Below are positions 1 through 64,000 of a DNA stretch of 64,000 nucleotides, one piece after another; positions within the stretch are counted from its first letter, which is position 1; every line of letters starts with the position of its first letter. The DNA comes from Podarcis pityusensis (taxonomy: Eukaryota): NCBI GenBank assembly GCA_964106645.2, contig OZ067038.1; one strand, given 5' to 3'. The position numbers and the translations under genes are program-made. Below the pieces are notes generated by a model. The model searched no databases and was not told the DNA's origin. It saw only the letters and a list, made by a program, of their open reading frames with translations.

Positions 1-86
1 ACACAATGGTATTCAGGAGTTGGGGGAGGAGACATCTAGTTCATATTGTGTGGGTTCTACTATATACTGTTTCCTCTTTCTTGCAG

Positions 87-2264
87 AGTGTAATACTCTG
101 AATGGATTAGTATCAGAAGTGTTCATCCGTTTCTTTGTGGAGACGATCGGACACTATTCCCTTTTCCTCACTCAAAATGAAAAGGCCGAGCGAGTCTTCC
201 AAAGAGAGGCTTTCCGCAAATCTGTGGCTTCAAAGAGCATCCGCCGTTTCTTAGAGGTCTTTATGGAATCTCAGATGTTTGCTGGGTTTATCCAAGATAG
301 AGAACTCCGAAAATGCAGGGCAAAAGGTAAGGCCTGTTCTCTCAACTGTGAGATGGCCTTTTCATTTATTAATGTATTGTAGTACTCATAATTCGCAAAT
401 TACAAGCATTTAGCTTGTGTGCATTCAGCTTATGCACTTGGCATTTATTTTTAAAGGGAGCGGGTGTCTAGGAAAAAATACTTTGGCAATCCCACCCACC
501 ATCTCCTAACAGGAGAAAGGCTGATGAATGCTGGGATGAATGAAGACATGGAACGTTTGAAAATAAGGCTTTTGAAATACCCTTCAGAAAACAAATGGTG
601 TGTGTGTGTGAGAGAGAGAGGGTCTCTGGCTGCCACAAAAGTAAGAGCACTAGGTCTTGATCCTCCTTTCTCTTGGAAAAAGACCAATATTTCTCTTTCA
701 TCCATTTCCCACAGGTCTCTTTGAACAGAGGGTTGAACAGTATTTGGAAGAGCTTCCAGACACTGAACAAAGTGGAGTAAATAAGTTTCTGCGAGGCCTT
801 GGTAAGGAACTTAAAACAGAGGCTTTGAAATATTGAAACATGTGCATCATGTTGAAAAAATGCTAAGAAAAGGCCCTATTATAAAGCACATTTCGTTCCT
901 GGAGGCTTTTTCATTGTAGCATCTGGTAGATATGCAAGAGAAGGCAACATTTATTAACAAGTAATGGAAGAGCTTAGCTTCTGCAGAAAGTGCTGACCTA
1001 TTTAACAGTCCTGGTAACACGCTTTGCTTCATGATCCATTGCGTACAACAACTGAAAATTCTTTAGAAGGGCCTCAGTTGATCAAATGAAATTATAATAT
1101 ATTGTATCTGATAAGCAAAACAAAATGCAGTTCATAGTACTGTTTTCGTTTTAATATAGGAAGGGAAGGTGTGCTTCTTTTAAAAAAAAGAAAGAATTGA
1201 TTTAGCTCTTTGGCTTCTAGATTGTTGAAATGTTTGTGTTTGTGGGGATGATGAGAGTGGGAGTCCAATAACATCTGTAGGATGCCCCATCCCTGCTTTA
1301 AAGTATATGTGAGACTCTAGACTGAGGGGGGAAACTATACATGTAGATGAAAAGCAGAAAAGGGTCAAGGACCTGCCCTCCAAACACACACTTAAAATTG
1401 CAGTCTCTTTATTTTTTGGGGAAAAAATGGGACTTTGTTTCATTCATTCATTGCATATAACGTAAAGTTCATATAATGTAAAGCTCATGCTTTTCAGAAG
1501 AATCAAGGGAGGGCAAAGATATAACAATATACTTTAACAATATGTCCTTAAATGGGATGTGGAGAGGAGGCTGTGGTGAGGACTTTAAAAAACAGAGACA
1601 GTAAGCTTGTCAACCCAGTACAATTGTACAGTAGTGATAAGGAAGACATCATTCCTCTTTGTACACAGAAATTGTTACCTGTGCACACACACTACATGTA
1701 TGTGTCAGACAGTTTTCCTCTGCTAATTAATTTTATTATAATGTTTGAGCATGAAAATAAATTTTAAGAAATACAGTGGTACCTTGGGTTAAGAACTTAA
1801 TTTGTTCTGGAGGTCCGTTCTTAACCTGAAACTGTTCTTAACCTGAGGTACCACTTTAGCTAATGGGCCCTCCTGCTGCTGCCGCACCACTGGAGCACAA
1901 TTTCTGTTCTCATCCTGAAGCAAAGTTCTTAACCCAAGGTACTTTTTTTGGGGTAGCGGAGTCTGTAACCTGAAGCGTCTATAACCCAAGGTACCACTGT
2001 AAAATGAGAGTGTTTCATCATTGTGTTTCATCTCATGTACATAAACCAGGATTGTGGTAGTAGTGAATTCTATGCTGCTTTTCAAACTAAATGTCTGAGA
2101 CACCACCAAGATATAGATTTCATTGTATGCTGTGACCTCTTTACCAAAAAGAAGTTGTGCTGTTTTGAATTCTTGATGGTTTAAAATGTATATTAATAAC
2201 TGTATGATATCTCATTTGTGTTATTTCAGGAAATAAAATGAGGTTCCTTCACAAGAAGAATTAA
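87..2264 (+). CDS. DENND2B: DENND2B/ST5, last three coding exons: join(87..326,715..801,2230..2264); 5' part outside window
   Basis: AG/GT-bounded exons in consistent phase translate to ECNTLNGLVSEVFIRFFVETIGHY...RRFLEVFMESQMFAGFIQDRELRKCRAK / GLFEQRVEQYLEELPDTEQSGVNKFLRGL / GNKMRFLHKKN*, matching the dDENN domain and C-terminus of ST5/DENND2B as I recall it; synteny with RPL27A and TRIM66. Confidence 0.95.
1774..1999. mobile_element. Tc1/mariner (pogo/Tigger-like) MITE
   Basis: Perfect 18-bp TIRs CAGTGGTACCTTGGGTTA / TAACCCAAGGTACCACTG flanked by TA on both sides (1772-1773, 2000-2001). Confidence 0.85.
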
Positions 2265-3004
2265 TTCATTTCTACTGAATTACGGATCCAAAGACTATTT
2301 ATGATGCCGGCACAGATCACCACCTACATCTTTTTTTCCGATTCTGATGATGGAGGGGACAAAATTAGCTGGTCACAAGTTTAAGTGACTGCAAATGATG
2401 TTTCACTGTGCATCAGCAATAATAATAATAATAATAACAATAACGTATTTGGATAGATATTTGTAAATGATGTGCTGTAAGCGTCCTTAACAAACAAACA
2501 AAAATTGTCACGAGCACGGACAACTGTGGTAATATTTGTATATTCCTGAAAATAACAGGTGCTTCTTTCTTTAGTGCAAACTGAGTTATGCTTGGTGCAA
2601 ACTGAATAGCTAATTATGTGCAGCCGACTGTCTCAGCGGAACCACTGACTTCATCAGATATTTGTGAGAGCTACATGGTGTACTGTGGAAGCGAATGAAC
2701 TCCAGTGTGGGAATTTGGGGGTGGGGGTATATGAAAGAGGTCTGATTTTTTATATGACAGAGTTTATATTTTTCTCTAGTGTTTCTTCTAATTAATTTTT
2801 CAAGAAAAAGAATAACAAGTTATTCTGTAATAAGGTACTTGATTCACAATCACAGATTATCTGCTTTGTTTTAAATGATGGTCAGTAAATTATAATGCGT
2901 TCTGCACTATGATTGCTAAACATGGAGAAATCTCTGGCCTTTTGACACACAGGCTGCAAATGGTGAGGTACAGTCCATCTTTTTCTAATGTATGTATGAT
3001 TTCT

Positions 3005-3010
3005 AATAAA
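3005..3010 (+). terminator. Probable DENND2B polyadenylation signal AATAAA
   Basis: AATAAA about 740 nt after the stop, preceded by TGTA motifs and followed by TG/T-rich sequence. Confidence 0.6.
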
Positions 3011-4889
3011 TTGTGTAAATACTTGTGTCAAATGTCATTCATTAGAATTCTTCTGATGTTGGCTGCTGCCTCAATACTAAATGAATAACTAGATTTACTT
3101 TGAAGTTGTATAACTTGTGCTGTAAATCCCTTAGGAACACAGTGGGATTTCCCCCCCAAGTAGATATTCATAGGACTGGGCTTGACAGCCCAAAGTACTA
3201 AACCATTGTTTTAAACCTTGTTAGAAGCTGACCTCTGCATCTTGGCAAAGTAACACTCAAACTAATAGAATTTACTAACTGTATCCTGAAAATCCTAGGC
3301 ATTCCACTTGCAGAGTGGGACTTGTGCAACTCCTGAGGGCTGAGTGATTTGTTCCTTTAGCCTTATTTCTTTAAAAAGCTAGAATTCCTGGTCATCCAGT
3401 GGAATCTATTGGCATTGCTTTTTAAGCAGACATTACCCAGTGCATTTATGGAATATACCGGTATTTAAAGAGGGTCGGGGAACCTGTGGCCCTCCAATGT
3501 TATTCAACTCCCATGAGCCCCAGAGAGCATGGCCAGTGGTCAGTCCCAATAACACCTGAAGCACCACATGTTTCCTATCCCTGTATTAAAAAATGTAGCA
3601 GCGACTATTAGCTTAGATGGGTTGAGAACGTCATAGACAATTGGTCTACTTAAAAGCAAAAACTTCAAAGTAAATGTTTGTTCATCAGGTCATTTTTCAT
3701 TGTTCACAATGACTTTCTGCATATAAAAAAATGCCCCGATAATGGATCAATGGCACTTTAAAAGGAGACTGCAACATAAAACTGGTGAACTACAATTGAT
3801 CAAGAGTGTCAATGTTACCAATGGGATTAAAAATAAATAAATCACACTACAAGTGTTAATTGGCATACTGATGTCATGATTAACCCAGTTGGATTTGTGT
3901 GCGTGAAAATGGCCACTATTAATAATGCAATTATCACACTGTATTTTTCTGCATTTCCTTTCCTTCGAACCTTACTGTTTAAGGTTCCATACCACCATCA
4001 GTACTAGTGGATGCTCTGCACAATGCCTGTTCCTTTGGTTATGAAATATCAATGTGGTGCAGTGGTTAAATGAAGAATCATCCATTGGGTGGGGAGCGTG
4101 CGCTATGGGCACCTCTTAAGAGACCACATCCCATAACCTTGCATGCACCATCTCCTCAATATGAGTGTTAAAGTCAAGTGCTCACTGAATCCGCCATAGC
4201 CTGCTCCACATTAAATCCCACACTTAAACCCTTCTATACGTTCCACCTCACACAGCCCCCTACGGAACTCCACACCCCACTGATATCCCAGACACACACC
4301 AAGCACCATACTGAGATTCTCACTGATAACACTTCCAGTATTTATTTTCTCACAGAAACACAGTGATGTAGGACCCACTGGGGTTCTTATTCTTATTGCT
4401 CTTACTCATCAAGAAAGCAAACTAAACCCATGCACTGCACACCAGCTTTTAACCTTTCTTCAATCTCTTTTTAACAGCCAAAATTGTGTCCCGTCCCCCC
4501 ACTTTTAAAACCCTTAAACGTTCTCTTCCAATAACCAACGTTACTCCTACAACGAGCAACAAGACTCTTCTCTAAGATCATTTCAGAACAACGCAATGAA
4601 ATGAAGCCTCTGGCTGCGCGCTCTGGCTAAACTTTTGCATCGGCCACCTCTACTTCCTAACCCTAACCCCTCTTGCCCCGCACATGGAGGAGGCTTACTC
4701 AGAACCGGAAGTGAGGCATGAATGCGTGATCGTGAGCGGCGGAAACTGCGCTTTGAGACTCGTTGACCCATTCCCCACCCCCACCCCCGCCGCGCGAGAC
4801 ATCGCGAGAAGAGCGCGCTTCCCCGGTTCTTTTGTGAAAGCTCGCGAGAGAGGCCTCTCTCTCTTTCCCTCTGACTCTGGCCCAGCAAG

Positions 4890-9927
<5,038 letters not shown>

Positions 9928-9953
9928 AGGATTTTTCTATGTATCCAGACTTC

Positions 9954-9959
9954 AATAAA
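9954..9959 (+). terminator. RPL27A: RPL27A polyadenylation signal AATAAA
   Basis: AATAAA 26 nt after the stop codon; short 3'UTR typical of ribosomal-protein mRNAs. Confidence 0.85.
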
Positions 9960-11310
9960 CACAATTTCAGCTGTGTATTCATAAGCTTAAAATTTGAAAA
10001 GTATCTCATTGCCAATTCTAATACTCCTAACTTGATTTTTTTTGGGGGGGAAGGTCCATCAAGAGAGTAGTTTTTTGTTCAAAATGTTTTCTTGCAGCTA
10101 TTTCAGTGTACGAGCACAAAAGTGGCACAGGAGTCAGAATTTCCGTTTCAGCCCTTCTCATTGTAAAGATAGGCTTAAACACATGAACCTTGTTTTGTGA
10201 AATTGAATGTGTTTGGAGTGTTCTACATGTGAGAGAGCACCTGCACACGAGCAGTTCAGACCATGATACCAGTGGCTTTTGTCCCCTACTGGGAACGTGT
10301 CTTTCTGTGCCAACTGGTTGTGGTTGCCCAGAATTTTGATTGTATGCCATAGTCTTAAGGTGACCATGTTCACATTATTCTGCTGTTTAATACATATGTT
10401 TTTTAGGTAGTAAACTATGTGCAGTTCACACCAGCAGATGTGAACAAGAACAAACTAGCTATATATTATTTTTAAGGAAAAGCAGAAACATTTTACAAAT
10501 TTAGGCATCTATTTAAATTGAAATGGTTTTTCTTCGGAACTGAATGATTCCCTATGCAGGACATAATTTGTTAAAAAACATATACCAGGACTCTTAAAGG
10601 CAGCTCACAAATTCCAGTGTACACCCAGGAACCAGTGGCATTACCATACCACTCAAACTTCTCTTCAAACTTCTTTAATGGGATAGTCACCACTGGCATT
10701 CTCCAGCAGACTACTGGATGCAGGAAATGTCCTTTTCGTGTATCAGGGAGGAGAGGGGATTTTCACTGAGCCCCCTCTATCTACAGTCTTAAAGGTTCTA
10801 GAGCAACTTTTCAGAAAAAAACTGGTGAAAAATCCTCTGTACTTTAATATTACACAGGAACGTGGGAGGACAAAGCAGAAATAACTATTGGTTAAGCTAA
10901 AGGCTTGTGCATAAGTTAAGTGGTGTATTAGTGGCTGTGCCAGCACTGAAAAAGCGTTCTCATGGTGCCCAGAGCAGAGCATCAGTGAGGACTAATATGG
11001 AGAAAGATGCTCATAAGGGACATACCTGGACATTGTAAAAAGGCAGTACTTTACCAGGATAAGCTGGCTACAACCTGTTTTGGATCCTACATGTTCCACC
11101 AGCTAATTTTGTTTTTCAAAGTGGGCCTGGGCCATAAAGGAGGATCAAGAAAGTCCCTCCAACACCAATCTGTGTGATTACTTTGTGCAATTTTGATGTT
11201 GTTAGTCCTATGAACATTCACTGGAGACACATCCACTGGAACGCGTTCCTCAAAATTATATCCTCATGTAACAAACAAAAACCAAACAACTTCAGCTTTT
11301 ATGCAAACTT

Positions 11311-11316
11311 TTTATT
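11311..11316 (-). terminator. Poly(A) signal of the minus-strand snoRNA host transcript
   Basis: TTTATT on + (AATAAA on -), followed on - by a GU/U-rich element GTTGTTTGGTTTTTGTTTGTT (about 11291-11271). Confidence 0.6.
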
Positions 11317-12361
11317 AAAAAATGGAAGTATTCCCTCAATATAAACTCAAGCCTATTCAGAACTATTTAAGAATTGCAATACAAACTTAAGTGGCACTAG
11401 CAACATATCAGATGTGCAGAACCCTCAGACTGGATGCAGACTGACAGAAACAAGTTTACTGAAACATTTGTGGAATGACATACCCAGATTGAGATTAGAA
11501 AGTTGTGCTGGCCGAATGTAAGGTTGATGGAGAACAACTTGCTTCTGTTAAACATATTTGTAGTTTTAAGAGTTTTGTAACAGAAGGCAGCTTCCAAATC
11601 ACTACCAGTACACCCAAAGCAATGGTCTCTGACTATAACATAGATGTAAACAAGCATTTTTGGTACTTGATAATTTAGACTTCTCAAAAGGATTACAAAT
11701 AACCATTATTTTCCACTTTAAAGTTAAGAGCGAGAACTGGACGCTTCAGTTGAAGCCAGAAGCCACCACACCCAATGTGACAGATGGGTGTGGTTTGGGT
11801 GTTCCAGGCCAAACTGGAACTGTGATGGGCTCCCCCAGCCATGAACAGAACACAATTGAAATTTTAACATGTAGAACACTATTCTTAAACTGGTAGGTAA
11901 GGTAGTAGCCTGATCCAAGGTGGTTTGCAACAGGAGCAGTATCACCATGCAAATATATGGTAAAAGAGTAAGAAATGGGTTGCTAAATTCATGTTTGGTT
12001 TAAAACCGGGTCCTGGGCCTGAAAAGGTTGAAGATGCCTGTAATCCAAAGTCTATATTTGCTCCTCACAAACTTACCAAGACTACAAAATCAGCAGGTAC
12101 TCTTAATCCAGCGTGGTTTGGGGGCTCATCCACTTAGCACACAGAGTTGATCTGGTGCATAGTTTCCCCCCCCTTCAAGCAGTAAGGTCTCGTAACAACT
12201 TTTCCAAATAAACTGGATGGCTACAAAGGAAAAAACACAATGCAATGTTGCTGTGTGGCTCATTTTTACTTACAAATCTCTTCCCTTGAAACTCTTTACT
12301 CACTTTAATCAGCACTCTGCCTCCCCCAATTTTCAGAAAGTTCACTGGAATTCAGGTGTAG

Positions 12362-12492
12362 GTCTGTCACTAACCTGGTGACTGACTTTGCTACAGAACA
12401 ACAAAGTCAGTGAATAAAGATTAGTTTTTCTCTCCGAGTACTATAGCACACCACAACGACTGAAGACATCAAGATGTGACTCTAGTCTCGAT
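12362..12492 (-). ncRNA. SNORA3: Second H/ACA snoRNA SNORA3/ACA3 family copy, intronic in the RPL27A-derived host
   Basis: Reverse complement is 131 nt: ATCGAGACTAGAGTCACATCTTG...TGGTGTGCTATAGTACTCGG-AGAGAA(H box)...CTTTATTCACTGAC...GTCAGTCACCAGGTTAGTG-ACA-GAC; roughly 80% identical by eye to 7255-7385 with guide-pocket sequences unchanged. Confidence 0.9.
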
Positions 12493-12609
12493 TAATTATA
12501 GGTACACAAGCTTCTTACTCATTTACTGTTTCAACCCAATACGCTAATTCTGTCTAGAACTGTAAACACATATTTTATTTCAGAAACAGAAAGACTCTCA
12601 CCAAAAAAT

Positions 12610-13210
12610 GATCGCGCGCCTGCTTGAACTTATTCGCTCCTTTTAAACCCTGCTCCCCGCTACTCACCACGTGAAAGGAAGAAGGGAAGCAGGAAGCGGA
12701 AGAAGACCTTCCTCAAGGAACCTCCCACAATGCTCTCAGGGTGCGTGCGGGGGGGGGGAGGGGCACATAGAACGGGAGAGAGAAGTGAAGCTCGGCCATT
12801 CCTGGAGCGGCAACACAGCCTGCACTTCCGGTGGCCATTGAAAGCCGTCACGCTGTGGTGTAACTGTGCCGCTCCAGCCCTGTGGCAGCTCTATGATAAA
12901 TGCCCGCTTTGCACTGGAGGGGAAGGGTGGGGCGGGAAACCAATCCAGGGATATACCGGAAGTTTTCGCTCTCATCGAAGTGTAACGCAGTTAGCGTCAG
13001 GAAGGCGATGACGTCACCTAGCTTTTGGTCTTGCCACTCAAGTGGGAGGAGAATTCAGCAGAGCCCCTGTTGAGGGCGGGAAACTTTCCTCAGCGCAAAA
13101 AAAAAAAAAAAAAAAAAGCAAGCTCCTAACACCTACCATTGGCTGATATATTTTTTAAAGAAAGGCTTCGCCTGTGGAGGTTTTCCCCTCTCCTCCCTTG
13201 AGCGTAGTGG
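12610..13210. promoter_or_regulatory. CpG-rich, probably bidirectional promoter (minus-strand snoRNA host; plus-strand TRIM66)
   Basis: Minus-strand TOP-like tract CTTCTTCCGCTTCCTGCTTCCCTTCTTCCTTT (12705-12674); ZNF143-like CTCCCACAATGC 12722-12733; ETS/GABP CACTTCCGGT 12823-12832 and ACCGGAAGT 12955-12963 in opposite orientations; GC boxes about 12930 and 13074; CCAAT about 12940; perfect CRE TGACGTCA 13009-13016. Confidence 0.75.
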
Positions 13211-14038
13211 GCGGTATCTGTGCTTTCAGTCAAAACTGTATTCTTGTGGCACCTCAAACACTTACAATTTATTAGAAGGCAGTTGCTGGTGAGCCTTTAA
13301 ATGCAGCCCTCTTCGCTTGATAACGTCACTGGAGAATGCAAAATTGGAATAAATCCCAGCCAAGTCATTTTGTTGTCCTTTTGTATCCAGCGGGGGCCCT
13401 TGGTCCCTGAACTGTATGTTCCTCGGAGTGCAGCCTTGCCATTCAGGCATGCTCAGAAGCGAGTCCTTTTGATTTCAGGGGTACTGACTCCCTGAGGCTG
13501 CACAGCTATACACATCTGGGACTATGTCCTATTGAACTGAGTGAGCAGAGACTTTCCTCTGAGTAGAAACAGCTAGCATTGGCCTCGGGCTGTCGATATT
13601 TATTCCGTACAGTACTTCATTAATGAAGCCACCTGCTGTGCTGCTCCCCTTTCTCGCTTGATCTTCCAAGAAGCAGCTATATCCTAACTAGCCTTTTCAT
13701 TTTCCGCGTTGGGAATGTGATGTAGTATCACTTTGCAGCATAGTGGGAAATTTAATAGGTGGCCACCCAGCACTGCTTGGAACACTTGCTATTTACTATC
13801 AGTGCCAGGTACTCTGGGTGTGTAAGGTATAAGGCAGTCTTAAGGAAGCTGGTCCTGAGCTGTATAGGGCCTTACGTGGTCAGGGATCGTTGTCTCTCTA
13901 ATTGTGTGTTATTCCACATTTCTCACTGCAGCGGTTTTGTGTTATGCCATACCAGCCCCATATCAGCCATTTTGTCCCCAGCACCCTCTCAAAAGTCATT
14001 ATGTGTCCACTGGCCCAAAAATGTTGTCAACCCCTGGT

Positions 14039-14260
14039 ATAATAATAATAATAATAATTATTATTATTTATTATTTATACCCCGCCCATCAGGCTGTGTT
14101 TCCCCAACCACTGTGGGCAGCTTCCAACAAAACACTAAAATACAATAACCTATTAAACATTAAAAGCTTCCCTAAACAGGGCTGCCTTCAGATGTCTTCT
14201 AAAAGTTTGGTAGTTATTTTTCTCTTTGACATCTGGTGGGAGGGCGTTCCACAGGGCGGG
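14039..14260 (-). mobile_element. LINE 3' end fragment (L2-like)
   Basis: (AAT)n(TTA)n tail then TTTATACCCCGCCCATC...GGGAGGGCGTTCCACAGGGCGGG; same family as 5363-5428. Confidence 0.6.
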
Positions 14261-15147
14261 TATAGGTCAGATTAAAATAAATGAGAAAGACTTGGGGGAC
14301 GGGTGAGTAAGCTGTGCTCCCCCCACCTCAAGAAACATAACTATTCCAGGGCAAGGGGACATATTTGTCTTCTTGACTCCAAAGCCTAAGTTCAAACAGT
14401 GACAAACCCATATACACATCTTTAACATCAGAATGATGCAATGGCACGGGGCAAATCTGACACTAGGTGGCCTGACTTGTGCTAAATGGGCCCCAGAGCA
14501 AAATTGATATTTTTGTGTGAGCATTTCTTGTCCCCAGAAGATCCTGGAAGATACACTTCCAAGCAGGAGATGAACTAAAATCAGGGGCATGATGTTACAA
14601 ATGAATGTTATAGAATACACAAGTGCCTTTGGCCACCATAGTAACAAAATCCAGGAAACAGGGCACATATTTTATTGTGTTCCATATGTCATGGAAGGGT
14701 TAGAGCATACACCAGTCAGAAAACTCAACATGAACTTCATTGTCTCTACAATACAGAACAGCAATAGCAAACTCCTGATTCCTCCAAGTACATTTAAATA
14801 AAGTACCACCTGGGGATTAAACTATATGATGACACTGTCTACACACAAAAATAGAAAGACTGGACATTTTCATTTGTTCCTAGAAACTCCTCTGTTTTAT
14901 TGTAAATAATTCATAGTGTGTCTAATAATTGCAGTTATATGCATCTCCCAGGGATAACAGTTTATTTCCTGAGCAAAATGTAATGGGATTGCTCAGCCAA
15001 GATCATGCAAAGAAGTCACATGCATCTTAGATAATTACATTGGGAAAAGAAGAATCTGATATTTTGCTGACCCACCAATGGAATATAAGGTTTGTTTTTT
15101 ATGTCGGACTACTGACCAACTACATAATTTTAGTGATACACAGCAAG

Positions 15148-17561
15148 GTTTTTTTTAAAAAATGATATTTATTACTTTTTCAAAATTTCCAACACAGCAC
15201 TACAAACAAAGAGAAAAAGAAAAAAAATGGGCAAAAAAGAAAAAACAATACGAATACAATACAAAAACGCTACATGGACTAATAAATCAAGCAAAAACAA
15301 ACAAAAACAATTTAAAAACACCTCAAACATTTTCAGTATCTTATATTTCATTCACTTATTTCCAGCGACTTCCTCACACCTCCCTTTTTGTATTCCACTT
15401 CTATTATTTGTTTCAGCAATTCCTTTCCATCTTACTCTGTTTTCTGTTCTATAATTATCTTAACACATTATTGCCATACTTTTCCTTTAATTTTCTATTA
15501 ATCTATTTATATTTAATTCCTTATGACATTTCTACTAAAGTCATGTAATTTCATTCCAACATTTTTCTAACATTCCTTAATTTTACAATATTTCTATAAA
15601 TAGTCTTTAAACTTTTTCCAATCTTCTTCCACCGACTCTTCACCCTGGTCTCGGATCTTGCCAGTCATTTCCGCCAATTCCCTATAGTCCATCAACTTCG
15701 CCTGCCATTGTCCAACACTTCAGTGTTTTCAAGAAGCAACCATTCTCTCAACCAGCAAAAGGCAGATGGTTCACAACGAAGTTTAAAGGTCTGGCAGGGC
15801 AGGTCCACCTCCTTCTTTAGCATCCATCAATATCTTAAGCTTAACTCGAGGCTTCCTGCCCTGCCAAACAACTCTAGGAGCATCCCTCTGCCACCTCCTG
15901 AGACCCTCCATCCCATCCAGAGCTTGCAATGTTTGAAACAAAAGCAACATCCCCAGCAACACAGCAGCCCTCATCCCCACCACAATGACTCGGCCCAACA
16001 GTAACAACTTCTGATTTGTCCATATTTCCAAATCCCCCTTCTCTTCAATCCAACATCCTTCACAGTTGTCCTTAAGCAGATTCACATTTTTGGCGGTCAT
16101 ACTAACCCCCAAATACCTCTCTTTCTCAACCAATGTTAGTCCTGTCGCCTCCTGAAACTCTGTCAGGCTTTCCTTTTCCAATTCAGATAGGGCTCTGGTC
16201 CTCAAATTCATCCGTTCTTCTTTAAGTTCAATCATAACGAATGTCAGCTTATGTTCATCAAGTTGTCTTTGTATAGATGGGACTCTCCTCTTCAGTTGTA
16301 TTACTTTAAATTCAGCAGCAAGGGTTTTTTCCCTGACTTCATCTGCAGTTTGCCGTATCAGAGTAGATTCCTGTATCAGTTTCTGGGTGGTTTCTGAATT
16401 GGTATTCACCTTTTGTCCCAAATTATTTAAACTTTCTACAATTAAATCAGTTTCAATATTTGCAACATCCAATTTCACATTTATCGCATCTGTTTTCTTA
16501 TGGAGTTGTTCCAGCGAATCGTTTATTTTCAATAATGCAGCCACTAAGGCCTCCTCTGTCGACATCCCGTCTGTTTTTTCCTTTCCGTTTGCCATAACAC
16601 TTAAGAGATTCAAGGTCAATTCCAAAGTTTCACACTTTTCTTATCTTGCAGCTGGAAATTCCCCTAGCCCAGCTCCTATAAAGTAACCAATTTCAAAAGC
16701 TTCCACTAGGGGAAAACAGGTTGTATTTGTATCGGTCAATATGTCCTCTTTTAAACACAGTTTCAATAATCTGAAGTTAGTTTCAATTTTCAGTTACTTT
16801 CCTCCTTTTTTAAAAACAAGCGGAAACAGTAGAAACAATGTATTTCTCTTATTTAGCTAGCTGTCAATGAACGTTCTAAGCGCTGTCAATGAACATTCCA
16901 AAAAAAACACCAAAAAAACCCACATCAGTCTTACTAGCAGCCCGTTTCCAGGGTCAGAGCGGCGGTGTTTTAAGCCTCTTTGCTCTCTCCCGCAGGCATA
17001 CTCAATCCACAACTTCCCCCTCTCTTCTCCTGCCTCCAAGAGGGGGTTTAATGTTCTTTACCGTTGGAAATTTGATCTTTTACAAAAGACCTTCCAGGAC
17101 TCCAGCTTGCAACTTCGTTGCCTCAGTCTATTTACAAAAAGGGAAGGCGGACTTCCTGTTTTGAACCTCCCCGTTACGATACCAAATTAAACTTTTAGAG
17201 ATCCAATTCTTCCGTTTCAGCTCTACTCACGGGTAATTACTTTAAAGTCAAATTGTCCACAGGAAAAGGTCAGCGCTCTCCGGCAACAGCTATGCGGCTT
17301 CGCTCCGTGGAAGAAGCAGACGATTCGATGCACCGCGCCACTCACCGCACGTCGCTCCGGAGCCCCAAAAACCGGGGTTCCCCGCGAGTGGGGGAGGCGC
17401 AAAAGGTGCCCGCTGAATCCCACGTTCACAGGCTTCTCCTGCCTGTGATTTTAATGGGTCTCCGCCTTCGTCGTGGCGGCCAGACCCAGATTTCCATGGA
17501 GCAGATTCCTCCTGGTCAGGGGAATTCTGCCATTGCTGGAGGCGCCTCCCCCGGAAGTCTC
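15148..17561 (-). mobile_element. Internally deleted, full-ended L1-clade element (2.4 kb) with chimeric ORF1/ORF2 ORF (15783..16625)
   Basis: 13-bp TSD GATACACAGCAAG at 15135-15147 and 17562-17574; A-rich tail at about 15149-15156; GC-rich 5'UTR starting GAGACTTCCGGGGGAGGCGCC; ORF N-terminus coiled-coil-like, C-terminus YLGV...DLEIW...LFQTL...WQGRKPRVKLKIL...GG.ALPDL typical of post-RT L1 ORF2. Confidence 0.85.
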
Positions 17562-20500
17562 GATACACAGCAAGTTTTATCCTATGAAAATATGCTGCAT
17601 AACCAGGTCTTGGGCAGATGCTTCTTATATTGTGTAGAGTTTTTCTTGCTTTTCTCTTGGTAGTATTTGAATAACAGAACTTTCTGGAAATACTGTATAT
17701 GATCATTTTAGGATCCCAGACCTTTATATGAACTTTTCACTACTGCACCAGCATTCTGCAGGTAAACCCTTTAATTAGTGAAATGTTTAGCATTTAATGC
17801 TGGGTGCTTAGACAGTCACAATTTGTGGGTATGGTTCAGTGGCATACTGGCAAATGCTATGTGTACAATTGACATTAATTTGGCATTCTTGCACACACTG
17901 GAAAGTGTGGTATAACATTTGCTTGATATAATGTCATATAGCCTCTCCTCAAATTTTGTGCAAACAAATCAGGTAGAAGCTCAACAAACAGTCTGCAAGC
18001 AACTTTACTGTGCTACTGACCTCTGTAGTGATGGTTCAGACACTAGTGACTGGTCCAGCATCCTAATGACAAAGAATGAGAAATCTTTCTTACACAATCT
18101 CAAGCTTGGGTCACAGTTTAATGACATTGTTTCTCAAATTATTCAATATTTTCAAATCCACCATTATTGTCTGTGTTCTTTTTACAACTGTTCTGCTATT
18201 TGACAATTTATTTGGCTCAATATAAAGTTCTGCTAGAGATGCAAGAAGGAAGCAAAGCTGAGTACCTTAAGCAAATATATAACCTTAGGGCAACATCATG
18301 CTTACAAAGCTGTAAGCCCCTGCTCTGTTCACTGGTGCTTACTCTTTAGTAAGTATTCTGTGGATTGCAGCCTTAATATAAAAAGCTCAGAGTTTACTGC
18401 TGGGAGAGCCTCGCTGAACTGAAATGAGTAATAGTCACGCCAGTGAATCACTCTCTGGCTCATCTATCAGTGTTGTCTATCTTTTCCTTTATGCTTCTCA
18501 CAAGCAATCTACCTTTTTTATTTTCAAAAGCCAGCTTCAGCTGCAAATTTGCAAAAACAGCTTGAGCCTGGAGAGGAAAGATGTGCTTTGGTTGAACATA
18601 TGGAGGACACCATCATTCAGACAGCTCCAGCTTGTTGAGTAAGAGAGTGCTGTTTACGTTCTTTCCTTAAGGTGGGGGCTGTGGGACACACACACACTGT
18701 AGTCATGAGTGTTTGAGGACTCACCTACCCATCTCTTTGCTTAGGGGAAACAGATGGAAAAGATGCAAGAGTTATGCTGTGATGACTTGGAGGCATGGTC
18801 TGCCCTTCCCTGGTGAGTTGCCTTTCCTTGCTTACTTACCTTATCCTTGCACCTCAGCAGTGGAGCTGAGGTTCTTAATGGGTGTTTGCATCTGGAGTCC
18901 CATGTTCCTGTGAGTTATTGTGAAAAAAAAATGTTAACAACATTCCTCTCCTTCACACCAAGTATTCCTTTTCATCAACATTTGAAGGTCTTAGTTGTCT
19001 ACCATAAGATAGAGCCCCATGTCCTGTGCCACGATGTATTTATATATAAATAAGCTGTGTTATGTTTCTGGAGATGATATACCCCTGTGATTTGTTTTTG
19101 AGTTATTTTAGACCCCTGTCCTATGATATGGTATGACAGCATGGTAGAGTCGTGATCGTGGTCATAGCACAGGGCAATCACCTTAGGCTGTCCACTGATC
19201 CCTTAGTTTTATTTAACTTGCTCTGTCTTTTAATTTGGTATGTTACACTGTTGTTGCAACTGACTTCTGTGCATTAGATGTCAACTGTGCCCATTTAGTC
19301 ACTTGTGTTAGTGAGTACTGTGGTAATAATGCCAGTGTTGAATAATGCTGGTGCAACAGGGGCCTCTTCTGTGTCTTCTTCTAGGGCTCTGGAATTCTCT
19401 TTGGGGAAAGTGTGTCTCACTGTTTCTTTAATGGCCTTCCAGAAGCTAGAATAAACTTTTCTATGTAAGAAGGATTTTTGTTTACAGATGATGGCTTTAT
19501 TGAATTGGTTTTACTACTCTCTCTACCTGTTTGTAATCTGAAAACTGTTTGTAATTTTTGAAAACTGCTCCGTTATTGTTTTTCCATTGCTGTTTATAGT
19601 ATTTTAATGGTTTTGTAACTTATGTTTTAAATTGTTAGCTAATGGTTTGATTTTGCTGCTAGTCACCTTGAGCCTTTTTATGAGGACAGGCAGGGTACAA
19701 GTGTTGCCAGCAAACTAACCCACTACTCTGATTCAAAGTTTTGTTCTGCCAGCATAAGGAACTAGTAGTGATCCTATCCCCATCAAGTGGTTGTAATTCA
19801 AAGGCAGAATCACACTGTCGGTGCTTCCAGACAGTCACAATTTTCAGGTGGATTTCAATCATATGCTGGCAAATTCAGGTTGTGCAATTAAAGTTGATGT
19901 AGAGCTATTTCACGACAAGCTCACTTCCTTTCAAAATTGGACATTTTGCAATAAGGAAAGTGATGAGAAAATGCATTGGAATGTTTGAGATAACATTTGC
20001 TTGCCGGAGCATTGTCTAACCTCCCCAGAAACAAATTGGGATGAATGCTCAATAATTAGCCAATGTCAGCTCACCTCCTTGAAAACTTTATGCAAAGAAA
20101 TCAGGATGAAATCTCAGTAAACAGGTTGCCTGGATGCAAGCAGGAACTCTGCCTTGGGTTGTTCCCATGTTGTATTGTATGTGTGCCTGGGATTGCTTTT
20201 GCCCATAGCAACTTGATGGTGCACTAAATCCCAAGGGTGCTTTTTCAATCAGAGAGCAGTTTGGGTGGTTCTGTGCTGTGAGCTGCTGCGGCTCAAACTA
20301 AGGGGAAATCTGCAAGTGTGAGTACGGATATGTTGCACACATTTTACTTAGCTTTTCTGGGGTGTGGCAGTGATGGGGTAGGGAATGGCAGCAATATTTT
20401 TTTAGCATGCCTCAGTCAATTCAGAAAATGCCTGACTGTGTCTGCCAACAGATTCTGCAGTCTGTAGAACAGGGGGCAGGAACGGTAATTAATTATGTGT

Positions 20501-22037
20501 CTCACATCTTTTGTTATAAATCAGGAATTATTATGTGCTTAAAAAAACAGAAGAGAAATGACAGGGCAAAGAATCAATCAACAGCGATATTCTCATAGGC
20601 CCACACAAGGCACCAGGTGCAAATCTCTAATTAATATGTCAGGAATCTGAAAAGGAAGGAAAACAAATCTGAATCTCAGTAAAATGATGTTACTGTGTGT
20701 ACTGAACACCATTGAGAGGCAGTGAAAGACAGGAGATATCCTGATTTGAGCCCAGCAAAAAGTAGTCTTTTATGTGTTGGATATTGTACTTGATAACTTT
20801 GACTCTACAGCTGTGACAAGGCTAGGCATGATCACAGACTGAATTATGTGGCTATCTATTCCATGATAAAATAATCAATGATGAATTTGGGGCTGACCCA
20901 TCTATACGATGAAAGGGACATTTTTCTTCACCATTGGGCATTCAGAAATTACTAAATAATCAGCTGCTGAAATGGGGTGGGGAGCAGTGGTTTTCCGAGG
21001 GAGGGAGGGTAAGGAAAGAGCTCATGGCCCCATTGGGGCAGGGTTAGCAGCATGTTATATGAAAAGAGATGGACATCTTTGGAATAGACAGCGAAGCAAG
21101 CATACAGATCCGGGTGGTAGAGTCATCTGAAGTTTTCTGATAGGAGGCGTAACTCCTGTATTTTGTGAATGTAAGTCCTACACTGATTACCATGAACATC
21201 CGGTTTTCTTCTGTGTCCTCTCTTGTATCACCCACACGTGGGAAAAATATTTTGAGAAAGCCTCAAAGGTGTTATTTACTGTCTTGACTGAAACATTCAC
21301 ATCCATAACTTCTGTCCAGGACACCTATATGTCTTGGAATAGCCTTGAGTGAACTAATCACATAGCTGTAGATGTGGGAACAATTTATTATTCATTCTTG
21401 TTCATAACAGAATAGTAATCTGGCAAATGTATTTATCCATTTCAAACTTGTTTGGAGGACCAATGGATATTGTTTGAAGCTGCTTGGAAGGGACTTGCAT
21501 GGCCATGCCAGTAAGAAGGCTGTGGATAAAAATGAGAAAGCCAAGGTAGGCTGAACTCTGTGGGCAACTATACGGGCATCATCCTAAAATTTATGTGGGA
21601 GTTTAAAGCTGCATATAAACTACTAAGCCCAGTTTCCTGGAGATAAGCCTCATGCGACACAGTAGGAGTATACGGTATAGGATTGGGCTGTTAATGACAT
21701 TGGCATGGGAGGGAGCTAGCTGTGAAGGACAGGTGCCTTTAGAAAGCACATGTGATGCACATGGCCTAAAAGTATCCTGCTATTGTCCATGCTTGCTGAG
21801 TGCAGGGACAGGAAACTGCTGACATTTGAACTCAGCATGTTATGTGGCTTTAAAGAGATCAGTTGTGCCGAATGTGCATGTCTGAGCCCGGGGAGTGGAG
21901 GGAGCCCTTTTGTATCCAGCTTGTGTGTGTGTATGTGTGCGCATCTGTCAGTACTTTTCCTTATTATGTACAACCTGGTTAGCAGCATCCCTGAACAAAC
22001 CCTTTTCCTGAGAAACAAATATATTCTTATTGGTTAT

Positions 22038-22600
22038 TAAAGGTAAAGGACCCTTGGACAGTTAAGTTCAGTCAAAGGCGACTATGGGGTGCGGTGCTCA
22101 TCTCGCTTCAGGCCAAGGGAGCCAGCATTTGTCCACAGACAGATTTCCGGGTCATGTGGCCAGCTTGACTAAACAGCTTCTGGCGCAACAGGACACTGTG
22201 ACAGAAGCCAGAGTGCACAGAAATGCCCTTTACCTTTCCACCACAGCAGTACCTATTTATCTACAGTCATACCTCGGGTTGAATGTGCTTCAGGTTGAGT
22301 GCTTTCGGGTTGTGCTCCGTGGCAGCCCGGAAGTAACAGAGCGCGTTACTTCTGGGTTTCGCCGCTCATGCATGCGCAGATGCTCAAAATGACGTCACAC
22401 ACATGCACAGAAGCGGCAAAATGCAACCTGAGCACGTGCTGACGTGCCATCACGTCTTACATTCTATTCAGGATGCGAACGGGGCTCCGGAACGGATCCC
22501 TTTTGCATCCCGAGGTACTACTGTACTTGCACTGGTGTGCTTTTGAACTGCTAGGTTAGCAGAAGCTGGGATAGAGCAATAGGAGCTCAGCCCATCGTGT
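22038..22600 (-). mobile_element. Sauria-type SINE interrupted by a MITE
   Basis: AAAGGTAAAGG tail, GGTGCTCATCTC...GGGAGCC...GGTCATGTGGCCAGC...TACCTATTTATCTA; resumes CTTGCACTGG...GAACTGCTAGGTT after the MITE. Confidence 0.75.
22264..22523. mobile_element. Tc1/mariner-type MITE nested in the SINE
   Basis: Imperfect TIRs CAGTCATACCTCGGG / CCCGAGGTACTACTG with TA duplicated at 22262-22263 and 22524-22525; related copy at 56960-57189. Confidence 0.8.
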
Positions 22601-24471
22601 GTATTAGAGCAAACTCTGTGGGAGATGATTTGCCCTTTCTGAAGCAGGTGAAATTCACTAGATATACAATATTTGATCCTTGAATGGGGAACCCAGCTCC
22701 TTTCTGGGTGCTAGAAAAACAGAAATGCTTACTTATCTGGCATGAGCTGCATCTGCCATTCCCTGCTGCTGAATCCGCTTTTGAGATGTTGCATTTTACC
22801 CTGGAGAACTGCTCAGCTGTCTCTGAACCTTCCAGATGATGTCATTTCCATGCCCTCTTTTTCCAAGGGAGTTGCTGTTAAACTCAAATAGCTAACCAGA
22901 ACTGCTAGTGAACTGCGGGTTTTTTTTTTTTTTTGTTGGTTTGTTTGCTTGCTTATCATGTAGTAAGTGCAACACTTGTGGGAATCTGAGTGCTGAACTG
23001 AAAGTTTTCAGGAAAGAGGTTTTGGCTCAAAATTGGGAGCGGCTTGTCTCCCCAAGAGTAAGGGAGAGATTTTAGAAAGTGAAAACTGAAAAAGTTTAGT
23101 GGGAGTGAGAGGGCTTACTATTGGCAGTGAGTGCATGGTTGTTCTCTCAACTGTTTTAAAAGCTCCATTTGTTCCCTTTCTTTTTTGAGGCATTATAAGT
23201 GAGAAAGAGCATCCATCATATTATGAAGCCCACATTGCCCTGGGATGACATTATGTCTACCAATGGTAAGGCACATTCGTTCCATAACCCTTGTGCAGTT
23301 TATTCCCCGCTCCTGAAAAATAGGTGACCACCTCCCAGTCCACCACATGTGAATGAGACAGTGAATTTGAAGGCAGGCATTTTCCGTCAGTTTTTTTTTA
23401 ATGGATTCCAGAATGTGAAGCTCACCAAACTATAGCCATCATGACCGCTAGATGTCCAGTGAATAGAAACATTAAAGGTGATGGAGAATTTCACCATATT
23501 ATTTTTTAAAAAACCAGAATTATAATTGCACCTGCTATTTTTGCTAGCTTCACATTACAGGCCCTAGATTATAGGGATTGCACGTAAAATTGCTTTGTTG
23601 AAACCTCTCCAAAGGCAAGTGATGCAATGTGTTACATGCAATGCTGTCTGAAAATGAATACCCCTTAGTTTTAATTAGACATTCACCCGAGGTATGGATG
23701 ATAGCATAACTTTATTAATCACACCAATAAGAGCTCAGGTTGGAGAGTAAATAAAATGTTGCAAGCAGTTTGCATAAGTGTTCAAGGTGGTTGAGTTGGA
23801 GTTGCTTCAGACCTGTTTTGGTCAGTGTCTGCTGCTGCTGCTGCTGCCCACTCAAAAGGTGAGCAGAGCAGCTGGGCTTGGTTAGGTAAATATGAAGACA
23901 TACAGTACAGCATTTTGTATTTTAAAATACTCCCTGATATCCCCTAATTGGGCCTTAGAGAAAATGTGAATAATATCAAGAGTTCTGAGCAATTGGTTAA
24001 TGCTCTTTGAGAGTTATTATCCGAACATTTGCTTAGAGAAGCAGGAAGGATGATAAGGCAGGTGAAATTATCTGGGAGATGGATAGAAATTTTATCAGGT
24101 TGAAACAAATGTAGGTTCATGTGCATTACTCAGATATGAATCGCCATGATGGATTTTCTAAGTAAAAATCCAAATTCAGATGCTGAATACTACTTTCACT
24201 GTTTGACTTACTTAACATAGCAACATATTTAGTTAAAGAATAACTTTTTCTTAAAGTTCTTTGTTATCCAGTGATGTAATATTATATCCAGTTGTTGACA
24301 TCATCATCATAAGGGCACCTTCAGACTGTTTCTTATTTTGTGGGAGGGATTCAAGCACGTATCAGAAATTTAGATTTGAGCAATTAAAGCTGATTAAAGT
24401 GATCCATCATCCTTCACAATAAATTCACTTACAAGCACACACACACTTTTTGCAGTTAGGAAAGTGATGGA

Positions 24472-24608
24472 CAGGGCTTTTTTCAGCTGGAACTCACTGG
24501 AGCTCAGTTCCAGCACCTCTCAGTTGGGCGCCATTGCCATTATAAGAGAACAAGGGAGGCATTCATGGGGAATTCTGGCACCTCTTTTTCTAGAAAAAAA
24601 AAGCACTG
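24472..24608. mobile_element. Small hAT-type MITE
   Basis: Termini CAGGGCTTTTTTTC / AAAAAAAAGCACTG; near-perfect 8-bp TSD GTGATGGA (24464-24471) / GTGATGGG (24609-24616). Confidence 0.7.
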
Positions 24609-27600
24609 GTGATGGGTAAATGCACTGAAAAATGTGAGATGAATGAATGATTGACAGGAAGATGTAAAACTCATACAAACCAATCAGAATGAATGTTCAT
24701 TGTTGTATAATCACCCCACAAACAAATCAGAATGAATGCTTAATAATGACTGAACATAGTCTAACTTCTGCAAAAGCTTTGTGCAAGCAAATAAGAATGA
24801 ACGTTCAATAAACAGGTTTAAGGCTGGTGGTTCAGGTCACTAACGTGAGCTCTATGTCTCAGCGGAGGCTTTTAAAGAACACTTTAAAAACACAAAACTG
24901 TTTCCTTGGTGTAGTATCACTCGTACGGCACCTGTGGCCAAAACACCACGTAAACTAATCCTCATGTTCAACTCAAAGGCCTGGATTCAATGTTCTCTGA
25001 CCACGCTGTTGTGTTATCATGGGGGTGAGAATAATGGTTGTGCAATATAAAATCCAGCGCAACAGTTGTGCTAGCAGAAGCTTGTTGTACAGCAGGTTAT
25101 TCAACAGAAAGTATAATCTGTTTTGCAACCAACCACAAGAAGCAGGCTAGCTTCCTGCCCTTATCTTGTAGAAGCCATTTTGCACAGGGCAGCCCAACTT
25201 TTCATACCAAGTGGGCTGCATGAGTACCTTGACACTTAATTTTTACCTCGCACTTTCAGTACAGCTTTTTTTTTTTGCGGAAGGGGATGTCAGAAGAAAT
25301 TTAGTCATAATTTGCTGTTTGGGAACTGTTTGCTCAGGAAAAGGGTACAAAGATTTTCCTGTTATTTTTGCCATTGTTTTAGAAATTCAGGAACATAAAA
25401 ACTGCCTTATATTAAGTCAGACCCTTTGTCCTGTCTGCATTGATGGGAGGGTCTCCCCAGGGTTTCAGAAAGAGGATGTTCCCAGCCCTGCCACTTCAAC
25501 ATGCAAAGCAGATGCTGTACCACTGAGCTATGGCCCTTGGGGTTCCAAGACATAAAAAACAAGTACACCATGGGTCACCATTTAAAAACCAGTGTCCTTG
25601 ACCATACAGTTTTAAAATTCGGTTTATAGATGGGAAAAATATGAAGCCAAATTTAACCACATCTGAAGATGACCTAAGGAGTTTCATTACTTCAGTCAGA
25701 GTTCTCTATAATAATGCAATTTTTCTACAGCATCTCATTTTTGTCTTTTTAAAAGAAGCTTGGATTCAGTTCAAAACAGGTATCGGGAAAGCTTCAAAAG
25801 AAGTGGATCCTGTGTATATTCTTCCCTGCCTCTTTCAGTCAAAAGTATAAATAGCATCAATCCATGTGAAAAGGTAACAGTATTTTCAAGACTGATGAGC
25901 TGCATTTTACAGAAATTAAGATATCCTAATTTGGACATGGTGATAACCCCAGAACTGAATTTGGTCTATTGATATTCATACATTGTTGTTTGAGTTGTAC
26001 AATCCCATGTTGGATTGCTTTTTAGATGTACTGATTGCATCATTCTTCATACGTACAAACAGTGGCTCTCTAGGGCAATGCTGAATACTCTTTCCTCCAC
26101 CAGCAGAGGTGTAATAATGATATACTGTATTTAAAAGAGGTTTCTGTAAAGCACAGGCTCCAGAAATATACCTTCCTTGGCTTTAGATGACACTGAGTTC
26201 TGAAGTTCAGCAGTTGCATAGGTAGCTGAATATGTACCTTGGGGTGAATTATTGCTTGTGATTTCTTCTTGATGGGTTGATAGCAAGACACCTCTATAGT
26301 CTCCGTTTGCAAGCATCTGTTACAAGCCGTATTGAGAGTTTCCTTTTAAAGAAGATCTGGTAAAAAACAGAATGATTGCTCTCATTTCTGTCTCACCATG
26401 GAATTGTTCCCCCCCCCCCTTTTTCTATTGATCTGGAAAAACAGCTGAGAAAACGTACTATAGACTGAAAAGTAAGAGGGGAATATAAGGCACATTAATG
26501 GTCTCTGTTCTGAGCCTAGTTTTTGAAGAGGGCTTTACCAAACAGGAAAGGAGCCCCAGATGAACACCGGGAAGGTCTAGTCATTTTCTCTCATCAGCAC
26601 TCCTGACGCTGTACAGTAAAAGCTGTTTCCAGGGATTACGCGGTGCACGCTCTTCTGCTTAGTAACAACCCATTTCCTCAGCCAAGAGACACTTATTTGT
26701 GCTCCTCTCTTAAGTGGCTGCTTTCCAGAGAGAACAGGTAAGCGAACATGAAAAGTAATTTTTTTCCTGAATAAATAACATAGCCTAGCAGCAGTTTGCA
26801 AGGAGGGTGGCATAAGCACTTCCCATTTCTAGTCGGAGCAGCTGTCTGTCAGTTGTGATTCACTGTCTGTAAACAGGCAGAGAGGTTATTTTGCTGGCGT
26901 GCTTCATGTTATGCTGATTAAGTTTGGATAGCCATTCCAAAGGAAAATGCATTGATAATGGGAGCAGCATCATTAAGGTTTAGAAGGTAATAAGAGCAGA
27001 CAGCAGCGGGGGGTGGGTAGGAGTGGGAGTTCTGCATCTCTACAATGTACAGGTTTAAAATTACCAAGTATTGCAAGTGGAGCTTGATTAGCCAGCCCAG
27101 GGTAACTGAAGGTCAATTGTATCCCGTGGGGTTAAAGATTCAGACAGCAAGATGCAAACACATTTGTTGTGGATCAAAATCAAGCTGTTACCGATATTTA
27201 GGCAGACGATCAAACAGGGGATTTGCCGAATGCAGTAACTGCATCTACCTAAGACTTAGCATTATTTAACAGTTGCCCTTTTGCTTTTTACATTTTTCTC
27301 TTTGGGAGTCTCCTTGCTTATCTAGGAGGCCTGAAGGTCATGGTCACTAGAGCTCTCAGTTCTCCAAATACACTGGCTGATTCAGACATACAGACTCATT
27401 TCGGTGTTTACATGTTTGGAATACATTTGTGTTTGAATAAGTGGCTTCTGCACACACAGTCTTTTGAGAGAAATGGGAGAAAGGTCTGTCTTGCCTGTCC
27501 AAACATGCATGGGCTTGTGTGTCCATGTGGGGAAAAATGCACACTTTCCCAAATTTGGCCCATGATGGCATCCTGATGAGGGAGGGTGCGAGGTTCTACA

Positions 27601-29098
27601 GTCTGATCTTAGGTAGGCAGGATTAAAATTTCAAAGATGAAGAAAGACATGTTTTAAGATAATTTGCTGGATTTACTTTTCTATTCCTCATAATATTATC
27701 AAAGCAAATCAGATATCTGCAAGAAAAACAAAAAATCCTGTGTTTTTTAAAAAAAATCAAAGCCTTTGGGACAGTTATTGTTTATGTAAAAGCCAAACAT
27801 TTGCTATATTGTTATGTTTTTCCCAGTAAGGCCATCATCGTCATTTTAGTAAAAGCAGGCATCATCTTTATTTAGTATGTGAGCTTCAATTCTTCCATCC
27901 ATGAATGCAGAATAAATGCCAAGCAACACAGAGACATGTGTAATAAACCCAAATAGCTGCTTATTTTAGTGATAAGCTGAATAAGAAAGGGGTATTTTAA
28001 GTGGAATAGCAGTGGGGAAAGGGATGGTTAATAATTCCCCTGCCCTCTTTCCATTACAACTCAATCCCTCCCAGTCCACTCCTTCTGTCCATTGCTCCAG
28101 ACCAAATTCCCTATGTTACTTCTCCACCCCATAGTAGATGTGCAGAGGACAGACTTACCCACCCACCATGCCTGGAATACTGGATACAAGGCTCAAGCAG
28201 AAACCTGTTGCTACTTCCTCCACTACCTGACCTGTTGGAGTCTGTTGTGTTGTGCTCCCTGGCTCACCCAGCCAGCAGAATTTTTGAAAAACAGAAGTTG
28301 TCAGTCCTCTCATACCCATATGACACTTAAGAAAAAAGGAAGCAAAAAGCCATTTCAAACAAGTTCACTGAATTGTTTATAGGAGCCTCCCTATTGCCAG
28401 TGTGTTGATCAGAGGTATATTAACCCCATCTAGTCTGAACATAGGAGAGGACAGCTGTACAATTTTTCTGCCTAAACCTGCACTGGAAAATGGTGTGAAG
28501 CAGCCCTAGCAAGAGTCTCAACCAGGCCCATGTGTTGCCCCAGGCAACCATCTGGACTCTAAACAGATGTGTACAAAGAGTCAAATCAAAACTAGCAATA
28601 TTTAATCCTTTGAGGTGGGATATGTACTGCATTTAATAGCTAAACGTGTTATGCTGAAGTGGAGTTAATCAAACCCAAAGTCAAGTACTTTGTGGGTTGT
28701 GAACTGGCCTCTGCTGCTGCATATTAGTTATTTGAAGGGTGCCTTTGGTGAGATCCTTCACACTTTGAAACTGCCTGCCAAGAGAAATCGTAGGAAAACA
28801 CATTTACACTCAAACTCAGGGCTTGTCCACATTTATGCTTGTCCTGCCGCTTCCTCCTGGGGAAACCTGCTCTTTACTGCTGAATTGGAGTAAACGTCAA
28901 TCGGATTTTCAGTGGATTGATACCTGCTTTGATTCAGTGGCAACATGCAGGTTTTCCTGGGGAAAGCAGATGCACTGGACAAGCAGAAAATCTCTTGGAC
29001 CTGTGCTTTCTAGGCACAGGACATGCAAAGTATGGACGAGCCTCAGTGACAATTAGAAAGCATTGTGTATACACTCTCTCTCACAGCCACACAACCCA

Positions 29099-29297
29099 GG
29101 CTGTGTACACATTGCCAGCTTAAAACACACCTAGGTTGTTCTTTTTCTGAGTTCACATTGAAGCTGGTTTGGAGAAAAATGCATAAAAACGCAGTATTTC
29201 ATGAATGTATAGATACAGGATGTCAGATGTACACCACTTCCCAAACCAGCGCTGGGGGCGCACTGGATGCAGAGTAAATGTGAATGTGTACACAGCC
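29099..29297. mobile_element. PIF/Harbinger-like MITE (related copy about 32929-33142)
   Basis: TIRs GGCTGTGTACACATT / AATGTGTACACAGCC with 3-bp CCA flanks; internal sequence shared with 32929-33142. Confidence 0.55.
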
Positions 29298-29991
29298 CCA
29301 GGCTTTGTCTAGTTTCAGCGGTTTTATTACCTTCTTTTTTATTACCTACTTTTGCTTCTTTTATTACCTTGCATGTTTTTGTTGTAGTTGCATACTTATT
29401 TTAGTCTGGCTTATTGCTTGCTTTGATTGTATCACCTGCTGTCAATCCCTCTGGGTGGGGTACAAATTTAATAAATAATATTAATGGAGTGCAGACACAT
29501 TTTATACACAGCTCAGATTTTGTCCAGTGTTTCACTCTTCAAAAATGCTACCCAGGACTCCAGACTGATATTTAGAACTCAAACGTTGCTATTACTTATT
29601 TCTACAGCACCATCATAGTGCACAGAGCAACACAAGTCCGCTCACCCTCTCAGTGTGGCGGCGTTGCGGGACGGCAGAGGCGCCTCCTAAGTCCCTAATG
29701 AGGGTGGCTCGGGATCAACACCCTGTTCGGATGAGCGGCGGGGGCGCTCCAGCTTTCAGGATCTGGATGTGAGCCCAGGATTGGCAAATGGGCGTGCAGA
29801 TTTGGATGCAGGCTGGGCCAGGGGGAGGAGCTGATGGAGCAGGAGGGCTTCCCTCAGGCCATGCCCAGGTAATTTAAGCAGCCTGTATCTGGGGTCCTTA
29901 CCTGGGTTTCCCCATCGTGCTTAACAGAGTAGCACAAGCCAAAAAGGCAGGCTCTTGCCTCGTAAAGCTTACAAGTGAAATTGGGTAATTA

Positions 29992-30241
29992 GAAGAAGAA
30001 GAAGAGTTTGGATTTGATATCCCGCCTTTCACTCCCTTTAAGGAGTCTCAAAGCGGCTAACATTCTCCTTTCCCTTGCTCCCCCACAACAAACACTCTGT
30101 GAGGTGAGTGGGGCTGAGAGACTTCAAAGAAGTGTGACTGGCCCAAGGTCACCCAGCAGCTGCATGTGGAGGAGTGGAGACTCAAACCCGGTTCCCCAGA
30201 TTACGAGACTACCGCTCTTAACCACTACACCACACTGGCTC
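29992..30241 (-). mobile_element. tRNA-derived SINE (squamate), near full length
   Basis: Minus strand starts GAGCCAGTGTGGTGTAGTGGTTAAGAGCGG (A box)...GGTTTGAGTCTCC (B box-like), MIR-like core GTGACCTTGGGCCAGTCAC, (TTC)n tail. Confidence 0.8.
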
Positions 30242-30744
30242 TAGGTGCAAAAGTGGTTCAATGGAGAATATGTATCATACGCTGTTTTAATTCCTTCATC
30301 TCTGTTGCTTGCAGCCTAGAAAAATAAGCCTAGTAGCTTTTCTCACTGTGTGTAATGGCCCCACAACAAGATAAAGTCTGGTTGATGCTTTGCTTACTAG
30401 CCAAATTTGTTGCAGTGATGAAATTTAGGCAGGAATACAAATGTGAGGCCCATCTTATAATGTGAAAATAAAATTATGGGTGGGACAATAGCACAATAAC
30501 TCTGTTGCCATAGCACATCCTTCCTTAGTTCTTCCTGTACACCTGTTGGGTTATAAGCTCATCTGGAAGGTATGTAAATATGAAAAACATTATTATATTG
30601 AAAGATTTTGTATTGTATTGCAGTATTGCTGCAACATTGTCTTAAGCAGCTTAATTAATAACTGTAGATACAATTCTACGCAGGCCAGGTTTGGGCTGGA
30701 TATCACAACATTTGTTAGCCCTATCAGATCATCTTCCATGCTTA

Positions 30745-31239
30745 CTGTATTTTTCCATGTATAAGACAATGCTTTTTGCTAAAAATAAAAAAAGCAAAAA
30801 TTGGGTTTCGTCTTATACACGGATAGTGAATGCAGAGGGGGGACGTGCGATTAATGGCAGCAGCAAGCAGGAGATTGGCAGTGGCGATTGGGCCGGTGAC
30901 TGGTGGCTGCGGCAAGGCCTGCTGGAGATTGGCTGTGGCTGTGGCAGTTGGGCAGGTGATTGGCAGCTGTGGCGAGGAGGGCAGGTGATTGGTGGCTATG
31001 GCATGTGGGCGGGTGGGCTGTTGCTGGTGGCGAGCGGGCAGACAATTGGCGGTTGCGGTGAGGTGTGCGATCAGCAGTGGCTGTGGCAAGTGATCGGCAG
31101 TGGCGGGCAACGTGGGTGAGCGATTGGTGGAAGTCACTTCCCCCACCCCCACCCCCAAAAGCTAAACAACTTAATTTCGGGTTAAAAAAAATAGGGGTTC
31201 TCTTATACATGGAGGCATCTTATACACGGTAAAATACGG
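30745..31239. mobile_element. Tc1/mariner-type MITE with internal degenerate GC-rich tandem repeats
   Basis: TIRs CTGTATTTTTCCATGTATAAGA / TCTTATACACGGTAAAATACGG with TA flanks; internal repeats of GATTGGC(A/T)G(C/T)GG-type units at about 30850-31130. Confidence 0.7.
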
Positions 31240-34200
31240 TAATCCCTTGCTTTCTTGGATGGGAACAAGATGTTCTGTACAGGACAGCTTAAATATCCCT
31301 ATTACTCAAAGGAAGCACAGTTTCAAATCCCTACTCAGCCATTCAATAGTAGAACATGCGTAGGGTCCCAGGTTCAACCTCCCACATCTCCAGGTAGGAC
31401 TAGGAAAGTCTCCCTGGAGCAATGTTGCCAGTCAGTGTAGACAAGACTGACAACAGTGTAGACAACATGGACCAATGGCCTGATGCAATCTAAGGCAGCT
31501 TCCTCTGTTCCTCATGGTGAACTAGACCTAATTATCCTCTCTTGGCCTAGTTTATTGCATCACTTCACACGAAAGGAGCCCCAAAGCAATTTACAGGGAC
31601 AACATACAACAAAAAGCCATTAAAATGAAATAAATGTACTTTAGAATGTGCATTGTCCAACAACGTAAAAAACTACCCCTACCATATAAGGATGAACACA
31701 CAAAAAAGGACCAAAAGCCAGAGCATTGGTGCTGTCCACATGCTCTGGAGAACAAAAACATGTTCACCTGGCACCAGAAGGATGACAAAATATACCAGTC
31801 AAGCCTTCCACAATCGGGTGTGGGGGCACTGAAAAAAACTGCCACCGTCCAAACATCTCTTGCATGGGCACACAGGGAAAGGGGCTCAGAGGTTGGTCTC
31901 AGGGACCAAGTAGGCTCATATGGGCAGAAAGAGGTCCTTAGCCATGCAGCACTTTGTCAGTTAAAACCAGCAATTTGTGGTTATTATGATAAAAGGGACA
32001 ATCACCATGGGTGGGATCCAGCTAGTGCACAAGAGCTTCTACTTGTATCACAGGGTTCCTCCTCCTCCTCCTATGCCCCCCCCCCCAATTTTTTGGGTTT
32101 TGGGGAGAACCACTAGAACAGTGTGCAGGGTGAGAAGAGGCGGGCTTGTTCCATCTGGCAAAGTGAAATGCCTGCCCTAATAGAAGAGTTGCCTTAGAAG
32201 AGTTGCATTGAATTCCTCCATGTGTATGTTGCCCAGAGCTTGTTTTAGAAGAGCAGGATACAAATGTAATGAAATACTTTTTGTATTTGGAAAGAAGTCT
32301 AATAAAAAAGTGATCTAAAGCAGATTTCATTGTGCTAATATACAGGGGACTGAACAGAAAAACTGCTTTGCTGACAGCATCAACAAAAGATTGTCAGTAT
32401 CGCCTTTTTTTACCGGCAGGATCTTATAGGAATGTGCATTCAAGGACAATGAATGCTGAGTAACTGGAAAACATCCAAACCTTAGAGAATTACTGGCAGA
32501 AATCTAATTAATCATAAGAGTAATGGACAAGTTAATAGCTGAGTATTCTGCAGAGCATTCACATGAGAGAGACAGAGAGCGCTTGTACAGTGATGACAAC
32601 TTCATACGGAATTATATATGTGCATTTTTCTAGATACATAATTTTAAATAGGCTTACATAATTTAAACCTGAAAAATACGTCGCCCAAGGCAAAGAAGAA
32701 CCAATCACAGGGAAATTTATTTATATAGGTCTGCAATTCTATTTTCACTTGAAATACAAAGGGAGAAAATTGATGTATTGAGTGATACAGTCACTTTGAT
32801 CTTTGAGTAACTAGGCCCAAGTGGTTGTCAGAGTAACTACAAGTATGATTTTAAGAGCATAAGAAAAGCCTTGCGTGGCTGAACTAGCAGTCTTTATAAT
32901 CCAGAATTCTTGCCCCCAACAGATGTTAGGCTGTGAAAACATTGCCAGCTTAAAATGCTACAACATTATTCTTTTTCTCAACTCAGATTGAAGCTGTTTT
33001 GGGGAAAGACATAAAAACGTAGTATATAATAAGAAACAACAGGATAGGTACAGGATTATGGTTAACATTGTGTGTGTACTGCTTCCCAAACCAGTGTTTT
33101 GAGTATATAAAATCCAAAATAAATGGGAGTGTGTACATAGCCTAAGTTAGCCATCCCCTGTTTGCCCTCAGCATATGATAATTGAAGGTATACTGCTCTA
33201 AACATGGAGGTTCAATTTCGATTTTTCAGAAGTTTCAGCAGAAAGCAAGAATGTAATTCTGTAACTCCTAGAGAACTTGGATTGACAAAGGTAAATATTC
33301 ATTTGCAGTTCATCAATTTAGCTTATTTCTACAATACACTGCAGTATTATAATTATCTCTTAAATCTGTGTATTGAATTTATTTATAACTACAGACTTGC
33401 CATACTGAAGGGTTCATGGTAGGTTTCAAACTACTGTAGTTTATGAAATTATCTCATCTGTGAAAAGCACAAACAAGTAAAGTAAACTCTCTGGTCTGTC
33501 ATTGCTCCCGTGATCAATATAAAGCAAATACTAGCCCCATCTCCTGAGAATACTCTTACACGTCTCTGCTTATATGTAGCATCCTCAGATAGTAGGTGTG
33601 TCAGCACCAAAAGGAAGCAAGATGACGATCAGCTCTAGCTATTTCTAGCTGAATAACAAACCCTTGGGAGCCATTACCAGCATATGTTGTTGCCCCAGCT
33701 GAAAACAGCTTTGCAGGAAAACACTCCATGATTTGCAGTGAATACAGCTAACCAAACTGAGGGAGCATAATAACATGTGGAGCATTGGTTGATGTAACCT
33801 TGATAAATGAATATCATGGGGTGGCCATATTTTATCCATTACTGTGTATAACAGATGATGTTTTCATTCTCTTATTTTTTAAAGTCCATAATTTTTAAAC
33901 TATAATTGTAGGATAAAAGGTCACATTTCCCGAAACCAAAGTTTTGGTGAAATATACAACAGCAGAAGCCTGCCTTATTTAAAGCAAGACCACTCGTCTA
34001 TCTGCTTCTGCATTGTCTCCACTGCATTGTCTACATTGACTGGCAGTGTAAATATGAACCTCTCCAGGGTCTCAGATGGGAATCTTTCTCAACTCTACCT
34101 GGGGATGCCAGGGATTGAACCTGAGACCGTTGGCATGCAACACACGTTCTGTACCACTGAGCTCTGTCCCTTCTTCAATCTTCTGCATCACACATTGTGC

Positions 34201-34442
34201 ATATTTAGAAATAGATACACAGCTCCATAGCCAGTCCCAGCCGAGTGGCACTGTCATGCTTTGGTGTACATATTTTAAAACACGTTTGTGAAATAGCAGT
34301 TTATTTTATTTCCTGAACTGTTCTTCTTTTCTACCTCTTTGCTTAGGTATCTTCTCATGTCCCGTTTTCAGACACTTCGATTTACCAAGGAATGTAGCTG
34401 AACATTTATTTATTGGGGACTTTTGCTACAATAACCCAAGCC

Positions 34443-37400
34443 ATGGCGAGGGTAAGTGGACAATATTCTGAAGCACACCTGGTGGCCACAGAACCACATG
34501 AGGGCCAATAGACAAGCAAGGCTTACTTAAGAGTACACCCATTGAAACAAATGGAGTAAAATAATGGCAGTCAATGGGTCTCCTGTGAATATGAGCCACT
34601 CCCTTGGCTTAACACTATTAGTTGTCACAAATAATGGTCATTCAGGTTAAGTACAGGCAGCATAGCATTGATAGTGCAGAAGGCAATGATAGGATCATCA
34701 GCTTCTGGGAGGTACTTCCTTCTCTGATTGTTTTATTCATTGAGTATGTAATGAGTATGGGTTGCTCGTGCGTAAGTTGCCGCCTCTCCTGGCTATGTTG
34801 CCTTGTTTAAACCTTTCTGTCTGGACAGCCCTTCACTTCGTGGCTGCCTCAGTCGCTAGCAGAATCCATCAGTGGGCGTTTCTTAAACCTTTTCCAACAT
34901 AAAAGTTGTTTGACGCCAAGTCTCCTCCTACTCTCCCTGCGCGGAAGCCTTCTGCGCAGGGAGGGCGTGGGTAGCGGAGGACCCGTGCTCTCCCCGCTGG
35001 TGTCCGGTGAAGAGTCCTGGAGCCCTCTCGCCAATTCCCCCATCTGCCCCCCTTTATCTCTGGTGTTGCGCTGATTTGCTTCCCCATCTGCTGAGCTGCC
35101 TCTCTCCCTGCTGGGCCCTTCTCGAGCATCATTTGAGAGCCTCCCCTCCACCTCTAGCTCCGATGTCAGTTCCCTGACAGAGTATTACATTTATATCTCA
35201 TCTTCCTCCTGAGAAACTTAAGGTGGCCTACTTGGTTCTCCCCCTCCCTATTTTATCCTTGCAACAACCCAAGCTGAATGGAGTTTTGAATGTTATGTTT
35301 CGTGGCTGAGTAGCCTTTGGAACCCCAGTCTACCAAGTCATAGTCTACTAACCCCACTATGCCATGTTGCCTAAGCACCTAAAAACACCAGGTGCTGTAC
35401 ACATAAGCTTAAATGTAGACGAGGCCCAGTCTGCAGGCTTAAAATCAAATAAACAGGAAAGGAGGGGAAGAAGGTGGCAGCAGCAGGGCTGGTGGAGAAA
35501 ATAAGGCAGACTTCCCCATTCTGCTTCCAGTTTAGATGCTGCAGAGGAAGCAGACACCTGGAAGCATCCTCAGGTGGCTGTTAATGTAGGCAGATCAAGT
35601 TTCAAACCTAAGGGATTTGTCTTATGGTAACTAACTGTTCCCTGTTTGATGACGCAATAGTTCCCCTCATGTTTCAGCACAGCCCATTATGTTGCACAAG
35701 GCTGGAGTGCAAATACGGTGAGAACGTTTGGGAGGCAGAAAGTTAATGAGGGAAAGCGGAGGGCTGGAGGGAGCAGCGAACTCCAGGCAAGGGGGTTCCT
35801 TTCGCTACAGAAGTGAGCATTGCAGTTTTCAGGATTCTTTGGGGGAAGCCATGTGTGGTGTGGATGTGATTTTAGATAATTGGTGCAGACTATTTCATAC
35901 TCTTCAACCCTCCATATTTAAGCAGGACACTCCGGAATTACAGAAGCCACCCTGACTTCTGATTAGATCATGGAATGATCCCCATTTGGGGGTCTGGTGC
36001 TCTGGCGCGAGTCAGTGGGCTCACATCAGAGCACCGGACCAAAAGACGCTTGTTTTTAAGTCTTATGCAGGTCACCTGGCTCCCGCGAAAGCTTGGGAGC
36101 AAAAAACGAGCGTCCCAATTTTGATCAGCAGCATGTTGGAGGGTATGCTATTTTAGCATGAAAAGCATTAGATAAGCATTTATGTGGCTGCTGCAGCTGA
36201 GGTTGCTTCCCTGCCTAGAATGTTCACCTTACAAAGAGTTTTACTGGTTGCTTTGAATCAATCTAAGTATATTCTTTGTAGCCAGCATGGAAAGGAAAAG
36301 GAAGGGGCAGCTTTGGGACTGCCAGCTGAAATCAAATACTGTGGTTTTGTGGGGCTATGTTTGCCTTGAAGCCTAACGAGCCTGTAAAAAACATTTTTTT
36401 ATCACAAGTGCCGCACAGGAATCACCAACAGAGAAGGAAAATCTCTTCTGCAATTGCTTTATATTTGTTTTCGTTAAAGAAATAACACTGGTTCGCTTAA
36501 GACTTTGAAGTAAAGATAAAGCAGCACGGCCTACAAACCAATTGCAGTCTTTGAAAAGTTAACAGAAAAGTAACTAGTGTGTGACAGAGTGACCTAGCTT
36601 AGTTTTTTACCTGAACATCCCCTCTACTTTTTCTACACAGTGGGAAGTTCAGGCCAGGGTTGCCCTGATGGGATCCCTTTGCTTTGGAAGAGAGAATACT
36701 TCAGAGACTTGTACTATCTTTGCAGTATTCTTGTTTAATTACACATTTACATGTTGAGGAGTATCACATAGTAACAAATATAGGCAGCTCCAGATTTCAA
36801 CATTTCAGACACCCCCCAGTCCCGATATCAGCTCATTTCAAAAATTTAGTAATTCTGTAAAGCAACCACTTGCTTCCAGCACTCTGCCACCCGGCTTGGA
36901 ATTACAAGCAAACTTTTTAAAAATACATTGGAGTGTCTTGATCATTGAGAGCAAGTTTGATGTAGCATACAAATAAGAGTGTTTACTTTGCCTGGAGTAT
37001 TGTGTCTCAGTCTAATTTACTTGACTAGGTTATTGCAAAGATGAATGACATAAGAATTGGAAAGTGCAAAAGTGTTGAAACAACTATCTGTCATCTAGTT
37101 GGCAAACTGGCAGATTACTGTAGGAAAAGATTAAAACCTGGGTGTAGCTTGAGCCTTATAAAGACTGAATGCTGTTCAGTTTGGGAAGGAGCTACTGTAT
37201 ATCATTGGGTAGTGGCAATCGCCTCTAAATTTTGTGACTTGTCAGCACAAAAGCCAAAATGGGATGCGCAAACCAAATGCAAATATGGCCGCATAAATGC
37301 ATCTGTTTTACAAACATAACTACACTCAGTGCTAAATCTCATTTCATAATGTTGTTGCTTCACTTTTTCAAAACAGCTAGGAAAACACTTTTACTAGGAA

Positions 37401-40400
37401 AATGCCTCTATATTGAATCATAACTAATAATAATTACTAATACTAAAAAGTCTTAATAATGTCTTTACATGTGCAAACCATTCTACATTGCAGAATTTGG
37501 AGGATAGGGCCCAAGGACTGTGAGGTAGAGTCAAAGGACGGGTCTAATTTCAGGATTTGTGAAAGTGCTTCCCATAAAAATGCCATTCAGGGAAAATCCA
37601 GTTCCAGTGTTCTTTACCTTGCCTTTGATGCTTGCTTGTTTCTCACTGTTTAGCTGTCCACATTAGCAACTATGTGCCACCTTTTCATTCCGTTGCAAAG
37701 GTGAGCCAAGGAAACCAGGAGGAAGCATAAAACTGGAAGGTCAGTTCCAGAAAAGCATAGGGAAGATTCTAAAAAGCACTTTGAAGACAAAAAGTAATAG
37801 CTGTAGTCTACTTAAAGCTAACATTGCCTGGAACAGCCTGCAGCACGCCCCCATAACCCTCTGGGGGGTTCATCATGCTAACAGAATTGCCTGGGAACAA
37901 CAACAAAAACCTTGAGTCAGATTGATATAATGACATAGGTGCAGGGAGAGTGGCTTTAACCCTTTGCTCCTGCTATTGTCCTTATTAGAACTGGGGTCCC
38001 ACATGACTGCTATCTGCAATAGGAGCAAAGCTTGTGGAAAGATTCTTAATACGAAAACATGCTGTATAGATTATCACACTGTGAAATAATAATATATGTA
38101 GTACATAAGAACATAAGAAGAGCCTGTTGAATCAGGCCCATAGCCCATCTAGTCCAGCATCCTTCTCTCACAGTGGCCAACCAGATGCCTGTATGAAGCC
38201 TGAAAGCAGGATTCGAACACAAGGGCACTCTTCCCTCCTGTGGCTTTCAGAAGTACTGCTGCCTCCAGCTGTAGTGGCAGTGTACAAACAGTACAAAATA
38301 GCTGTAAGCATATACAGCTGATCAGTTATCATGGAACCCCATGTAGGGTATAAGGTAAATGGAATAACCAAAATGTTTATTGATATTTCATAACCCTGGA
38401 ATTAAAAGTTGACAGGATGCCAGTCTACAGCCTGTTTTGTCCATTGCCTTGTTCAGGAATCGCCACATGTTTAGTTAAGAGTGTTGTAGAATCAACACAC
38501 ACATTGAAAAATCAGATAGCACAACTAACCTTACGCTAAGCTATGCAGCTGCGGTGTGCTTATAATAAACAGAGAATCAATAATTCCTATCTAAAATATC
38601 TACCCAGGAATATTATATGTATATGCCTGTCATTTTTTATGCTTCCTATCTTTCCAGTGAGTCACTAGTTCTTCTTTTTGGCAAGCCATAAGAAGCCTCT
38701 CAGCTTATATACAATTTTTCACAATTTGATGTTTGAGAGTGTTTTCCTTATCTGTGTACTGAAGATTAATTTGGCAAGGTCTCATCCGGGCCGAGCCTGC
38801 TATGTCTTTCTAAGAGGTACACCCATGGAAAATGCAAAGCAAAAGTGAAGAGAATGCCTTCAAATATATGCAGAATGCTTTCCCCTCGATGCTTTGTTAA
38901 CATTGTTTATCTGAATTGTTTGAACTCTGCTTTGTCGCTTTCCAAACATACTCTGTCTACTAGGGTATTCTCCCAGCCATCTGTTGTGTGCAGAGAGCTT
39001 TTCATACAAAACTGTGTGCCGCAAACAGATATTTGCGTGACAATTCTTTTTGTGTAATCAGGACTGTGGCTCAATGGTAGAGAATCTGTCTTGCATCCAG
39101 ATGTCCGCAGATTCAATCTCTGGTGTTTTGTTGTGCTTTTATATATGTTGAAAGCTCCCCAGAGTGACTGGGGAGGGCAGGATATAGATTTAAAAAATAT
39201 TATTTATAATTATTATTTTCTATACCTCAACATGCTTTTGACTTGCAAAAGTGTAAAAGATGTGCAATCTTTAAAAAGTCCAACTTCCACATTTGCATTA
39301 AGTTTAGACATCTCTGTAAGTTAATGGGAGTCACCCCAAATTTAAGTTTAGTTTTATTCAGGTCTAAGCTGTTGTTCTTGTTCTTGTTGTCATTGCAGAA
39401 TTGCTCTGGATGTAAAGAGAAGAGGCCTGCACACAGTCTGTGTACTAACTGCAACAAGTGGCTATGCAGCTTGTGTACAGAAGAGCACGGGCATGGCAAG
39501 GAAACAGGAGACAATTTCTTGCCTATACCATTGAAGGGATGTTCAGGTAGAAATGTAATCTCATGCGGTTCTGTTTTTGCCAAACTTCACAGTGAAGTGC
39601 CACTTGTCCCCATTAAACAGCTGACTTGTGTCACCTGCCACCTGCACTGCTTCCTTGCTTGCTTGCTTGTTGCCTGCCATTCTGTTGCCACACATTCTGC
39701 ATGCCAACGACCTTACATTTTTATGTATATAGGAAGAAAATTGCTATTTTCCTTAGAACAAGGAGTGCACCAAGGGAAACTTACATCTGGGGAAAATATT
39801 CTTACAAATGCACTAGAATGCAAAGTCAGTCCTCCAGCAATCTCTACCCATTCCAGAGTCCTCTCAAATTCCTCAGAAACTAAATGCAACATAGATAACT
39901 TATTGGAATGTTTTCTCCACAGACAAAGTAGTGGAGATTTGTGGAGAGCATCAGTAGCTTTAGTGTGTAGGTGTTTAAGGTCTTTACTTCTGAAGGAAGC
40001 TTCAGAAATCCCCTGGGGATTTTTGCCCACCTTTGTTGAAATGTTTTCTGGAATCAAGGCCCCCAATTCCTGTCTTCAGTATGCAAAATGAGACTGGGAG
40101 AATCTAGCTTTTCATTATTTGTTAATTTCATTAATTTAAAATTCATGCAGTGATAAGCATAGAAGAAAGATGCCAGATAACTACATTCCCATCAAAAGAA
40201 AACATGGCACCAAAGTTAATGCATACCCTAATAAAATATGCAACACTGCTACATACAAGTGGCAGTTTAATAAAGTATGTAACATGCTGTATTATACATT
40301 ACATCTAGATGAGGCAAAAGCTGGTTGTGAATTTGAGGAAATGAAGTTGAGCAAGTCTTTGGAATGGGAACTTGGCTGGAAACTTGCCTTAAGAATGTAA

Positions 40401-43400
40401 ATGACTTTCCCCTTAACTGTCCTAGGAGGCAGGCATGCCAGTAACAAAAAAGAAAAAGAAAGAAAAAGAAAAAGACCATATTTATACTCAACTCCCATTA
40501 GTGCCTGGTAGTTTTCCTTTCTTTGAAGCTAGTAGTAAGTGATTGAATCAGAACAATCTCACAGGGACTAAGGGATCTGATGCATGTGCATATCAATATT
40601 TATTAGGCATGTTTCTTGGGGGAAAGGAAGATCACATACACCTACTGATCTGGGAAAACTTCGGAACTCAACGTATGTGCATTGTAGCCTGAGGATGGAT
40701 AAATACGTATAGTAGAAGCTGAAGCATTTCATACAGAGCTTTGAGAACAGAATCAGTTAGTGGTTGAATTAAGCAAATTATACTCAGGATAGGTGATCTT
40801 CTTTCTGCTTTGCTGTTGACATTGTGCGCCAAAGAAACTCTGGTGTTGTGCTTAAAATAGATTAGGAAAATAAACTGTAAATGCAAATTTGTTTATTTTG
40901 CATAAGAGTGCTCAGATTACATGCTCTATTCCAAACTTAATAAAACTACAAGAGAATAGGGGGAGAGCAGTAGAATGACAGTAGGGCAAGAACTTAAGGC
41001 AAATGCCATGGCATTTTTGTATGCCTCTGGAGTAATTTTGTATTAATCCTGCTTTCCAGGAGCTGATGGGGAAACAAGTGAATTTCCCTTGTTCTGCCCA
41101 ATGCACAGTCAAGAGACACTCAAACTGTTTTGTGAGACCTGCGACGCCCTTACTTGCCGCTGCTGCCTTCTAACGGAGCACAAGGAACACAGGTACTAAA
41201 TATTTATTGTCCTTTGTTCTTAGTCTAGTGCTACAAGGAAGAGCCTAGTGATTGAAAGGATAAGGTTGCCCCACTTTATTTTTCTATCACAATGTTTCTT
41301 CAGCTGTACAGAAGGTCACACATCCCACTATGCAATGTAAACTTCCACTGTTTTCACATGATGCACTTACCACACCATCCTGTCTTACCTAGAGGTAAGA
41401 CCCAGAACAGAATTGAAACCTTTCTTGGGAAAAAGTCTCATAGTACTCAATGGAGGTAACTTCCAAATTAGTTTGGACAGGATTGGGCTGTGAGCACATT
41501 TTGTGTCCCATTTTGAATACTATGAAAGTGGGAAAGAATTTGGAGGAAGAACGGAAAGTATAGGCCAATGCAGGTTTTAGATTAATCTTTGGAGGTTATT
41601 TGGAGCAAAGCTGATTTCGACTTCACATATGAAGATTATTGTGGTTTCCTCAGTTCTTCATCAAACACTTATGCAATTAAGTAGACATTTGTGATTATGA
41701 AGGGAAGGTGAAGCAGTCTGTGTAGCTGTTACAAATGATATTGTGTTTTTTGATAGTTGTGGAATAAACGTGAGTAATAAAAAAACTAATAATGTGGTTC
41801 AGGAAACAGTTTTAGGAGAAGGCAGCTGTCAAATATGTACCCAGATTTGCACACATAATCTGGTAGTCCAGGCCTTGACTGGGCGGTACATAAATAATGA
41901 TGCCAAGACAGTAGAAAAGCTGCTGGGGTCTTCTGGAAAGTTTTTGGTTGACTGGACCTTAGGCAGATCCACACCATACATTTAAAACACATCCTATATA
42001 TGTTTAAAGTGCATAACTTGCCCCAAATAATCCTGGGAAGTGTAGGTGCTGAGAACAGTAGCTCTGTTTGGGGAAAACTTCAGTTCCCAGGGTTCTTTGG
42101 GGGAGTCCATGTGTTTTGGATGTGTGTTGAATGTGCTTTAAATGTGTGCTGTAGATCTGCCCTATCTTCAAACATACATATTTAACACTTCCTGACTGCA
42201 TCATGTGTGACTTCCATATGTGAAGGAGCCATCATGGGTCAAACACCAAAGACAAAGGTGTCTCCTCCTTTCAGGCACTTTGTTGTTCAGTGGAGGCAGT
42301 TTGCATATTTAGTGGTGTGTCATTTATGTGTTGAGTAGTCAAATCTAGACAGTACAAGTGATGTATGAACCTGCCCACGTTGTCTGGTGCAGGGGTGGGG
42401 AACATGTTTTGGCCTGAGGATCACGTTCCCATATGGGCAATCTGTCAGGGGCCACACGCCAGAGGCGCAAATCCTCCTTGCGTTGGATTTGAACCGAAGA
42501 CTGCTCACTGTTAATGTATGAATTTATTAGTAGAAGAGTTAAAAAAACACACAAAAGGCTTCTCTTCTTTTCCTAGGTTCAGGCATCTCCATGAAGCTTT
42601 ACAAAACCAGAGAGCCATCCTGGAAAATGTGACGGCTAAAGTGGAAGAGAAGAAAAATGGGGTGCAGGTCTCAGCCAAACAGATTGAAGACAGGTAACTT
42701 TCAAGGACACATTCTAGGCAAGGAAGAACAGAGACGGTTTGGCTGGGGACAGGATACAAACACTTTACAAGGAACAGAAAGAGAGCCCGGGTGCCCTGGA
42801 TGGTTGCATTTGGCCTCAGATCTAATGTTCCCACAATAAGGCAGTCAGTGATGTTTTTGAAGGTGGCCTAAGTAGGGACATAACTGGGGCACATCATTTT
42901 AAGGAAAGGGGTGTGGCTTGCCTACTTGCTTCCCCCACCCCCACTTTTCTTTGATTCCATATCTGGAGTGATGAAGGGGAAAGTGTGCAGAACTCTCTGA
43001 CCCTCTTGGGCAGAAAAGCATGGGGTGTGTGCTTTTGCTGGAGATAAACGCTTCAAAGAGAGGAGATCTGACTACCATGCTGTCTTGTTCTAGGTATTCA
43101 GTAACATGTGAAAGAGGTGGCCAGTTTGTCTAGCTGTGTTAGATGGGAGGGCAAACATCCTTTGGCGTTTTGCTAAATCTACAGGCCAGTCTTGTGCAAG
43201 TTTGTTCAGAACTATGTTCTGTTCAGTGGATTGCAATCCTAAATTATAGTAGCTTAGAATAATTAGTAGTTTAGAAAGATTGAGGGCACAAGGAGAAGGG
43301 GACGACAGAGGACGAGATGGTTGGACAGTGTTCTCGAAGCTACGAACATGAGTCTGACCAAACTGCGGGAGGCAGTGGAAGACAGGAGTGCCTGGCGTGC

Positions 43401-44657
43401 TCTGGTCCAGGGGGTCACGAAGAGTCGGACACGACTAAACGACTAAACAACAACAACAACAGAATAATGGCTAGGTTATTCAGGGTTAGATGCAGGAAAA
43501 CTCAATTCAAATCTAAGCTCAAGTAATGCTTGAGCATAAAGAATGCAATAATAAGTATGCCCAATAAGGAGTTGCCAATATTACAGCAGTTAGAAAGGTT
43601 TTTTTCTGTCTCCAATGATACAAGAATAGCCACACCAATTACCCCCGATGATAAAATGCTGAGAACTTCAGTCTGACAACTTAGTATACATTATAAAGGT
43701 TTTGCTATAATCTATTAATAATGAACTAGACAAATATGAAACCTGGCAAATTTGCTAAAATTAGGCAGTGTTGATTTGTCACCCTGATTCAGCAAAACTC
43801 TTTTGGAAAGTCCTACGTTTGAATCCATGAAGCATGTTTTTCAAGTTAGCAGTAGTGCACGCAAGCTTAGAATCATGATATTAGCCAGATCATAGTACTA
43901 AGTACTTTGAAAGATGCAAGCCATATACACTAGTTGGCTTCCTGGTGCAATTGATAATGCATTCACAGTGATGACCATCAAACCTTCTCATATATGGGTA
44001 TGCATATAAGTTGTCAGTGGCTTCTTTTCTACAGATTGTTTGAAGTAAAGCACCTGCAAAGGAAAGTGGAAAATCAGATCAAAATGGCCAAGATGCTCCT
44101 GATCAGTGAAATAAATAAGAGAACGAATGTTCTACTTGAACAGCTAGAGGTAAGTAGGGTGGTTCTAACGTAGCTAAGGCAGATCATTACGTGCAGACAT
44201 AAAAACAACAACAATTTATTTATGTGGCGAACTCAAAGGTCAAGAAATGCACGGGGTGAGAAAAACTGAAAGGGGAAGTCCTTCCTCAGCTGATGTGGGA
44301 ATGTCTGGTAATGAGTAGGGTGCTTTGGGAGAAGGGCACCTGGGCAAGAGATTTGGAAACAGCACAGCTAGATGTCCATGGTGCCTACAGTACCAGTGGG
44401 ACTGCCTATATCAGGAGTGGGGAAGGTTTTTCAGCCTAAGAACTGCATTCTCTCATGGGCAATCTTCTGGAGGTCACATGCCTGTGGTGAGTGAGGTCAG
44501 AGGCAAAAGTGGGAAGGACTAATGGCAACGCTGAGCTGAGCAACAAATTGAGTCTTATCTTTCTACAGTAGGCTATATTCCACCCATGCAAAAGCAAAAG
44601 TTTTCTGACTTTTGTTAGATGTTTCTGACACCGACACACATTTCTCCATTTTTCATC

Positions 44658-44690
<33 letters not shown>

Positions 44691-47600
44691 GGCATCATCA
44701 CAGTTCCAATGACTATGTTGAGTAGTTTCTTTTGTTTCTGACTCTTGACAGAGAATCACCAGTGAAAAGAAGCAGAAACTGGAACAACAACTTCAGGGCA
44801 TCATGGTGTTAAACAGGCAATTTGAACACGTGCAGAACTTTCTGAGCTGGGCAGTGTGCAGTAAAAACAGTGTTCCATTCCTCTTCAGTAAGGAGCTGGT
44901 AAGTCTAAATGCTCACTACAATCCCAAAATACAAAAAAAGGAAGGGAAGGGAGAAAAACAAGTCCCCAAAGAAGCTAATGGGGAAAATGCATGAACTCTT
45001 CTACTGTACTGGTGGCTCAAGACTTTTAAGAGTACTTCTAGGTCTCCCAGAAGCTGAAGCAAAATGGAGGTTGGCAAGCGACTCCATTAAAAAGTTAATA
45101 CTGCATTAGTGGGAATCTTTGTGGTGGCTTCTGCTTGGGCAGTGCATTAGTTGAATATGGCCTAATATGTTTAGAAACTTCTGTTTTGAGTGGAAATACA
45201 CAGATTAAAGTGGAAATGGGACAGTTGAATTATGGGCAAACACATGCAAAAGTGGCATGGTCTGGAAGTTTATTGATTTGCCCATCCCTAGTCCTTATAT
45301 AGATTGAGACTTCTTTTCATGCTAAAACATGGTGCCAATCACCCACACAACCAGTCATCTGGAAGCATATACTGTATAGTGCATATACAGTGCATAGGAT
45401 GTTTTCTTGTGATCAGCATGGGACTTTAGTGCTGACCCAGAAGCATAGGAAATGGAACAAGATCCAGTGCCTTTCCCCCCATGCTAACACAGTCATTCAC
45501 ATAATGCCTACCTCATTCATGATTTACAGTAGCTTCCCATTACTTTCATCTAGAGTGGGACAGGATATGGAACTGGTGTGAACTGAAGATACAGCACAAT
45601 ACTGATGCATTTATGTATTTAAGTATGTATTAATTACCTGTCTTCCGAAAAGGCAACCAAGACAATGTAAGGCAACATGAACTAAAAATCTGCATTAATA
45701 TGTAGGAGCTAAAGCAAATAATGAAAATACAAAAGGTACACATGTGTACTGTAAAGAGTAAATGCCCATAACAAATAATTAGACCCCCTAAACTAGCCCT
45801 GTGTGGTGCAGACCTGGCTGTCTTATGAACGCAGACTTACTTCTGAGTAAATATACATAGGATTCCATTTTGCTGAATCAATAATATTCCAGATGAGGCT
45901 AGTGTGAAAGAGAGATCCTATGCTCACAGCTTGCAGGGCAGCAGCTGAAGAAGGAGCAAAAAGGGTTTTCTTGTGTGTGTGTTTCTTTGTGGCTGATTAG
46001 CTGCTCTCCCTGTGCAAAGGTCAGAGGGGGCAGGGTTTCTGTTGAGGCAGGTGATTAGCTGTGGGAGGAGCTTATCAGAGCTTGCAGGGCAGCGGCGCAC
46101 ACAGTTTGATCCATCTTTTAGATTTAGGGGAGCTAGTCTCAAACGTTTGTTGGGGGAGACCTAGGTTTTTTTGGGGGGGAGTTATTTGTCCTGTCTTCAC
46201 GCTTTTTATGATGGAGGACCGCTGTAGCCACCCCCAACGACACGTTCTCAAGATGGAGGGGGAGGGAACAGCTGCAGTCGCCTGCGGTTCCTGCGCAATG
46301 TTTGCCATCTTGCCAAAGGTTGCAGGCAGCTTTACCTGCAGCAACTGCATGTTGATTGCCCTCTTAGAAGACAAAGTCCAGCAACTGGAGGAACGTGTAG
46401 CTACACTCCAAAGAATTAGAGAGCTGGAGCTCTTCTTGGAAGCAACAGAGCACACCGTCTCCACCAAGGAGGAGACAGGGGACTCCCCTGAGAAGGAGGC
46501 TAGTTCACCAACACAGGAGCCAGATATATGGAGAAACGTGACTCAAAGAAGTAGGAGGCCCAGGGTTTGCTCTGATTGTTTAGAAATACACAATCGCTTT
46601 GAGGTCCTCTCCCCTAGCATGGAAGACGAAGAGCAGACTCCATTTGAGGATCTCTCCCTCATTACAGTCGATCAGGTATATGAAGACGAGCAGCAAAGTC
46701 AGTCCTCAGGGAATGTGCAGGCGACCTTGGAACAGACAGCTCACGGAAGAACCCCGACCAGACCTAAGAGGAGGCGTGTAGTGGTGATAGGGGATTCCCT
46801 ACTGAGGGGAACAGAAGCAGTGATCTGTGGGCCTGACAAGATGTCTCGGGAAGTGTGCTGTCTCCCCGGGGCTAAGATCCAAGATGTAACTGAACGACTG
46901 CAAGGAATCATAAAACCCACTGACAAATACCCCTTCCTCTTGGTTCACGTGGGAACCAATGACACTGCAAGCAATAGCCTCCAGAAGATCAAAAGAGACT
47001 ACGAGGCTCTGGGCAGGAAATTGAAGCAATTAAATGCACAAATTGTCATCTCATCTGTCCTCCCAGTTGAACGGCGTGGCCCAGGGAGAGAGGGAAAAAT
47101 AGTGGAAGTGAACAGCTGGCTTCACAAATGGTGTAAACAGGAACGGTTTGGATTCTTAGATCATGGACTGCAGTTTCTTGAAGATGGACTTCTGGCAAGC
47201 GATGAGCTGCACCTCACAACGGTTGGGAGGAATGTTTTTTGCCAAAAATCTCAGAAACCTCATCAGGAGGGCTTTAAACTGACTAATGTGGGGGAGGGAG
47301 ACAGTGCTCCTGAAGGTAGGAGTCTATCAATTGATGAAGATGATCATCCAAATGTCATAGACCAAATGGAGCAAACAGCACGCAGACCTAGTGGTGGGAG
47401 GAAAAAATCCTTAAATAAGAGACACGGGGGAATGATTAATGGACTTCAATGTCTGTACACTAATGCGCAAAGCATGGGAAATAAACAAGATGAGCTTGAG
47501 CTCTTGGTACAGCAAACTAAATATGGCATAATAGGCATCACTGAAACCTGGTGGGATGAGTCCCACGATTGGAATGTAATAATGGAGGGATACAATCTAT

Positions 47601-50600
47601 TTCAGAGAAACAGACCAGACAAGAAAGGAGGAGGAGTGGCGTTATATGTCAGGGATGTGTATACCTGTGAGGAGATCCAAGATTTAGAACCTCAAAGCCA
47701 AAGTGAGAGCATTTGGGTCAAAATTAAGGGAGAGAAGAATAACAGTGACCTCATTGTGGGAGTTTACTATAAATCCCCAAGCCAAACGGAGGACATAGAT
47801 GATGCCTTCCTGGAACAGATGGCCAAGCATGCAAAAGGAAGGGAGATAGTAGTAATGGGGGACTTCAATTACCCGGATATTTGTTGGATGTCAAACTCAG
47901 CCAAGAGCATAAGGTCAAACAGATTCCTCACTGGCCTTGCAGACAACTTCATTGTCCAGAAAGTGGGAGAAGCAACAAGAGGAACAGCAATTTTAGATCT
48001 GGTCCTAACCAATGTTGATGACCTGGTTAGTGGGGTAGAAGTGGAAGGATCATTAGGCGCGAGTGATCATGCTCTTCTGAAGTTTACTATACAGTGGAAA
48101 GGAGGAGCCAAGCATACTAGGATTCAATTTCTTGACTTTAAGAAAGCCGACTTCATAAAACTTAGGGAAGTGCTGGGTGAGATACCATGGACAGTAATAC
48201 TAAAAGGAAAGGGAGTTCATGATGGCTGGGAGTTTGTTAAGAGGGAGATAGTAAAAGCACAACTTCAGGCAATACCAATGAGACGGAAACATGGAAGGTG
48301 CCTAAAGAAGCCAGGGTGGCTATCTAAAGAACTTTTAACTGAGTTAAGTTTAAAAAAGGATGTGTACAAAAAATGGAAAAGGGGGGAAACCACCAAAGAG
48401 GAATTCAAACAAATAGCCAGCACGTGTAGACACAAAGTCAGAAAAGCTAAAGCACAGAATGAACTCAGGCTTGCTAGAGAGGTTAAAAGCAACAAAAAAG
48501 GCTTTTATGGGTATGTTCGTAGCAAAAGGAAGAACAAAGAAACAGTGGGGTCACTCAGAGGAGAAGATGGTGAAATGCAAACAGGGGACACAGAAAGGGC
48601 TGAACTCCTCAATGCCTTCTTTGCCTCAGTCTTCTCCGGTAAAGAAAACAATGCCCGACCTGAAGAATTTGGAGCAAATGATTCAGCAGAGGAAACACAG
48701 CCCAGAATAACTAAGGAGATAGTACAAGAATACTTGGCTAGTCTAGATGTATTCAAGTCTCCAGGGCCAGATGAACTGCATCCAAGAGTATTAAAAGAAC
48801 TGGCAGATGTGATCTCAGAACCACTGGCAGTCATCTTTGAGAATTCCTGGAGAACAGGCGAAGTCCCGGCAGACTGGAGGAGGGCAAATGTTGTCCCTAT
48901 TTTCAAAAAGGGGAAAAGAGAGGACCCAAATAATTACCGCCCAGTCAGTCTGACATCAATACCAGGGAAGATTCTGGAGCAGATCATTAAGCAAACAGTC
49001 TGTGAGCACCTAGAAAGGAATGCTGTGATCACCAATAGTCAGCATGGATTTCTGAAAAATAAGTCATGTCAGACTAACCTGATCTCGTTTTTTGACAGAA
49101 TTACAAGCCTGGTAGATGAAGGGAACGCAGTGGATGTAGCCTACCTTGATTTCAGCAAGGCATTTGACAAGGTGCCCCATGATATTCTTGTAAAGAAGCT
49201 GGTAAAATGTGGTCTTGACTATGCTACCACTCAGTGGATTTGTAACTGGCTGACTGACCGAACCCAAAGGGTGCTCATCAATGGTTCCTCTTCATCCTGG
49301 AGAAGAGTGACTAGTGGGGTGCCACAGGGTTCTGTCTTGGGCCCGGTCTTATTCAACATCTTTATCAATGACTTGGATGATGGACTCAAGGGCATCCTGA
49401 TCAAATTTGCAGATGACACCAAACTGGGAGGGGTGGCTAACACCCCAGAGGACAGGATCACACTTCAAAACAACCTTGACAGATTAGAGAACTGGGCCAA
49501 AACAAACAAGATGAATTTTAACAGGGAGAAATGTAAAGTATAGCACTTGGGCAAAAAAAAATGAGAGGCACAAATACAAGATGGGTGATACCTGGCTTGA
49601 GAGCAGTACATGTGAAAAGGATCTAGGAGTCTTGGTTGACCACAAACTTGACATGAGCCAACAGTGTGACGCGGCAGCTAAAAAAGCCAATGCAATTCTG
49701 GGCTGCATCAATAGGAGTATAGCATCTAGATCAAGGGAAGTAATAGTGCCACTGTATTCTGCTCTGGTCAGACCTCACCTGGAGTACTGTGTCCAGTTCT
49801 GGGCACCACAGTTCAAGAAGGACACTGACAAACTGGAACGTGTCCAGAGGAGGGCAACCAAAATGGTCAAAGGCCTGGAAAGGATGCCTTATGAGGAACG
49901 GCTAAGGGAGCTGGGCATGTTTAGCCTGGAGAAGAGGAGGTTAAGGGGTGATATGATAGCCATGTTCAAATATATAAAAGGATGTCACATAGAGGAGGGA
50001 GAAAGGTTGTTTTCTGCTGCTCCAGAGAAGCGGACACGGAGCAATGGATCCAAACTACAAGAAAGAAGATTCCACCTAAACATTAGGAAGAACTTCCTGA
50101 CAGTAAGAGCTGTTCGACAGTGGAATTTGTTGCCAAGGAGTGTGGTGGAGTCTCCTTCTTTGGAGGTCTTTAAGCAGAGGCTTGACAACCATATGTCAGG
50201 AGTGCTCTGATGGTGTTTCCTGCTTGGCAGGGGGTTGGACTCGATGGCCCTTGTGGTCTCTTCCAACTCTATGATTCTATGATTCTATGATTCTATGGAG
50301 TTTCTGGATATGACTTTAGGTTGCTCTCTATGTGCAGTACTTTATTGGGGAAAGCACATATAAAAATATCGTTTGCAATTATGGGAGAAAGATTGTGAGA
50401 CAGTAAGGATTTGCTTACACAGTAAAGTATTGTGGATTGTTATCTCAGCCTTGTTTCATACATCAGCAACTTATCAATTATTTATTTTATTTAGAGAATT
50501 AATAAACCACTAGATCAAAAGAAATTTCCCAAGTGGTGTACAGATAGAATTATAAATAAAAACATGGATAAAGTCATACACCAGTTAAAAACATGTGTAC

Positions 50601-53600
50601 ATAGAATCACCACCATCCTTAAAAACAAAGATAAAAAACAATGACTTTAAAAGAAAAATCATTAACTAAATCATGTGTCTGCCACAACAAAGGTGCTGCC
50701 ATACTAAAGGAATGACTCCTCACAAATTTGGAACATACATTATGTGGCACTTGCAAAAGTGCCAGTTCTGCAGAAGCATACTTCTTGTTCACTATTTCAG
50801 GCTATTTGCTGGTCTCCATAGCAATTTGAGTAACTTTACTCTCCACTGAAGTTTGCATAGCAGACATTACAATCCTGCTGGTGTCTGTCTGCATGCAAAA
50901 TCATTTCTCCTGCAGTGATGGACAACTGGCTTAGGAGTCCCTGATTTCAACATGAATTCCTTTCCTCTCATTAGTTCACTTTAGCTAGGAGATTCTTGCC
51001 TTGAAAATGTAAGCAAATCGAAAAGCGAAATGAAATAAAAGGATAACTGAATGGGCAAGTAAGCAATAATGGAAAATGGAAATGTAGGGTCATTTAAAGT
51101 TATAAGTTATAATCAGCTGTAATTGATAAAGCATCGATCATCATTAACTCTAACAGTAATTTTTTTATTTGTTACCAGATTGTGTTTCAGATCCAGCGTT
51201 TACTAGAAACAAACTGTAATACTGATGCAGGTCCTCCTTGGAAGGTCAGATTCACATGGGACCCATCTTTCTGGACTAAACAACTGTCCAATTTAGGTAA
51301 AAAAAGTATACAATGTTAGGTTTCCTTTGAGTTCATTAGATGAAAATATGTGTGTGTGTATTATCAGTATTGATGTTAATTTTTCCACTGCTACCACTGT
51401 GACAATTCTTTGTAAGTCACACTTAATATGTAACCCAAAAGCTGCTACAAGGTGAGTCAAAAGCTTTCGCGTGCGGAAAAAGGCCAAGTTGTGAGTTATA
51501 CCCCTATGCGAGTGACATAGGCGCCACTATTTTGCTTTGGTGGCATAAGAATGAAAACACGCTCACACACATGCACATCCATACATAAATAACCATGCCA
51601 GAATCAAAGAACTGATTGAAAGTAGGGGGATAATGTTGATGTAGTCCTTTCCATATCTGGAGAAGCATTTTGGGGGGGATGGGACCAAAAGGCAGCCATG
51701 TAGTATAGCCCCACCCACAAGCTGAAATAGCTACTGTTGAAATAATCTCACAAACCCTACTGAAATTAAAAGATTGCTTACAGCATAGGTAGGCAAACTA
51801 AGGCCTCGGGGCCGGATCTGGCCCAATCGCCGTCTAAATCTGGCCCACGGATGATCCGGGAATCAGTGTGTTTTTCCATTAGTAGAATGTGTGCTTTTAT
51901 TTAAAATGCATCTCTGGGTTATTTGTGGGGCATAGGAATTTGTTCATTCCCCACCCCCCCAATATTGTCTGGCCCCCCACAAGGTCTGAGGGACAGTGGA
52001 CCCGGCCCCCTGCTGAAAAAGTTTGCTGACCCCTGGCTTACAGTGTCTTTATGGAAGTGCTACAAATGACAATTTGGGGAAAAGTCATACATTTCCCTTT
52101 GGGCTGGCTATTATCTCACCAGTCCTCTACTTTTAACAGGGCTTAAAACAACAACAATTCATCATATGCCTCCATTTGATGCTCAGATGCTAGGAGATAA
52201 TGCAAAAGGTGCGACTCTGTGGAAGTATTTCTGAAGAAGGTTTCCCCTGAAGGAAGATTTGATAGCCTGTTTCTAGCACATGTTGACCCCCTCCTGGTGG
52301 GTGGGTGGGTGTTTTCTCCATTTTGCTGGTGCATCCTTCCCGTTTTTATTTCTTCCTTGCTTTCTGCAGGCCACTTGTCAATGGAGGGGGGACCAATCCA
52401 TCACTCAGAAGTGCCATCCTATGGAAGTATGCAAGGAATGCAGCCCTCCTTGTATCATCATCACGGACATCATTCGCCAGCACCACAGCATGACTCTCTC
52501 AACACCCAGTCCCACCAGTTTCAGCCTCCTGTTCATTGCCCTACGCCGGTGTGCTGCACCCATTGCCTTAACATCCCCCACATGAATAAAGGACAGCTTC
52601 CTCATCAAACCATGAGCCATGCTCATTCCTTCCGACAGCCTCCTGAGATGCAGCACCACCACCAGCAGCAGCATTTCCCTCTGCAGTACAGCCAGCAGCA
52701 GCACGAAAGAGAACAGAGGTGCGCCTCTCGACCCGTGAAAACACTGCAGCCTTGTGCCGAGCAGAAATCTCACCAGGAGCACGATAGCCTATCTGCCAGG
52801 ATGGCAAAGCATTCCCAAGAGCAGCCGTTGCAACAGGCAGCACATCCCATTTATCCCCTTCCCCTGCATGATGGTCAGCAAGGCCAGGCTGGACATTCCC
52901 AGCAGCTGCCTGCGCAATCTGCTCTGCACAGTCCAACAGTGCAAGTTCAGCTTGGTCCTCTCCAGAAGCTAAAGCTGAATCACTTGCAACAGCAGCAGCA
53001 GCAGCAGCAGCAGGAACAGCCACCCTTGCCGCCGCCGCCGCCGCCACCACCATTGTCACCACAGCAATCATCTACGACAGGTCAGAACGAGAAGGCTCAC
53101 GAACAGGTGCTACAGCAGAGTTTGGACATCATGCACCACCAGTTTGAACTGGAGGAAATGAAGAAAGATCTGGAGCTTCTCCTCCAGGCTCAGCAACCGA
53201 GCCTGCAAGTGAATCAGGCCAAGCAGCCTCAGCATGTTCAGCAAACAATTGTGGGGCAAATAAACTACATTGTGAGGCAGCCGACGGCAGTTCAGCAGCA
53301 AAGCCAGGATGAAGCCCAGCAGGTGAGTTTGCTAGGTCTGTTCTTTTCTTCTTCTTTTGGTCTCTAGCTGTTTAAATGCCCTAACCAAAACTTGGTACCA
53401 AATAGATTCCAATGCAGATAGGTTAGCACAGATTTAAAGCCAGTAATTGTTAATAAATGGGCTGACACCTGAGAACTCAGTAGGCCCTTCCAGGCATCAC
53501 TATTTTTAGGTGGGATTCAATAACACACTGGCAAATTCTGGTTGCCCAATTAAAGTTGATTTGGAGCTCTTCTGCAAAATATTGGACTTTTTGCAGTAAA

Positions 53601-54039
53601 GAAAGTGATGAGGAAATGCACTGGGGGGTGTGAGAACACTTGCTTTGACACAGCGTTATCTAACTTCACTGCAAACAAATCTGATTGAATGTTAACTAAT
53701 GGGCAAAATCAACTAATCTCCCTGCAAACAAATTAGGAGGGTGGCTCAGTCTACAGATCATCTGGAAATGATCCCTGTGTGTACAAATAAAATAAGGGTG
53801 TTCCATCAAAAGGATTTTTCATATTACGACTCATTTCCTAAACTGATCTTGGTGCTATTAATGAATCTGTGCTGATTATTCCCTTATCATAGGTTGGTGA
53901 AGATTCCACTGATTCAGAAGGTCAAAAACCAGCACTTCCTCTTGATAGAAACATGATTCCACCAATGTCACAGCCATTGGAAGATGCTATTGTCAGTATT
54001 CACTCCCCAGAGAGTACTTTCTTGAATCCAGTCAGAAAG
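34443..54039 (+). CDS. TRIM66: TRIM66 (TIF1-delta), 5' part: join(34443..34451,39399..39546,41060..41192,42577..42693,44035..44149,44752..44898,51179..51296,52370..53322,53893..54039); continues beyond window
   Basis: Phase-consistent GT/AG exons give [33 protein letters not shown] (B-box 1), [33 protein letters not shown] (B-box 2), coiled coil ...[38 protein letters not shown]..., and a Q/P-rich exon with [32 protein letters not shown]...[17 protein letters not shown]-bromodomain exons not seen in the window. Confidence 0.95.
34747..35179 (-). mobile_element. Solo LTR (Gypsy-like), 433 bp
   Basis: TG...CA termini (TGTCAGGG...ATTACA on -), 5-bp TSD GAGTA at 34742-34746 and 35180-35184. Confidence 0.75.
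38103..38250 (-). repeat. CR1-related 3' end fragment
   Basis: (CATAAGAA)2 tail then GAGCCTG..GGCCCATAGCCCATCTAGTCCAGCATCC, a common sauropsid CR1/SINE tail. Confidence 0.5.
41961..42161. mobile_element. Palindromic MITE (Harbinger-like)
   Basis: Termini GGCAGATCCACAC...ACATTTAAAACACAT / ATGTGCTTTAAATGTG...GTAGATCTGCC. Confidence 0.55.
43273..43460 (+). mobile_element. BovB/RTE LINE 3' fragment
   Basis: GAAAGATTGAGGGCACAAGGAGAAGGGGACGACAGAGGACGAGATGGTTGGA...GGGGTCACGAAGAGTCGGACACGACTAAACGACTAAAC(AAC)n, a recognisable BovB 3' end. Confidence 0.85.
45923..50297 (+). mobile_element. Full-length young CR1 LINE in a TRIM66 intron (ORF1 zinc finger + SGNH esterase about 46253-47282; ORF2 APE endonuclease + RT ending 50210), inactivated
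   Basis: ORF1 motifs [23 protein letters not shown]; ORF2 [46 protein letters not shown]; (ATTCTATG)n 3' tail; premature TAG 49541-49543 and +1 A at 49553-49561. Confidence 0.97.
51784..52035. mobile_element. hAT (Charlie-like) MITE
   Basis: TIR-like ends CATAGGTAGGCAAAC / GTTTGCTGACCCCTG; perfect 8-bp TSD GCTTACAG at 51776-51783 and 52036-52043. Confidence 0.85.
52987..53052 (+). repeat. TRIM66: Coding (CAG)n/(CCG)n microsatellite: polyQ and polyP in TRIM66
   Basis: CAA(CAG)8 gives Q9, followed by EQPPL and (CCG)5(CCA)3 giving P8. Confidence 0.9.
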
Positions 54040-56959
54040 GTACACAGAGCTTCTTCTTTTCTTTTTTTAAACATAAGAGAAAATGTTTCGGTAGCTCTAT
54101 ACGGCTTCTTTGAAGACTACTTCTCTCTTTCAGCACTTTGACAAGAATGAAGGTCAAGAGTGAAATTTCATCTTTGTAGGGGAGATTCTTCTCTGTAGAA
54201 AGCCATATCCTTGGAACACAGTGAATGTGTCCATACGAGTGCTTAAATTGCCCTTGAGACTCTCATGTTATTTCTATACACGTTTCATAGTTGTTAATAT
54301 AGAAAAGAATAGAAGAAAGGCATTTGTAATGCAAATGTACATTTTTACATTTTGGGGCAATATACATTGTATGTTTGCACTACAAACTGATTGAAAAATC
54401 ACATAAAGCCTTGAGTGGAAATTTCGATGGGAGTTTTTCATGAATTCTGATTCGTTGATCTCCAGGCAATGCCGCAAAAGACATATTTTTAGGGCTGCTT
54501 TGTTCCTGACATTTCTTTTCTACACAAGGATGGAGGGAAATCCCAGTGTTCACAATTATTTGAACACCCTATTTAGGTGTTCAAAAACAAGCAGCAATAA
54601 TTGCATGATGGAGGGAATAGGGGGAATTCACTCAGTTCATCCACAGTCTTGTTCCTTGCATTGGCCTCCTCTTAATGCTGTCTTAATGCTGGGGCAGCCT
54701 GTCAAATGCTCATAGGTAGTTGGAGCCCAAGGGTGGCAGTTATGTATTTGTTTGAACATTTATAATCCACACTTTCATAAAATATATAAAGGTGGCTCAG
54801 AGCATATACAACACAATAATGTCAGTCTATAAATATCTATAAAACACAATAAAAAACTTCAGTGAAACATCAGTAGATTCTGGTTGGCTAAAAAGATAAA
54901 TTCATATTGTGAAGACCTGTCTAAACAGTACAGTTTTCAAACCTCTAAAAGAAGATAGTGACAGTTCCTCCCGAACCTCTACACAGCACAGGGCCTGCCA
55001 AGCTAAGGGCTCAATTCCTAGTGAAGGCTCCAGGGCATGGGGAACCACCAGAAGTACTTCATAAGAGATCAGATGGTGCTTTGGGCACGAGTTGTTTAGG
55101 GCTTTGTCAGTTAACACGTGTGTAGGATCATGGGAGGTTGCACATATGGCAAAGGTGAGCAACCTGTGGCCTACCTAAGTTCATTCAGGTGCCACAGAAG
55201 GATAATGGGTGGCAAAGAGAGAGAGAAAAAGAGTGATAGAGGTAGCACCCCTCTCACTTTTCACTCTGGCCTTGCATACTGCTATCATCTAGCCTCCGAC
55301 AAATTACCTCAGAGGTAAATTAATTGATATTGTTATAATTTGGCTATTATTGGGTAAATATTGGAAAACTAATTAAAATTTATTTGGCCCAACCCCCCCC
55401 AACCCAGAGGTAATGTGGCCCTTAGCAGAAGAAAGGTTCCTATCCCCAACATTAGCAATAGCTCAGTGGTAGAGCACATGATTTGCATGCAGGCAGTTAC
55501 AGGTTGTGTTTGTAGGTTATCCAGTTAAGAGGATGAGCTGTAGGTGATAGGAAAGACCTCTGCCTGAGACTTTGGAAAGCTACTGCCAGTCAGTGTACAT
55601 AATACTAGTCTACTCTAGATGGACCTTGTGTAAGCCAGCTTTCTAAGGCCCAGGCACATGGCTTGTTAGGGCAGGTACCTCTGAGGTTCCTCTGCAGCAG
55701 GTAAACAAACCTGCTGAGGAGGGCAACTCAGGTACAAGTTAACCCCTCTTCCTTCAATCCCAGGTGGTGGTCCCAATAACCATACAGGTAAAACAGACAT
55801 ACTTAGGATCTTCTGTATGCATATTTAGATTTTCTAAATTTAAAAAGGAACATTTCTTGATACCCAAAAGGGTTTTGTTTTCTGAGAACAGAGAGAGAGA
55901 AATAAACTCAGTACATTTTGCTGCTACTACCCAGTGTGATGTCTTGACTATAGCTTCATGTATTACAGACTGGAAGCATGCTTCATCACATAGGGAATAT
56001 TAAATACTGAAAATGTGCTTGCTTAAGTTGGTAGCTTTTGACCACCTCCTCTGAGGACCTTTTGCCCAACAGTCACTTGATCTGGTCACTTCTGGTCAGT
56101 AAGAAATGCTTCCAAAATGATAAGACAAGGTTATTTTTACAAAAGTTGACAATTCTTCTTTTTAGGACACAAATGACTAGATAGATGTGAATAGGCATGC
56201 AGCTAGTAAATATTTTAGTTGGCCAGTAACTTCAGTGGAGTTGTTTAGTGGAATAATAGTGCCTTTCTTTCTCTGAAGCTATACTATATATCTATATATT
56301 TTGGCCTGGCTAGTTCCTGAATGGAACACTCTTCAGCCTCCCATATACACAACCATGAATCCTATGGAAAAAGAGCAGGATACAAATAAACACAAATAAA
56401 CAGCCCCATCTACTTTGACCTCAAGAGCCTTGTCTTGCTATAGTGTCACAGCACTGTCATGGCTTGGTGCCAAAATTAGGCAAGTGCTGATTGAAGAAGT
56501 GATGTAGGGGTTGTAACTATAATGGGGGAAAGACCAAATTTCCTTTTGGTTCAAAGTAAAAGACAGGTTGTATCTTTGAGGATAATTTAACTTTCACGTT
56601 ACATGATCATTTTGCTTGTACATAACTGTTTAGTTGTTTCTCCACAATTTCCAGGAACTTATGTACGGGTATTTTGATTAAATGGACTGTAACATGAGTC
56701 ATAAGATGCAATGCCATTTGCATAATCCACATGCCATTTATATGAGTTCTAATTGTTTGATGTCTCCCGTAGCTAAGGCCTGTTTGCTTAGGCTGCATTT
56801 AAGAACAAATGCATTGTATAGGCTAGCATTCTGTATCTGATATTGGCCAATCATCTGCCTAGAAACTGAAATGAAGGATAAAGATAACTGGGCATTCCCT
56901 GTTCCCAACTCTGAACCACCAATTTACAAGGGGATTAATTTTAGCTATGATGGCTGATA

Positions 56960-57189
56960 CAGTCATACCTTGGGTTACAGACACTTCAGGTTGTGCGTTT
57001 TTGGGTTGCGCACCGTGCCAAACCCGGAAGTACCGGAACGGGTTACTTCTGGGTTTCACACTTTGCGCATGTGCAAAAGCGCTGAATCATGACCCGCGTG
57101 TGTGCAGATGCGGCACTGTGAGCTGCGAACGCTGCGGGTTGCGAACGTGCCTCCCGCACGGATCATGTTCGCAACCCGAGCGTCCACTG
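56960..57189. mobile_element. Tc1/mariner-type MITE, family of 22264-22523
   Basis: CAGTCATACCTTGGGTT...AACCCGAGCGTCCACTG with TA flanks; shared internal CCCGGAAGTA...GTTACTTCTGGGTTTC. Confidence 0.75.
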
Positions 57190-57639
57190 TATTTGAATAA
57201 TTTTAGTACAAGTACCTTCTATTTAAAAATTTGGAAGTCCTTGCTTAGCCAAAGCCAAAAAAACCAGGATTTTTTATACCAGATTGCAGACAGTCCCAAA
57301 GTTCTTCAGAGTTTTTGGAGCAGCTTGCAAGGTGGTATAGGGGCTATAGCCAGAAGGGATCACGTGAGGAGCCTTATGATGTGTATGGTAACTCTGTATG
57401 GTCCCTTGGATCCAGCCAGGCTACAGTCTTTTGTCAGAGAAACCAGGCAATCAGTAGAATAAGAAGGTTGTATACAAATTACACATATTTGCATAAAATT
57501 CTGATAGCAAGGCCTTTGAGACTTCTGTGACTACTTTGGAGTAGTTAGATATTGTTTGTGGGTGGAAGAAAAGATGGATGATTGAAACAGGGAAAGGACT
57601 CGGCTGTAACTGCCTCTTACTGCTCAATATCCTTAATCA

Positions 57640-58600
57640 ATCAGGACTCGAAGAACTTTACAGCTGTCTTAACTGACAGAATGGACAACATTATCACCCA
57701 GTACATCCACTCTGATCAAATGGAATTCATCCCATGATGACACCTGGTGGACAAAGTGTTACATGGGCTAGATGTTGCATACAAGGCAAGACACATTTTG
57801 AACATCTTATCCCCCAACACTGAGAAAGCATTTGATTGTATCGAATGGCTATGCCTCAAGTATTTCCTTCTCGAGATGAATTCCAGTCCTAATTCCTCCA
57901 GGGACATTCAGGCATTATCAACATCCTTAGGGGCTGTGTCTGTAGACAACCTGGACTTCTATCATACTCATTTCAAAAGAGAACTAGATTTGGCTGTCTG
58001 CTGCGTCTGTTGCTATATATCCTGACAATGGAATCCTTAGCCTGTGCTGTGTGGATGAACAAAATGATCCAAGTGTAACTAAACACAGCATAAAGCGGTG
58101 ATTATCTCTGATAATATCTCAGCAGCTCAAATTACATCTCGTAACCAGTGTGAGCTTGACACATTTGAAAAAGCCAACTGTCAAAAGTCTGATATGATAA
58201 ATATAAACTTGACCTATAAAATTATTTTGTGCAGCTCACTAAGCCATGGCATCACCTTGGGATCTTTCTGTCATCCTTCTGTCTACCTATTATACATTCA
58301 ACTACCAACCACTTTCTAATCAGCTTTACAAATGCATGCAAAAATGGTATTCTGACTTCTTATGGCTCACCAGGACAGCGGTTGTGTGAATGAATGAATG
58401 TCTAGAATCCTTCCTCCCTCCCCAAACAATTGCACTTTATCTGTCACCACCAAGTCTTAAGCATAAACCATGACTGAAGCAATTTCACATTCAATAGACC
58501 TATGGTTAAAAAAAGTTTGACAGTTCCAGCCCTGGACTTTATATTTTGCTGCAGCTCTCCCATATGGTTGCATCATCAGTGGACACAAATACAACATGCT
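57640..58600 (+). mobile_element. Old degenerate L1-type ORF2 (RT) fragment
   Basis: Broken-frame peptides IHSDQMEFIP and TEKAFDCIEW resemble L1 RT motifs (IHxDQxGF, DAEKAFD); many stops and frameshifts. Confidence 0.6.
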
Positions 58601-61600
58601 ACCAGAAACTATACACAGGATGTCTTGATTTGGAATGATCACAGGGATCGGCCTTGGTTCATACTTAGGCATCTCTTCCTTTAAGAATGCTCTGTTCATT
58701 GGGTCTGTTGAAGAGAGAATCACATTTTCGCCTGATCATCTTTTTCTGTATCATTCTGATTTAATCAATTCAAACAGCCTTATGGACTTCTCTTCCTGGA
58801 AAACAACAAAGATACATTGGATGACAGACTTAACATGTTGAAGAAAACTCCAGGGAACATGAAAAGAAAGTTGATTCACCATAGCTTTCTGTACAGTGGT
58901 GCAATTAAATCATTTTGGATCCTAGACTTAATTATCTTATGGGGGTGGGATCATTTTAAATGATAATATGCATTACTTCACTTGCTGCATTTGCGGGTCT
59001 TCCTGTTCCTTCTGCTGAGTGGGGCCCTAATGGCACCACTATTCCAACATGTCACTCTGCAAATATGCTACTTTCTCAGACAACCATAATTCAAGCAGAA
59101 TGCTGGAATCTCGTTAGCATCATTAGAATCCTATTTAAATGTCACAGTGCTCTCCTCCTTAGCTCTTACCATCTACCTGTTCCTTCTGACCCTTCTTCTG
59201 AAGGACATGCTTTTGTAGTTGGAGGTTTGTAAAGGATCTGCCCAGAACTTTAGATTGGCAAGGCACCTGTGTCTCATTTTTGTAGCATGAATATAAAGAA
59301 AACTCAGTTTAAAGATCTTAACAGAAAGTGTGTAACTGCAGCAAAGTTCCACTTAATCCATCTGAGCTATAGTCAGTTCGTCTAGTATGGCTGTGTCCAA
59401 ACTAGGACCTTTAAACACATTTTGTGGTTGCTCAACTCTTCTGCTAATTAATTGCAGAATTCTTTCAGGAGTTTATCCATTCTCAAGCAAATGATGACAT
59501 TATAACTATACTTCTTAACAACACAATTGTGGTTTTCTCTGCAAAGAGTAGCTGAAGCAACAGAACTATCTGAGAAGTGATGATTATGTGTAAATTTTGT
59601 CAATAGATGCTGCAGGCTAGAGATAGAGTCTAGAAAAAGAAGATTGTTGTTCTTATGGTGTATGTGCCAGATAGCCATCTTATTGTTACCAAATGCAAAA
59701 ACAGTTACATCCCTCTCCTCTCTAATGTTTTGGCTGCTTGCACCTCATTTTTCAGTTTGCCAACTTAGCTTGACAAACATCCTCTTTTCTTAGAGTTCAT
59801 TGATTGTGAATTTGACAGTCATTTCCACACACACACACCCCGCATCCTTGTACTGTAAATGTGCCTTAGTTTCAAGTTGCTTCTGTGTTTTTCTCCTTTC
59901 TTGTGTTGTGTGTCTCTTGTATATTTATCTAATATTTTTGAAAACTTTTACAAATAAAATTCATATTAGAAAAGCTCTGACAGACCAATAAAGCATGTGA
60001 TAAGTGGGGCTACTGTAGACTCAGACATCCTGATGTAGACTCAATGCTGTTTCAGACAGTTACTGAAGACTTGCCACAAATGCTTTTGCTTAATGCATGA
60101 TGACATGACAGTTACTTTTCTTGAGAACTCTGATCTAGCCCATCCTCATCCAGTAGATGGGGCTATAGTCATGCTGCTTTTTGCCCCCCTTTTAAAACCA
60201 TCACCAACAGCTGTGTCATCTGGTTCAAGGGTCAGGTAGCAAAGGGGTGCACAGGCAGAGGGGGAGTGATGTTGCACAGATGCCACATAAAAGTTGCCAG
60301 TAATACTCGGCAAATAAACTTTATAGCAACATATGCACTCTATGGGAGAAGCATCACATCTAATTGTGCACACACCCAGCGTTCAAAGCACTCCTCCTAA
60401 GAACCTTGGGAATGGTAGTATGTTAAGGCTGCTGGGAACTGTAGCCCTTTGAACTACTGTTCCCAATATCTTTCTCTCTTTCTTGCAGGGGTGATGGTGG
60501 GGATGTGCTTCAAATTTATGGTGTGTCAAGTACAGAATGTTGTACTTCTTTGAGGGCACATTAAATGCAATATTCCTACAACAAAAGCACTACTCTGGAG
60601 TCAAATCTGTGGACCGCATGCAAAATATATAGCAGGTGTGGCTAACTCCCAGCCCTGTGGCCTGATCTACATTCTCCATTTTTTTCTGCCAGTGTCAAAA
60701 AATGGGGGGGGGGGGGAGATATAAAGTAGACACATAGCATGGATAAGTTTAAACCTCTTGGTCTAGCCCAGCAGGTTGAAGATAGAAATGGCCCCTTCCC
60801 AGTCACTGGCTCAATCATTTGATGAGCAGGGAGAGAGTGAAACAGAAGTTAGTTAAAGAAAAGTTAGTTAAGAAGTTAGTTAAAGAAAAATGCTATTCTG
60901 TACTCCCCCTCCCAATCAGTTCTGCATTCCTAATTAAGTCTTTCTGGAAACTTGTGTTAACTAGCCACATTTGAATAAATGCACATACATTTCAATTGAA
61001 GATTGTCATTTTTTAAAAGGAGTTGCTGTACACTCATTCAGAGCAATGATCCTCATACTACACGTACACTAGATTATATTATGAATATCATAAATTCTCT
61101 GGGAGAGAGTTGCCCCACTCCCAAACAGCTCAGATCCTAAAACTGGGGATGCCAGGATTGAACCTTAGACTTGAGCATCAAATATATGCTCTGCATCTCA
61201 TTTTTGTGTTCTAGTTTGTTTTTAGTTTATAGTGCTGAATTATGATATTTCACCTCAGGACTAGGAGAATAGAGAGGAAATTAAGATGAGATATTAATAC
61301 ACAGTAAAGTTATAATTGTGTGGGACATTATCATCATAATCATCGTCATTATTTCCTGAACATTAGCCGCTGAAAATCCCACACAGACCTCCTCTCCTTT
61401 CTGGGTCTTTAATGTTGGGATTCTTATATCTATCTCCAGGTTCCAGAAATCTACAAACTGGTAAAACAAGAGGTGATATCCATGACATTCCAACCATTAG
61501 GCTTTTTTTTTCATGGCATAACCGTGGGTGTCTAAATTTCTGCATTGATTGATTGTCATGGTAATTTATGATCTAAGCTTAAGCTCCCTGCACTGCTAAA

Positions 61601-64000
61601 TATGACTGACTGCTACATCAGCATAAGGTGACAACATTTTCTGCTTACTGATGTCAGCAAAAGCAGCCTGCTGCTACTGACCTAGGAATTCCACTGAATA
61701 CCATTGATTCTGTGCCCTATTGTAGTCAGGACCATATACTGGGGAGGGAACTAGTGTCCAGACTCCATCTTTAATCCAGATGCCCTCTCTCAATCTGTGT
61801 CCAAGAGTTTACCCCTGCAGAATCAAAGTTTCTAGGTTACGGTATCCAACTCCACAACTTTATGCCTAGTAACGAACTTTTATATTCCTGGTTTTGTGTT
61901 TGTACTGGCAGCTGGCCTGAACTTTGCAAAAGCCATGCCACCTAAATGTCCAAGGCACTGGCATTAAGCTGGTGCTGCCCAAACGTTACTGTGCAGGTGC
62001 AGGGAAAAGCCCAATATAAGTGCTTAGGATCTGATCCTTTGGACCCTGATCATCTTGGGGATTCTGGAGGACTGGATTTGCTGAACTTAAGCCATTCTGG
62101 TGGTAATCAGAACATTGTATAGGAAAGGGTGGTGGCTTAGTGGTAGAGCACGCTGAGAGTTCACAGTTTAATCCTCATCAGCTCCAGGTACAGCTGGAAC
62201 ATTTACCTGGCTTTTAACACCCAGCCATCTTTCCTACCCTTCTCACCCAGTGAAGAGTTTGGTAGAACTTGAAAGCTTGCTTACTATTTTATGCCATTTT
62301 GACTGGCCTAATACAGATATTGCCATGCTGTGGATTTTGCAGTATTTCACAGTGTGTTTTAGATTAGCAAAGCTTATTTTTGTGACCTGAAAAGGAAGAT
62401 AAATAATACATGATGCTGCTTGTTCGGCTGGCTGTTTCTGCTGCTTGCACCGTAAAGCCGGCTCCATTTTCTTGTGATGCATTTTTTTAAAACAGAAAAT
62501 AGAGGTACTCCCCCACCCCAAACTGGGGTGTTGGTCAGGGACGGTCTACTTAAGAGCCAAGCAAAAGGAATATATGTGTAGGCTATTGGTGTACTCTGAG
62601 TTAAATTTGAGCCAACTGGATTTGAATTAGTGCATTTCTTTAACCTTGCAGCATAATGAGCTGCCAGGGGGATTGCTCCACTTAACAGCAGCCTTCGTTA
62701 CTTTCCAGTCCTTTGCTCTCAGTAATTTCTCCACAATCGCAAAGAATCTGTGTAGGTTTAACAAATCCTAAGCCAAGACTTTATTGAAGGTAGGCATTTT
62801 CACCTCCAACTTTCTTTGTGGTTCATAATGCATGTTTGCATGGAGCCGTATAAAAATATGCTCTTAATTTTTAACTCTGATTTTGGGCACATTATCTTTT
62901 TACTATTGTAAGTAGAGCTGCTATTCCGCCCCCCCCCTTCTTCCTGTGCCTTTAATAGCAGCCTGACATGCAGAAAGCTTGAAGATTAAGCTTTCCCTGT
63001 CACTTATCTTCATGCTAGGAACAGCATTTGCCAGCTAAATGTCTGCATATGAGGCTGCTATTAAAGGTATGCAGTAAGGCCGATGGAAAAGGGGGCTGAA
63101 ATTTGTGTGATATAAGTGATAATGGTTAAAAAACAACTTTTGACATTAAGAGCACCATTACTGGACAGCTGCTGTTGCAATTAATGTTATAACGTGTCAG
63201 GAGCTGTACACAATTGAGATTGTGCTTTTTCAAAGTTTAAGGAAAACATGGGGATTGATTGATTGATTGATTGATTTTTTGAAAATGAAGGGAATGGGCA
63301 AAAGCAAGCAGAGTGCGAAGATTTGTAATGGCACAAATGGACTTGTTTGTAACTTTATATATTAAAATGTTGGTACCGAAAGGCTTTCCAACAGCAGCAA
63401 TCACACTGTGACAGTGTATATGATGAATGTAGCATTTGTTGTGTTCAAGGAATGAAACATTAAAGCTTTTTAGAGAATTCTGATCCATTAATAATAAAAA
63501 AAGAAACACCACATATTATCCAGTACTGTAGAAATCACTAGGGGAGATGAGGTCCCCCACCCACCACCCGCTAATGCCAAAAGGAATGATTATTTTAGGG
63601 AGAGAATTAATAGGATCTTAATGAGCCTTACTCCCAGCGCATTGTTCACTTCACACTTGACAGCAGCTTTGTGGATCACAGTGTAGAATATGTCAACTGC
63701 TTACCAGGAGCCTTAATACACACACACACACTTTTTTTTAAAGTGAAAGATCATAATGTTTCCTCATTATTAAAATAACCACAGAATTAACTTTTGCCTC
63801 CAGGGAGAGACAGATGGCAGTTTGATGGCCTCATTTTTCCTTTCTTTCCTTTTTAGTAAGATTAATGTTTTATACTGACTGATGCAATCTATTATACTCT
63901 CTTCATACACTTCCTGTAACTGGAGCAGTAATAAGGGAAAATAGAAGCCCTCTTCTCTGTAAAACTTAATCTCTTTAAAGGTATTAGTTTCAAATACATC

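What the first reader, a model, noticed from the sequence alone, without database searches (positions are those of the whole stretch)
11295..12706. Ribosomal-protein gene turned non-coding snoRNA host: inverted, coding-dead RPL27A paralog that keeps its TOP start, splice sites, poly(A) signal and SNORA3
Seen: on the - strand there is a pyrimidine-tract exon 1 ending GTG|gtgagtagcg (the functional RPL27A has ATG|gtaggtagcg, so the start codon appears lost by A>G). Next come an intact SNORA3 at 12492-12362 and a 144-nt exon (12220-12077) alignable to RPL27A exon 4 at both ends but frameshifted and 31 nt shorter, with a good acceptor (tttttcctttgtag) and a perfect donor (gtaagt). AATAAA plus a GU-rich element lies at about 11316-11271. 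The snoRNA sits upstream of the exon-4 homolog, the same relative position as in the functional gene. Established: intronic H/ACA snoRNAs need a transcribed, spliced host, and non-coding hosts such as GAS5/SNHG are 5'TOP genes whose exons evolve freely. Inference: coding constraint was lost after duplication while transcription and splicing signals were kept to release the snoRNA. This would capture the birth of an SNHG-type lncRNA from an RP gene, and is likely unannotated or labelled only as an anonymous lncRNA.
Basis: partly seen in the sequence, partly recalled or inferred. Interest (0 to 1): 0.92.

Follow-up and report, generated by a model that had tools for sequence, protein, structure and literature searches.

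The report
Ribosomal gene copy turned snoRNA host
In the lizards sampled, one of two old copies of a ribosomal-protein gene no longer makes protein but is still spliced and keeps an intact small guide RNA in its intron, while turtles and crocodilians keep both copies coding and a bird has lost that copy, which gives a rare step-by-step view of how a non-coding snoRNA host gene arises.

Summary
Window 12706-11295 (-) is a coding-dead RPL27A copy with an intact SNORA3 (98.7 bits). The window is a lacertid lizard. The same dead copy lies in all seven other squamate assemblies fetched at this locus (five lacertids, Rhineura, the skink Lerista). All keep GTG|gtgagt, the exon-4 acceptor, a poly(A) signal and SNORA3, and none tested has a conserved ORF. 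It occupies the marsupial RPL27A slot, head-to-head with TRIM66. Turtle and gharial have two intact coding copies here; a bird keeps only the other copy. Contigs from two probable RNA runs of relatives join the exon-3 relic to the exon-4 relic across the SNORA3 intron (30/30 match to prediction). In Rhineura the coding copy's SNORA3 is broken and the dead copy's is intact. Corrections: this is an old event, not a recent birth. This species has also deleted exons 2 and 3 and the exon-5 acceptor, and its own exon 1 to exon 4 splice, start site and mature snoRNA are untested. Pseudogene hosts are known (human RPL32P3, CCT6P1), so this is a new member of a known kind with an unusually complete lineage series. 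No earlier scan finding on other DNA was found.

The parts
12601..13200 (.). CpG-island promoter of the dead copy, facing TRIM66 head-to-head; has ETS-type and CCAAT motifs; the TCTCGCGAGA-type motif next to the start of coding copies is absent
   Evidence: CpG o/e 0.63-0.72; motif scan; 87-98% conserved in lacertids, 62% in Rhineura. Promoter activity is inferred.
12668..12706 (-). Exon 1 relic (39 nt): 5'TOP-like pyrimidine tract, former ATG now GTG, donor gtgagt
   Evidence: GTG|gtgagt in all 8 squamate loci; matches ATG|gtgagc of turtle and gharial copy A; no ATG. Not covered by any RNA contig, so the start site is inferred.
12221..12667 (-). 447-nt snoRNA-bearing intron, a fusion of ancestral intron 1 and intron 3 made by a deletion of about 1.6 kb at 12591/12592 that removed the exon 2 and exon 3 relics
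   Evidence: L012-L014 carry 1.5-2.0 kb more at this point; L010 and L011 share the deletion; length
12362..12492 (-). SNORA3 H/ACA snoRNA, intact, 141 nt upstream of the acceptor
   Evidence: Rfam RF00334, 98.7 bits; fold; 91% identical to Rhineura and 85% to Lerista, against 62% and 58% for the flanking intron; compensatory pairs across the family
12077..12220 (-). Exon 4 relic (144 nt), frameshifted; first ATG at 12160 opens 8 codons; acceptor conserved in all 8 loci, donor conserved in lacertids only
   Evidence: RNA contigs branch at 12222 and 12076 as predicted for spliced forms
11907..12040 (.). Interspersed repeat fragment inside the intron-4 relic
   Evidence: many unrelated contigs match only this part (tables 7 and 8)
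11317..11323 (-). Junction of a second deletion that removed the exon-5 acceptor and exon-5 relic
   Evidence: L012-L014, L001 and L002 have the acceptor and a 106-126-nt relic here (404 nt in L014, which has an insert); window, L010 and L011 lack it
11271..11316 (-). Poly(A) signal AATAAA (11316-11311) and GU-rich element (11290-11271), homologous to the end of RPL27A exon 5
   Evidence: AATAAA in 7 loci, ATTAAA in L013
4890..9927 (+). Working RPL27A (copy B): exons 4890-4892, 6361-6424, 6718-6793, 8268-8442, 9799-9927
   Evidence: exon 4 is 100% identical to Varanus and Rhineura uL15 proteins
7255..7385 (+). SNORA3 in intron 3 of the working RPL27A; no copy in its intron 4
   Evidence: 100.5 bits; no weaker SNORA3 hit in 3000-16000
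20511..20684 (+). TRIM66-side conserved segment; the TRIM66 B-box exon lies at 39390-39584 and the DENND2B dDENN exon at 92-325, both on +

Best explanation
This is a non-coding snoRNA host gene descended from RPL27A itself. An inverted, tail-to-tail duplication, probably in the sauropsid ancestor, gave copy A (old slot, head-to-head with TRIM66) and copy B (next to DENND2B). In squamates copy B took over making the protein. Copy A lost its ATG and reading frame but kept a CpG/TOP-type start, splice sites and a poly(A) signal. RNA polymerase II transcribes it, the intron before the exon-4 relic is spliced out, and SNORA3 is trimmed from it to guide rRNA pseudouridylation. The exonic RNA is probably a disposable by-product cleared by NMD. 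In this wall-lizard clade two deletions reduced the host to exon 1, one snoRNA intron, the exon-4 relic and the poly(A) site. SHOWN: homology, synteny, loss of frame, selective conservation of the snoRNA and splice sites, a spliced junction in two relatives. INFERRED: start site, splicing in this species, mature snoRNA from this copy, its guide activity, NMD, and the date of the duplication.
For: The dead copy with an intact SNORA3 is in 8 of 8 squamate assemblies at this locus. SNORA3 is more conserved than exon or intron: Fisher p about 2e-9 against Rhineura, 2e-10 and 3e-7 against Lerista. Stops occur in all frames and no ORF is shared. Five splice dinucleotides are kept in lacertids, Rhineura and Lerista where three-way intron identity is 0.44, a rough chance of 3e-4. 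The loose end at 12222 in run X18 equals the predicted exon3>exon4 junction of L014 at 30/30 nt, and X17 matches 27/28. Contigs branch at 12222 (X1) and 12076 (X18) as predicted; X18 depth is 77.6 on the exon and 12.5 on the downstream intron. In Rhineura the coding copy's SNORA3 has a deletion of about 19 nt and no longer folds (65 bits, z -0.6), while the dead copy's scores 94.5 bits, z -4.4. Turtle and gharial have two intact copies. The marsupial single gene is tail-to-tail with DENND2B. The exon-1 donor signature links the dead copy to copy A.
Against: No run of the window's own species is recorded as RNA, and the four runs are only guessed to be RNA. Exon 1 has zero depth in all four. 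The junction seen uses the exon-3 donor, which this species has deleted. No small-RNA data were available. Lacertids have other intact SNORA3 copies (RPL27A intron 3; a third RPL27A locus, L003), so the need for this one is unproven. Trees put the dead copy with squamate copy B (exons 94/99, SNORA3 91/97, neither starred), which needs gene conversion or a fresh squamate duplication. Much read-through of the 12077 donor is seen (X17, X1).
Confidence: 0.8

Rival explanations
1. Same function, different history: the dead copy is a fresh stem-squamate inverted duplicate of copy B (or was fully overwritten by it), not the descendant of the turtle and crocodilian copy A.
For: The exon tree groups dead copies with squamate copy B (94/99). 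All squamate SNORA3 copies form one group (91/97). No flank homology between the squamate promoter and turtle or gharial copy A was detected.
Against: Same slot and orientation as turtle and gharial copy A and the marsupial gene. Exon 1 ends cGTG|gtgag like copy A's cATG|gtgag, unlike copy B's agATG|gtagg or gtggg. The clade 'dead copies plus copy A' is not rejected (AU p 0.064). Dead rows were projected onto the window's copy B, which biases the tree, and they are long branches.
Confidence: 0.2
2. The host works in other squamates but has been crippled in this Podarcis-like clade by the two deletions, so here the snoRNA is a recent relic or is made poorly.
For: Loss of the exon-3 donor and the exon-5 acceptor. 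Run X2, whose pieces include 11361-11630 (absent from L012), shows only flat depth of 3-6 and none over the snoRNA.
Against: The deletion leaves a canonical 447-nt intron with a strong donor and acceptor. SNORA3 is 131/131 identical in the three assemblies with the deletion, while the exon has 2-4 differences (weak, short time).
Confidence: 0.1
3. It is a slowly decaying transcribed pseudogene, driven as a by-product of the TRIM66 bidirectional promoter, with no selected role.
For: Head-to-head position with TRIM66. The bird lost the copy altogether. Other SNORA3 copies exist.
Against: The snoRNA is far more conserved than neighbouring exon and intron across deep squamate splits. Other SNORA3 copies in the same dead gene did decay (Rhineura intron 2 and intron 4 relics, the latter 29.6 bits), which shows what neutral decay looks like here.
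Confidence: 0.04
4. The spliced lncRNA has a selected function of its own beyond releasing the snoRNA, for example through the conserved first 50 nt of the exon-4 relic or by regulating RPL27A or TRIM66 in cis.
For: The 5' 50 nt of the exon-4 relic is 83% and 73% identical to Rhineura and Lerista, above the intron background. Exon contigs reach depth 58-111 in three runs.
Against: Exon content differs freely between lineages: exons 2, 3 and 5 are deleted here and most of exon 4 is not alignable in Rhineura and Lerista. The conserved 50 nt next to an acceptor can be a splicing enhancer or a gene-conversion tract.
Confidence: 0.08

Closest known systems
RPL32P3 (human ribosomal protein L32 pseudogene 3, host of SNORA7B; PMC6509762, PMC11833636)
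   Same: A ribosomal-protein pseudogene that is transcribed and hosts an intronic H/ACA snoRNA whose paralogue is SNORA7A; HGNC lists it among non-coding snoRNA hosts.
   Different: SNORA7A and SNORA7B are over 98% identical (PMC6509762), which points to a young duplicate. Here the two SNORA3 copies are 82% identical, the non-coding state spans skinks to lacertids, the dead copy holds the ancestral slot, and sister lineages show the both-coding and the lost states.
CCT6P1 and CCT6P3 (pseudogene hosts; CCT6P1 hosts SNORA22; PMC6466398, PMC11833636)
   Same: Pseudogenised copies of a housekeeping gene kept as snoRNA hosts.
   Different: Chaperonin rather than ribosomal-protein parent; the papers read give no adjacent inverted arrangement or deep lineage series.
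GAS5 / SNHG non-coding snoRNA host genes (5'TOP family; Smith and Steitz 1998, cited in PMC7073466 and PMC6466398)
   Same: TOP-like start, spliced non-coding exons that evolve freely, conserved intronic snoRNA.
   Different: Here the protein-coding ancestor is still recognisable exon by exon; the window species carries one snoRNA, Lerista two.
[quoted passage not shown] 2017, PMC5577775)
   Same: A coding locus recycled as a lncRNA at its ancestral position.
   Different: That study attributes sequence retention mostly to enhancers and does not mention snoRNAs (0 hits); here the retained cargo is an intronic snoRNA and the protein gene survives next door.
SNORA3/SNORA45 family in RPL27A (Rfam RF00334; PMC13736004)
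   Same: Same snoRNA family and, for copy B, the same host.
   Different: That survey describes SNORA3A hosts as ribosomal-protein genes; a non-coding RPL27A-derived host was not found in the passages read.

Membership tests
H/ACA snoRNA SNORA3 (RF00334) | Full-length covariance-model match above the gathering score | tested here: met
   98.7 bits against 51, model positions 1-131
H/ACA snoRNA SNORA3 (RF00334) | Two hairpins, H box (ANANNA) in the hinge, ACA three nt from the 3' end | tested here: met
H/ACA snoRNA SNORA3 (RF00334) | Guide pockets pair with rRNA target and direct pseudouridylation | not tested
   Pocket-flanking columns match the coding-gene copy and are almost invariant across amniotes; no lizard rRNA sequence was on hand, so pairing was not computed
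H/ACA snoRNA SNORA3 (RF00334) | Mature RNA accumulates from this copy | not testable with these tools
   No small-RNA data; only contigs were laid
Non-coding snoRNA host gene (SNHG/GAS5 type) | snoRNA lies on the same strand inside an intron with donor and acceptor | tested here: met
   Intron 12667-12221; splice sites conserved in 8 loci
Non-coding snoRNA host gene (SNHG/GAS5 type) | Host is transcribed and the snoRNA intron is spliced (relatives) | tested here: met
   Exon3>exon4 junction in runs X17 and X18, branch at the acceptor in X1; RNA status of the runs is the tool's guess
Non-coding snoRNA host gene (SNHG/GAS5 type) | Host is transcribed and spliced in the window's own species (exon 1 > exon 4) | tested here: inconclusive
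   No RNA run on record for this species; exon 1 uncovered in all four runs
Non-coding snoRNA host gene (SNHG/GAS5 type) | No conserved ORF in the spliced exons | tested here: met
   Stops in all frames in five species; window spliced model has no AUG ORF of 20 aa or more
Non-coding snoRNA host gene (SNHG/GAS5 type) | 5'TOP: transcript starts at C followed by a pyrimidine run | tested here: inconclusive
   Pyrimidine tract with C at 12705, 35 nt before the former ATG, similar to the spacing in the coding copy, and kept in 8 loci; start site not mapped
Non-coding snoRNA host gene (SNHG/GAS5 type) | Spliced RNA is an NMD target | not testable with these tools
   First ATG gives 8 codons with the stop 57 nt before the 12077 donor; compatible, not shown
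Unprocessed (duplicated) pseudogene of RPL27A | Keeps the parent's exon-intron order, with disabled ORF | tested here: met
   Relics of exons 1-5 in order in Rhineura, Lerista and L012-L014
Retrotransposed snoRNA copy (snoRT) | Isolated snoRNA copy without host exon-intron context, with poly(A) tail or target-site duplication | tested here: not met
   The copy sits in its ancestral intron-3 position among RPL27A exon relics

The most novel reading that the evidence does not exclude
The original vertebrate RPL27A locus split its two jobs after a sauropsid duplication. In squamates the parent locus became a dedicated snoRNA host, kept for well over 150 million years, and in some lineages (Rhineura) it supplies the only intact SNORA3 at this locus. 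With turtles and crocodilians (two coding copies), birds (copy lost) and lizards (stepwise loss of snoRNAs and exons), it would be a dated, complete series for the origin of an SNHG-type gene from a ribosomal-protein gene.
Probability: 0.55. Interest if true: 0.72.

Novelty: new member of a known kind. Interest (0 to 1): 0.6.

Why it matters
Non-coding snoRNA hosts such as GAS5 share 5'TOP starts with ribosomal-protein genes, but their exons change too fast to show where they came from. Here the ancestor is still readable, living lineages show the states before and after, and natural deletions show which parts a host can lose (exons 2, 3 and 5, extra snoRNAs) and which it keeps (start region, one donor, one acceptor, the poly(A) site). 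That makes the 'coding host to non-coding host' route directly testable. It also flags a conserved squamate gene for which no protein-coding gene call appears in any of the seven assemblies fetched, and a sauropsid RPL27A duplication that my literature searches did not find described (a blank search is not proof of absence).

Tried and rejected
Searched the window's dead copy for exon 2, 3 and 5 and intron homology: none above shuffles; explained by deletions. Tested whether it is a 3' extension of a neighbouring minus-strand gene: rejected, because DENND2B and TRIM66 are both on +. Tested whether it encodes a new protein: no shared ORF; the exon-4 relic piece had no Pfam hit, but the intact exon 4 had none either, so that test says nothing. 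Acceptor at 12559: lies in sequence that is intronic in Rhineura and L012/L013, rejected as a conserved exon start. Retrocopy origin: rejected, introns and exon order are kept. Looked for a relic of copy A in the bird: none. Coding-exon trees do not resolve copies A and B (AU p 0.20 and 0.26). Loci for Varanus, Natator and Xenopus were not on record. The frog locus showed no called neighbours, so the outgroup orientation rests on one marsupial locus plus my memory of the mammalian gene order. No separate silent stretch could be laid; 12626-13400 had zero depth in three runs. Literature searches found no report of this locus. Spliced models were built only in local scripts; searches used single exons by reference and the joined search was left out.
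Full report
Observation. The window holds an intact RPL27A on + (exons 4890-4892, 6361-6424, 6718-6793, 8268-8442, 9799-9927) with SNORA3 in intron 3, and a second SNORA3 on - at 12492-12362 (100.5 and 98.7 bits). The minus-strand exon 12220-12077 aligns to exon 4 far beyond chance (0 of 2000 shuffles, z 9.4). Within the window alone, exon-1 similarity is not significant (z 1.7) and nothing of exons 2, 3 or 5 remains.

Neighbourhood. Pfam places DENND2B (dDENN, 92-325) and TRIM66 (B-box, 39390-39584) on +. The order is DENND2B(+), RPL27A(+), dead copy(-), TRIM66(+). The dead copy starts in a CpG island facing TRIM66. The window is about 95% identical to two lacertid assemblies, so it is a wall-lizard-like lacertid.

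Other squamates. I fetched the locus from Rhineura (L001), the skink Lerista (L002) and five lacertid assemblies (L010-L014; L012 is Podarcis muralis by its record; from memory of the accessions L010 and L011 are other Podarcis, L013 Zootoca, L014 Lacerta). All seven have the minus-strand copy with an intact SNORA3 (92-110 bits), and no protein gene is called there. Rhineura, Lerista and L012-L014 keep relics of exons 1 to 5 in RPL27A order, so this is a whole-gene, unprocessed duplicate. Exon 1 ends GTG|gtgagt in all eight. The exon-3 relic runs past its old donor to a new one shared by the five that have it. The exon-4 acceptor is kept in all eight, the exon-5 acceptor in five, and a poly(A) hexamer in all eight. 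Translating the joined relics gives stops in every frame and no shared ORF.

Selection. Against Rhineura the snoRNA is 91% identical, the exon relic 59% and the flanking intron 62%; against Lerista 85%, 49% and 58% (Fisher p from 2e-10 to 3e-7). Three-way intron identity is 0.44, so keeping ten splice-site bases by chance is roughly 3e-4 (crude, since alignments anchor on such sites). Spare SNORA3 copies in the same dead gene show the neutral fate: in Rhineura the intron-2 and intron-4 copies are relics, while Lerista still has two intact ones. In Rhineura the loss is reciprocal: the coding gene's SNORA3 lacks about 19 nt and does not fold (65 bits, z -0.6), and the dead copy's is intact (94.5 bits, z -4.4).

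Expression. No RNA run is on record for this species. I laid four probable RNA runs of related organisms on 10050-13400. In X17 and X18 the contigs covering the exon-4 relic leave the window at 12222. The sequence beyond equals the end of the exon-3 relic: 30/30 nt to the junction predicted from L014 for X18, 27/28 for X17. That is a spliced junction that skips the SNORA3 intron. In X1 two contigs overlap by 30 nt ending at 12222, with exon depth 72 against intron depth 8.7. In X18 a branch at 12076 fits splicing to the exon-5 relic, which starts with G (exon 77.6, intron 12.5). Limits: RNA status is guessed, contigs give no strand or start, exon 1 is uncovered in all four runs, many transcripts read through the 12077 donor, and part of the word share comes from a repeat at 11907-12040.

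This species is a reduced version. The window, L010 and L011 lack about 1.6 kb at 12591, which removed the exon 2 and 3 relics and joined intron 1 to intron 3. They also lack the exon-5 acceptor and relic at about 11317-11323. What remains is exon 1, a 447-nt intron with SNORA3, the exon-4 relic and the poly(A) site. The junction seen in relatives therefore cannot occur here; 12668>12220 is predicted and unobserved.

History. A marsupial has one RPL27A, tail-to-tail with DENND2B, the orientation of the dead copy. Gharial and snapping turtle have two complete copies tail-to-tail: copy A head-to-head with TRIM66 and copy B beyond it. Exons 2-4 of all four are open and identical or nearly identical in protein, and exon 5 matches by tblastn. 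The curlew has only copy B, with two SNORA3, and no relic of A. Exon 1 of turtle and gharial copy A ends cATG|gtgagc, the dead copy ends cGTG|gtgagt, and copy B ends agATG|gtagg or gtggg. The simplest reading is one duplication in the sauropsid ancestor (about 280 million years ago, from my own knowledge) and loss of coding in copy A before skinks and lacertids split (about 170-190 million years ago, own knowledge). Against this, trees group the dead copies with squamate copy B (exons 94/99, SNORA3 91/97), though the alternative is not rejected (AU p 0.064). Gene conversion between adjacent inverted copies would explain it; a fresh squamate duplication cannot be excluded.

Mechanism. [quoted passage not shown] The parts conserved here are the ones that route needs, and the parts lost are those a protein needs. 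I conclude that copy A is kept to produce SNORA3, a guide for rRNA pseudouridylation (PMC13736004). Confidence 0.8. Mature snoRNA, the TOP start and NMD are inferred.

Comparison and novelty. HGNC already lists RPL32P3, CCT6P1 and CCT6P3 as non-coding snoRNA hosts (PMC11833636), and SNORA7B lies in an intron of RPL32P3 (PMC6509762). lncRNAs from lost coding genes are also known (PMC5577775). The kind is therefore known. What is new is this member: its age, its ancestral position, the three fates in living sauropsids, the reciprocal loss in Rhineura and the stepwise shrinkage in wall lizards. I found no paper on it. Verdict: real feature, new member of a known kind, interest 0.6.

Method notes. 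Spliced models were joined only in local scripts; search tools received single exons by reference and the joined search was left out.

Noticed in passing
L014:16346-16476 (+): A SNORA3 copy identical to that assembly's coding-gene copy is inserted antisense inside the exon-5 relic of the dead gene, with the start of that exon repeated on both sides; looks like a recent snoRNA retrocopy.
   Followed up: partly
L003:10001-17261: Podarcis muralis has a third, intron-containing RPL27A gene with an open frame and SNORA3 in intron 3 on another chromosome, next to a zinc-finger gene (4 amino-acid differences).
   Followed up: partly
L006:13722-13848 and 17334-22360: In the gharial, copy A has three SNORA3 (one just 3' of exon 5) and copy B has none in the part fetched, another uneven split of the snoRNAs between two coding copies.
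   Followed up: partly
protein P0188 (Euleptes europaea, gecko): An 'L27a-like' protein with 11 substitutions, several radical, and a one-codon deletion; may be copy A caught in decay in geckos. Locus not fetched.
   Followed up: no
L007:11588-14521: The frog RPL27A has a SNORA3 in each of four introns, suggesting stepwise loss of copies in amniotes.
   Followed up: partly
window 12601-13200: The TCTCGCGAGA-type motif found about 80 nt before the exon-1 end in most coding copies (not scored in the marsupial) is missing at that place in every dead copy scanned; ETS and CCAAT motifs remain in lacertids and Rhineura.
   Followed up: partly
window 46055-49540 (+): 1162-codon open frame with endonuclease and reverse-transcriptase domains, a young-looking LINE inside a TRIM66 intron.
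   Followed up: no
window 15150-17580 (-): Retroelement-like insert with a CpG-rich 5' end, a 285-codon frame without Pfam hit and an A-rich tail, between the dead copy and TRIM66.
   Followed up: no
window 11907-12040: Short interspersed repeat, with a hAT/MITE-like end by eye, in the intron-4 relic.
   Followed up: no
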